A stretch of 62,752 nucleotides of DNA, filler included, from Asterionella formosa (lineage: Eukaryota), in the NCBI GenBank assembly GCA_002256025.1. It is 19 parts of 19 records of this genome, joined end to end, with 100 filler letters (N's around TTAATTAATTAA, not from the genome) between each part and the next. Parts side by side here need not be neighbours in the genome. Positions count along the whole stretch, not along the records: positions 6,634 to 9,858 come from NKIB01014347.1; 18 more parts are not named here. The stretch is one strand, 5' to 3'. Position 1 is the stretch's first letter. Every line of letters starts with the position of its first letter. The position numbers were made by a program, and so were the translations under genes. The notes beneath the pieces were generated by a model that worked only from the letters and a program-made list of their open reading frames with translations, was not told the DNA's origin and ran no database searches. Of this stretch, positions 1 to 62,752 are shown piece by piece.

Positions 1-745
1 ACCCCTTATCGCTCTGGCCTGGTCTATGACCGCATTGTGCCTGATGGTGCTGAACTTTCCCCCAAAGCTTGCGCGGCCATTATTCCACAATACCAGTCAC
101 TCATTGGGGCTCTCAATTGGCTGGCTGTCAGCACACGTCCCGATGTCTCTGTGGCCCTCACTCTCCTGGCTCAGCACAACTCCTATGCCACCCCTGCTCA
201 CCTTTTAGATGCCAAGTATGTGTTACGATACCTGGCTGGCTCTGCCGATCATGGCATTGCCTTTACCTCGCAATTTGCTTCCTCATACCTCTCCACCACC
301 TTTGGCTGGCCCAAGGACACTCCCACTCTCACCACTTACACCGATGCCAACTGGGGCCCCCAAGATGCTTCCAAACCCAACCCCACTGACATCATCTCTC
401 TTGCCGAGTGTTGTTCCCTTCTTGGTTCCATCAGTACACGTACAGGTGGCCCCATTGCCTGGCATCGAATCTGAAATCAAATCTGCAGATGAAGGCACCA
501 AGGTTACCCAATTCATCCGCCATATCCTTAGTGACCTCCACATGCCTGATGTCACTTTCCCCACCCCTCTTTGGAATGACAACCGAGGTGCTGTGGACTG
601 GTCCCACAACTGTGCTCACAAAAAGATGCGGCATATTAAGATCCGCAACATGGCTGTGCGCGACGCTCACCGTTTTTCCGAAATCTTTGTCACCCACCTC
701 CCAGGGGATACCAATGTTGCTGATCTGTTCACCAAAGAACATTAA
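1..745 (+). mobile_element. Ty1/Copia LTR retrotransposon, degenerate RT C-terminus and RNase H
   Basis: Motifs YQSLIGALNWLAVSTRPD, YTDANWG, DNRGAV, KKMRHIKIR and ADLFTK lie in ORFs 37..474 and 209..745, with a frameshift/deletion near 470. Confidence 0.9.
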
Positions 746-817
746 GATGATGCCCATTTTCTCCGCCTCCGCAATATTATTGTCCCGTCTCATGGGAATT
801 TTCTCACTTGAGGGGGT

Positions 818-988
818 TGTTGGTACCATATACCGGTTACTCCGTATATCCTACCAAGATTCCTGTAAGTGCTTAATTCCCGTGAGTACTGGTCCCTCTA
901 CAGCTAGTTAAATACTACTTTAGAATCTCAGTTCCTTGTTAATGTAGCTGCCGCTGGCACCCGTTGCAAGCGTTTCTCCCTCTCAACA
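818..988 (+). repeat. Putative 3' LTR of the Copia element, preceded by a polypurine tract
   Basis: GAGGGGG PPT at 810-816 is followed by TGTTG at 818 and CAACA ending at 988, shortly after the RNase H stop. Confidence 0.7.
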
Positions 989-1598
989 CACACAGCTGGC
1001 ATTACCTGGTACCTGGTACCAGTAAGTGGTTCAAAGAAAACACGGTCCTCCATGCAAATGCATTTTGCTCGAGCCGGCCGTCGAAAAAGCCCAAAAAGTT
1101 TTTTGAAACGTATGCCAATTTTAATCGTTCTGTAATTGTATACCGGGGTACCTGGTGCCTGGTACCAGGTACCGGCATATTATATACATGGATCTCTGGC
1201 TCAGGGCAATCCGCACAATAGGGCAATAAGCGGGAGAAAATCGTAGGAGTCAAAATGGCCCCGGAGTAATTTTAAGAATCGATGCAACTGTTACAGTGTA
1301 TGCATTGGACAGAGGGAGCACCTTTCTATGATGGGAATTCAAAGAAACGAATTCCTTGTTCAATAACGATTTTACAACCCTAGCGACGTCTTATTCCAAA
1401 CTAGGGTTAAGCTGGCGCCGCAGCAACCTTTACAAAGCAGACCAGAGTAAAATCAGCACTTCTTCGTTCCTTCGCTCGTGTTGTTCACAATGTAATTACC
1501 AGATACCACACTGCGAACAGTTCCGCCATCAATTTCAAATCCATCATTTGGGTGTTTCGCTCTATATTTATTACCTTTTATCGAAGTATTCAGCAGGC

Positions 1599-2070
1599 AT
1601 GTTCGCTCCAAAGGCAAAGTTTGCTCTGACCCGAGCTGCAAAGTCCGCAGCAAACCAGAACTCAGTGCGCCAAATGTCCGTCATCACATTGAGCGATGAA
1701 GATGCCATTGAAAAGTTTCGAATGATCAACAGCAGGAGCGTTCTGTATTTTACCGCATCCTGGTAAGTTTCTTCCATCGCTGCAACGTCTTTGTTGTTTC
1801 CTCCGCATGAACTGACCATCTTTTTCTCTAATGTCTTCAATTCGTAGGTGCCCCCCTTGCAAGGCAATTTCTCCAATCTACTCTGAGCTGTCAAAGAAAT
1901 ACCCTGATGTTGCCTTTGGGAAGGTTGACGTTGACGAATGCCAAGATGCAGCTCTAGATTTTGAAGTTCGATCTGTTCCTACGTTTGTTGTATTTGAAGG
2001 AGAAGTGGCGAAGGATAAGTTTGTTGGTGCTGATGCAAATCGATTGGAGGCCATGATCAAGACTCTTTAG
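1599..2070 (+). CDS. Thioredoxin (WCPPC active site), two exons 1599-1762 and 1848-2070, probable mitochondrial presequence
   Basis: Removing the GTAAGT...TAG intron 1763-1847 joins YFTAS-W to CPPCKAISP...FGKVDVDE...VRSVPTF...FVGAD. The N-terminus is basic, Ala-rich and has no acidic residues. Confidence 0.92.
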
Positions 2071-2495
2071 TACTCATAGTAGCCATGCACATATGCTGTA
2101 TTATGTAATTGAATTTAGATAGGTTATGGATACAACGTGTGCTAGGAAATGGCGGTATTTCTTCTTATTTAATCATGTTGAATATACATCCATCTCAATC
2201 ACTCACGAATAGTTGGCTATGATTTTTTCTTTGATGTAAGTTTCGGTTACCCTTGATTGGCAAGCCATACTGTGTATAGCAACAAGTTGGGTAGAGCTTC
2301 ATTAATTTATCACTTTACTGGGGTGTGTTCTGTCCTTGTGCATTGTTTGCAGTTTTCCAGCAGATGTGATGATGTTTGTTGTTGTTGCTAATATGGAGTA
2401 CACACAACCCTCCACTTTGACTTAGTTTGCACCATGAATTGGTAACCCAGTACTCCTTCTGTTCCAGTTGCAGTACCAGGTACTCCCTCTGGGCG

Positions 2496-2860
2496 AAAAA
2501 AGATAGCATGTTTTAGAGTCAATTTGTACTCCCCTATTTTTAGGCAAGTATGTCATTGTGCTACCTGCCAACAATACCTGTGCTTCCCTAGTTTTGTTAG
2601 CATAGGTGAGTCCCCAACCGCCTTTCGCAAAAGGTGATCATCTTACCCGCAGTGTTAGGGGAAACTCCAACTGCCTAGAAAGGCGGCACAAGCTGCTTGT
2701 AGGGGGTAATCCACTCTTTCTTGCAAACCAGACAAGACCATAAGGGGTGGTAAGGAGTGTAGGAGTGGAACCCAACAATTGTTTCTCAAAAAATTGCGGG
2801 AATCGAACCTCACAACCTCAGATCAAAGGCAACATGCTAAACCACAAAGCCATTCCCTTA
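2496..2860 (-). mobile_element. Candidate tRNA-derived SINE or Pol III ncRNA
   Basis: The minus strand has A-box-like TGGCTTTGTGG (2852-2842) and B-box GGTTCGATTCC (2809-2799). The body 2500-2715 recurs at 49330-49552, and both copies end in a minus-strand T-run. Confidence 0.55.
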
Positions 2861-3003
2861 TCAGCCAAGGTATTTGTTCATGTCTTGATAATGTTAATTA
2901 ACTTGATGGATGTTTAATAACCTGATGTGGTTTAACATTGATAAAATATATGGAATCCAACAAATCGAGAATCAATATTTTTAGTAGTGATTAGAAACCA
3001 AGA

Positions 3004-3217
3004 CCCAAAACATTTCGACATTTATTGACAAATGACTGGAGATGTTTACTTATTGACAAATGACTGGACTGGAGATGTTTACTTGTTGAAAAATGACTGG
3101 AGATGTTACTTATTGACAAGTGAATCAGATGCTCACTTATTGTCAAAAGAATAAGTGCTGCTCACTTATTGTCAAATGAATATGCTTACTTATTGTCAAA
3201 GTAAGCAAGATCATTTT
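3004..3217. repeat. MITE-like element with subterminal TTATTGACAA/TTATTGTCAA repeats
   Basis: Tandem units of ~28 bp flip motif orientation near 3125. Bases 3159-3217 are the exact reverse complement of 13114-13172, where the sequence starts CCCGTCAAAA. Confidence 0.6.
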
Positions 3218-3317
3218 NNNNNNNNNNNNNNNNNNNNNNNNNNNNNNNNNNNNNNNNNNNNTTAATTAATTAANNNNNNNNNNNNNNNNNNNNNNNNNNN
3301 NNNNNNNNNNNNNNNNN
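3218..3317. other. Artificial contig spacer (N44-TTAATTAATTAA-N44), first of 18 in the window
   Basis: An identical 100-bp linker with stops in all six frames starts at 3218, 6534, 9859, 13173, 16486, 19799, 23109, 26418, 29726, 33033, 36340, 39647, 42950, 46252, 49553, 52854, 56154 and 59454. Confidence 0.99.
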
Positions 3318-3372
3318 CAAGTCGGTACCAGGGTACTCAATTTCTCAACAAGGCAACACCTATTACACGCGC

Positions 3373-4239
3373 ATGTTGTCGAGTTCGAAGAAAGGAATCG
3401 ATTATTCCAAGTGGGATCACATTGAATGTAGTGATAATGACGATGAGGAGGAGGACGACGAAGCACCACTGTCATTTCATCCCAAGACGAATAATAATCC
3501 TCGCGTCACACGATTCGATGCGCCACGTCGAGTGACAACCCAAAACGATGGGACCTTGTTTATTGAATCGTCATGTAAAGTGGAGGAATCCTTGGTGGAG
3601 AATCAAATAGTGAGCAAGAAAGAAGAGCCATCCTGTAGAATAGACGAGAAAGCAGTCATCGACAAGAAGCAACTTGAATGGACCACACAAGGGGGACGGA
3701 CAACAACTTCTGGGGAAACTGGAGAACTGGATCTCTATTGGACCCAAGATCGACACGACGCAATCATACGAATACAGCTCCCATCTTACATTTCTAGCAA
3801 GGATGTGTCAGTCAACATTTCTGGGACAGTCTTGACTTATGAAGATAGGAACTCTGCTGCCGGGGATCAGCGAGCGACTGTAGTTGTCACTTCCAAGACC
3901 AAGGTGCTCTTGAGCTCCACGCTCGTATATCCCGTGCATTATTCGCAAGACGACAATGAAGATGACGTGGATTGGTCAATTGATTACCTTGGAAGCGAAC
4001 GATTTGTTGTCATTATCCTCCACAAGGCAGCACCGATGCACGGGGTCACCCTTTGGTGGAGGCGTCCATTGGCGGATATGGAGGAAGTTGAGATTGATCG
4101 AGGTTCCAATCAGAAGGAACAAGGCAAAAAATTTCAGCAAGCTTGGGAAGAGGCACATCGCCAGTTTCTGGCCAAGATTGAGAGCGGAGAGCTGCCGAGA
4201 ATGAATACAAAAATGGATCCACGTGACCATCATCATTGA
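3373..4239 (+). CDS. CS/p23-like (NudC-type) domain co-chaperone-like protein
   Basis: 288-aa ORF with N-terminal IDYSKWDHIECSD, YWTQDRHDAIIRI (CS domain start), and DWSI...IILHKAAP...WWRR. Confidence 0.7.
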   Translation: MLSSSKKGIDYSKWDHIECSDNDDEEEDDEAPLSFHPKTNNNPRVTRFDAPRRVTTQNDGTLFIESSCKVEESLVENQIVSKKEEPSCRIDEKAVIDKKQLEWTTQGGRTTTSGETGELDLYWTQDRHDAIIRIQLPSYISSKDVSVNISGTVLTYEDRNSAAGDQRATVVVTSKTKVLLSSTLVYPVHYSQDDNEDDVDWSIDYLGSERFVVIILHKAAPMHGVTLWWRRPLADMEEVEIDRGSNQKEQGKKFQQAWEEAHRQFLAKIESGELPRMNTKMDPRDHHH

Positions 4240-4390
4240 ACAAGAGAATGCTGGATTTCCAAGCCCAGCAGGCGATTCATCGGCAATGCAACTGCAGTTC
4301 CACTAGCAGGGGAGTCATTGCAATGGCTCTGGAGAATGCATAATACTCAAGAATTTCGTATTTCATCTCAGTCCTAATTAATGTCCCTTC

Positions 4391-6406
4391 TTAGTAGGAA
4401 TTGTTATCTAATACCATATTTGTTTGTCTCGATAGCTGTGGTAACAATGCCAATGCAACAGGAGTTAATGGAATACACATGCCATCAGTTGCAAATCCAA
4501 CTCCGTGAACAACATTTCCTCCAGGGGGGTGCTTGGGATAGCGCTGGGAAAAATGAGTCAAAAGGCACGATTGGGCATTCATGTCTTTGGCGATTTGTGT
4601 CGCTTCCATTACAGTTGAGTGGCGCTTGGCTTCGGCAAGGCTGCGGTCGTCATCGTCAAAGGTAGCTTCATGCAGCAGAAGTGATACTGAAAAGTCATCA
4701 TTTTTATGGCAGCATGCTCGAACAAGGTTCTTTGATGGTCTTGTGTCGCCACTGTAACAAAGTGTAAAAGGTATCAATCCTGGCACTTGTATCCTGATAA
4801 TCAATCCATGAGCATGTGGACAGTGTTCCACTGCTACACTGCGTAGTATTTGGATGGGTTGATACAACGTCCCATGCTGATGTAAAGTAGTATCGAACAA
4901 GGTGTGTCGCACTTCACTGCAAAAAGGCGATGTTTCAAATTCAGAATGAGTGACTCCATAGTAAAGGCGGCGACCACCTGCTACTTGCTTGCCATTGGAA
5001 CATTGCAACATTGTGTCCACATAAGTGAGTACCTTGGATGGTGCAATTACAATTGGGAATGCCCCCTCCATGGAAGTTGTTTTCATGCGCTTCGTCTGGT
5101 TTGTATCTTCTGCGATTCTTGCAATTTCTCGTAATAATGTCGTCAATCCCCCATAGTGATCCAAATGTGCATGTGATATCCAAATGAAACGAATTTGTTT
5201 AAGTTGATCTGTTACTGTTTGGAATGACATGGTTGGTAAATGACGGGCCAGATTGGTCAAGAAACCTTCACCGCATTCCAGCACACCAATGAGAGATTGC
5301 GAGTCTTGGTGTGGAAGAAACAGTCCATATCCAGATGATCCTCGATGTGGAGAGGGTGATGCACAACCAGTTCCCAATATTAAAAGGTATGGAACAGGTT
5401 GAAAGTATTGCAATTGAGAAAGAAAGGAGGATTCCTCCTCTTCCTCGTCCAAATCAATTTCATTTTCATCAAATTCCACACCGTGGTGATACCAAGCATG
5501 GTGCAACTGGTCAAGAATGGTTGGTTGTAAAATAGAAGCGGCAATACCTCGCTCGGTACAGCTCGCGTTGATTTCGTCCATTTGCGTGGTGTATATTTCT
5601 AAAGTCGTCAAATCCAATGTGGAACATGAAACAAGGTGATGATCATTCGCGTTTGGTACCACATTTTTCGATACTGGAAATGAGTACGCAAAGGGAAGCA
5701 TTTGATTTAACAATTGGGCTTGGTAGATGGCCCTAATAAAGAGTCCACGATCCAGAGTTATATTGGATGGCTGAGTAAAAAATACTTCACCCTCACCTTG
5801 AGCGTCACAACTACCGATATTATTCGTTACAATGGTACATCTCAATGCAGGGTCTTTTCCTTTTGTTCGTCGTTCCATAACATAGTCCGGGAGCACGTCA
5901 AGTGTTGTCATGGGTGGCACAACAGCGAAGGATATGTCCGCACCTGCAAGTGACAGTGTGTAGATGAAGCTCAACCCCCCTCCTTCCCTCTTGCTTTTGG
6001 CGTGAGCCACTAAATATTCATCCTTATATACTTGGTACCAATCCCCGTCCAAGGGGACGTCGCAGGTAGTGACTGGCAAAAGATGGCGTTCATGTCCAGT
6101 CGTCAAAACGGTCGAAGCCATGGGACCCACCAGCACCAGTTTGGCGGCTCCAGCTTGAGACAAGGTAAGAATCAATGAAGCAAGGCCATCCAATGATTCC
6201 AATGTGGGAAAAAAAACTGCAGCCACATTGTTCAAGGGAACTCGTTGATCCGCTGACAATCGAGCCGATGCTGACGACAAGCCCGACAATGCGTAGCGCT
6301 TCAGCACGCTACTGTCCCGTCGCTTGAGTTCCAACAACAACGTGGCGCTTCCAGTATACTCCGATCCATCTGTCAAGCAGTGAATGGAGTGTGACATGGA
6401 AGACAA
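4391..6406 (-). CDS. Ribonuclease Z-like (ELAC2/tRNase Z long form) metallo-beta-lactamase protein
   Basis: Motifs LGTGCASPSPHR, ECGEG, ISHAHLDHYGG, HCPHA, YSGDTRP, HEATF, HST and THFSQRYP. Confidence 0.88.
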   Translation of the reverse strand: MSSMSHSIHCLTDGSEYTGSATLLLELKRRDSSVLKRYALSGLSSASARLSADQRVPLNNVAAVFFPTLESLDGLASLILTLSQAGAAKLVLVGPMASTVLTTGHERHLLPVTTCDVPLDGDWYQVYKDEYLVAHAKSKREGGGLSFIYTLSLAGADISFAVVPPMTTLDVLPDYVMERRTKGKDPALRCTIVTNNIGSCDAQGEGEVFFTQPSNITLDRGLFIRAIYQAQLLNQMLPFAYSFPVSKNVVPNANDHHLVSCSTLDLTTLEIYTTQMDEINASCTERGIAASILQPTILDQLHHAWYHHGVEFDENEIDLDEEEEESSFLSQLQYFQPVPYLLILGTGCASPSPHRGSSGYGLFLPHQDSQSLIGVLECGEGFLTNLARHLPTMSFQTVTDQLKQIRFIWISHAHLDHYGGLTTLLREIARIAEDTNQTKRMKTTSMEGAFPIVIAPSKVLTYVDTMLQCSNGKQVAGGRRLYYGVTHSEFETSPFCSEVRHTLFDTTLHQHGTLYQPIQILRSVAVEHCPHAHGLIIRIQVPGLIPFTLCYSGDTRPSKNLVRACCHKNDDFSVSLLLHEATFDDDDRSLAEAKRHSTVMEATQIAKDMNAQSCLLTHFSQRYPKHPPGGNVVHGVGFATDGMCIPLTPVALALLPQLSRQTNMVLDNNSY

Positions 6407-6633
6407 CCAGTTGTCTGTTCAGGCCCTGATATATATCATTGGGTTGAGTTTTACATCTTTGTTAGCATTATTAACGCTTTTTCCATTTGTGTCCATTTTA
6501 AAGATTATATTTGGTACATTTTTGTTTTAAATGNNNNNNNNNNNNNNNNNNNNNNNNNNNNNNNNNNNNNNNNNNNNTTAATTAATTAANNNNNNNNNNN
6601 NNNNNNNNNNNNNNNNNNNNNNNNNNNNNNNNN

Positions 6634-8370
6634 AACCTGCTTGGCGTGTGCGTACACACAGCCACTGTCGACTTGTTTTCATTGGTATGTTGTTCTTGTA
6701 TTCACTGTTGAACTTGTCCGCATCTTTGTTAACATCAATAGACCTACAAGTGGCCTGGCTCTCTTCATTGTTGTTTGCTCCTGGAAAAGTCGGTGTCCAT
6801 GTCATCCTCATCAATAGAGAGACAAGTTCTTTCGCTGGAAAAATTGGTACTCGTGGTATCATTATTCGCTCGTTGGAACCACTGTCCGTTTCCTCAAACC
6901 TGATTAGCGTGTGAGTATGTGCACTGTCGACTTTTGTACATTACAGGCGGAGTGACTTCGCTACTAAATTGCGTGATATAATAATATACCCCGTAGCACG
7001 ATGCATAATACAGTTGCTTCCCAATCATCTCATCATGATTGACAAGATGATAATGTGATATCATGATAGGGTTACATCGATGCATACATCACCAAAGTAT
7101 GATACGTAATAATAAATAAAGTACATCACAGAACTATGATACACTGATCATAAAACTATGATGATTTTATAAAATGTTAATGAAATAATTTTGATCAAAA
7201 TATGATTATGTTAAAATAGTACAATGACAATAAAATACGATAAAATATATACGCAAGTGTTACCAAGACATCATAGAATATAAATCAAGCAATCATAAAG
7301 TATGTTAATTAATATATGTGTTTGTCGTTTAATTTATACAGTTAAAACGATCATATTATACAGTGGATAGGATCTAAGTATATGGATGCGTTGATATGTA
7401 CATCACTATAATATGATTTGTGACATGGATTGATGCATATCACATACCGGTATCCTCAACAACCAGCCATCACGTTCATTATTGTGTCGTCTTTCCTTGT
7501 TTTAGCTATATATATGCTCAGATCCGTTCCATTGCAAATCTTCCTTCAATAGGTCAAACTCGTCATCCTTGAGCATTTGCCTTCCAGTGGCATCGTAGGA
7601 CTGAAGCGCGTCCAGAAAGATACGCTCCTTTTCGGCTACTGTGAGACGAATGAGTTCCCCACTTTCCGGATCGACGACACAGTATTCCTCGTCAGGACTA
7701 CTTTCGTTTTTGCTTGATCCCTATGGGGAAAGATGGAAGTAAGAATTTTTATTTACTCATAAATAGTTACTAACAAAATGGTTATTTGTTTTTAATCAAG
7801 TACAGCCATTTGCAAATAAGCGGACGCTGGTGTCGTTTCTTTTGCTCCATCGACCGAGTCGGACAGAAGTGTCATGTTTATGACAAGTCTCTTCGTTCCA
7901 ACCACTCCTCATATTCGAAACCGTTTGATTCGTTGTTGTGGCACGTCAAACGACTATGCGAATCTTTATGTGCCAGTTGTTCAATAATTCAGAAGAAATA
8001 CAGCATCAGCTGGCAGCATGACAAACAGCACGCCAAGGCACACTAAAAACTCATGATTTACGGACCCCTGTTATCATATGACATTAACACAGAATCAGAA
8101 AGCATCAATACTCAATCCTGGATTTCATCCGAATGCTCCTGAATTGAAAGGGTTTGCTGCAATGTCAATTGAATCCTCGACTCAAATAGAAGAACTCTGC
8201 AATACAGTTGAATGGTGAGTGTGTTCTTGTTGTGTACCTAAATGCTAGTATGGCTTGTCAGCTCACGCATTGTTGTTGCCAACAGGGAAAATGAGGTCCA
8301 GAATGAAAATTGTTCAGGTAAGATTACTGCGCTATTTTGACGGCTATATGAGCAACGCTACTGATAACTC
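6634..8370. repeat. Copy of a mosaic interspersed repeat family (shared with 29000-29725, 33133-36339 and 36440-39646)
   Basis: 6650-7225 matches 29150-29725 directly. About 6920-7930 is the reverse complement of ~35360-36330, and 8235-8357 is the reverse complement of 33133-33255. Confidence 0.9.
7502..7720 (-). pseudogene. PGRL1: Captured exon fragment of PGR5-like protein 1 (N-terminal stromal part)
   Basis: Translates as EEYCVVDPESGELIRLTVAEKERIFLDALQSYDATGRQMLKDDEFDLLKEDLQWNGS, matching the PGRL1 motif FL.ALQSFY..GK..M.NEEFD.LKEEL.W.GS. It is preceded by a pyrimidine tract and AG, and lacks the transmembrane half. Confidence 0.8.
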
Positions 8371-8483
8371 ACACTGATCTTCCTCTTCATTCAATTGACA
8401 TTGCAGCAAACCCTTTCAGTGCAGGAGCATTCGCATGCCGTTCCGAATGAGCAGGCTTTATTTCATTAATGAAACTCTTTAAT

Positions 8484-8740
8484 TTAGTTGAATTACCTGC
8501 AGTAAAATAGTTGAACAACCTTCAGAAAAATAGTGGAATGGCCTTCAGATAATTAGTTGAATGAACTCCAGAAAATTACGTAAACAAATTTTACATATTA
8601 AGTGAACTTTATTCTAGAATTATGTGAACGAAATTATAAGGCAATGTGAACTAAATTACAGAATTACGTGAAGTATTTCAAATAATTACTTGAAGTATTT
8701 CAAATAATTACTTGATGTATTTCAAATAATTACGTGAAGG
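8484..8740. repeat. Degenerate ~22-bp tandem repeat (AATTACGTGAAGTATTTCAAAT-like)
   Basis: About 11 imperfect units are visible, and they are near-perfect at 8661-8738. Confidence 0.7.
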
Positions 8741-10499
8741 TGATGACGTAATATAGTGATGATCAGGAATGCATGCATGATATTTTGATCAAATATTTAA
8801 CGTGATGTGTTCAGATAATATATAGATATATTCAACTACGTATTTTGATGTATTCAACTAATTCATGTGATGCATTCAAAATCAACTAGGCTTATTTATG
8901 TGATGGTCACTTCATGTAATACGCGGCTTAGATGTCGTTGCCACTACAATTTGGGGAATTCCCTCATGATATGGAAATCCCCTGAAATCATTACTTATAT
9001 ATCTAAATACACCATATGATCGTTTTGAATACTTTTATGCTAGAATTCGATTTGGCAGGAACTATTTTAGTGTGAAACTCATTGCCCCAATGGAAAAAAA
9101 TTCGTTTTTTACCAGAGAGCTAGATTCTGTCCGGTTCAGAGGCACAGATCTATCATAGAATATGTTTACCAGCCGTCAATGAGTGTACATATGCATATTT
9201 ATTGTTATGCAACGAGTAAAAATGTACAGGAATAAATATAACAGTATATTGATGCATATATTTAGTCTCTTCTTTCCTGAATACATATTTACTATGTATA
9301 CTTGTGAACTAATACAACAATACTTGTGAACTAATACAACACACACACCATATGTATTGTTGAATATTTCTTACGTACTAGTTTGTATAATCTTGGAACA
9401 TGATGTTTGCCAGTACTAGTAGTAGTGGCAACATCACCATGACAATGACGATATGCCTATTGTTAACAGATAAATCACCAATTCTAAATTAATTGTAATT
9501 TTCAGAAACTACTGATGTTGTAAGTTAATGCATACATGATAGACAACAGTTATCTACAAACAATTTGGGTTTTGATCTGGCAAGAAATCATGGAGATATT
9601 GTTGCTTCAGTTGAGTGCCATTTTGCTTCCACCGATTTTCTATTTTAGCCATTTTGCATACATGTGTCAGAGTGTGTCTGTTAGGCTGTTGATGTCGACA
9701 GGTGTCCGAAGGCTAGGTAGTCTGAGGAATGTCTAAACGGAAATAGACAGGATTTATATAGCAGAAGAAGCTGCAGACGAGCGGCGTGAGAAAGATCTTG
9801 ACCGGTCATTCCAGGGCAGTACTGGAGCGCGCTAGAGTAGCGCCATATATTTCAACATNNNNNNNNNNNNNNNNNNNNNNNNNNNNNNNNNNNNNNNNNN
9901 NNTTAATTAATTAANNNNNNNNNNNNNNNNNNNNNNNNNNNNNNNNNNNNNNNNNNNNCTAAAATCGAACGTTCTATTTGATTCTTGTCTGGCCACACCG
10001 AAAACATTGGAGGACACACAGAAACAGGGTTTCTGTATGTCCTCCATCAGTTCAATCTACCGGACAAACTACCAGGATTCTGTGTTCCTCCACCGGACAA
10101 TCGTCCGGTATTTGAGAAAGTGATTGAACTGTTGTTCATCAAGACGAACACGGTGAAGCTAGTGATTTTCGGTTGAAGTTCAGTGAAAAACATCTTCAAG
10201 GCGTTATACCGGACGATTGTCTGGTAAATATCTAGTACTAGCTAGCTTGCAGTAGCTCTCTATCGAAGGGTAATTTTTAAAATGGAATCTTGATTGAGCG
10301 AAAATGTGCCTTTTTTGTCAGTAGAAGTGTGATATATACGTGGCTGCAACTATAATTTAGAATAAACATCACTCTAACGTAAGACATATACCATTTCTGT
10401 GAGTACAAGCATAGTACATAATGATTATTGTAATATTTTTGCGTGCACATTCATAATCACATTTTTATTGCTCATTTGCACATTCTTGGTTTCATCCTC

Positions 10500-11960
10500 T
10501 TCCCTTCGTGCTCACCGTCATGATGCCACATGTCCTCTTCATCCTCATGGCATTCCTTTACAGGAATTCAATGAGCAGACGATGATGATGGACAAGGGTA
10601 CATGCTGGGCATACATTTCTGACAGTTTGGCCTCTTTTTGCTGGTGTGTTGAACACAGACCAGGATGGCTTACAGCCTATACCCAGAACAAGGTGATTCT
10701 TCCCGAGATAGAGGCAGCATGCATAGGTACGAGGGAAGAAAAAATCGTGTTAGAAACGGATTTGTTGAATTGATTCAGCATGCTGCAGAGGAAGCCATCA
10801 TGATGCTTTCTACAATCACTCCAGCAGGGTATATGGTATATCTCCAGAGCCTTTGCCATTCTTGGAAACAAGATCGGCTGTCCAAGAGCTGCTATGGGAA
10901 TAAGCGATCAAATCTATTCAACTTATTCAGGCTACATAATGGCACAGGCTTCACAGTTGATTTTGAGCTGGAACTTAGCAACCTTTTGCATGGTTTTTAG
11001 CGGATTATTGCAGTAGAGAATCATGATGGGATAGGAGATATTTGTGAGGGTAAGCACCCCATGAACAATCAACTATATCACCTGCTTTATACTTGGTTCA
11101 TTGAATTTTTATACTAGTATGTTAAAGCTATCCAATAATTGCACTCGTGCCCACTTAAATGGAAACAATTAGTACCAGGTTTATTCATCCGTATGGTACA
11201 ACAGTACCTGTCTCTTTGTCAGCAGCCTCACCCCCAGAACCCTATGGATTACTACATAAAAGAAATACAGGTGGAGAATACAGGAATCAAACCCGCTACC
11301 TCATGAGGTTTGCTAACCAATTAAGCCATTCCCCTACTTGCTTGGTTCATTAATTTAGGAACTGGTGATGGCATTTGGGGTCACCTATTCCTGGCCTTTA
11401 CTTGGAATCTGATTTGCAGGGTCAATAACAGAAGCCAAATCTGCTTGTCACATATGGAGTGGACTGAAAATGCTCTGCATAAATACTTTGCAAACACCAA
11501 GACAGACCAGAAAGGGACTCAATCAAAATATTCCAGACATATTTATGAAAATCCAATTGAGTGGGTAGTGTATCCTATATTTTATCTTGGTGTTTACTTG
11601 GGAAGATTTAATAATGTTTCTAAAGGAAATAGTTGCTTATTCCCTGGTCCCAATAAATTTAAGAGATTTTCATCTATTTTAAAGCAAAAGCCAAGAAAAG
11701 ACAGCTATTTGACTAAGGTATTGAATCAAACAACATCAGTATGCACAGTATAAGGAAGGGGGCTGCTACTTGTATTAGTGCCTACCCAGGGGGAACTTCA
11801 TCAGGTTCTAACAGTGTAAATGGTGGGTGGTCAATGGGCAGAGTCAAGGACATTGATGTCCAGTGATATGAACAGCATTTGTGGGAAGGTACTTAGATGG
11901 TCTACCCATGTTACTTGCATGATTCTCTTCCTCTCCCCCTATGTTTTTAAAATCTGAAAC
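10500..11960 (+). mobile_element. Degenerate Crypton (tyrosine recombinase) DNA transposon
   Basis: Fragments HLFLAFTWNLICRVNN, KTDQKG...RHIYENP, HSIRKGAAT (11744) and GGWSMGRVKD are typical of stramenopile Cryptons. There are multiple stops and frameshifts. Confidence 0.78.
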
Positions 11961-13699
11961 TTATGGTTATAAAATCAAAGCTGCAGTGTTTCCAATGATG
12001 CTCCTACTACTATGTATGTACCATTTGATGTACTACCCAGTATATCAGCATGTTGATGCGGCAGGAGGTACCTGGTACCTCCTGGCAAAGTATTTGGACA
12101 GGGCGGTATTTGTCGTAGTCACGCGATCTTTTTCGTATTCTATCGCCTATTACATGTTGGAGTGATTGTAACAGCCAAAGCAAAAGCATCATTTGCACAG
12201 CTTTATGTCGTAGTCACGTGATCATTTTCGTATTTTATCGCCTAGTACTTCGTGGTGAGTTGCCCCTGGTATACACCTGGTACCAAGTTACAGGTATTTG
12301 AAACACAGAAGAATTCTTGATTCCTGATTCCCAGTTAGGTCTCCACTTTTGTTTGAAGACATTATTTCCCTACTAGTCGTTGTGTTTGATGGAACAACGC
12401 GCAATTAGGTACCAAGGTTAATAACCTTCAGACATTTGATAAAGAACAATGTTTAAGGGCGAATTCTATCAAGTTTTCCCTATGTTAACCAAACATTTTT
12501 GGTAAACCCTAAACTATGAATGATTGGAGAGACAAATCAGTTCTGTCCAAAGGATTGAAGAACAATCGAATCATCCTACTATTAAAGGATTGAGGAACAA
12601 TCCAATCATCATAGCGCAGACACCTGAAAGAAGTATCTCAGTAAAGGAACATCTATGTCCTAGAATCTATCTAGGCTAGATGGATATTTATGTTAGAAGC
12701 AGGAAGAGGATGCAATCTACTTCGCTACAGCTGTAGGAACTATGAAGAACCTCGCTTCCAAGGAAAAAGGAACAAATTCAGTTCAGAAACATGTAGGAGT
12801 TGCCATGTTTCAATCGAAACTACATTTCAAAATTACATTTAGTTTAAGCTCACTCTTTTAGAAAGCACACAAATGAAATTACTCATACTACTCATCGAGT
12901 TGATTTCTAACTCAGGTAATGTACCATATTGTTAAATTCTCTTGTTGAAATATCACAGATCTTACTTTTAAGATCACTAAAGCTGAAAACGTAGTTTCAC
13001 TTTACACTTTGTAATATTGTGAGCTTTCTGTAAATAGTCTATCTAGGTCTTGTTCTTGCCTGATTACTCATGTAATTCCAAACAAGACTTCTCACACTTT
13101 CCTTGATCCCGTCAAAATGATCTTGCTTACTTTGACAATAAGTAAGCATATTCATTTGACAATAAGTGAGCANNNNNNNNNNNNNNNNNNNNNNNNNNNN
13201 NNNNNNNNNNNNNNNNTTAATTAATTAANNNNNNNNNNNNNNNNNNNNNNNNNNNNNNNNNNNNNNNNNNNNAGGATCATTTGATCATATTTTTAAGATC
13301 AAATAGTCCTGATTTCTGAAAATAAATTTTGATCTTTCATTTTCTCATCAACGGCACCATTTATCATATGATCGATATGTTATATGATCAAAGGAATAGT
13401 ATAAATGAATCAAACTTTATTGATAAAAGATCATAGTTTATACCGGAGTAGGCTAGTTGCTCATGCATGCAACCCCTTCCCCCCTGTATACAGTACGGAA
13501 GTGATAACCCCCAAGCTACCAAATTTTTATGTCTTGTAAGAATTATCGCAGCATGCATGCATACATGACTCCTACTGGTATATACTACAATGTGGAAATG
13601 ATGACCACGAGACTACCAATCCTATAGGTCCTGAATAATTATCGCAACATGGCTGCATATCTAATGTAAGGGTGGGAGGAGTCATCCATGCACCTATAT

Positions 13700-15560
13700 A
13701 GCATGAAATATGGAAATTATCAAATATAGTCTACACAAGGAGCAGTACATCATATATGCCAAGTTATTATAATTCCTATGAAATCTCTTGAACTGTTCTG
13801 CGCTTTTTCTCTACAATTGTTTTCATTGGCTGTTTCAATGGACAGCATTCGAATTGATTGTGCTTTGAACAAAGCAATGATCAAAGTCAATCCCATTGCA
13901 GCATGGTGAGTCTCAAAAATATGTATCAGCCAGTCGATTAAAATGGGACAGTCTTTTGTGCACCCTTCTTGCTTGTTGTGTTTGTACATTGACTTCTTGG
14001 CAACTGTCAGCCAAGAGCAGCAATGGTAGTATGCCACCATTTATTGTCTAAACGAATTTTCGAATGCATTCAGCTATGATATCTTCTGCTCCCCCCTCCT
14101 AAACACTATCTCGCCATCCTTGTCAAAGATTTTTCTTTATCCTTTGGCTGCACAGGCCCAGGTTTTTCAATGCCTTCATCTGCAAGGAGTTCAGCCAAGC
14201 AGGCCCATGTTGGCGTCAAGAAAACCTCAACCCCGATTTTCCTCACATGCTCCACCCATTGACTTCTTCACTGATGAAGTCAAGGTAGCTATATTGATTT
14301 CAGATGGCGCAAGCTTGTGTATAGATTGATGATGCCGAAAGCATTGCTTCTTTTTCCGGTAGGTACCTAACATTCTTGTTCCCGCAAGATCAGCAGTAAA
14401 CCCCTTTACTTCCCTTCCCAAGAACCTTCATTTCTCTTTCACAATTTTCCTGATGATGTTTGCAGAGCACCATTTTTAGTTCCCTTTTGATTTTTCCACA
14501 GGTTTTGATCCCTTTTGCATTCAAGTCAAGAAACAAGCAACTCATTGGGGTTTCTGGAGGTTTTGGTTGTCAGTGGCACCATACAGCAACAATCAACAGA
14601 TCGTGGCGGCTGTTCTACATTTTCTATAGCAAGTGACATTCAAGAAGGGTCTGGGATCATTGGGGAGAAAAATTAGTAGGCTTATCTGTGTTTGCCCCCG
14701 CCTGTTTGGCAGCCATTCTTCCATTGCTTTCTCTCAATAATTATTAGTATAGCCAATGAAAACCGTAATTAGATGAAATGTGACTTACGGTTTCTAATAT
14801 TTTACATTGTTGCACTACTGAAACTTGAATCCACAAATGGGCATTCAACTTGTGCTTGCTTCTTGCATTTTTGCAGTATAGACTGGCTGGTGGTCGATAG
14901 GCCAAAGTGTCTTGGCGCTTTTCATGAACATCTACAAAGGACTAGTTGTGTTTTTGTCGAGATTTGTGTCTAAATCCAACTGCTGCCATCCATTGAAATA
15001 TTCCAGATACATCAAAGAATACGCTCTTGTCTTCAAAGGTAAGGAACTGACTAGTACGATGACAAAGGAAATCTAATGAGACATGAAAAGTACGAAACCA
15101 GAATCAGCCACTCTGTTACTATAAACATACAGTCTCATGCTTCTTTGTGCATATCGCCTGATATGCTGCTTTTCAATTCTAGATGTATTACGTTCTTGTT
15201 AGAAAGACGATGTTACAGAGAAGTAGATTGTGCTGTTCTATAATGGATGTTGTTTAGCTATGATTGATGTTGTAACACTGATTGATGCTCTGGTGACAGA
15301 CCGGCCGGAAATATTTGTCTTGTGTGATGTGCCATTTATTTTTCATTGGATTTCTTTTCAAGCCCTTAACGGATTGCATAGGAACATCATACTGTGCAAT
15401 GTAGATGATGATTCATTGAAGACATATGATGACTTGAACAACAAATGAAGATTTTACCACAAACACTTGTTCCTCTCAACATGGCTTCTTTGTTGCTGTT
15501 GCAAAAATCAGAGTGAGGACTGGAGAGGATGATGAGCCTAATCACATTACTTTAACTGGT
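13700..15560 (-). pseudogene. Degenerate, unclassified transposon-like coding remnant
   Basis: Broken reading frames with Cys/His clusters (YHCCSW, PICGFK). The right end (~15520-15760) is homologous, as reverse complement, to the repeat at ~28930-29135. Confidence 0.3.
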
Positions 15561-16585
15561 ACATTATCCTACCAAGAAATTTAAATAAAGGAACCTCACA
15601 GAAACAATACATATAATAATTAAATTTCCATAGTCAAAAGGGTTACTATTTAAATTACAAGGGCATTTATCAAAATTATTAGATGATATAACAAAAAATT
15701 ATGATCAGATGATCATAATCCTATGAGGATGCATCATAGGAATATGATGGTTTTTATTTGCAGATGTTAATTGGTAAGAAGTTTTTGATCAAAAAGCATC
15801 TGTGCTTAAAGTTGAAACAGAAGTGTATTTAGGAAGAGGATGTAGTTAATCACAGTTCAAGTTGAAAACATAAATTAGCTAACCTTGCCTCTAAAGGTCA
15901 CCTTTCTGTTGAAACATGCATGGGCATTGAAAATTTCCAAACTATACATTCAATTTTACATTAAGCTCACTTCTTTATGAAAGTAACTATTAGCAAACAA
16001 ACAAAGAAAAACAAACCAGTTGTGCAAAAACAATTTCCAGGGATTAGTAGCATCTTTCAACTACCAGTGTATTTTTTTAACCTGCTGTCGTCATTCTTAT
16101 AGGTACCAAAATGTTGGAGCTATGATGTCCCATCATATTATTATACTTCACTGTAAATTGAGAATTGAGAATATCAATTAATTTTTCCAATAACTTGCAA
16201 TGTTGGGTAGCTGGTACAAAGCAACATAGGATACATCATGTGTGTCCTCTCCTTGGGCAAAGTCGAGGTGGAAACTTGTCTTCCAAGCTTCATGAACACA
16301 GAAATGAGAGAAGTTTTATGGTATACTTCTCGTTTTCCATATCAAGAGCATAATATTCTGTTGGAAAAGGAATACACATTGTGCACTGATGTTACAACAT
16401 CAAGCATAGCTAAATCTTGATAATTCTATGAGCTCCCATGGCATCAATCACAAAACCATCATCTACCATCTCGAGTGGTTGCAATNNNNNNNNNNNNNNN
16501 NNNNNNNNNNNNNNNNNNNNNNNNNNNNNTTAATTAATTAANNNNNNNNNNNNNNNNNNNNNNNNNNNNNNNNNNNNNNNNNNNN

Positions 16586-16766
16586 TATCGAAGTGACGAT
16601 ATCCAGCCTCAATGGCATCTAAAATAATCTGCTCCCCGTCAACTGGGATTTTGTATAGTCCAAATGCCAATTTTGGAATGGCAATGCCATTGTTCATGAT
16701 GATACAAGATGATGATGATGATGATGATGATGTGGGACGATCCTTGATGATGTTACAGGGTGCCAT
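16586..16766 (-). CDS. Aldo-keto reductase, 5' part (truncated by the contig end)
   Basis: [17 protein letters not shown]...[10 protein letters not shown] is the canonical AKR N-terminus. Confidence 0.85.
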
Positions 16767-17764
16767 GTTTGTGGAAGTGTCGGTGCCTTTTTGTTCTTAG
16801 TAGAACAGAGCTTGGTTACCATGAGATAGTAAATGTATGAAAGCGTCCTGGCATTTAAAAGCAGGAACAAGCAGGTCAAATCGTTTCGTCATGCGAGTAA
16901 CTTGAAGGAATATACGGTATTTCCGCTTGGATTATAGATCCAATGATGCACCGGAGTTTGTACCGGTAGCTAAGTATAGCTGAGACGATATAACAACAAT
17001 CATTCGCTGCTCATACTGGTAATGTGCATTTTCCGTGCCCGAATCGGCTGCAAGACCAACAACTGACAAAATCGACTCTCTTCTTGTGATAGATGTGCGG
17101 ACAATGCCTTGCCTTCTGACGTCATTTGGGTTTGGTCGTGCTTCGAAATCATCATTATGATTGCCGCTGCTTTCTTATTGGCGAGGATGATGAGCGGCAA
17201 GCCGACAGCAACAATTTTTTGCCAAGATACACCCTGTAGTATGCCGGCAGTACTGTCGGATGATTTGACTACGAGGCTGCTCCCGGTAGTACTGATGTCC
17301 CTGATGAGCGTCGTGCAAGCGCGGCAGGCAGGTGTTTCGATAATTGAGAACTTATGGTAGCCGTTTGATAATACATACATATATTTCTTGCTTGATAATT
17401 TTGATTTAAGCATTTATATATACTTCATGTACTCATACATGTGGATTGTACCTATACCTAGTACCAGGGTACATGGTCACCATTCTTATACAGCTGCCAA
17501 CGTTTACAGTATACAATCATGGTGCAAACAAACCAATACTACCGGGAAGCCCGACGAAAAAGTCTACAGCCTACGGTAACAATTGGAAGCAATAGCACTA
17601 TAGAACAAGGTATGAAACGTTAAACTGCATCCTCACCTTTTCCCGGGTATGGATCTTTTATTATAGGGTCAAGGAGCGAGCATTCGAAGGCATGAATAGA
17701 CCTCCAACGTATTCTGTTTTGTTCGTGTTATTCCCCCATGTACTAATACTTCCCTAATCTGACG

Positions 17765-18640
17765 CTAGGTAGTTTCGCGGGTTCGTAATTCGATTTCTGG
17801 CGGTGGCGCGTAATACGAAGTCTCTTCTGGAGAAGCATGTTTCTCTGTCTTAACCACACAATCCAAAATTTTCGATATAGGATACGCCACGGGAAACAAA
17901 ACGAACATACAGCATCGGACCAATGGGACCATTTTAGAAGCAATTGTCATTTTGTGAGGACCAGTAAATACGGCTGATGGAATAATTTCACCAAAAAATA
18001 GCACCCCAATGACAGCAATCAATAGAGCCATATGAGTTGGGAATATAGAATCCAGAAAGATAGGTAGGGCTTCGTTGGCAATGCTATTGAGAAGTAGAAG
18101 AGTCACAAGCAGCAAATGATGCTTTCTGACAACAGGAAGGATACATGCTGCTTGATCCCGTTCTTTCTCTGTTGTCGAGACAGATCGTATCTTATTGACC
18201 AATATTTGTGGATCTAGACTCACAAGTCCTATAGTCAGACCCGAGGCGTAAGCAGCTGTTAGGAGGCATAGAAGCGCGCCTAGGCCGTTTCTGATGTAAT
18301 ACCAGTCTGATTCTGGGTATCTCTCGGTTTCTACCGGTGGTTCGGTTTCCTGTGATTCGTCATAATAAGGGTCATATAGGACTCTCCGAGGGAGTGATGA
18401 AGAGCAACGAGGAAAGTATGGTGCAAACTCATTGGAAGTGGGATGGCAAAGTCCCGAAATGCCGGCTGCTTCCAACAGAATGGAAGCTTCCATTGATGCC
18501 GACGAGATATTGATTGGTTCTGATATAGAGGAAGCTTGTGAATGTGTCACGAGGAGGAGAGATGGAAATGCAGAAAGTAAGAACATTGTCAACACTGTTC
18601 TTTGCACAGTCGTCATGTTGGTTCCAGGTACCATCGTCAT
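17765..18640 (-). CDS. DUF21 (CNNM/CorB transmembrane domain) protein
   Basis: Motifs ASGLTIGLVSLD, HLLLVTLLLLNSIANEALPIFLD, FFGEIIPSA and FPVAYPISKILD. There is a signal-like N-terminus, and the start is uncertain. Confidence 0.85.
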   Translation of the reverse strand: MTMVPGTNMTTVQRTVLTMFLLSAFPSLLLVTHSQASSISEPINISSASMEASILLEAAGISGLCHPTSNEFAPYFPRCSSSLPRRVLYDPYYDESQETEPPVETERYPESDWYYIRNGLGALLCLLTAAYASGLTIGLVSLDPQILVNKIRSVSTTEKERDQAACILPVVRKHHLLLVTLLLLNSIANEALPIFLDSIFPTHMALLIAVIGVLFFGEIIPSAVFTGPHKMTIASKMVPLVRCCMFVLFPVAYPISKILDCVVKTEKHASPEETSYYAPPPEIELRTRETT

Positions 18641-19898
18641 TTGTTGACGACAACAAAAATTGTGATCCGTTTTACTTAATTTATATTCGAGGTATAATAC
18701 CGGTATATAGTACGTATATATATACATGCATGATGGTTTGATATACCGGTAGGTATTCTTCCCTGCTTTCACTTTATCTATTATGTACCACAAACAGTAT
18801 TTATTACGTTACCCGTATGAATAATACTCCCTACATAGCTACATAACGCACTGACGGAATAAAGCATACCGGTAGTACATGCACTGTGGTACTGGTACCA
18901 TTACCAGTACCAGTACCTAGCAGGTGCCAGGGACACCATATTATATGGGAGATGTTGCGTGCACAACAGCAACAACTGACGATATCAGGCACTGGAAGTT
19001 TGAATATTTTGGTCGTGGTACCCGGTAATTGTATTTATCATATACAATGTACACTATCTATGTTACGTAGGAGTAGAAGGCGAAGATAAAATTTTTAAGT
19101 AGCTATCATACCGTGTACTGGTACCATCATGGATGTCCTGGTGGCTACCTGGTACCTGGTACCAGTTACCACTAAATACTGCTGCTACCGGGTACCTGGT
19201 ACAAGGTGGTACTGAATTCCCTGATGGCATATACCATGTACGATACCTGCTGGTACCTGGTACCAGGTACCATGTTTTACGGCACCGGTAAAGGTACCAG
19301 GTAGCATTCTCCTTGCTCCTTTCGTTGCTTGAGAAAAGTCCAATACTGCTTTTGTTAAGGACAGATTTAGCATTTTCGGGATTGATTCGGCGAAATAGGA
19401 ATAAACTAAAGACGGATCAATCCGATGTTCAATGGCTTGTACGTAAACAATATGAACAAATATACAACAGAACAAATTAAAATGCAAATATTAGGACCAA
19501 ATTGCAGTTTGGTTTTCGCACTTTTCTTTTCGGCTCGAACCACCACCCATTGAAATGAGTGCTCGTGCCACCTTTGGAACGACCGGCGCAGAGATCGTTC
19601 TTCTGTGGCCTATGCATTTGTACAGCAAGAAGAACTCCACATCAAAACACCAGTAATCGGTACCGGTAAAAACAAGACGAGAACGTAAATCATAATAAAA
19701 AACACCAAACAGAAATACCATTCTTTGTGTGCTGCCCTCAGCATCGTACATTCCATTCAAATTACCATCAGAATGAACGCCTCCATCCTCCGCCGAAGNN
19801 NNNNNNNNNNNNNNNNNNNNNNNNNNNNNNNNNNNNNNNNNNTTAATTAATTAANNNNNNNNNNNNNNNNNNNNNNNNNNNNNNNNNNNNNNNNNNNN

Positions 19899-21100
19899 AA
19901 GGCGACAATAGAAATCCTGTAACAGAATGGTATAATTTGAGTCTACATAAGGACAAGTCGTATCCAGATAACTTATTATTCATTTATTTTTCCAGATCAC
20001 TGACTTCAATGTCTGGCAAAAGAGATACTAATTGCCATCCATCAACTTTTTTCTTCCTTCTAACGTTAAGTTTAACATTGTCAGCAAAAACGGATGCTCG
20101 GAATGTTTCATTTGTTTATCAATAGGTGAACCATCACTGAAAACTGCTAGGGCAACAAATAAACACCCTGTCTTCAACACTCCTTTTTCTGATGCAGGAG
20201 AATTGTTGAATGCATTTTCAAACCAAGTCGCAGAAGTTACTTCGTCATATATGCGTTCTCCACAAGTTGTAAGTTTCACTTGTGGGTGACATACAAAATG
20301 TTGCATGATATCGGAATCACGTAGCAATCCTGCCATGAGCTGTACTGGTTCGAAATAATGGAGTGTGCGTGGGATGATCATGTTAGAATTGTTATCAATC
20401 TGTATTTTTTTGGTCGTCCAGCTAATGTTGGTGGAAATGAAATATCCATGCGTTTTTCCAAAGTCTGGTAGGATGGAGCTTGATACCTTCCATCAAAAAA
20501 TTTCATTGCTTTTGCCTCGAACAGCCATTTCATTAGATGATCAAAGTAAACTGGCGGAAGGTAATTCTCGTTAAGGAATAATATGAGATCTAATTCTATT
20601 GGATGCATGTTTAGGGAATGTTTACTTGGAAGTTGAAATTGAGGAGGAAGGGGCATTTCCATTGCATTTTCAGGGAGAAAGCCGGTGTGATCTTGGAAAT
20701 CTGAATATTGCATGGTCTCTGAATTCAATCCTTGGAGAGTTTTTAGTCTCAATTGTTCGTCTTGTTGTGACTGAATATTGTTATAAACTGAATCGTCGCT
20801 GTCGTCATGAAATGGATGATTGTGGCCACTTGATTCAATGAAAGGACACATAATCTCTTTTTGTTGTCTACTCTTCCTAAATACTGCAGCAGTTACACTG
20901 CCATTAATTTCTTTCCTTGATTGATTCGATGCGCGCACTATCGCAATACATAGTTTCATTATGTATTCCAGGAACTCGATGTTCTTGCATGCAATGTCGA
21001 TAGTGACCATATGTATAGAAAACACGGTTGCTACAATTTCGGTTGTGAGACGACTCAGATGGGGATTTGTTCTTCCGAAATTTGTCTTTACTTTGATCAC
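19899..21100 (-). mobile_element. Plavaka/CMC-like DDE transposase, 5' part, degenerate
   Basis: YFEPVQLMAGLL...YDEVTSATWF...VALAVFSDGSPIDKQMKHSEHPFLLTMLNL, with a frameshift near 20380. It continues on the contig ending at 42949 through a 63-bp overlap. Confidence 0.7.
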
Positions 21101-21419
21101 ATTATTACCTCAAGGTTAAACAAATATAAATGCTAGTCAAACAAATAATTATGTTTAAGCAATCAACATTTAAATTAAATTCTAGCTACAATCGCAAAAT
21201 CAATCAAATTAATCGCTTCGCTATATAGTCTATATTGATACTTTCTATAGAATGTGATTCTCAAACCAATACGACAAGCAATGGATGTTCATTCTTGCAG
21301 CTGGATGCTGTAACGACTCACAAGATTGCGTGGCTACTCATACTTGCAGGAGTCCCTGTTGCTACTATCGGTAGATCAATTCATAGCAAATGAGCCGGCT
21401 GCTCATTTTCATTGCTCAG

Positions 21420-22130
21420 ATTGATTGTCTGCTGTAGAAACAAGAGGGCAACAGCATTTGCAGAGTGAGTTGATGAGATAGCAAAAGTTGCGAAGCCATG
21501 ATTTCGGTTCTGTGTGCTCCTTACCATGTTCCCCAATGTCCAACCCAGCCCTCATCAAATTGATTGTCTGCAATCAGTAAACAACGGTCGCAGAGTGAGT
21601 TCATGGACAAACAATTGTTACAAAGGCATCGTTCTTGTTGTGCTTACCATGCCGCCTGGCTGATTCCCAACAAATCTCTTGCTCATGAGATTGATTGTCT
21701 GTAGACAAAGAACAGCGTTTGCAGAGTAAGTTCGTGATCAACAATTAACAAGCACAAAATCAAGCCCTTCTTCTAATTCATTACAAATAGGCAATGTCTG
21801 CGCTAACAATTCCGAACAAAAACGATAACAAAGACGAAGGAGAATAGGAGAGGAGATCCGCCCACAACAAGCAACAGCAAACAATATCAGCAGAAGGCAA
21901 GAAAACATTGCACTTGCTTACCATGTATAAATTTGTCCCCTATGCACCAGAGGAATCCTTTCAACAATGCGAATAACAAATGATTGATAGCCTGCCTTAC
22001 ACAGGATAGCCATCCTGAAACAGGCAGAGCACGACGCATTTCATTATTCCCAAGGTTCAATCCTGCCCTGCCAAAAACAGATTGATTGTCTGTAGAAAAA
22101 GAACAAGGTTCGCAGAGTATGTTCATGACT
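21420..22130 (-). repeat. Tandem array of related exon-intron units
   Basis: On the minus strand AG|ACAATCAA starts four units, CATG|GTAAG ends three, and CTCAC/CTTAC branch-like motifs lie in the introns. Confidence 0.6.
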
Positions 22131-23282
22131 GACCACTTTTCCAATTCCAAACGGCACAAGTAAGAGGAAGAACGAAATGGAGGTAAAGGAACTACATCAG
22201 CAATCAAACATAGTTCCAAACACAAGACGAAGAAAACGAGCGACGGTGCAGAGCAACAACAAAAAGAACAACAGCAATGTGACAAAAGACCTGTTTCCAT
22301 TTCCCAAAATATTAACTTCTTACCATAATTTCTCGAACTTTCAGATGCATCCTTTCTGTGATGACAAGCAAGGAGAAACAAAAAATGCCTGCCTGTTTCT
22401 TCCAGAGGAGCCGGCCCACAACAGAGTCCTTCTTCTTATCTGGAAGCGAAGAACAAGATTCATATAGTCAGATGATGGCTGGTTTTTAACAAACAAGACC
22501 TTTTTATATTCCATATCAAACAATGCATGTTCAAGTTCAAACGCAGGGCGAGGAACACAAAGGAAGAGAAGGTTATACAGCCACAGTAACCATAACGAAA
22601 GAACAATAGAATGATAACAAGAAAAATGAAAGCAGAAACAGCAGGGACAGCGGTAACGACAACGAGAACACAACCATGATAGCAGAAAAGACGACAAAAA
22701 CGACAACAAAAACAATAACAATGACAATAATTTCATTTTACCATGAATGTGATATTTTGTTCCTTTCATTCCAGCAGCTGCTTTTCGTTAAGAAAACTGG
22801 CGCGGACAGTCCTCCTCGCCAACATTCATTTGGTACTAAATTTTGTACTTTGTACTTCAGAAAAAGCTGGCGCAGTCTATGCTTAGTCAGTATTGATCAA
22901 ATTCGTCATCAGGATGCGTAAAATTTTCGGTGCTTGCTGTGGACTGATGACCAGTGCTGTAGCAACCTAAATTCCAATTCATTTCTTTCTCAACCAATTT
23001 GATGCCGATTTCTATCTAATATATTATTTGATGTACCCGAAATCAAAGACTTCTTGTCGAATGTCGATATGCTCAGAACGAACGTATATTGTCCAAAGGA
23101 GGCATCAGNNNNNNNNNNNNNNNNNNNNNNNNNNNNNNNNNNNNNNNNNNNNTTAATTAATTAANNNNNNNNNNNNNNNNNNNNNNNNNNNNNNNNNNNN
23201 NNNNNNNNTTATCCTTTCTTACCCACTTAGAACGATCGCCAGGACGTTCATTTGCAAAAGTTGCCAGTCATTCCTCTCTCTG

Positions 23283-24059
23283 ATGAGCTCGACGAAGAGG
23301 ACCATGAAGCCGACAGATACTTCTCCGCTGCCATGCTTTTCCTACTTTATCGAGTTAGGCGATGATTTAATTGCCCAAGTTCTTTCCTTTGTTGCGGACG
23401 TACCTTTTGAGAATAAATCATCCTCGTATAGATCCAACTTGACTCATGTGTTGCCTGTTGTTTCCAAGAATATCCGCCGCATCAGCTCAACCGATTTCTT
23501 TTGGAAATCCGCCTTGGAGCGCCTATTGCTTAAAGACCCGTCCCTCTGGGAACCAGGTATCTCATCACTTTTACCGAAAGGTACAGCATCACCATCATGT
23601 GCCACACTCCTTATTGAAAAAGTAGTCTCTGCTCACTGCTGCACGTATCGAACTATCTTTCAACGCCTCACTAGGGAGTACATTCGGTACTCTGCCCCAA
23701 TTTTCCACATGCGAGGTGAAGTCGAGCTTGGCGTTACATTTGGTCTCCACTTCTTTGAACCTAGGTATCGGTACTTGATCTCGCAGGTTATGGTGGGACA
23801 TGACACTTTGGGCGAGGCCCTTGTGGATGGCCCGAGCTTCATTTACGCACACTCATCGCCCCTTGCGCCAGAGACACTGGCCTGTGTCGTCCAGGTTCAA
23901 TGTTGCAGAATATATCACGACGGCTCCTCTGATGTTTTTCTTGTGCCGAAGCACTTTGTTGTGTTGGAGAAGATCTGGGAATTACCGAAAACAGGTCGAT
24001 TGTATAAAGGCCAGTGTGTGCGAGTGGGATCAGAACAGTTGAGATTTATGCAGCTATGA
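23283..24059 (+). CDS. F-box-like plus Lon N-terminal (substrate-binding) domain protein
   Basis: F-box-like FIELGDDLIAQVLSFV...LPVVSKNIRRISSTDFFWK is followed by the Lon-N motif PIFHM...LHFFEPRYRYLI...DGSSDV. Confidence 0.7.
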   Translation: MSSTKRTMKPTDTSPLPCFSYFIELGDDLIAQVLSFVADVPFENKSSSYRSNLTHVLPVVSKNIRRISSTDFFWKSALERLLLKDPSLWEPGISSLLPKGTASPSCATLLIEKVVSAHCCTYRTIFQRLTREYIRYSAPIFHMRGEVELGVTFGLHFFEPRYRYLISQVMVGHDTLGEALVDGPSFIYAHSSPLAPETLACVVQVQCCRIYHDGSSDVFLVPKHFVVLEKIWELPKTGRLYKGQCVRVGSEQLRFMQL

Positions 24060-24615
24060 CGCGATTCGAAAGGGGTACGTTTCGTCCGATCCACATTAAC
24101 TGGAAGGCTTTGTTGAGTTAAAGATGAATCCGCGGAAATGGAGAGCGTAGTGTTGGTGTATGAGTACCCAGGGAAGTAACCACCAGATGAATTTGTCGCC
24201 GATTATCATTTACCAGTAATCTGTATACATTAGTTCGTTTAGAGTACCGTAATACTTTATGGAAAAACTATTTAGCATTGCAAAGACATCCTTTTGAAGT
24301 ATCATGATTTCCACCATATTGAATGTTCTAGATCTTTTTCAATTCTCTCGGTCAGTGGAGAAACGCCAACTGCAACAGCATCGGTAAAGGACGAATGCAC
24401 ATGGTTGATGAATCGTGAGTTTTACCGATAATGGTGTTCGTCGATTTGCATGTATGGTCGTTGAAGGCAACGAGAAAAGGTCTGGGCACTCCGAAGGCGA
24501 CGGGGTGTATCTCCAGAGGATAAAAATCACCAAATCGTTTCTCACTACCCTCGTACTATGCGAATCGATCGGCGGAATAATTGAAACAAATCTATAGTTC
24601 TACAACGAAATTAAA

Positions 24616-26417
24616 TTAAACGGACAATACGGGCATTTGAGAGGTAAAAGGACCATCACAATCCTCCACATCAGAATCATCAACATGGACATCGTTGCCG
24701 GCATCATTGTACCCAACACCAGCGGCTGCAGCCGTAACAGAATCTGCCACTCCTTCCAACAGGTCCAAAAATTGAGGACTGGGAGTATTCCTTCTTTGTC
24801 GCTTGCCGGTAGTAGGTCTTGATTTCCTTGTGCGTTTTTTCGTCCTTCTTACTTCATGCTCCATGAGGTCCATATCTTTGTACAATCGAGTGCGAACAAG
24901 CTCCAGGTCAACAACCGGGCGAGGGTTGCTGGGTGAGAAGATACTGGCCCTTGGAATGGCACAACTAGCCAGCTGACCTTCGGTAACTTCGTTGCTACGC
25001 TCAACGATCCACTTGTGTTCCAGTGCAGCTCCGGCTGATATCCTTCGCTCGGGAGATGGATCGAGCATGCTTTGAATCAGTTGTTTGGCATCTTGAGACA
25101 CGCACTTCCAGTGTGAAGCAGGAAAGGCGACACCAAATGAACTGCCATCAGCGCCCATTTCAAAATAAGAAGGGGGAGCACCAGAGAGAACGACGTAGAG
25201 AGTGACTCCAAGGGAGTACACATCAGCAGAGGTATCGTATCCGGCCCCTACGCAAACTTCGGGAGCAGCATATAAATCCGATCCGACCGTGGAGTATGCC
25301 CTTGATTTGATGAGGCTCATTGGCGAGTCTTCTTCGTCACTTGAAGTGCCTGAGTCGAAATCCTCAGAGAGAACACGGGCAAGCCCAAAGTCACATAGCT
25401 TCACAGTGACATCAGAGTCGTCAACACTGGTCAGCAAAATGTTCTCTGGCTTGACGTCGCGATGGACAATGTTCCTGTCATGAAGCGCCTTGAGGACCGA
25501 GAGAATCTGTGCCGCAATACGCGCTCCTTGGATTTCGCTGAATGTTCGACGCTTGGACGAACAGACGCCTTCACGCTTACGCTGAATGGCATCGAAGAGC
25601 TCACCGCCACGGCAGTACTCAGTGACAATCTGAATTTCCTCGTCAGTTTCGTAAACATCAAGTAATGAAACAACATTGGGATGTTGCTGCAGCTGCTTCA
25701 AAATTTCCCACTCATCAAGAGAAGGCCGACTGATTCTTGATCGCCTCGATCGAAGTGCATCATGTTTGGATACACACTTGATGGCAACTTTTATTTGATC
25801 TTTTCGTCGGATTGCGAGATGTACTGTTGACCTAGCCCCGTGGCCAAGAATGCCACAGGACGGAGCACGGAGATCAAAATCCGCATTCAGAAATCTAGCA
25901 GTGTCTGGATCAGCAATGCGGACTGTTTCCTCGGGTCGTCGAAATGCAGAAAGGGTGAGCGGAGGCCTTCGCGTTGATTCGAACTCCAACTCCAACGAAT
26001 CAGATTTTTCATGGAGAGGACTGCTAGGGCCAACGTTCTTCGTTGTGCTTGATGCTTCTGGTCGAACGAGGGGAGAAGACAATTGCCTCTTGCATTGGAA
26101 GGTTGACATGCTATCCTGTGGGAAGAGATCATCGTTGTTGCATTTGTTCGTATCTTGATGGAATTCTTCGTGACCAAATTTCGCTTCTTGGCTACCTTCG
26201 TTGATGTACAAACAATCAGCGCTGGTGTCAAATAATTGGGAGGCTCCATTTTTAACGTTATAAGACACGTCTGATGGAATCTTGAATTTTGATTGGGCCG
26301 TTGGGTTCTCGGTTGGTGATGATTCTCTCCCCGATCCATGACGACTGCCAGCAGGAATTTTCGGATTCCACCCTTGTTTGCAACTCGTCAGATCTCGAGA
26401 ATAAGTTCGTCGCAACA
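24616..26417 (-). CDS. Ser/Thr protein kinase, CAMK-like (5' end beyond the contig)
   Basis: Motifs LGHGARSTV, VAIK, HPNVV, EYCRGGELFD, HRDVKPEN, DFG, APE and DVYSLG. Confidence 0.93.
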
Positions 26418-27789
26418 NNNNNNNNNNNNNNNNNNNNNNNNNNNNNNNNNNNNNNNNNNNNTTAATTAATTAANNNNNNNNNNNNNNNNNNNNNNNNNNN
26501 NNNNNNNNNNNNNNNNNAGTATTGATTGAGAGGAAGCAATGGTAGAATGGCTGCCAAACAGGCAGGGGCAGCCAAACACAGAGAATCCTACCAGTCCCTT
26601 CTTGAATGTTACTTGCTAACAGCAGGGAGAGAGACGCAACATTAGTAAGGCATTGCTTGGCACAAGATTCAGAAAAAAGGAAGAAAAACATTGAGACAAG
26701 TGGAGAGGAGGAGAGAAACATTCCTTGGGTAGCTGTCGAAACAGAAATATCATTGCCAAATTTGATAGTAAAATTACAATCCATTTAAACTTTTTTTGAA
26801 CAATGCTTGTGATTAGCATTATGATCATGTTTACAAGAGATTTACGATGAAAAAATTTACATGATAGTATATAGTTGAGCTGATTTTAGGATGCGTTGTA
26901 GTAATAATTTTCATCGGGCAATCATGAGAATTGAAAATAATATGAGAAGGTTAATGATGTTGATGAATAATGTTTTTTGATCAGTTGATATACATTGTGT
27001 GATGATAATGTTCTTATTATCATTATACTTCAAGCTCGGTAAAATATTAAGAAATCATCATAGTAGTTATAGGATACCTTGATCATAGTTTTGATCCAAA
27101 ACTTATCATACATACGAAAATGCAGTGCCACTTAGCATATGATACCCTTGATCCGATGTGCATGATATATTTTTTTGAAGACGTTATTATGCAAGACTAA
27201 CCTTTCAAGTTTTAGCTTATCTCTTGTCTGCAATGCGCTATCAAATGCATTGACAAAGAGAGCAAATTCATCCTTTGAGAGTCCAGATGATATTGACTCC
27301 CAATTGAAAGGGGAAATTTCAGTTGTGTTCCTTGGTAAGAACCTTTAATGTTTTTTTAGACCAATAGGTTCCAAGGCTAAAAATTATCCATCTTCTTGAC
27401 ATGAGGTACTTTCGACGGAAAGCCCACATGATCTAATGATACTACCATGCCGTCCAACTGCTTCCAATTGCAGTTCTCTAGACAAAACTCAAGGTAGGCA
27501 TCCCTGACCTAAGAATATGGTACAGTATTTACCACGCTAGATCTACTATATCATTAGTTGATATAAGTCCTATATAACGTTAAGCTTATAGGCTCTTCTA
27601 TACAGACAATATACTTGTTTACTCTCACTGTAGAGATTTACACAATACACACTGTGTACGTATACCACGTCAACCATAAGTGAACGGTGTACCCTTTTAA
27701 ATTACGCACACAACTACCATGAAACCCATACATAGTTACATAAACATGTACACGAGAGTGATCATGATTAGTACGTGATGCTATACACA

Positions 27790-28800
27790 CGGTTACTACG
27801 GATCAGGGAATCAGTCAGGTGCAGATGTTTCTCAGTCATATGCGTCATCAAGACAAGATTGGAATCTTGCTTCAAATCTTGCTGGAAAATTTACAATTGA
27901 TCATTGGCTTGCCCCTTCTTCCCATGACTTATGATCCACACCAATTCTTACGTTATGTAGAGCCATCTTGGTTGACAAATGTCTGGGAATTAATTTATTC
28001 AATTAAGGGTCAGGTTCACCTTGAGGACTGTTGGGAATCCGGTGAACAGCGGTCTCAGGACAAAAACCTCATGTCCATATGGACATACTATCCTGGCTGG
28101 AAACTCGCTCTCAGGGAATTGAAACGATTAAATGCACATAGACAATTTCTTCAGGTGGTCTCAGTTGCAGACATAAGTGACGCAACAGGAAGATTTATTA
28201 CTAATAATATCTTCAAAGGGAATCGTCATCCTGACAGAAAGAGTTCTTACAGGTGGCCGCCGCAGCAGCAACCATCCCCTCTTGCATGGGGCCTGTGACA
28301 TAAAACATTTTATAGAACATTATGCACTCGGTCCAGGCGGCTATTTATGGAATTGAGAAGTCGGCCATGGAAGAGATAGTTTGGTGGAAGGGTGATATTC
28401 CACCTCCAAGCAACACCATAGGGTATACAACCTTCGAGGCCTTTATAAATCAACAAGACATAGGTTGGGACCAGGAAATACAGGGTCGTATTAGCGTCAA
28501 TTGGGGGAAGGCCAATGCGTCTTATTGTAATGAAAAATTAATCCATTCTGACCCAGCTATTGATAACCAATGGACTAGCAAGCTCATCAATGAACTTTGA
28601 AACTTTGGAATTGGGCAATGGACATCACGAAATCAGTTCCTCTATGGTGTCACAGACGAACAGATCGATATACTTAGCAAAGAAGCTGATCGAATCATCA
28701 TACAGCTGTATTCCCAGGCGGACAGAGTCTCATTGTCTGACATGTTTCTCTTTCAACTTCCTTGCCAGAATCGCAAATCACATCACAGGCCAATAATCCA
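27790..28800 (+). mobile_element. Non-LTR retrotransposon (LINE, Ambal-like) post-RT and C-terminal remnant, internally deleted
   Basis: LQLIIG...PSWLTNVWE, RLNAHRQFLQVVSVADISDATG and QQDIGWDQEIQGRISVNW resemble diatom LINE ORF2 segments. Stops and frameshifts are present. Confidence 0.65.
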
Positions 28801-28929
28801 GGTTTAGCTCAAAATATTGGAGGTGGAGCTCAACTCCGACTATTACCCTGATGGGCAATCCTTGGCCGATGACATCCCAGGACACGGTACCGGGTATCAT
28901 AACACAGTGCATTGTTCTTTTTCTGCAAA

Positions 28930-29725
28930 AAAACCCATCATATTTCCATGATGCATCATAGGTTTTTCGTTATATCATCTAATAATTCTGATAAATGCCA
29001 TCGTAATTTAAAAATAACCCTTTTAAATATAGAAATTTAATTATTATATGTATTGTTTCTTTTAGGTTCCTTTATTTCAATTTCTTGTTAGGATAATGTA
29101 CCAGTTAGAGTAATGTGGTTTGGCTCATCATCCTCATCAGTCCTCACTGTGTGTGCGTGCACACAATGTCGACTTGTTTTCATTGGTATGTTGTTCTTGT
29201 ATTCACTGTTGAACTTGTCCGCATCTTTGTTACCATCAATAGAGCGACAAGTGGGTTTCTTCATTGTTGTTTGCTCCTGGAAAAGTCGGTGTCTGTGTCA
29301 TCCTCATCAATAGAGAGACAAGTTCTTTCGTTAGAAAAATTGGTACTCGTGGTATCATCATTCGCTCGTTCGAACCACTGTCCGTTGCCTCAAACCTGAT
29401 TAGCGTGTGAGTATGTGCACTGTCGACTTTTGTACATTACAGGCGGAGTGACTTGTTAGCTACTAAATTGCGTGATAAAATAATATACCCTGTAGCACAA
29501 TGCAGAATACAGTTGCTTCCCAATCATCTCATCATGATTGATAAGATGATAATGTGATATCACGATAGGTTTACATCGATACATACATCACCAAAGTGTG
29601 ATACGTAATATTGAATAAAGTATATCACAGATCTATGATGCATTGTTCAAAGAAATGTGATGATTTCTTAAACTGTTTATGATATAATTTTGATCGAAAT
29701 ATGATTATGTTAAAATAATACTATG
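28930..29725. repeat. Copy of the mosaic repeat family
   Basis: High identity to 6650-7225. The left part is homologous to ~15520-15760. Confidence 0.85.
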
Positions 29726-29945
29726 NNNNNNNNNNNNNNNNNNNNNNNNNNNNNNNNNNNNNNNNNNNNTTAATTAATTAANNNNNNNNNNNNNNNNNNN
29801 NNNNNNNNNNNNNNNNNNNNNNNNNAACGATATTTAGTCAGGATGATTACTTTTTCTCACTACCAGGGCACCAACGAAAGAAAAACAACTATCCATTAGT
29901 AACCCCCGGTTTACTAGAAAATCCTAGATCCTATCAGCAACAAAC

Positions 29946-31598
29946 ATGAAGGTCTTTTATTTCCTTAGTCTGCTCCTTTTGCTAGTCGAAAGTGAAGGAC
30001 ACAACAGGGAACATCATCATACAGAAGGAAAGGACGAGAGTTCGATGAAGGAAACAACAACCGGCCATCATCTGAGGCATTCCGCCAGCTCTCATCACAG
30101 CAAGCACAACGGCGAGCATCCTCCTCACAATCATCATGAGCATGATAAGCATCACCATGAGCATGAGCTGAAACATGAGCAGAAACATGAGCATGAACAC
30201 GAGCTGAAAGATAACCATGATCATGATCATCACCATGAGAATGAACATGAACATGATCATGAGCATAAGCAGCCTTCTCATGATCATCACCATGAGCATC
30301 CTTCTCATGAACATGAACATGATACGAGCAAGAAACCTAGTGGTCATCATCATGCCAGTAAAGTCATGGATTCAAAAGAAAAGAAAACAACAACCACCCT
30401 ACCTCCAGCTGTAGTGGTTGCCCCTCCAGCCGAAATTCCTCCTGCTGTAGAAGTTGCTACCCCAGTAGTCACGGATGGTAGCGGAGACAGTGAGGCTTCC
30501 CAGGATGCTGTTCCTCCTGAAGAAGTTGCTACCCCAGTAGTCACGGATGGTAGCGGAGACAGTGAGGCTTCCCAGGATGCTGTTCCTCCTGAAGAAGTTA
30601 CTACCCCAGTAGTCACGGATGGTAGCGGAGACAGTGAGGCTACCCAGGATGCAGTCGTTGATGTTGACAAGTCGTCGGATGAGAGTGAGAGCAGTGACAA
30701 TTCCGAGGATGAAGCCGCCAATGCTGATGAATCGTCTGATGAAAGTGCCAGTAGCGACACTTCCGAGGATGAAGCCGGAAGTGCCGATGAATCATCTGAT
30801 GAGAGTGCCAGTAGCGACACTTCCGAGGATGAAGCTGCCAGTGCTGATGCATCATCTGACGAGAGTGCCAGTAGCGACACTTCCGAGGATGAAGCCGCCA
30901 GTGCCGATGAATCGTTAGATGAGAGTGAGAGCAGTGACACTTCCGAGGATGAAGCCGCCAGTGCTGATGAATCGTCAGATGAGAGTGCCAGTAGCGACAC
31001 TTCCGAGGATGAAGATGCCAGTGCTGATGCATCATCGGATGAGAGTTCCAATGTCGGTGACGCAGTTGATCCTTCTGATGTTTCCCAAGATAGTACTGGT
31101 CCCGTTTTGGTCACAGTTGATGCAACTGACGAACCAACATCCTTTCAAGGTTTGGACGTGCTGGCACATGCCAGTGCCTCTAAGAGGACTGCGATTTTGG
31201 AAGAATCGACAAGCGCGACAACGAACCATGTAGCACATGGAACAAGGACCAATTCTACCCCCGCTAGCCACACATCGACAACAGCTAGCAAGGGAACTGT
31301 AAGGGCTGTTGCAAATTCTACCACCACCAGGAAATCGCATACATCCGCAAGGCAAAATGATACAGAGGTCATTATGGACTATGTTCATAATTTCACGACT
31401 CCCTCTGTTAGTGAGCATAGTTCAGCATCAAGCAAGGGAAGTGCCAATAATGAGAGCGAAATCTGGGATTTGAAATTTCCAGTGCTCTGGGTCATCATTG
31501 GTAGTCTTGCTGTGGCCGGTGTTGGCGTTATGGTGTACAAGCAATGCAAGCATAGGCGCGATGGATATCAACCACTTCAAGACTCACTCACTGTGTAA
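29946..31598 (+). CDS. Secretory type I membrane protein with a His-rich domain and Ser/Asp/Glu-rich repeats
   Basis: Signal peptide MKVFYFLSLLLLLVESEG, HE/HD-rich region, 3x 23-aa and ~6x 20-aa repeats, a TM helix FPVLWVIIGSLAVAGVGVMVY, and a short tail with YQPL. Confidence 0.88.
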   Translation: MKVFYFLSLLLLLVESEGHNREHHHTEGKDESSMKETTTGHHLRHSASSHHSKHNGEHPPHNHHEHDKHHHEHELKHEQKHEHEHELKDNHDHDHHHENEHEHDHEHKQPSHDHHHEHPSHEHEHDTSKKPSGHHHASKVMDSKEKKTTTTLPPAVVVAPPAEIPPAVEVATPVVTDGSGDSEASQDAVPPEEVATPVVTDGSGDSEASQDAVPPEEVTTPVVTDGSGDSEATQDAVVDVDKSSDESESSDNSEDEAANADESSDESASSDTSEDEAGSADESSDESASSDTSEDEAASADASSDESASSDTSEDEAASADESLDESESSDTSEDEAASADESSDESASSDTSEDEDASADASSDESSNVGDAVDPSDVSQDSTGPVLVTVDATDEPTSFQGLDVLAHASASKRTAILEESTSATTNHVAHGTRTNSTPASHTSTTASKGTVRAVANSTTTRKSHTSARQNDTEVIMDYVHNFTTPSVSEHSSASSKGSANNESEIWDLKFPVLWVIIGSLAVAGVGVMVYKQCKHRRDGYQPLQDSLTV

Positions 31599-32404
31599 AT
31601 CCCCAATTCATTCATTATTACTATTCATCACATACAACCAGAAACATACAATACAGATACAAGGCCAAAATACATACACGCAAGAAAGCCTACAAGGATA
31701 GAACTCATCATTGGGGTTTTTTCGACCTTGATATGAGAACAGCATCCCTGTTCACCAAGTTTATATAAGCATACATATAGAGAGATAAATGAGACGATAT
31801 GGACGATGAGCCCATTTGAACGTACACCAGCAGTTAGATTGATATCTGATTCTAAATGATTAGAGATCACATTTTACACATTTTTGTTGTTTGTTTTGGG
31901 ATGATCTGGTTATTCTAAATGGCAATATTATGATTTTACTTTATTGTATCCAGTGGTTACATCTCCATCGTTAACTCCAGAATCCAGTTCTCATTTTGGT
32001 CCAGCCACGTGCATGTGCATGATGGCATGTTCATAGAAGAGTGCGATTCGATATTACCAGTCCTCGTTGTTGTTCTTTATTTGTGTTGTGGTATTACACA
32101 AAACGTGAGAAGTAAAAGGAGGAAGTATCTATTACTTAAAAAGCATCGCTCCCATCGACTACACGAGAAAATTTGGCGGTGAACCGTAAGAATAGAAATC
32201 ATCGTCTGCTATTGGTTTTGTCGTGTCGAGAGGATAAGGCAAATATCACTAAATACTTCTGTATCCTCCATTGTTGCAACAAAGTCTCAAGGATTGAATC
32301 AAAAGGTTAATGAGTTGCTGGCTGAACATTTCTAGTCCAAAGTTCCACTTCGTTTTTTAAAACTATAATAGCAATGCACAAAGCAATGGTCCCCCACACA
32401 TCAT

Positions 32405-33004
32405 TCAAAGCGTAAATACCGCCATGGCACCACCACTTTCCTTTCTAAATTCTGAATCATCAGCGTGGTGTTGAATTTCTTTCAATACTGCACCCTCCTT
32501 TAAATATAAATTTGCTTCTTCACCTCGTCCTTCCTTAATAAATTGTGTAGCTAGCTGATCCCAAACTGCCTCGTCGTAGTCCTTTTTATCACCTTTGCCG
32601 GCAGTTGCAGCAGCCACATAGTCTGCTAGACCATGGAGTGTCGCTTTCGCCAAGAGTTGTCCCGATGTATCGGCCTTGGCTGCTTGTACCAACCTGGGAC
32701 AGACAAGATCCAAACGACCGAGGGTTCGGTTGACTACTTTGGCTCCATAGATTGTATTCTCCTTTCGAAACAATCGAGCCAATTGAAGTTTGGGAACTGC
32801 CTTGACAGTCTGGAGGTCCATTCCTGCAGGTACTAGGACATAGGTGTAAACATCACTTGTTTCGGTGGATGACGACGGTGGCAGAGAATGAACGACGGCG
32901 GTCTTCAATAATTGTGTGTGATCCGTCGACGACGCAAAAAACGTCCGTTTGCTGATTATTCCTAAACAATCGAAAGAGTGAAGTCGTAAAGATTGCATCA
33001 TCAT
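32405..33004 (-). CDS. Hypothetical protein, possibly mitochondrial
   Basis: Intact 199-aa ORF with normal composition and a presequence-like start (IISKRTFFASS). No family was recognised. Confidence 0.65.
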   Translation of the reverse strand: MMMQSLRLHSFDCLGIISKRTFFASSTDHTQLLKTAVVHSLPPSSSTETSDVYTYVLVPAGMDLQTVKAVPKLQLARLFRKENTIYGAKVVNRTLGRLDLVCPRLVQAAKADTSGQLLAKATLHGLADYVAAATAGKGDKKDYDEAVWDQLATQFIKEGRGEEANLYLKEGAVLKEIQHHADDSEFRKESGGAMAVFTL

Positions 33005-33132
33005 GATGGTTGATGTCTTTGATGCGTATAGTNNNNNNNNNNNNNNNNNNNNNNNNNNNNNNNNNNNNNNNNNNNNTTAATTAATTAANNNNNNNNNNNN
33101 NNNNNNNNNNNNNNNNNNNNNNNNNNNNNNNN

Positions 33133-36100
33133 GTTGCTCATATAGCCGTCAAAATAGCGCAGTAATCTTACCAGAACAACTTCCATTCCGGACCTCATTG
33201 TCCCTGCCTGTTGTCAACAACAATGCGTGAGCTGACAAGCCATACTAGCATTTTTCGCCAACTATTCCGTTGTTTGATTGGTTTTATGGTCCTATGCAGT
33301 TACAGAAACAATGAGAAGGAATGATTTGTTAGCTAGTAGTCATGTTACATTGAAACAACGACACGCAATTCCATCGTATCCTCTTGCTTCACTTACCACA
33401 AATCAATGCAACTGAGGATGCATAAGTCTGTTATAGTAACTTTTCAGTAAGCCAAATTCTTGAATAAGTAAGTTTCGGGTATCCAATGTTGTCGAATAAA
33501 ACTTACCGGTTCATTTTTGTCATCTTCACTTTGAGAGAAGGTAAACGTTTTGTCAGCTTTGTTCCAACAGAAGTGAATAGGTCCAACGAGCGACAAGAGC
33601 ACTTACGCAATTTGGTTCGGTTTTGTTTTACATTGGTGCTCCCCAAGTCAGCTTTGTTCCAACAGAAGTGAATAGGTCCAACGAGCGACAAGAGCACTTA
33701 CGCAATTTGGTTCGGTTTTGTTTTACATTGGTGCTCCCCAACAAGCGAAACGAGCTGTTGAATCAACTGAGAAAAAAGGAAATGTGGCTGCGTTTAGTTA
33801 ACAATTTGATGTTGTGCTGCCTGTCTCCCAACGATTGTCATCCTAGTACCACATTGATGGCTTCATTACCTTAAACATTCTCCATCCTTCGAAGGCACAA
33901 TGTGTCGAAGTCACAATGTTTTTTTCGTTATGTATTGCGTAAACTTACTTTGCTTTTCATGTGATTTACTACGACATATCTTTTCATGAAGCAGCAGGCA
34001 TTGTTTGTTAACATGACAGAACGATTTCAAAAATAAATATGCCATGAATACAGTAATAGAATTTGTAAATATATGTATATATATATATTAAGTAATATAC
34101 ATTTATAAAATTCAAAGGCGCTCTCGATATGGAACATCTGATATGGTTGAGATGGCCATACTCGCATATACATAATTCGAAAATACTCAATGCACTATAT
34201 GTCCATTGTTTTCCACAACTACGTGTACCGGAATTGTTTCTGAAATTTGTTTGCATCGATATTTTCTACGTCCGTTGAAACTAATTATTTAGACCGTTCA
34301 AATGCCGCAAAGGTTTTGGTAGCAAATTGTTTAATCCCCTTTTTTGGGCGGGAGCTCTTCATGTGTACCGGTACATCATATGACAATAACAATGTATCAT
34401 TTATACATACAGAGTACCAGTAGCAGGTAGTAACTGATATACTGGGGGTAGTCGGAGTAGTACCGGTAAACTAGCAACAGAACACCATATGTTCAGGACT
34501 GTTGCTACTGCAGTGGGACAGTAAATCATCATAGTTTTTGCATTGTATGATCGTAAAATTATGATCCAAAAGAACACCATATGTTCATGACTGCTGCTAT
34601 TGCAGCGGGACAGTAAATCATCATAGTTTTAGGATCGTATGATCGTAAAAGTAAAAACCAATGGAATACCATATATTCAGGACTGTTGCTACTACCGTGG
34701 GACAATAAATCATCATAGTTCTAGGATTTTATGATCGTAAAACTAAAAACCAATAGTCGGAGTAATAAGCGAGCAACAGAACACCATATGTTCTGGCATA
34801 CCTACCCGGTAGTTATCATAAAATTGCTTTTATGAATTTAACTGGCGCGATAATTAGCCATGCTGACGAGTTACTACCGGTACCAGGTAGAACGTCTACA
34901 TCTTTTATCAGCACCTACAGTTATGGTGGTACAATGTTTTTCCCTATTATTTTCTGTCACAGCTTGTAGAGAGGCTGTGAAAGTCAAAGCGCTGCCCCCC
35001 GCCCCCCCCCTCTATTATACCGGAAAATTTTGGTACATCACCCATTATCGTGCGTTGCAACGGCCTGCGACAGGGTGGCTGTGGTTATGGAGCAGGGGGT
35101 AGAACGCCACAACATGACGAAGTCCCAAGGATCATGAATGGGAAGAAAACTTTGCTGCATTCTGGTGGTACCATTGGACTTAGGAAACAGCGAGGAAGGT
35201 TGTATCCCGCCGTATCAAATGGTTTCGAATAAAAGGAGTTGGAACGAAGAGATGAGACAAGAACTGACCTGACACTTCTGTCCGACTTGGTTGATGGATG
35301 TCTCCCGCCTATTTGTGACTTCCTGCGCAACAAAACAAAACTTGCCACAACGACGAATCAAACGGGTTTCGAATATGAGGAGTGGTTGGAACGAAGAGAC
35401 TTGTCATAAACATGACACTTCTGTCCGACTCGGTCGATGGAGCAAAAGAAACGACACCATTTTGTTAGTAACTATTTATGAGTAAATAAAAATTCTTACT
35501 TCCATCTTTCCCCATAGGAATCAAGCAAAAACGAAACTAGTCCTGACAAGGAATACTGTGTTGTCGATCCGGAAAGTGGGGAACTCATTCGTCTCACAGT
35601 AGCCGAAAAGGAGCGTATCTTTCTGGACGCGCTTCAGTCCTATGATGCAGCTGGAAGGCAAATGCTCAAGGATGACGAATTTTACCTATTGAAGGAAGAT
35701 TTGCAATGGAAGAACGGATCTGAGCATATATATAGCTAAAACAAGGAAAGACGACACAACAATGAACGTGATGGCTGGTTGTTGAGGATACCGGTATGTG
35801 ATATGCATCAATCCATGTCACAAATCATATTATAGTGATGTACATATCAATGCATCTGTATACTTAGATCCTATCCACTGTATAATACTATCATATTAAG
35901 TGTTGACTTTAAGTGTATACATTAAACGACAAACATATATAATAATTAACATACTTTATGATTGCTTGATTTATATTCTATGATGTCTTGGTAACACTTG
36001 CGTACATATTTTATCGTATTTTATGGTCATTGTATTATTTTAACATGATCAAAATTATATCATAAACATTTCATAAAATCATCATAATTTTATGATCAAT

Positions 36101-36339
36101 GAATCATAGCTATGTGATGTGCTTTATTCAATATTACGTATCATACTTTGGTGATGTATGCATCGATGTAACCCTATCATGATATCGCAGTATCATCTTA
36201 TCAATCATGATGAGATGATTGGGAAGCAAATGTATTCTGCAACGTGCTACAGGGTATATTATTATATCACGCAATTTAGTAGCTAACAAGTCACTCCGCC
36301 TGTAATGTACTAAAGTCAACAGTGCACATACCGTTACTC
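33133..36339. repeat. Mosaic repeat copy (contig nearly identical to 36440-39646)
   Basis: Same ends at offset 3307 with only about 10 substitutions. It contains a 95-bp tandem duplication (33552-33740) and three ~100-bp repeats (34480-34745). Confidence 0.95.
35518..35739 (+). pseudogene. PGRL1: Captured PGRL1 exon fragment
   Basis: KEYCVVDPESGELIRLTVAEKERIFLDALQSYDAAGRQMLKDDEFYLLKEDLQWKNGSE follows a CCCATAG acceptor. Confidence 0.78.
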
Positions 36340-36439
36340 NNNNNNNNNNNNNNNNNNNNNNNNNNNNNNNNNNNNNNNNNNNNTTAATTAATTAANNNNN
36401 NNNNNNNNNNNNNNNNNNNNNNNNNNNNNNNNNNNNNNN

Positions 36440-39400
36440 GTTGCTCATATAGCCGTCAAAATAGCGCAGTAATCTTACCAGAACAACTTCCATTCCGGAC
36501 CTCATTGTCCCTGCCTGTTGTCAACAACAATGCGTGAGCTGACAAGCCATACTAGCATTTTTCGCCAACTATTCCGTTGTTTGATTGGTTTTATGGTCCT
36601 ATGCAGTTACAGAAACAATGAGAAGGAATGATTTGTTAGCTAGTAGTCATGTTACATTGAAACAACGACACGCAATTCCATCGTATCCTCTTGCTTCACT
36701 TACCACAAATCAATGCAACTGAGGATGCATAAGTCTGTTATAGTAACTTTTCAGTAAGCCAAATTCTTGAATAAGTAAGTTTCGGGTATCCAATGTTGTC
36801 GAATAAAACTTACCGGTTCATTTTTGTCATCTTCACTTTGAGAGAAGGTAAACGTTTTGTCAGCTTTGTTCCAACAGAAGTGAATAGGTCCAACGAGCGA
36901 CAAGAGCACTTACGCAATTTGGTTCGGTTTTGTTTTACATTGGTGCTCCCCAAGTCAGCTTTGTTCCAACAGAAGTGAATAGGTCCAACGAGCGACAAGA
37001 GCACTTACGCAATTTGGTTCGGTTTTGTTTTACATTGGTGCTCCCCAACAAGCGAAACGAGCTGTTGAATCAACTGAGAAAAAAGGAAATGTGGCTGCGT
37101 TTAGTTAACAATTTGATGTTGTGCTGCCTGTCTCCCAACGATTGTCATCCTAGTACCACATTGATGGCTTCATTACCTTAAACATTCTCCATCCTTCGAA
37201 GGCACAATGTGTCGAAGTCACAATGTTTTTTTCGTTATGTATTGCGTAAACTTACTTTGCTTTTCATGTGATTTACTACGACATATCTTTTCATGAAGCA
37301 GCAGGCATTGTTTGTTAACATGACAGAACGATTTCAAAAATAAATATGCCATGAATACAGTAATAGAATTTGTAAATATATGTATATATATATATTAAGT
37401 AATATACATTTATAAAATTCAAAGGCGCTCTCGATATGGAACATCTGATATGGTTGAGATGGCCATACTCGCATATACATAATTCGAAAATACTCAATGC
37501 ACTATATGTCCATTGTTTTCCACAACTACGTGTACCGGAATTGTTTCTGAAATTTGTTTGCATCGATATTTTCTACGTCCGTTGAAACTAATTATTTAGA
37601 CCGTTCAAATGCCGCAAGGGTTTTGGTAGCAAATTGTTTAATCCCCTTTTTTGGGCGGGAGCTCTTCATGTGTACCGGTACATCATATGACAATAACAAT
37701 GTATCATTTATACATACAGAGTACCAGTAGCAGGTAGTAACTGATATACTGGGGGTAGTCGGAGTAGTACCGGTAAACTAGCAACAGAACACCATATGTT
37801 CAGGACTGTTGCTACTGCAGTGGGACAGTAAATCATCATAGTTTTAGGATTGTATGATCGTAAAATTATGATCCAAAAGAACACCATATGTTCATGACTG
37901 CTGCTATTGCAGCGGGACAGTAAATCATCATAGTTTTAGGATCGTATGATCGTAAAAGTAAAAACCAATGGAATACCATATATTCAGGACTGTTGCTACT
38001 ACCGTGGGACAATAAATCATCATAGTTCTAGGATTGTATGATCGTAAAACTAAAAACCAATAGTCGGAGTAATAAGCGAGCAACAGAACACCATATGTTC
38101 TGGCATACCTACCCGGTAGTTATCATAAAATTGCTTTTATGAATTTAACTGGCGCGATAATTAGCCATGCTGACGAGTTACTACCGGTACCAGGTAGAAC
38201 GTCTACATCTTTTATCAGCACCTACAGTTATGGTGGTACAATGTTTTTCCCTATTATTTTCTGTCGCAGCTTGTAGAGAGGCTGTGAAAGTCAAAGCGCT
38301 GCCCCCCGCCCCCCCCCTCTATTATACCGGAAAATTTTGGTACATCACCCATTATCGTGCGTTGCAACGGCCCACGACAGGGTGGCTGTGGTTATGGAGC
38401 AGGGGGTAGAACGCCACAACATGACGAAGTCCCAAGGATCATGAATGGGAAGAAAACTTTGCTGCATTCTGGTGGTACCATTGGACTTAGGAAACAGCGA
38501 GGAAGGTTGTATCCCGACGTATCAAATGGTTTCGAATAAAAGGAGTTGGAACGAAGAGATGAGACAAGAACTGACCTGACACTTCTGTCCGACTTGGTTG
38601 ATGGATGTCTCCCGCCTATTTGTGACTTCCTGCGCAACAAAACAAAACTTGCCACAACGACGAATCAAACGGGTTTCGAATATGAGGAGTGGTTGGAACG
38701 AAGAGACTTGTCATAAACATGACACTTCTGTCCGACTCGGTCGATGGAGCAAAAGAAACGACACCATTTTGTTAGTAACTATTTATGAGTAAATAAAAAT
38801 TCTTACTTCCATCTTTCCCCATAGGAATCAAGCAAAAACGAAACTAGTCCTGACAAGGAATACTGTGTTGTCGATCCGGAAAGTGGGGAACTCATTCGTC
38901 TCACAGTAGCCGAAAAGGAGCGTATCTTTCTGGACGCGCGTCAGTCCTATGATGCAGCTGGAAGGCAAATGCTCAAGGATGACGAATTTTACCTATTGAA
39001 GGAAGATTTGCAATGGAAGAACGGATCTGAGCATATATATAGCTAAAACAAGGAAAGACGACACAACAATGAACGTGATGGCTGGTTGTTGAGGATACCG
39101 GTATGTGATATGCATCAATCCATGTCACAAATCATATTATAGTGATGTACATATCAATGCATCTGTATACTTAGATCCTATCCACTGTATAATACTATCA
39201 TATTAAGTGTTGACTTTAAGTGTATACATTAAACGACAAACATATATAATAATTAACATACTTTATGATTGCTTGATTTATATTCTATGATGTCTTGGTA
39301 ACACTTGCGTACATATTTTATCGTATTTTATGGTCATTGTATTATTTTAACATGATCAAAATTATATCATAAACATTTCATAAAATCATCATAATTTTAT

Positions 39401-39646
39401 GATCAATGAATCATAGCTATGTGATGTGCTTTATTCAATATTACGTATCATACTTTGGTGATGTATGCATCGATGTAACCCTATCATGATATCGCAGTAT
39501 CATCTTATCAATCATGATGAGATGATTGGGAAGCAAATGTATTCTGCAACGTGCTACAGGGTATATTATTATATCACGCAATTTAGTAGCTAACAAGTCA
39601 CTCCGCCTGTAATGTACTAAAGTCAACAGTGCACATACCGTTACTC
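36440..39646. repeat. Allelic or duplicate contig of 33133-36339
   Basis: Colinear and >99% identical by inspection. Confidence 0.95.
38825..39046 (+). pseudogene. PGRL1: Captured PGRL1 exon fragment (DARQSY variant)
   Basis: Same as 35518-35739 with a CTT>CGT change. Confidence 0.75.
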
Positions 39647-39746
39647 NNNNNNNNNNNNNNNNNNNNNNNNNNNNNNNNNNNNNNNNNNNNTTAATTAATT
39701 AANNNNNNNNNNNNNNNNNNNNNNNNNNNNNNNNNNNNNNNNNNNN

Positions 39747-41716
39747 ACAATGCAACGGTCATGTTTGCGAACTATATTGGCTAAATATCAAAAATTATTT
39801 GATGGAAAATTAAAAGTTTATCCTCATAAACAGGTACATTTGGAATTATTATCAAATGCCAGCCCTCGTCATCGCGTCGCCTACGTTTATTATTCCTAAA
39901 AAGGATGGAAGTGTCCGATGGGTATCAGATTTTCGTTAACTCAATAAAGTCATCAATCGCAATATATATCCGTTACCTCGAATGCAAACGATTCTCACTA
40001 AACGTTCTGGATATGTATTCTTCACCAAATTGGATTTTTCTATGCAATACTATACTTTCGCATTAGATATGGAGAGTCATAATTTATGCGTTATTTTCAC
40101 TCCATTTGGTTTTTTAAATATTAACGTCTCCCTATGGGGGTGAAACAATCATCTGATATAGCACAAGAAACTATGTAACAGATCCTTAGTGATTTAGATG
40201 ATGTGGAAATTTATATTGATGATGTGGGTTGTTTTTCAATGAATTTTTCGGATCACATTCATTTATTGGATACTATTTTACATCGTTTACAGACAAATGG
40301 TTTTACAATTAATCCATCTAAGTGTGAATGGGCCGTCCAAGAGACAGATTGGTTAGGCTATGATTGGTTAACTCCTAATGGAATGAAACCTTGGTCTAAA
40401 AACAAGGTCCAAGCATTGATTAATATGTCTTCACCTACCAATCTTAAACAAGTCAGATCATTTCTTGGTGCTGTTACGTACTATCGAGACATGTTTCCTA
40501 AACGAGCGACCTCATGTTCTTGGACCGCTTACAGATTTAATTGGAACTAGTCCATTTGTCTGGTTGCCTATACATCAATAAGCTTTTGAATAAATGAAAG
40601 CGTTCTTGATTGCAGATACACTCATGTGTTATCCTGATCATAATCTTCCTTTTCATATCTTTACTACTGATGCCTCTGATTATCAATCAGGATCGGTCAT
40701 TATGCAAAATGATCTCCCAGTTGCTTATTATTCTCGCAAATCATCTGCTGCTCAAAAGAATTATACTACTATTGAAAAAGAATTACTTTCTGTGGTAGAA
40801 ACTTTCAAAGAATTTCGCTCTATGTTATTGGGTGCAGTTCTACATGTTCATACTGATCATCGAAATCTTATTTACGATACTTTACATACTCAACGTGTTC
40901 TAAGATGGAGTCTTTATATTGAAGAATATCATCCTACGTTTCATTATGTTAAAGGGACTGACAATGCTAATGTAGATTCCATCTCTCGCCTCCCGAGGCT
41001 TGAGTCTTTGGTGGGGGATGATATTGGACCGAAATCTCCAGCATCAACATCCGTTTCTACCTTTTCAATTGAATTAGATGATGAACCTTTGCTTACATGT
41101 TTCCTTAATCATCCCATCTTGACAGACAATATTCAATATCCTCTGGATTATAATTTAATACATGATAGACAAGTGCTGGATATACATTTGATTCTCAATC
41201 AACAAACATATCCGTTAAAATTTCCCTCTATCAATTTTCATGACATATTTTTAATATGTTTTGTGAAGAATCCAGGAGATATTTGGCGTATTGCTATTCC
41301 TACATCATTATTGGATCCTATTATGAATTGGTATCATCAGATACTAGCTCGTGTGGGTATGACAAGATTAAATGCTACAATTGCTACACATTTTTATCGC
41401 CCTACATTGAAAGCAAGAGTGGAACATATTGTAAGAGTATGTGAAGCATATCAACGTACAAAATTACCTGGTACTGGTTATGGTGAACTTCCACCCAGGA
41501 ATGCATTATTATTACCATGGTCAGAAGTCGCAGTAGATTTAATTGGTCCATGGAAGATAACAGTGGCAACTCAAGTAATTGAATTTCGTGCTCTAACTTG
41601 TATTGATAAAGTTACCAATTTGGCAGAAATACATGTATCAGTAACAAAACATCAGAATATATTGCGATGAAATTTGAAAATGATTGGTTAGCCAGATATC
41701 CCCATCCAGAACGTTG
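39747..41716 (+). mobile_element. Ty3/Gypsy LTR retrotransposon pol remnant (RT-RNase H-integrase)
   Basis: Motifs PKKDGSVRWVSDFR, YIDD, TDASDYQ.G, AYYSRK...NYTTIEKELL, HTDHRNL, PWSEVAVDLIGPW and ARYPHPERC, with many stops and frameshifts. Confidence 0.92.
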
Positions 41717-42949
41717 TAAGATGAGGGTAATGTTTCATTCCATGAAATTTTGCCATTTGTAAGCCAATTTGAGATATCATTTCCCGTTGTGGACCAATCA
41801 TAATCTTAGTAACTGACATAAATCTCTTCACCCTTTCCTCTAAAATATCAATACATGTTGATGTATATTGTGGTTTGAATAAAGTATCATTGATAGATAT
41901 ACATAGCCATAACAGCAATGTGAAAACGTTTTCTAGGTGCATGTTCTCTGAACCCATCATTCCACCCATTGAAAAAATAGTTAGCAGACATAATCCGGGA
42001 ATTTCTTGCCTTGCCCTGACATTTTCGACAAAGCTGTCATCCCAGATCTGTATGACAATTTTGGAATATCACGATCGCTTTGCCTTGTTTTTCAAATGAC
42101 TATTGATATATCTAGCACTTTGTTCGAAGTATAGTTTCGAAAATACATTTCTGGTGCTGGTACAAGTGTTGGGTCTTCATTTTTGCCAGTGTAGAAATTT
42201 TTGATAACTGGTGCGTGTGTCCTTTTTGGTCTTTGCCCGTTTCTTCGGTTGCTCTTGATCAAGAAAAGCAGAGTCTGTTGTTTCAGTGTTACGTTTATGA
42301 TTGGAGATGTTTTCTGGAATATCTGGAGATTTTCTTTCTTTAAAAAAACATGTCCATTCTTCAGGGATAGTCCGATAATTGTACAAAGATTCCAAAATTT
42401 ACTTATATATTCCAAGTAGTAATTGATGAAGAACCTCAAATGGAGTTGCACCAAATAATCCTTCTAAGTCACCACCAAAAAATGATTTATTAGTGCAGGC
42501 ATAATAGGATTATGCGATGCGATATATCACGGCACCACTCGTTTGCTGTTGCGTATTTGCCATTAGATTGGGAGACACAATACTCAGGTGGGATATATGG
42601 CAATTTTCCATCGGGATATGCATTTTTGTCAAGAAATTTGTTTAAAAACTATTAAACATCTGACACTTTACGACGTTCACATCCAATATCAGGATTATCA
42701 GCATCCTCAGTTGAAACCAGGCAATCACGACAAACATATCGTCGATATAATCCATTACCGCCCCTGAAGCCACAAATTTTATTGTGTTCTTCTGTATCAC
42801 CAATGATCATTCCAATCTGGAAATAAACTTTTGTCATACCAAGACCATGAACCCAAATATCGTATGACTTGTTTGGATCTTCGAAAGGCGACAATAGAAA
42901 TCCTGTAACAGAATGGTATAATTTGAGTCTACATAAGGACAAGTCGTCA
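41717..42949 (-). mobile_element. Plavaka/CMC-like transposase, middle part, degenerate
   Basis: IGMIIGDTEEHNKICG...CRDCLVS and FGGDLEGLFGATPFEVLHQLLLG. It is contiguous with 19899-21100 through the overlap. Confidence 0.7.
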
Positions 42950-43049
42950 NNNNNNNNNNNNNNNNNNNNNNNNNNNNNNNNNNNNNNNNNNNNTTAATTA
43001 ATTAANNNNNNNNNNNNNNNNNNNNNNNNNNNNNNNNNNNNNNNNNNNN

Positions 43050-43785
43050 GTTTTACTAGTATGCATGACAAACAAATATTGCTTCCTCAATGGAACAATT
43101 TTCATTATACCTTCTGGGGTTGCGGACTTGGCAAGAATTGAAATCCATTTGTAAATGTTCTCCTTTCTTAACCAGCTCCTCCGAGTTTCTGTTCTTACCA
43201 TGAACCCAAAAACTGCATCAAACATCTTGATAGATGAGAGGTTCCCTAAATCTTGATATAGACTGGTAGATACTCCTATGTTGTATTAGGAACCACTTAA
43301 AAACTGTAAGCCACCGTTATTTTACTCCATCTTCCGACTAAAAAATATTCAAGTAATATAACAATCGAAACCTGATGCAAGTACGAAGTGTATGTTACAC
43401 GATGCACTCTTTTCTACGAATAAGAAATCAGTTTCGATTCAGGAGTGTATAAAACCATGAAGATCTAATTTTTTTAAAGTCATTAAGATTGTTGCATAGC
43501 GGTGGCTTACAGTGCATATTTTTCTACACAAATCTTGTCTCCTTGTTTTACTATGCATGACAAACAAATATTGCTTCCTCAATGGAACAATTTTCATTAT
43601 ACCTTCTGGAGTTGTGGACTTGGCAAGAATTGAAATCCATTTGTAAATGTTCTCCTTTCATAACCAGCTCCTCAGAGTTTCTGTTCTTACCATGAACCCA
43701 AAAACTGCATCAAACAATATTGATAGACGAGAGGTTCCCTAAATCTTGATATAGACTGGAAGTTAGTCCTATGTTGTATTAGGTA
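43050..43785. repeat. Direct repeat of ~240 bp (43050-43290 and 43545-43785) flanking a small TIR element
   Basis: Two diverged copies of GTTTTACTA..GCATGACAAACAAATATTG...CCTATGTTGTATTAGG. Confidence 0.85.
43302..43514. mobile_element. Putative MITE with CACTG-type terminal inverted repeats
   Basis: ACTGTAAGCCACCG (43303-43316) and CGGTGGCTTACAGT (43500-43513) form a perfect 14-bp inverted repeat. The right end reads CACTG on the minus strand. Confidence 0.6.
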
Positions 43786-43937
43786 TACCATTATGTACAA
43801 CATGTATGTACCCCAATGTAACAACAATACACCCGTACCAAGTAGCTGTGGACTGTGTTTACAATGTATTTGTACCGGCTATTTATACTGGCGCCCAGAC
43901 TGCGCTGTACCTGAACGTACAGACAACGACATTGACA

Positions 43938-46251
43938 ATGCCTAGATGGGAAGAAGATGTCAAACGGTTGAAAGCGAATGATCCAAGTTTGACTGAACTT
44001 TATCTCCGATATAATTTTATTGGTGATGACGGAGCCAAGGCCATTGCAGAGGCTCTCAAGGACAATACTGTCTTGACTACACTTCATCTCAATGATAATT
44101 CAATTGCTGATGACGGAGCCAAGGCCATTGCAGAGGCTCTCAAGGTCAATACTGTCTTGACTAAACTTCATCTCCGACATAATTCAATTGGTGTTGACGG
44201 AGCCAAGGCCATTGCAGTGGCTCTCAAGGTCAATACTGTCTTGACTACTATTGATCTCGGATGGAATTCAATTGGTGATAGCTTACTTAATAAAATTCAA
44301 AGAACAGTTGAGATAAGCAAGCGCGTTCCCAAACCGGATAACATTGATGATAATGTTTTTAAATGTTTCAGGGATCTAGCAGCAGCCCTGATCTGGGGGG
44401 AAACAGCCCATATCGGGGTGGATGATATTAAAGCCCGGTTGAAAAATTGTCCTGAAGCTGCAAAGGTGCAAGATCGCCATGGAAACACTCTGTTGCACTT
44501 TGGCATGAAAGTCCGGGCACCAGTGGAAATTATAAATGCCCTTTTAAAAGCTTGCCCTGCAGCGGTGACAATAAAAGCCAACAATGATGAGACTCCTCTT
44601 GACTGTGGTCTAGGAGGGGAAAAGCGAGTGTCACTAGAATCCATCCAAGCTATTGTGGACAAATATCCCGAGGCCATTAACTCCATGAAAATGCCCTTTA
44701 TTCCACTTCATTTGGCAATTTTTCGACATGAAAAAGCTCCAGAGATTGAGCAGATCTTAAAGGACAACCCAAATTCAGTTGCAAACTATGGCACTCCAAA
44801 CCTGCAGTCACCTCTTCTTCTCGCGTTGCAAGAAGGAGATTATCCTGATTTTGAGGTCGTCCGTATTGTGATTGAGAATCACCCAGATGCGACTAACACT
44901 CTTGATAATGAAACGAGCTATAATCCATTTACTTTTTGTGTTTCCAGGCTCCTTCAATCGATAAAGAAATATGCAACCCATGATTTTGGAGATGGCAATC
45001 TGTCTTTCGAAAAAAAGTACGTGTTACAAAAGAAACTGTCAAGTCCAATTGAAATTTGGTATAAGGTTTTGCGGCTTTTGTGTGCATCCCTCAATGACGT
45101 TGGCGACCTCAAGCAATTGTGCATGCTAGACACACCCCAAGCTGAGAAAGTTTCAGAGAGGCTGAGCCTTTTCTTCTTGGTTCCAGAGCCGCTGGGCTTT
45201 TTCTTTTGGGTGCTCGCCACCAATGATTTTGATGGAAGCAAGACTCTCCCACTCCTCAATTTGAATCAAGAACCAATACCTAATTGGACCGTTTTGGAAA
45301 TCTTGGTGGATCTTGGAACAAAAGATGCGGCCGATATATTCTTCCAGATAGAGGAACAGCTGAGAGGGTCCGAAGAACAGGATCAGCTGGAAATCTCCAT
45401 CTATAATCATAGCAAAACAAAAGTAGCGTCATTTCAGTCCATTGCTCAAGTTGAGGAAGGGACATGGCAAACGGTTGCCAATATGGCAAACGGTTGCCAA
45501 TATGGCAAAACGGTCCAAGCTTCCCAAGCTCAAAGAGTGGGGTGATAAATACGGAAGGTTTCTTGGAAAATATCTAATACAGGAGGAGAAGCATTTCTCA
45601 GGTACCTGTGTCGTTCATTTTGGAACAGAAATTAAATCTGAAAACACAAAAGAAACCAATGTAGCTCTCAAGTTCTTTAAAGACAATTCCGCTTTCCTGC
45701 GTGAATTGGAAAAGCGGGACTTGATCAGGAGCAAAGTTACTGCTACCGATCCTGCAAACCAATTTGTTATTGGTGTGAGAGCTGCATATTCAGACAACAA
45801 GAAAGGGTTGAATGCATCTGATTATCAGAATGTTAAATTTGAGTGTAACCAGACAATCGAATGGAAAAGGAAAAAAGGAGGCAATGAATTCAGTAACCAG
45901 ACAATCGATCGGGACATTGAAGAAGACATTGAATTCAATCATCTCCTAGTCATGGATTGTGGGATTAAGAATGACCTCAGTGACGTTATATCGCATGAAA
46001 ACATTGCGGGCAAGGACGTGCATGCAGTGCGTTCCATTGCAATCCAAATTGCCAACTGCCTTCAGTTTCTTAATGAAAGGTGTGAAGTCATGCATGGAGA
46101 TGTGAAGGCTCGAAATTTCGTGTGTCGTGGTGAGGGTGTTGGATATGCTGCGATCGATCTTGATAACGCGGCATCAATTGGCGAATATGCTGGTCAGAAG
46201 CCAACAAGTTCTGGATACTTGCCTCCTGAACAGGCTGCTGTTGAGTACAAT
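43938..46251 (+). pseudogene. LRR (RNI-like)-ankyrin-like-protein kinase gene, frameshifted; 3' end beyond the contig
   Basis: 28-aa LRRs (84-nt period), ankyrin-like GNTLLHFG/ETPLDC/IPLHLAI/SPLLLAL, and kinase VALK, HGDVKARN, DLD, GYLPPE. The frameshift is caused by a 19-nt tandem duplication at 45464-45501. Confidence 0.85.
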
Positions 46252-46920
46252 NNNNNNNNNNNNNNNNNNNNNNNNNNNNNNNNNNNNNNNNNNNNTTAAT
46301 TAATTAANNNNNNNNNNNNNNNNNNNNNNNNNNNNNNNNNNNNNNNNNNNNTTTTTAATTTCAGAGCGCGCCCAATATTAAGAACGCCCCTTACAAATGT
46401 ACTGTACCACACTTCCGCCTGTCCCTCCGCCCCTCCAGTTTTGAAGCCACGCAATACTGATTGCGACGCACAGCCAAGCGAAACAGGCCAGGATCAAAAT
46501 CAACAAAATATATACCGGTACGAGTAATGCAAAAAAAATGTGGCAGTCTTCTTGTACCGGTTGTCTTGTTCTACATTGAGGACTACCGGTAAACGAAAAT
46601 GGACAAGGTATACACAATACCGTGTATAATAATGATACATTATCAGGGCATCATGATGTTCATGGTCAGGAGTGCAAACTACCTGGTACCAGTACCAGGT
46701 ACTAATCATAATGAATTTAGGACCGGTACATACGTACCGGTGGAATATTTAATTATAACAAAATCAGACGGTGGTTTTCGTTGGTGCCAGCGATATTCTT
46801 TTCTCATTCATGCCATATTGTTGACTATCGACTGACACTCTGACGACCCGTTTGGCATTGACCATTCAGATTCAACTCTATCAATAATCAAAGAGAAGAA
46901 GGTCTCTAGAAAGCGAGAAA

Positions 46921-49059
46921 ATGGTAGCAGTAAAACGAATTTCTGCGCTAGCCATCACTTTGATTGCTGTTTCGCCCACCATTCATGGATTTGTCAGTCA
47001 TTCCTTTGCAAGACAGCTATCACTGTCTCAGCCACAGACTTTGACATTGAAGCCCCCCTCGGAAAGGCTTGCCCCTAACATACCTTGCCGAACGGAAACC
47101 TCGCTTCGTGTCGCCTCACTTTGGGATCGCCTCGAGATCGACGAAGACGACGAGCCGCACTGGTACTTGCTGAACTGCGTGGCAGGGTTAGAATTGGATT
47201 TGTTGGGTCAATGTCGAGAACGCTGTACAGGCATGGAAGGCGTCGTTAAGTTTGTTGCCCCCATGGAGTCGCTTACTAGGTCGCACGGAGCCAGCCGAAT
47301 GCTGACAGAACACAAAACCAAGTATCCGGGATATGTGTTTGCCAAGCTTCGCCTCTGTGCGGAAAACTACAACGCTATTCAAGATTTGGATTTGTGCCGG
47401 TCGTGGATGGGAAATGTCAACTACAAGCGATCCAAAAAGTTGCCTCCTGCCCCTATTGCTCTCAACGAAGTGGAAATCGAAGGGTTTGGGTTAGAAACTA
47501 TTCAAGAGGGAAATGAACGTGGCGACGAAGACTCGAGCGACGATAACGACATCATTCACGACACTGAAGAGCAGGATATAAAGGACAACAAACCAAGGGT
47601 CAATGAAGAACAACTCAAGGATTTCCTGGGACTCAAAGTAGATGACATGATTAAGGTGACTGGGAAGAACAAGTTTCACGGGGAAGATGGAATCATCAAA
47701 CGTCTCAAAGGTGGAAAGGTCATGATTCGGTTCTATACATATGGATCTACTTATGATGAATGGTTGGAACCTCAAGATGTTCGCAAACTTGGTGATGATG
47801 AAGTTCTACGTGGTCTTGCTGGACCCACCAAGCCCATAACTCAACAGGAATTTGATGGCGGTGGCGAAGGATTCACCGACAGTGCCGGTCAACGTGGGGG
47901 TGGTCCTGGACGCAACCTTCGCAATGATCTCATGAGCACTTTTGATGGTGGCAGAGGAGATCGCAACCGCAGAGTTGATCGGATTGATCGTGGTGACAAT
48001 TTCAAGAGGGATTTGTTTGGCCGAAGCGATGATGAACGAAAACGTGAGGACCGCAACTGGAAACAATACCAAAATCAGCAACAAGCTGACAAACCAGTTG
48101 TAAATGACGGTGAATGGAGTTTACGTTCGGGAAGTCAAAAGGAACAAGCTATAAATGATGCAGATGTAGATGGTCAGTGGGGTCGTTATTCGCAAAAGAA
48201 ACAGAGAAATGAGCGACCTGTGATCCCTCCAAAGAACATTCGCCAGAATCGAGATGTCAACAACGCAATCGATGGTGACGATGACTGGAGTAAATTCGTT
48301 TCTCCCTCGTCGTCTCCGTCTTCTGCTTCAAGCGGAAAGGATGACGATTTCTTTTCGTCCTTGATGAACGAGCTATCGGACGATCTTGACCAGAAGAATT
48401 CAAAGAAGGATTTAAGCCAGAACGTCGATGATGACTTCTTTGCATCATTGATGAGTGAACTCACATCCGAAGTGAAGCAGAATATATCTCCTCCACAGAA
48501 AACTAGTTTTGGAAATGATGTTGTTGCAAAGAAGGAGGATGACTTTTTTGCTGCACTTGAGGCCGAACTCGGTACTTTCGATTCCCAAGGATTACTTGAT
48601 AACAATGGTGCAGATGATTTTTTCTCCAATCTGGAGGCAGAGATGAAAACTGTCAGACCTAAATCAGCAGATGCTTCAAACCAGTCATCTGACGATAATG
48701 TCGACTTTTTTGCAGCCCTCGAAAGTGAAATGGCTGCATCAAAACCGATACCAGCAATGAGTGGAACTGACATTGCAAGTTTTGATGAAATCGACGTTGG
48801 GGCAGTTTTTGGTTCCGAGTCTGGAGAACCACCTGTCGCCAAGAACGTGAAAGAAGAAAGGCCCAATGACCCACCATTGGCTTCCTCTCATTCTTCAAAG
48901 GGGATAAAACCGAAGTCATCCCCTATGACTTCTTCGTCATTAGCAGGGGATTTAGGAAAGTGCACTGTGCCTGTCCTGAAGTCAATGCTAAAGGAACGAG
49001 GCCTTAAGATGACTGGAAACAAGTCAGAGTTGATCGAACGGCTTCAAGAGGCATCATAA
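46921..49059 (+). CDS. nusG: Nucleus-encoded plastid NusG-family (NGN+KOW, pTAC13-like) protein with a C-terminal SAP domain
   Basis: Signal peptide ending in IHG|FV plus a transit peptide; NGN motifs HWYLLNCVAGLE...YPGYVF; KOW LKVDDMIKVTGKNKFHGEDGII; SAP DLGKCTVPVLKSMLKERGLKMTGNKSELIERL. Confidence 0.85.
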   Translation: MVAVKRISALAITLIAVSPTIHGFVSHSFARQLSLSQPQTLTLKPPSERLAPNIPCRTETSLRVASLWDRLEIDEDDEPHWYLLNCVAGLELDLLGQCRERCTGMEGVVKFVAPMESLTRSHGASRMLTEHKTKYPGYVFAKLRLCAENYNAIQDLDLCRSWMGNVNYKRSKKLPPAPIALNEVEIEGFGLETIQEGNERGDEDSSDDNDIIHDTEEQDIKDNKPRVNEEQLKDFLGLKVDDMIKVTGKNKFHGEDGIIKRLKGGKVMIRFYTYGSTYDEWLEPQDVRKLGDDEVLRGLAGPTKPITQQEFDGGGEGFTDSAGQRGGGPGRNLRNDLMSTFDGGRGDRNRRVDRIDRGDNFKRDLFGRSDDERKREDRNWKQYQNQQQADKPVVNDGEWSLRSGSQKEQAINDADVDGQWGRYSQKKQRNERPVIPPKNIRQNRDVNNAIDGDDDWSKFVSPSSSPSSASSGKDDDFFSSLMNELSDDLDQKNSKKDLSQNVDDDFFASLMSELTSEVKQNISPPQKTSFGNDVVAKKEDDFFAALEAELGTFDSQGLLDNNGADDFFSNLEAEMKTVRPKSADASNQSSDDNVDFFAALESEMAASKPIPAMSGTDIASFDEIDVGAVFGSESGEPPVAKNVKEERPNDPPLASSHSSKGIKPKSSPMTSSSLAGDLGKCTVPVLKSMLKERGLKMTGNKSELIERLQEAS

Positions 49060-49329
49060 GCCCAGAAATCTGCAATGGTTTGCATATGTTTGGTAAAACG
49101 AGTAACAAAGAGAAAATTCGGGGTCACGGAGTAGTCTGTCTATCTACATGAGATAGCACAAGATATAATCAAGTCAAAAGTCAGTATAGCAGTTTTCAGT
49201 AGTCAGGATTGCTAGAGGGGTATATAGAATAATTGGCTTCAATATCTGCCCTTTCCATCACATTGTGTTGACCCACATTCCCATGTGTACAGCTACTGTA
49301 CCATCGGTCCTACTTACCTAAAGTAGAAT

Positions 49330-49552
49330 AAAAGTTAGTATGTTTTATAGCCTATTCATACTCCCCTATTTCTAGGCAAGCAAGTCTGTCATTGTGCTAC
49401 CTGCTGAGAAGACCTGTGCTTCCCTAGTTTTGTTAGCGTAGGTGAGTCCCCAACCACATTCTCACGAAAGGTGATTGTATCAGCAGTAGCGTTAGGGGAA
49501 ACTCCGACCGCCTAGGAAGGCGGCACAAGCTGCTTGTCGGGGGGCAACCCAC
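49330..49552. repeat. Second copy of the structured SINE/ncRNA-like body at 2500-2715 (truncated by the contig end)
   Basis: Colinear homology from TACTCCCCTATT through GGCACAAGCTGCTTGT. Confidence 0.85.
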
Positions 49553-49959
49553 NNNNNNNNNNNNNNNNNNNNNNNNNNNNNNNNNNNNNNNNNNNNTTAA
49601 TTAATTAANNNNNNNNNNNNNNNNNNNNNNNNNNNNNNNNNNNNNNNNNNNNATTGTTAAACAAAGACTCAATTGTAAACACCTGGTAAATTGAATATTT
49701 TGATCAATATGTTGTAACAAAGAAATTACCTTTGCACAATACCTGTTGATGCCACTGTCTACACACCCATCAGTGTTGGGCAATCTATTTTCTTCAGCAG
49801 CAGTTTGTGCTGAAAGTCGAATGAATAGCTCAAGAGAGGAATTGTGGACTAGACTATCAGAAGTTGCTGATACACTGCTGTGTGATTTGGGTGGGCTATC
49901 TTTCCATCTTTGTAAAGAATGAGTCTCAAACCAGGTTTTCTTAACCATAGAAAATATCC

Positions 49960-50660
49960 CAAAGCAGTTCGGGATGTTGTAGGAGCTGAACTCGGGAATG
50001 GACTTGGATGTTCATCTACAAACTCATTTCTCAACGAGCTGGCTGTGCTTGTATCTATCGCAATGGAGTCGGGAGTATTTCCTTCAATGTCTCGGACGTT
50101 GAGGAACTCTGATGGAGTCTTTTGGAAAATTGTGTAAATATCTGGAGGGGCGTCAAATGTGAACGTTCCATTGCTGTCTGTCACAGTGGTCATTGCAACG
50201 GTTACATTTGGATACTTAAGCTCAATGGACACACTTCTGATAGGAATGTCCCCGCTATCATTGTTATCAATATCTTCGAGTACCTGCCCGGCAATGGTGC
50301 GTAGTTGTAGCAATGACATCGCCGGTATGGTCATATAGCGTCACAACCACTCCGACTAAGTTGGTATCACCACTGTCATTGTTGTCTGTATCCTCCTTGA
50401 CACAGCCGGAAATTGAGCCAAGTTTCTGTGCACTAGGAGCAGGACTGATGACGGGCTTAAGACCTGGACGTTGTCTACAAACTCATTGTTAAACGAGCTG
50501 CCGGATCTAATGTCAATGTCGATTGAATTGATATCACTACCGTCATTGTCCCCAACTTTGACGAATCCTGTCGTCGGGGTCTTCTGATCAATTGTGTATA
50601 CACCTGGAGGGGCGTAAAAAATGAACTTTCCGGCACTGTCCGTTAACGTCGTCATTGCAG
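49960..50660 (-). pseudogene. Degenerate SdrD-B/Cna-B-like repeat domain gene
   Basis: Two related units, TTLTDSAGKFIFYAPPGVYTIDQKTP and IAGQVLEDIDNNDSGDIPI...TVTDSNGTFTFDAPPDIYTI, plus a PSPFPSSAPT linker. The frames are broken. Confidence 0.6.
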
Positions 50661-51335
50661 GGTTCTTGTGCTGTTGACTTTGTGGCTTGCCATCGCCTGT
50701 GATGCGAAGCAAGTCTGCTGCCAGCGCTTTGGTCCAATGAGATTGACCCACCAGCAGCATGTGTAAATCATTAGCAGAAATAATTTCCGTTCGGAAAATA
50801 TTTCTGCTGCCAGTTCCATCATGTTTGCAAGTGTCATGGAGGAGTCAACTAAGGTTCGTGTGGCAAAAAAGTATTGGTGGTTTATACGAGGATTATGTAG
50901 GCTAGTGTGGTTTAAGGGTTTATCAAAAAGAGGGGGACGAAATATCTTTTGGAAAAAGATATTTCGGACGAAATATCTTTTTTTATTTTATACCGTGTAC
51001 AATATTCATTCATAGATTGCATCTACAAATCACTCCTATCTATACTGGTAGTCAAGATTGAAGTGATGAACTGCATTAATTGAAAACAACAATAGCAAAC
51101 CATAATCAAATCATCCTGAAGGAGTAACAGTTTAATTCGATAGAAAAATATTGTCACTGATGGTTAGACCTGCAAATTACATCAGAAAAAAACCTACCGA
51201 AAAAAAGCAGGCGGCAAACACAAACGAACAGAACTTTAAAAAATGAACTGACAATGCTGTTTCCAGAGCCACGGCAAGTTACATCAGAAAGACATACCGA
51301 AAACAGAGCGGGCGACCAACTCAAAAGAACAGAAC

Positions 51336-52853
51336 TTAAAAAAATGAACTGACAATAGTGTTTCCAGAGCCACGGCGAGATCTTGTTTTCTTCTTCTTGG
51401 CTAACATTAGTTTCTTGATGTCACATTCTGCGTCGTCATAACTTTTCATCTGTTGGGGAGGGATCTTTGCCCGGAAATCAAGCGACCAGAATGGTGCAGG
51501 CGGCTTGGACTTCTCACGTTTTGTGGATTCAAAACCAAGCCGGGCCACATCAATCATTTTGGAAGCCTCCTTGAGTTGGTTCTCACTAAATTCTTCATCC
51601 GCAACTTCGTCAGAGGAAAACTGAGTCTTGACGGGCGCCTGCTGTCGAATTTTGTTCACCTCCCGACTCATGGATTCCGCGGCGACGCGGAGATCGTCAA
51701 CACCACGTAGCGTTTTGGCAAACGACTCAAGCTCTTGATTTGATCTCTCACGCTCCTCGCGAAGTTCCTTTTGTATGGCACTGATAGTCTTATGCGATTT
51801 CTCCACATCGCGTTTCAACATTTCGTTGACCTCCTTTAGAGCATCGATTTCAGCTTCCAATTCTATTGTTGTGTCACCATCGGATTCATAGGACGACGAG
51901 CAATCTCGAATGGCTTCAGCGCCCTCGGGTCTTTTTCTTCCTAAGAAACCACGTTTCTTAGATGGTGTAAGACTCTTTGAGCTGCCATTTCGACCCTCAT
52001 ATGTATCCACTTTCTCCCTCAAGAAACTTATTTCCTTTTGAAGTTCATTGATGTATAACTTGAGGTGGTCAGATTCTTCACTGTTGGTAAACTCTTCCGG
52101 GGGGCTTTGAATCTCCAAATCTTCGACGACACTTTTTAGTCTTTCAATCTCTAGATCTTTCTCCAAGCCAGCTTCGGCCAATCGTCGTAGCTCAGAGTAC
52201 CTCCTGATCATTTCTTCAGGTGAATTCTCGTCAACAGGAGGGTTTACTTTCCGAGCTTCATTAAGGTCCTTATTGAGGCGATTGACTTCATCCTGGAGAA
52301 ACAAAATTTCTTCAGCTGCCTCATCATCCAAGTCGCGATTTTCTGTAGTTGACTCGTTATGTTGGGCTTTCTTTAGTTGCTTTCTGAGTCCTTGAATCTC
52401 TTTGGCAGCATTCTCAGCATCTCGTTTGGAATGATGCTTGAGTCGTTCAAGTTCTTTCTTGGTGCCCTCAATCACCTCGGTTGAAGTCTGCTGAGTGGAA
52501 GCTACCAAATTCTTCAAACTTTCGATGGTATTCCTGGCTTCTTCCAGTTCTTCTGCTAATTGCGTGTCAGGTTCAGATGTGGAGTCAGTAACAGCGGCTG
52601 TTTGCGAGAGGCTCTCCATTTTTCCTGTTAGCAATTTGTTATCTTCGGCAAGTCGCTCAATCTCACAGCAGGAACTTGCATTTTCTCGGTAGGCCTCGTC
52701 GAGTTGGTTTTTGAGGTCGCGGATTACCTTGTGCAATTCTTCCTGTTTAGACATATCTTCTGCAACGTGATCTTCAGCTTCTCGTGCGATTTCCTCTGCG
52801 TCGCCAAGTCTCTGCTGGAGACCCACGATCACTGCATCCTTTGCCTCGACTTC
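51336..52853 (-). CDS. Long coiled-coil protein, C-terminal part (5' end beyond the contig)
   Basis: Open ORF of >498 aa, rich in E/K/L/Q heptads. Confidence 0.8.
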   Translation of the reverse strand, partial: EVEAKDAVIVGLQQRLGDAEEIAREAEDHVAEDMSKQEELHKVIRDLKNQLDEAYRENASSCCEIERLAEDNKLLTGKMESLSQTAAVTDSTSEPDTQLAEELEEARNTIESLKNLVASTQQTSTEVIEGTKKELERLKHHSKRDAENAAKEIQGLRKQLKKAQHNESTTENRDLDDEAAEEILFLQDEVNRLNKDLNEARKVNPPVDENSPEEMIRRYSELRRLAEAGLEKDLEIERLKSVVEDLEIQSPPEEFTNSEESDHLKLYINELQKEISFLREKVDTYEGRNGSSKSLTPSKKRGFLGRKRPEGAEAIRDCSSSYESDGDTTIELEAEIDALKEVNEMLKRDVEKSHKTISAIQKELREERERSNQELESFAKTLRGVDDLRVAAESMSREVNKIRQQAPVKTQFSSDEVADEEFSENQLKEASKMIDVARLGFESTKREKSKPPAPFWSLDFRAKIPPQQMKSYDDAECDIKKLMLAKKKKTRSRRGSGNTIVSSFF

Positions 52854-52953
52854 NNNNNNNNNNNNNNNNNNNNNNNNNNNNNNNNNNNNNNNNNNNNTTA
52901 ATTAATTAANNNNNNNNNNNNNNNNNNNNNNNNNNNNNNNNNNNNNNNNNNNN

Positions 52954-53025
<72 letters not shown>

Positions 53026-53100
53026 AACAATAACAATAACAATAACAATAACAATAATAATAATAATAATAATAACAATAACAATAACAATAACCACAAT
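52954..53100. repeat. Compound microsatellite (AAC)n/(AACAAT)n/(AAT)n
   Basis: Read directly from the sequence. Confidence 0.97.
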
Positions 53101-54039
53101 GCATAATGCATTTTACCACGAAAGTTATAATTTGTTCCTTCACCACGTTCTAGCCAGTAGTTGTTTTCCATTAAAAGAAACCTGGCACGGACGGTCCTCC
53201 TCCTATACCTTTGCTTTGTACTAGCCATTTGTACATTCTACATAACAAAAAGCTGTCGCGCAGTCTATGCTTTGTCAGTATACTTTTGGCGAGCAATGCA
53301 GACCTCACGAAAATCTCACGAACATGGTGAATCGTCACGATTTTCAACGTTGTGATTTGCAAAAGGTTAGTACCAGTAATGCCGCTAGATTGCACTACAT
53401 AGGATGTCTGAATTAACTCAACTATTTTTCCCACCTTTTGGGAGCGTCTATAAGCAAAACTACTGCTACAATGAAGACTCCAACAGGGAAAATATCTAGC
53501 TGTAGCAAATCTATCGAATATGCGAATTTTGTTACACAGAAATAGCTGTTGCATGTATTCGCGTTCATCTGATGATCATGTCATTGTAGTCGGCCTGAGT
53601 AGAAAATAAGAGCTGTAACCAAAGCTATTTCTTTTCGGAAAGGCTACAATTTTTCTACAATGATTATTTTATCAAATAAAATTCGGTTAACAAATCAAAT
53701 CAAAAGAAACGTTGGTAGATATGTTTAATATATACTGGCACCCGTAGTTCTATAGAAAAAGGAGTCGCATACCGGCACTATATTAGTGTTCATAGAATAT
53801 CGTTGTAGTCAGTCGAAAATGAGAGGTATTTCCGAGATACTTCAAATAGTAAACAGTGATATCTCTAGCAAGTGGCTGGCCTTAGTGAAAGTAAATGTAT
53901 AGCTGTGTTAAATCGAATTGAATGAGATAATTTATTTTGTGGTTTTACAAATGATTGATCAAATATCTATACCAGCCGTTGTCTCGTTCTATAAAACAAA
54001 TATCGGTACATAATCGCTATTTAATCGTGTTTTATCACC

Positions 54040-56153
54040 ATGAACGACGACGATTGCTGTTTGATATGTGGTAAGGGTCCATTTGTTTCCCTTCACCGTC
54101 ATTATGCACATAGCCCCGAATGCGAAACAGCTCCTGCTGAGTTGTTTCGTAAACCAGCAACTGGTCCAGACGACGGTCAGAAAGACTATGATGGATTTCA
54201 TCAATCTCCACCATCACCTGCTGATGACTTTTCGTCGTCATTAAAGAAAAGGGCCAAAATTTGTCATGTTCAAACACTACATTTTGGCGATCATACCAAT
54301 ATATATGACATTGATCAAAAAGAAGATGAAGAAAATACAAGCGAAATAGTGGTACAGGATGAAACCAATACTATTCCAGTCCTGAGCACCACAGGGATTA
54401 GGTTTTCCTCCGCCAATCCTGGTATACCATTCTGAGTTGGCGATGTTATGAAGTCTCAGCTGCTTAGTCTTTTGCTCGGCACCCGTTCTCCTCTTTATAT
54501 GTATGATCAAATCATGAGTTTCTGCAGCACAGCTCAGGAAGCTGGATTCATTTTTGAATCTTGTCCTCCCAGGAGGACCACTGTTCTGAAAGAATTTCAA
54601 AACCGATTTAACATGAATGATTTAACTCCCCAGGTGAAACAGGCCATATTGCATGATGGAAAACTGATTGATGTTGTATGTTTTGGTTTCATGGCTCAGG
54701 TTAAGAATCTCTTGACAAATGACACACTAATGTCACCACAAAATGTGTCATTTGATTTCGTCAATCCGTGTAAAGCACCACAACCCACCAGTGTCAGATC
54801 CGAATTTCACACTGGTACCTGGTGGATAGATGCCCGTGAATATTGATGTTCTCATCCAAATGACTTCCTTGTTCCACTCATGTTCTTTATTGACAAGACA
54901 CACACGGTTGAAAAAGGAAAGTACACAATGGAGCCTGTCCTAATGTCACTTGGCTGGTATATTTACTACCAATGTGAGAAATAAGGTCAATGCATGGCGG
55001 CCAATCGGATTGATCCCAAAGCTGACCTCATCAACTCTATCTGAAATCCAGTCCCTAACCCCTGATCAAAAGGAATCCGATTATCACGTTGACCTTGGTG
55101 TGATTCTTGAGGGGGTCAAGAATGTCCAACAAGCTAGTGGATTGAAAAACACATTTTCAATTTCGGAGGCAATCAATTTACACTAAATGTGAAAGTTCCG
55201 GTTGGTCTAATTCTCGGTGATGCTGAAGGTTTAGATGGACAATGCGGACGAAAGAAAACATATCTAAAGACTGCCAGAATGTGTTGTGAATGTGATTGTC
55301 CGTTTGATCAAACGGACAATCCATCTCATGAATGCAGTCCTGTAGGTCGTCAGATTGATTACGAGGAACTATTAATCCGGGGCATAAAAGATTTATTGGA
55401 TAATGTTAGCCAAAGATTCATCTATCCCTTTTGGTATCAGTTGTGTTTTGGTGGCGATCCTCTTGGTGTTAATGGGCACTTTCCTCCTGAAACACTCCAT
55501 TCCATTCAAGAAGGAATAATGGATCACCTCATGGAGCCATATTCTTATATGATTGGGCGCCCCAAAACAGTGAAGGGTAATTCCAATCGAAAACTGTTTG
55601 ACCAGTTGCTCAACAAAATATCTAAACTCTTCCTTCACCAGAGTGACCGAGACCTTCCTCGTTGTTCGTTCAATTTCGGCTTTCATGGTTGCAAAACGAA
55701 AATAACTGCTAACGAAAGAATCGGAGTGATGCTTATTGCCTGTGTTGTCATGGCATGTGATGCTGGAATCAAAATCTGCCGAAAAGAAGGTGGTATGACC
55801 AATCAAGAAATTCGAAACTTTCAAGGTCTATTCAAAGGGATGCTCTGCTACAATGCCTGGTTTAGTAAAGAGAGCTATGATGTGGTAAATTTACCACAGG
55901 AACACCAAAGCGTTGTCAACTATTTTACTAAGCTGGTAAATGTATGCCCTAGAACAACAACCTCTCAGGGATGGAAGCTTGCGAAGTTTTATCAACAGAT
56001 GCATACTGTAAGAAACATTCGTCATTGTTTCGGAAGTCCACAGGTTTTTAATGGAGGCCCAATGGAAAAGAATCTTAAATTCTTGTGTAAATTACCAGCC
56101 AGGACTTCCCAGAAACGCAAAGATGTGATGGATATTCAAAGTGGGGCGAGAAT
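54040..56153 (+). mobile_element. Plavaka/CMC-like transposase, degenerate
   Basis: N-terminal CxxC-H zinc finger, SEFHTGTWW, LVPLMFFIDKTH...MEPV, WRPIGLIP, ILGDAEGLDGQCG, CCECDCP, PETLHSIQEG and KLAKFYQQMH, with internal stops and frameshifts. Confidence 0.75.
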
Positions 56154-58011
56154 NNNNNNNNNNNNNNNNNNNNNNNNNNNNNNNNNNNNNNNNNNNNTTA
56201 ATTAATTAANNNNNNNNNNNNNNNNNNNNNNNNNNNNNNNNNNNNNNNNNNNNTTCAGCATTCGGCTGTTTTTTGTTAGGCACATAGACCACTAGCTGAC
56301 CAACAGGAGGGTTCATGACCACAAAAATTTCCTGGGCAGATTAATAAAAGGCGGCAGGTTTGGCCCTTGGCACACTACCCTAGCCAGACATCGTCTTAGG
56401 GTTAACCCATGGATTTGTAGAAAAAAAGGCATGCAAGACAGAAAACATGAATAGGGTTCTTAGCTGTGTCAGTAGCTAAGATAATTTGCTCTACGTAGAA
56501 TTTCCACGCAAGAGGAACAGTATTCGGTTAGCAGTGTAAGTAGTGTTAGTAGTAAGATAACTTGAGGGGCCTTAAGTTTAGCCGTTGGTGGACAACTGCA
56601 TGCATGGCTGGCTGTGATCATGATTACATGTGCACTGCCACAACCGCTTCATGTAAAACTATTATGTACAGTTTTTTATTTATTCTCACACTTGTTTTCT
56701 TGATGCATTATACAATTTGTCACGCTTGGTTTCTTGATGCATTACATGGTTGCCTTCAACTTCAACTATATAAAACGACAATTTCGTGTTAAAAATTGAC
56801 AAAAGTCCCGTTTGATTTCTTGATGCATCACATGATTGCCTTCAGCGCTCTTGTATCATGGTAGAATCCATGCTTGGTGATGTGCTTGAGACGATCTTAG
56901 AATGATTATTGCCTCTCAAAGTAAGTCAAAACCGAGCAAATCGATTGGTCTGTGTTGCTTTCTTTTTACAATTCAAACTGTTGTTGCCACACTTCGAGCA
57001 TAGAGCAAACTGTAATCACCATCAAATCTTCCTTGGTCAAAGTCTCTTGATCGTCTGGATGATAGATGAGCTTGAAAAGTCTATTCCTGGTCTTGAGACA
57101 GTTTCCGAGGTTCCATAAAAATGCTGAATGGTTTTTGTAAAGTAGTATTAGAGCATCCACTGATGCTGACAGCACTGAAAGCTATCCTGAAAAAGAAGAA
57201 GGTTGCTTTTCCAACCATATCATTATGGCATCATCAAAACTGTTATCAGGCTGATCATCTGGGAATACTTCAACGTTCATCCTTTTGGATAAGGCGATTT
57301 CTGTAAGGCACCTTTGGAGTAGAAAGGAGGTATTTCTTGCTGGAGAGGTAAGACAAGCAATGTCATGGAATAAACTCACAGTAATCAACAAAGCTTCCAC
57401 TGAGCTTCCATGAATCTCATCTTGCTTGCTTGGAAGACTCAAGATGTCGAACTGATATGAAGGAAAGATGCTATTCTTGATGTTTAGTAGGTTGAAATTC
57501 TGGATCAATGGGACCACTGGGACTTGATAATTTATCAACATTGTTAATTCTAATTTGACTCTTTTTGAATTCAAAGTGAAGTATCCAACTAGAAGTAGTA
57601 GTATTGTACATATAAGTTACCAAATCTAATCGGTTAATCCAAATTGTTGATATATTGATCAAATGTTGTGTTAGCTATGTTGATAATAAATTTGATATAT
57701 CAATGATGGTAATGGTGTGGTCGATCAAATTTGTTTGTCAGATTATTTGCTTACACACGTAGGGTTACGCATAGATAGTAGTCATATATATTAGTAATCA
57801 AATTTAATATGCTAACCAAACGTTTTGATTTATTGATACTATGATCATCACGAGATTGCACGCAAATATCGTATTTGCCCTGGTGTAAATATTAACAAAG
57901 AAATTATTCCCACCATAACTATGGTCAAATTCAAAACCGAGTTCGAAAAATGGAATTCTGGCATGAAGAAGGCTTGATCAGAACGTCGAGAGAGTTTTCT
58001 GAAAACATTCA

Positions 58012-58716
58012 GTGAGATACCAAAAATCCGAGGTTGCTTACACCGACAGGGAACCTCAATTTAAGGTGGGCGGTGGTTTCCGTGGGAAAGGCCCTCTGAA
58101 ATGTGTTATAGCAAAACATTCAGATTCAAAGATTTTCCAACCAACACAGGATGGTGGGTGGTCATGTGGTCCCTTTACAATTGTGAAGTTTATGGAATTA
58201 CTACTACAAATACGATACAGTGGAGAAACTAATTTTATGGGGAAACGAAGTGAGTCACATTTAACAAAGGATGTTTGGGATACAAGGGATCCAGAAAATG
58301 CTGATGAAAATGCGGTTATGGTATATGTTCTCAACACCATTGTGGGTTCATGTTGTGACAAAATGGCAGCAATGGAGTTCAATCCTGAATTCGAGTTATC
58401 TCCGATGTTAACTACAACTGAACTGACGTATCTTAGTAAAATGGTTCATCATCACACCGTAGAATCTTACTATTGGCATGGTAATAAAGAAACCTTGAAT
58501 TTTGAAAAAGAATATGAACGTGCTTTTGTTGTTGCTGAGGGCATGCAGAAAGTGAGCAGGTATGCTGTTCTCCTGAAAGACAGCCAGCATGATATACTAT
58601 ACAAAGATTTCAAGAGTTTCTTGAAATCTTCGGAAGAATCAGTGGATGATGACAGTTCTTTTTCATCGTCAGGTTCTCAAAAAACAAAACAAAACATAAA
58701 GATAAGTAAAATATGA
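58012..58716 (+). pseudogene. Ulp1/C48-like cysteine protease remnant, probably transposon-borne
   Basis: QPTQDGGWSCGPFTI matches the Ulp1 Q-x-D-x-x-x-C-G catalytic Cys motif. The upstream frame is interrupted by a stop. Confidence 0.5.
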
Positions 58717-59553
58717 ATTCGGAGGCAGTTATTAAATGTTGAAGTATATTCGTAATAATTTGTATTGTGACGATTAGTGCTACTTCTCTGTACTTAAAGG
58801 AATATGCCAACCCCAATCAATTTCCATTGGTTTCGTGGTGGTAATGCAATATAATAATCTGTATTTTCCATGGCTTCAACGGTTTCTCGTGTACTTGTAC
58901 ATTTACTGATTGTAGCTGGTGCTAAAGCTGGGACTACACATGCTGTGGAAAGAATGTTGTTATGCTCAACAACGCTTCATCCAGTCTTCTCATCACAAAT
59001 GTAATCACCTGTAGCAAAAAACATGCGATGATGGGCTCCGGCATGACAGTGGTACTCCTCAAGAACATATAGATGCAAGGAGTGTTTCAGTTCCATCTGA
59101 ATAAACTACGTTACCCCATAAAAGTAATTTTGCTGGTACACTGTAATTTTTCCCATTTCGACTTTCCCAATTCACTTCAATTCAATCAAACCAAGAATTT
59201 GATTGATGAAGACTCTTGTCCAATTTGTTCCATTTTGGATTACATCTTAAAATAGTTTTTGTACTTTCCATCTTTGGAGATTATAGTAACATGATAATAG
59301 AAATTGATCCGATCTATCTCTACAGATGTTGGAGAAAATATTTTAGGAAAGAAAATCCCGGTATAAATTACCTACTACATATTGAATCGAATGAATCAAG
59401 AAAGAATATGGTACCAGAGAATTCGAAAACAATCTACGCCAACAGTAAAAACCNNNNNNNNNNNNNNNNNNNNNNNNNNNNNNNNNNNNNNNNNNNNTTA
59501 ATTAATTAANNNNNNNNNNNNNNNNNNNNNNNNNNNNNNNNNNNNNNNNNNNN

Positions 59554-62500
59554 TTTCTCCAACACACTCCTGCTGGACACGGATGCTCACTTTGAATTCA
59601 TAATTTGCTGACGAAAATGAATAAATTTCGTTCCAACCAGTGGTTTCGTCATGTAGTCTGCTATCATTGCATCCGATGGACAGTACTTGATTTGTACTTC
59701 CTTTCTTTCAATAAGATCAGTAATATAAAAATATTTGATGTTGAAATGTCGCGTGCGTTTTCCTGAACTTGCTTTTCCATTTGCTTCTAGCTTCATTGCG
59801 CTAGTGTTGTCACGGTAAATGACATTCGTAGTCACCTTGTGTCCTTGTGCTTCAATAAATAATTTCGTCCATAACACCTTTGATATAATGTCATCGACAC
59901 CAACCAATTCTGCTTCAGTCGAACTTCTAGTGTTCACTTTCTGTTTCGTAGACATTAGAACAAATAATTCCGTTTCCAAGTGACAGTGTAGCTCCTATGT
60001 GACTTTTAAAATCTTTGTGTACCTCAAACGCTGCATCAACGTACCATTTAATGCTCTGAGTGTCATCAGCACTCATAGATGCAACCTCATTCTGAGTTGC
60101 TTTCAAGAAATTCATGATCTTGACTAATTTTGCCCAATCGCCTTCATTCGGTTTTGTAGTTTGGGTTGCCAAAGAAAAATGCGACTCCTGGTTGAATGTC
60201 CTGTCTTCCTCGCTTACATAGAAAAATTCTTTTCATAACAAAAGTATGAAATATTTTTGCTTTTTCATATTCAAGCTTCTTTGATTTCGTATCAACTGTG
60301 AACAATTTATCTGTCCATGGAAATTTTCCAACTCCTTCAAGTTTGTCTGGAAAATCATCAATCATTGATTTCACATATTTGGTCATGTCCACCCTCAACA
60401 CTCCTGGAAGAGAGTAACCTAGTGTCAATGCCAAATAATCATGCTTCTTTCCACGCATGACCTTGACTTCACCAATTTCGTCAGAAGCGTATTTCTATTT
60501 GATCCATTCCAAAAATTGATCATTCACTTTCCTGTCCACATGACTTGATTTCAAATCGTCTACGTGCCAAGTAACTGTGTGCTGTTTGCCATTAACAGTG
60601 CGATTTGCAATGCATGGATCATATGGATTGACCTTGAATCCAATTGACTCAAAATCCTTCCGAAATTTCTTGTAATATAATAATGATGACTGTAACATGC
60701 CATATAATGCCTTGATCATCCTAACATATAGGACCTTGTTGTTCCCTTCATAAACAACATATTTTTCATAAGTCTCGGGGCTGAGTTCTGTCAACATATT
60801 GACAAGTAAACCTCTAATCTTCATAATGATTCGTTCCCCTTTTTCTTTCTCATCGATATCCACTTGCACAAATGCATTGGGTATATCCGCAGTCATAACA
60901 TCGCGATTTTGCTTCGCATCAATTGTTGCTGTTATCATAACAGATTCAGTCATGGTAGTTGGACTAGCTGCTTCATCTCTTTCCATGTATTCACGTTGCG
61001 AACTGCCATTGGCACATGCTCTGCCTTTAATGCTCTTATCTCTCTTTTCAACCAAAAAAATTAGGCTTTCCATTGCACGTCGCTTTTCGATATCGGTTAG
61101 GTCTTCAATCCTAATCGGTTCAAACACAACTCTATCATGTAGTTGTTTCATTTCTTTATAGGCAGCGTCTCTTCCTTTCTGGCCAAATTTCTTGAGGCCT
61201 TTCCTTAAGCTGTATGACTGAACAAAGTGAAATGCTTCTTTATCGATACACATCTCATTCATATAACACATTGTCTTTGCGATCACTTTCGCATTATCAG
61301 TCGTGTATTCTTCTCGACAGTGTGCTTGGGTATGCAAATGATTTTGGACCATAGTTAGTTTTGATGGTGGTCTTGAGACTCTTCCAGACCTTGTAGTTCT
61401 AACATTTGGGTCTGAGTCATCCTGAGTGCTTGGATTGACTTCTAACATTGCCTCTTCATTTTCAGTTTCATTTGCTGGCTCTTCATCCTCATCTTGGATA
61501 TCATCTGCATTCATTTCGATATTATTCTCATTGTTGCCCTCGTCAGGTTCAGGGTCATCCTCTTGAGTATTGTCGTTTAATTCGAGCTGTTCTGCTTCAT
61601 ATATTTCATCCGGAGTCATTGCGTCATAGTCTTCTTCTCCGAGAATTTCATCATTGCTTTCGTTGTCACTAGCATCTTGATCTTCATAATCTTCATCTTG
61701 TGCATCTTCAAATGCTTCGTTATCATAATCCACTCCTGCAATCCAAGCACTATCATAAAATAGTTGTCCTGTTCGATTTGATATCTTGAGACCATCTGGC
61801 ATATTTTCTTGCACAGCAAGGGCGTGTACTTGATTCATGATTGCTGGGGTAAGTGGTAGAGGAGTAATTGTTCGTCTAGTGATCAATGAATTTGTAGGTA
61901 GGTGTAACAATTCATGACCTCCTTGCACATTGTCATTGTAGCGTAGAAAAATGCAATCTAGGCTGCGGGGTGCATTAGTGTTTGAAAACACAGGTTCTTC
62001 ATGTGCTTGGACATAAGTGCCAAATGTATACTGGCAATGTCGAGCATAGTCCAGGTTTCGTTGATGTAAAATCATACGAGGACTGTAATACGGGGATATC
62101 CCGTTCTTTGCCGGAAAGAAATTCAGTTTCCTTGCAGATTCTGTCACTAGAATCTTAATCATCAGTCGCGGCAAATGTTTGAAAGGTAATCGATGATAAG
62201 CTGCGCGCACGCGTTCTTTAATCACTCGATTATTTCGCTCCGCTTCGGGAACATGTTCTTGTGGGTTTGCGTAGTTCATAGTGACTTGAAATTCATTGGA
62301 AATTTGTTCCATCAAAGGTCGAAACTCGTTGTCACAGTGGATTGTTGTAATTTTAAATCCTCCGGTATTATAAACACGGAATACTTGAATCAAAGCATCT
62401 CGATAGACTTCAGCTGTCTGATTCTTGACCCATTGCGCTGTCCTATACATAATGTTTCGAGAAATTGTTGTGAGAAATGATTGTCCATTGACTTTCATTC

Positions 62501-62752
62501 CGTCCATGCAAAGAGTCACTTCGCGTTGAGCTTGAATAAGCTCCTTAGGAATCTCGATGTAGTCGTTCACGACTGGCAGCGGCTTGCGACGAGTTGTCTT
62601 GCCTTTTAGTGTTCCGATGTCAGGCCCAAAAATTTTCTCTGCAATTTTGATATCATCGGTAGTCACTGGATTATTGTTGATCGTATTCATACGAATTATT
62701 GCCTTGAAATCATTAATTGATGGTGTACCCAAGGCATGAAATAGATCACGAG
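59554..62752 (-). mobile_element. Diatom-type Ty1/Copia (CoDi-like) pol: integrase-RT-RNase H, frameshifted, with PPT and start of the 3' LTR
   Basis: Integrase HCDNEF...EHVPEAERNNRVIKER, RT ADIPNAF/KALYGM/WHVDDLK, RNase H YVDAAF/SSTEAEL/ADYMTKPL. CAGGAGTG is followed by TGTTGG at 59564 (minus strand). Confidence 0.95.

Follow-up and report, generated by a model that had tools for sequence, protein, structure and literature searches.

A fragment of PGRL1 coding sequence within an abundant mosaic repeat in an Asterionella formosa assembly

Short open reading frames in the Asterionella formosa assembly GCA_002256025.1 resemble PGRL1 (PGR5-like photosynthetic phenotype 1), a thylakoid protein of cyclic electron flow. 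They raise the question of whether they are exons of a gene, fragments put to a new use, or passengers of a repeat. The window, that is the whole stretch of 62,752 nucleotides analysed here, consists of 19 contigs of about 3.2 kb each with N spacers between them. The original prediction was of a frame of about 70 codons, ending in a stop, at three sites in one repeat; all three frames are present, with 72, 73 and 73 codons (Table 1). Very probably the PGRL1 piece, F, is a dead passenger: some 180 bp of PGRL1 coding DNA would have been joined, on the opposite strand, to a breakpoint within the 3′ end of Z, a gene carried by a repeat. F would then have been multiplied passively with its flanks, U and D1, in a very abundant dispersed mosaic repeat. 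On this explanation the carrier repeat would be nuclear, its host a diatom-like alga of fresh or estuarine water.

Table 1. Positions of the frames, the PGRL1 piece and the repeat modules (window coordinates unless a locus is named)
Feature	Position	Strand	Description
Contig 3	6634-9858		
Contig 11	33133-36339		
Contig 12	36440-39646		
Open frame, contig 3	7502-7720	−	72 codons + stop
Open frame, contig 11	35518-35739	+	73 codons, stop at end
Open frame, contig 12	38825-39046	+	73 codons, stop at end
F, contig 3	7518-7696	−	CCTGAC...GGATCTGA; codes PDEEYCVVD...LQWNGS; ~residues 47-107 of P0004
F, contig 11	35542-35723	+	182 nt; 3-nt insertion giving WKNGS; E>K, Y>D, T>A, D>Y
F, contig 12	38849-39030	+	contig 11 version plus L>R
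U, module 5′ of F	7697-7946	−	equals 3′ end and 3′ flank of Z
D1, module 3′ of F	6634-7517	−	starts GCATATATATAGCTAA, source of the frame's stop codon
D1 copy, contig 9	29151-29725	+	90.6% identity to contig 3
Z remnant, contig 3	7701-7742	+	antisense to F; last 13 codons (LSFLLDPYGERWK), stop TAA 7740-7742; from translation
Z remnant, contig 11	35496-35540	−	antisense C-terminus (LVSFLLDSYGERWK) plus stop
Z remnant, contig 12	38803-38847		same C-terminal remnant as contig 11
Intact Z	L003 3363-4829	−	repeat-borne 488-aa gene, ends ...SLVSFLLDSYGERWK
66-bp island inside D1	6785-6850	+	97% match to L003 4765-4830, just upstream of the Z ORF start
22-23 bp tandem-repeat arrays	8484-8879		TRF
Sharp end of high-copy block	~8934/8935		X1 contigs

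The PGRL1 piece and its copies

The frame peptide derives from diatom PGRL1. A database search with it returned 220 proteins at E≤0.01 (best 2.6e-35), and 298 library proteins were homologous to it at E≤0.001. In pairwise BLASTP it matched residues 45-109 of P0004 at 58 of 65 positions (89%, E 3e-41), and P0047, annotated as ‘PGR5-like protein 1A [Seminavis robusta]’, at E 3e-33. In a tree of 15 PGRL1 proteins P0004 clusters with one other protein only, and a Pfam scan of the peptide matched no model. The PGRL1-derived part amounts to only 179-182 nt, about 60 codons of each frame, with codons 1-8 and the last four to five codons being non-PGRL1. Its limits in contig 3 were set by alignment to a parent-like locus, L005, and to other copies, and its GC content there is 0.50 against 0.35-0.39 in the flanks.

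F covers one copy of the N-terminal stromal repeat. Diatom PGRL1 has two N-terminal cysteines (ECIPDEEYC), of which F keeps the second only (YCVVD); the first, which had been counted as part of the captured peptide, falls outside the copied part. F lacks the second repeat as well as the two transmembrane helices and the two C-terminal CxxC motifs, all of which P0004 and P0047 possess, and work in land plants indicates that these parts of PGRL1 are needed for function. Searching the 19 contigs by tblastn with four full-length PGRL1 proteins gave significant matches at the three frame sites only; no other part of PGRL1 was found, the remaining matches having E>0.5. The reading as a PGRL1 fragment, and not a gene, is borne out by these searches.

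Contigs 11 and 12 are 99.72% identical across all 3207 bp and carry the piece at equal offset; they represent alleles, bubbles of the assembly or copies made very recently. The window therefore contains two independent versions of the PGRL1 piece, not three: that of contig 3, and that of contigs 11 and 12 with its 3-nt insertion. Contig 3 shares 88% identity with contig 11 across 1052 bp surrounding the piece (BLAST of window contigs), which places the frames in one repeat, as proposed. Modules of the repeat family lie on 4 of the 19 contigs; contig 9 carries D1 and stops about 290 bp short of the expected position of F.

Amplification within the mosaic repeat, also part of the original prediction, extends well beyond the window. 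Eight more copies were located in metagenome contigs; the order U-F-D1 is found in contigs 3, 11 and 12 and in L001, L002 and L004, and U-F also in L003, L006 and L021, the 5′ junction being identical in all U-F copies, including those from independent assemblies. From X1, the DNA run that is the likely source, 185,693 contigs map to contig 3 at ≥85% likeness. Sites within F are covered by more than 100 distinct contigs each, compared with one to three in a nearby low-copy stretch (9370-9383), and F has therefore been amplified with its carrier. Summed X1 depth, which is not equivalent to copy number, reaches 2.6-2.9 million in the F bins against 2,000-10,000 at 9118-9441. The copies are diverse: at site 7588 inside F, 101 contigs (31% of summed depth) carry an alternative letter, and 39 contigs (about 7%) have a 3-nt insertion at 7526. 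Beyond 8935, 97 X1 contigs continue into unlike sequences (agreement 0.38), and by 9118 the summed depth drops from about 0.9-3 million to 2,000-10,000. The motif AATTACGTGAA of the subterminal arrays has five matches, all in contig 3, a number reached in 2 of 100 shuffles; no inverted counterpart of it was found.

Gene Z and the junctions of F

The pyrimidine tract and AG ahead of the frame had been taken for a parental splice acceptor. This turned out to be the other-strand reading of the 3′ end of Z, namely its final 13-14 codons with the stop. The breakpoint within Z at which F begins lies 13-14 codons before the Z stop, and all U-F copies have F in antisense to Z. The C-terminus of Z is conserved in its homologues P0276 (about 65% identical) and P0277 (about 31%). 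U is common to all copies as far as 7946; at that point contig 3, by a deletion, lacks 1.96 kb present in L021 and contig 11. U also recurs 3.3 kb apart in L003, within a chained unit. D1, which is common to contigs 3, 9, 11 and 12 and to L001, L002 and L004, has no recognisable coding content. A 66-bp island within it, matching the 5′ leader of Z, sits 667 bp beyond F. We infer from this arrangement that the interior of Z was replaced by F plus 667 bp of D1, in these guarded terms because the island is the only Z-side landmark on the D1 flank. At the F junction, Z-type and PGRL1 sequence are alike at 9 of 13 positions (GATGGAGGGATAC versus GACGAGGAATAC).

Z itself has no recognisable transposase or Rep/helicase domain. 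Pfam found nothing in five L003 ORFs, and only two matches, both below cut-offs, in 16 small U and D1 ORFs together with three L003 ORFs. A PDB sequence search with Z and two ORFs of D2 (see below) returned nothing meaningful. The Protein Atlas gave a weak lead for Z to 2OG-Fe(II) oxygenases (candidate motifs PH[FY]DY ... DTVHAG ... ALRLH) at a score of 0.90, which 4-10 of 100 shuffled proteins also reach, and nothing for the one D2 ORF searched; an AlphaFold2 model of Z built from a five-row alignment has a mean pLDDT of 28.8. Scans of viral contigs for Z and PGRL1 produced no relative.

The 3′ side of the piece is more variable, and in each case the cut lies within coding sequence: D1 follows at residue ~109, a second module, D2, at 113 and ‘NRKHT’ at 116, while L006 meets its contig end. 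L003 and L005 have 15 nt more of PGRL1 (MVVMN) and then 2.3 kb of D2, which starts with GT, and D2 might just conceivably be a parental intron. On the 5′ side stands either U or the genuine N-terminus, on the 3′ side either D1/D2 or sequence that continues, and all four pairings were found. These combinations may reflect recombination among copies or chimeric short-read assemblies formed via the shared 180-260 bp. No A-tract was present at the copy junctions. An all-against-all BLAST of the window contigs and eight related loci gave no LTR-like pair.

Decay of the frame and origin of the founder

Since the frame remained open in the diverged versions, it had been thought that it might yield a chimeric transcript, a truncated peptide or small RNAs. 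Frames in captured gene fragments often remain open for a time, and here the open state is what chance leaves after few substitutions: F would stay open after 7-10 substitutions with a probability of 0.63-0.72. Among 11 DNA copies of F there are 13 non-synonymous changes (one nonsense) and 6 synonymous, giving an omega of 0.57-0.69 that does not differ from neutrality (p=0.26-0.43), whereas omega≤0.2 is rejected at p<0.01. F is as diverged as its flanks in both comparisons (3.9% v 4.9%, p=0.70; 2.7% v 2.4%, p=0.79). There is no sign of selection. Conserved residues have changed (ECIP>ESSP at the junction, QSYY>QSYD, DEFD>DEFY, WNGS>WKNGS, DALQ>DARQ), and sister copies are broken: L006 has an in-frame TAG and TGA plus a frameshift, L007 a 36-nt deletion, P0179 is frameshifted and P0284-P0287 contain an RY insertion. 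A peptide function of the 72-73 codon frames would not be expected. The difference between ESGELIRL and ESGQLIRL (‘E-type v Q-type’) was considered as a marker of pseudogene against functional gene and dropped, the clusters having been built at 90% or 50% identity.

How the founder arose is best approached through an intron that relatives of the parent gene carry after LDALQ, with the junctions CAG|GTACGT in L025 and CAG|GTAAGT in L024 and GT...AG seen in both. The gene calls P0173, P0188, P0181 and P0223 likewise run from LDALQ into GT... sequence; P0173 is the nearest relative, with three differences from L005 in 79 N-terminal residues. All 11 copies are continuous across LDALQ|SYY, without an intron, and L006 is continuous through residue ~245. 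Pack-MULEs and Helitrons copy genomic DNA, introns included. As the copies lack the intron of their nearest relatives, a cDNA origin is favoured over DNA capture by such elements. The intron state of the parent is itself inferred from relatives, and a parent in the same genome may have lost the intron before a duplication at the DNA level. As proof of a retrocopy, the missing intron is weakened by L005, which is parent-like and also lacks it. In L005 genuine N-terminal coding sequence extends upstream, with no intron at the F start. This locus has neither a targeting peptide nor a downstream exon within 2.5 kb, and is therefore another fragment and not the gene. On balance we lean towards an intron-less, cDNA-derived PGRL1 copy as the founder. 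It would have entered the carrier via template switching or break repair, and later rearrangements would have produced the alternative junctions, in which the genuine N-terminus takes the place of U, and D1 gives way to D2, ‘NRKHT’ or further coding sequence.

Two further explanations bear on the same evidence. In capture at the DNA level by a Pack-MULE/Pack-CACTA element or Helitron, the mechanism originally suggested, a non-autonomous element that lost its internal gene takes host DNA in gap repair or read-through replication. The internal replacement in a repeat-borne gene fits well, given that F and 667 bp of D1 occupy the place of the Z interior, between the C-terminal remnant and the leader island, and the junction similarity noted above is expected for template switching. 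The high-copy block, moreover, has a sharp end at ~8935 with heterogeneous continuations behind the subterminal arrays, and there is a Plavaka-type transposase fragment elsewhere in the window (20031-20492). However, a search of contigs 3 and 11 found neither terminal inverted repeats around F nor Helitron TC...CTRR ends. It yielded only imperfect inverted pairs of 15-49 nt, some within tandem repeats and none at the mapped terminus, the element's other end lying beyond the contigs. The one mapped end (...GGCTTAGATG, also read ...CGCGGCTTAGATG) has no CTRR or CACTA-type terminus, no Rep/helicase domain was detected in the 27 of 102 window ORFs of ≥90 aa that were scanned or in the L003 ORFs, and the copies lack the relatives' intron inside the captured stretch. 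We consider this route unlikely. Far less credible still is a reading of the frames as true exons, flanked on each side by introns, in the organism's PGRL1 gene or in a paralogue. An AG does precede the frame, which is open in 3 of 3 window copies, but an in-frame stop follows F, there is no GT donor where homology ends, and the window holds no downstream PGRL1 exons. Upstream lies the end of Z in antisense, real N-terminal coding sequence runs on intron-free at the F start in L005, and X1 contains very many diverged copies in addition to the altered conserved residues of the window copies.

A passenger may nevertheless be transcribed. F might have been co-opted, such that transcripts from the Z promoter, with a stretch of ~180 nt complementary to PGRL1 mRNA, enter RNA silencing directed at the capacity for cyclic electron flow, or the 72-aa peptide is made. 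The orientation of F in each U-F copy suits this, as does its 94-99% identity to the parent-like coding sequence. In excerpts of two papers, diatoms are described as having gene silencing and small RNAs derived from transposable elements (PMC2724275, PMC4247016). Contigs from the RNA libraries X15, X16 and X19 cover F, U and D1 (for example X16 record 21, 163 nt at 7527-7689 with one mismatch), and some transcription of the copies is therefore possible. These contigs, however, carry no strand and are no proof of transcription, as DNA may occur in RNA libraries. No splice joint at the supposed acceptor is among the RNA joints listed. X16 record 22 crosses 7720/7721 and does not count as bridging because only 19 nt lie on the F side. 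X19, polyA RNA of the X1 sample, has no cover at 7066-7281, where DNA depth is highest, an observation of no evidential weight. Since neither the substitution pattern nor the equal divergence of F and its flanks shows constraint, co-option is very doubtful, and it would be equally bold to suppose that a repeat family of possibly thousands of copies, with a dioxygenase-like Z and no recognised transposon class, took up a piece of PGRL1 cDNA antisense to its own promoter and so became a lasting supply of antisense or small RNAs. A non-coding role of F copies is possible.

Significance and comparison with known systems

From the copies of F, gene callers have produced at least 12 ‘protein’ clusters, with 109 member sequences, that now sit in public collections, and in freshwater-diatom metagenomes and metatranscriptomes the copies could pass for paralogues or alternative exons of PGRL1. 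The locus also illustrates how what looks like a splice acceptor can be the end of a different gene read in antisense. If the cDNA origin is correct, it would provide evidence for reverse-transcript-mediated uptake of gene fragments in a diatom repeat; if the antisense or small-RNA reading were true, repeat load would be linked to photosynthetic control via a regulator of cyclic electron flow. In plants, host gene fragments inside repeats are known to give rise to pseudo-exons and chimeric transcripts and to trigger silencing. To our knowledge the capture of gene pieces by repeats, familiar in plants, is hardly documented in diatoms, and a full-text search, judged by titles and the opening of abstracts, found no paper on gene fragments in diatom repeats.

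Compared with PGRL1 itself, the likeness spans the first N-terminal repeat, where 58 of 65 residues agree with the nearest diatom PGRL1, and the difference is that the window piece has no targeting peptide, second repeat, transmembrane helices or CxxC motifs. The rice Pack-MULEs, Pack-CACTA elements and maize Helitrons are the plant carriers of gene fragments. As in those elements, a non-functional piece of a host gene here replaces internal sequence and is amplified with its carrier; unlike them, and with the comparison of termini resting on one mapped boundary (~8935), the carrier shows no terminal inverted repeats or Helitron ends, Z is no known transposase and the relatives' intron is missing. 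Retro-type capture is known from processed pseudogenes and from LTR retrotransposons that hold fragments of host mRNA, such as maize Bs1. Although neither a poly(A) tract nor a target-site duplication nor LTRs were observed around F, and the Z and D2 ORFs are not gag/pol, F resembles such captures in being intron-less, truncated at both ends, neutral and repeat-embedded, in a window that also contains Gypsy and Copia reverse-transcriptase fragments.

Identity and limits of the PGRL1 piece

The peptide read from the three open frames (7502–7720 on the minus strand, 35518–35739 and 38825–39046 on the plus strand) can be taken beyond doubt to derive from PGRL1. It matches 220 longer proteins at E≤0.01, nearly all from diatoms and 250–350 aa long, one of them named PGR5-like protein 1A (Seminavis), and the nearest, P0004, is identical at 58 of 65 positions across residues 45–109, which bears out the identification in the original prediction. 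An exhaustive search gave 298 representatives at E≤0.001, and no Pfam model matched the peptide. P0004 was not attached to any named genus in a 15-protein PGRL1 tree; judged by its PGRL1 relatives, the source organism is diatom-like. When the window copies were aligned with eight metagenome loci (L001–L007 and L021; 93–99% DNA identity), PGRL1 homology was confined to the stretch from CCTGAC... through ...GGATCTGA (the piece, F), an island of GC content 0.47–0.50 within AT-rich flanks (0.35–0.39); the first eight codons of the frame (ESSKNESS) and the last (EHIYS, then stop) are not PGRL1. Locus L005 has genuine upstream PGRL1 coding sequence (...FFETNLQEEECIPDEEYC...) where other copies have repeat, so the first cysteine (in ECIP), which had been counted within the peptide, lies outside the copied part. 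In another diatom lineage, gene calls (P0182, P0192 and relatives) read through a different PGRL1 intron, directly after W(E/N)GSQ and within a few codons of the homology end in the window copies.

The frames are present where predicted, though they represent only two independent versions, since contigs 11 and 12 are of equal length and 99.72% identical end to end, and are alleles, assembly bubbles or very recent copies. The two versions share 88% identity across 1,052 bp surrounding the piece. Contig 9 has one more copy of D1, the module 3′ of the piece, and stops short of the piece's expected place. Upstream of U, the module 5′ of the piece, a 95-bp stretch of contig 11 occurs twice without a mismatch, and a 92-bp unit is tandemly repeated 3.1 times (33552–33741, 34475–34756); both features recur in contig 12 at an offset of +3307.

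The window's 62,752 bases are made up of 19 contigs of 3,199–3,225 bp, joined by N44-TTAATTAATTAA-N44 spacers. Comparison of contig with contig found 59–63 identical bases common to some ends; these are assembly-graph overlaps, some contigs therefore being neighbours or alternative paths, as happens where repeats break a de Bruijn-graph assembly. The identity is 100% between 3159–3217 and 13114–13172 (59 bases) and between 19899–19961 and 42885–42947 (63 bases). Hits from a scan of 27 of the 102 ORFs of at least 90 aa show that other contigs hold common eukaryotic genes (protein kinase, CNNM, LRR, SAP) as well as fragments of Gypsy, Copia and Plavaka-type elements. A 556-aa ORF in contig 10 (29928–31595), with no Pfam match, contains tandem repeats at 30440–31050, with self-matches 76–90% identical at offsets of about 60–72 bp and multiples.

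Features of the window and of related metagenome loci (L) and protein clusters (P)
Feature	Location	Strand	Remark
Contig 3	6634–9858		carries frame on minus strand
Contig 11	33133–36339		carries frame
Contig 12	36440–39646		carries frame
F, contig 3	7518–7696	-	homology limits in alignment
F, contig 11	35542–35723	+	homology limits in alignment
F, contig 12	38849–39030	+	homology limits in alignment
Gene Z, 488-aa ORF	L003 3363–4829	-	intact version
Z C-terminal remnant, LSFLLDPYGERWK-stop	contig 3, 7701–7742	+	antisense strand just upstream of piece
Z C-terminal remnant, LVSFLLDSYGERWK-stop	contig 11, 35496–35540	-	translation
Z C-terminal remnant, LVSFLLDSYGERWK-stop	contig 12, 38803–38847	-	translation
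22–23 bp tandem arrays	8484–8879		just inside end of high-copy block
Gypsy-type fragment, RT_RNaseH and integrase zinc domain	40594–41667	+
Copia-type reverse transcriptase fragment (RVT_2)	60498–62750	-
Plavaka-type transposase fragment	20031–20492	-
U-F-D1	contigs 3, 11, 12; L001, L002, L004
U-F and fifteen more PGRL1 bases (MVVMN), then 2.3-kb D2	L003
U-F with PGRL1 coding sequence running on unbroken to about residue 245	L006
Genuine N-terminus with D2	L005, L007; P0282, P0283, P0285, P0287, P0288
Genuine N-terminus with D1	P0280, P0281, P0284
Genuine N-terminus with third end 'NRKHT'	P0279, P0286, P0137

The supposed exon and gene Z

Judging from its sequence, the piece is no working exon. 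The homology ends without a GT donor and a stop comes next; tblastn with four full-length PGRL1 proteins gave no further significant hit in the 19 contigs. Strongly conserved residues are altered (QSYY>QSYD, DEFD>DEFY, WNGS>WKNGS, DALQ>DARQ), and 11 DNA copies show 13 non-synonymous changes (one nonsense) against 6 synonymous, with an in-frame 3-nt insertion. Omega across these copies is 0.57–0.69, compatible with 1 (p=0.26–0.43) and incompatible with values of 0.2 or less (p<0.01). The piece has diverged at the pace of its non-coding flanks: between the two window versions it differs by 3.9% and they by 4.9% (p=0.70); two other such comparisons gave p=0.79 and p=0.037, the latter not convincing among three tests. 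A 59-codon frame would stay open after 7–10 random substitutions with a chance of 0.63–0.72. Elsewhere the frame is broken by TAG, TGA and a frameshift (L006), a 36-nt deletion (L007) or a frameshift (P0179), and several protein clusters have an RY or TG-type insertion.

The pyrimidine tract and AG in front of the piece had been read as a splice acceptor. In L003, however, a second copy of U leads not into PGRL1 but into the 3′ end of an opposite-strand ORF, gene Z, whose C-terminus is kept in Z homologues of ~65% and ~31% identity. The antisense sequence upstream of the piece translates as this C-terminus, and the apparent acceptor is therefore the reverse complement of Z's last codons, stop and 3′ flank; no splice joint falls there among the RNA joints listed. 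The piece starts at a breakpoint within Z, directly past which Z-type and PGRL1 sequence are alike at 9 of 13 positions. A 66-bp island at 6785–6850, 667 bp beyond the piece, matches sequence just upstream of the Z ORF, and our inference from this one short landmark is that Z's interior once lay where the piece and part of D1 now are.

Z has four relatives among 5.8 billion proteins, one a cluster of 116 near-identical members, and matched nothing in Pfam or among PDB sequences. Its conserved motifs, PH(F/Y)DY ... MRGDTVHAG ... NGALRLHxYLS, resemble the signature HxD...H...R known from 2OG-Fe(II) dioxygenases. The Atlas gave a weak lead (score 0.90), and AlphaFold2 yielded no usable model (pLDDT 28.8).

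Origin and mosaic architecture

Two routes of capture have to be weighed. Among relatives with a gene call that covers both promoter-side sequence and targeting peptide, the nearest is P0173, which departs from L005 at 3 of 79 N-terminal residues; its ORF passes from LDALQ into GT-type non-coding sequence, as do P0188, P0181 and P0223 from three other diatoms. After LDALQ, genomic locus L025 has a canonical CAG/GTACGT...TTAG/ intron and L024 has CAG/GTAAGT. Since relatives have an intron at this point and all family copies are continuous past it (L006 for 200 codons), we lean towards a founder that was an intron-less, cDNA-derived copy, the gene structure of its own organism being read from relatives. 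Neither a poly(A) tract nor a TSD or LTR was observed around the copies. Pack-TE or Helitron-style capture, as originally proposed, has in its favour an internal replacement that resembles Pack-type layouts; against it, no TIRs were found, the mapped end of the high-copy block is of neither CTRR nor CACTA type, and Pfam and PDB sequence searches of Z and the D2 ORFs revealed no transposase or Rep domain. The structure does not support a Pack-MULE or Helitron; given the layout, the proposal is partly correct as to the outcome, if not as to the mechanism. L005 was considered as a functional gene and rejected: stops stand in the targeting-peptide place, and the 2.5 kb downstream contain no exon.

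The U–F junction is common to three different 3′ continuations, and all four 5′/3′ combinations occur. Units are also chained: beyond D2, the alternative 3′ module, comes a further U and F in L003, L005, L007 and L002, and in L001 a D1 tail precedes U-F-D1. Either copies have recombined with one another, or short-read assembly has made chimeras across the shared 180–260 bp, or both; the window's U-F-D1 arrangement recurs in six assemblies and is secure. In D2, three minus-strand ORFs of 204, 194 and 261 aa lie one after another (L003 493–2498; also L005, L007, L002); they are 96–100% conserved between loci, and Pfam, PDB sequences and the Atlas gave no family for them. A single gene interrupted by small introns or frameshifts may account for all three, its end lying 215 bp from the piece and on the other strand.

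Amplification, expression and comparison

Multiplication with the repeat is supported. Family modules are present in 4 of the 19 contigs, and a sequencing-run index placed parts of contig 3 in 20 runs from 16 studies, most of them with a freshwater-metagenome label. Of the words of contig 3, 85% are found in X1, a DNA run labelled 'algae metagenome' and probably the source; 185,693 of its Logan contigs were placed on these 3.2 kb at a likeness of at least 85%. Within the piece, 101 contigs have an alternative letter at 7588 (31% of summed depth) and 39 have a 3-nt insertion at 7526 (about 7%). Summed depth, which is not copy number, is 2.6–2.9 million in the two bins of the piece, 1–5 million over 6634–9009 and 2,000–10,000 over 9118–9441, with cover of 1–3 contigs at 9370–9383. 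We take this as showing very many diverged copies in the sample, perhaps thousands if 9118–9441 is single-copy. At the end of the high-copy block, near 8935, 97 X1 contigs continue into unlike sequences (agreement 0.38), as expected of dispersed insertions rather than a satellite. Another high-copy repeat (9664–9858) begins abruptly at 9664/9665 (TGTCAGAGTGTG...) and in an LTR-like manner; in each of the four runs, the sequence upstream of it varies between contigs.

RNA-library contigs from X15, X16 and X19 match the piece and flanks, such contigs showing neither strand nor transcription. A contig of X15 joins the piece to genuine N-terminal coding sequence and therefore stems from the parent mRNA or a long-type copy. 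In X19 (polyA RNA, same sample as X1) summed contig depth reaches 58,000–87,000 over 8362–8685, 10–20 times any other bin; this stretch overlaps the 22–23 bp arrays and a 49-nt inverted repeat (8126–8174/8389–8437). As the piece lies antisense to Z, derivative copies transcribed from the Z promoter would yield RNA with antisense PGRL1 in it; we consider very improbable the bolder reading built on this orientation, in which the repeat family acts as a source of antisense or small RNA against PGRL1.

The main importance of the piece is as a pitfall for annotation: in public collections, at least 12 protein clusters, comprising 109 member sequences, are gene calls on such copies. It also points to a very abundant diatom repeat outside the recognised classes. 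In the literature covered by our full-text searches, no report of such capture or of processed pseudogenes in diatoms came up. The closest known kinds are the gene-fragment carriers of plants, Pack-MULEs and Helitrons, and retro-type captures, that is, processed pseudogenes and host mRNA pieces inside LTR elements; plant Pack-type elements have an internal-replacement layout like that of the carrier of the PGRL1 piece.
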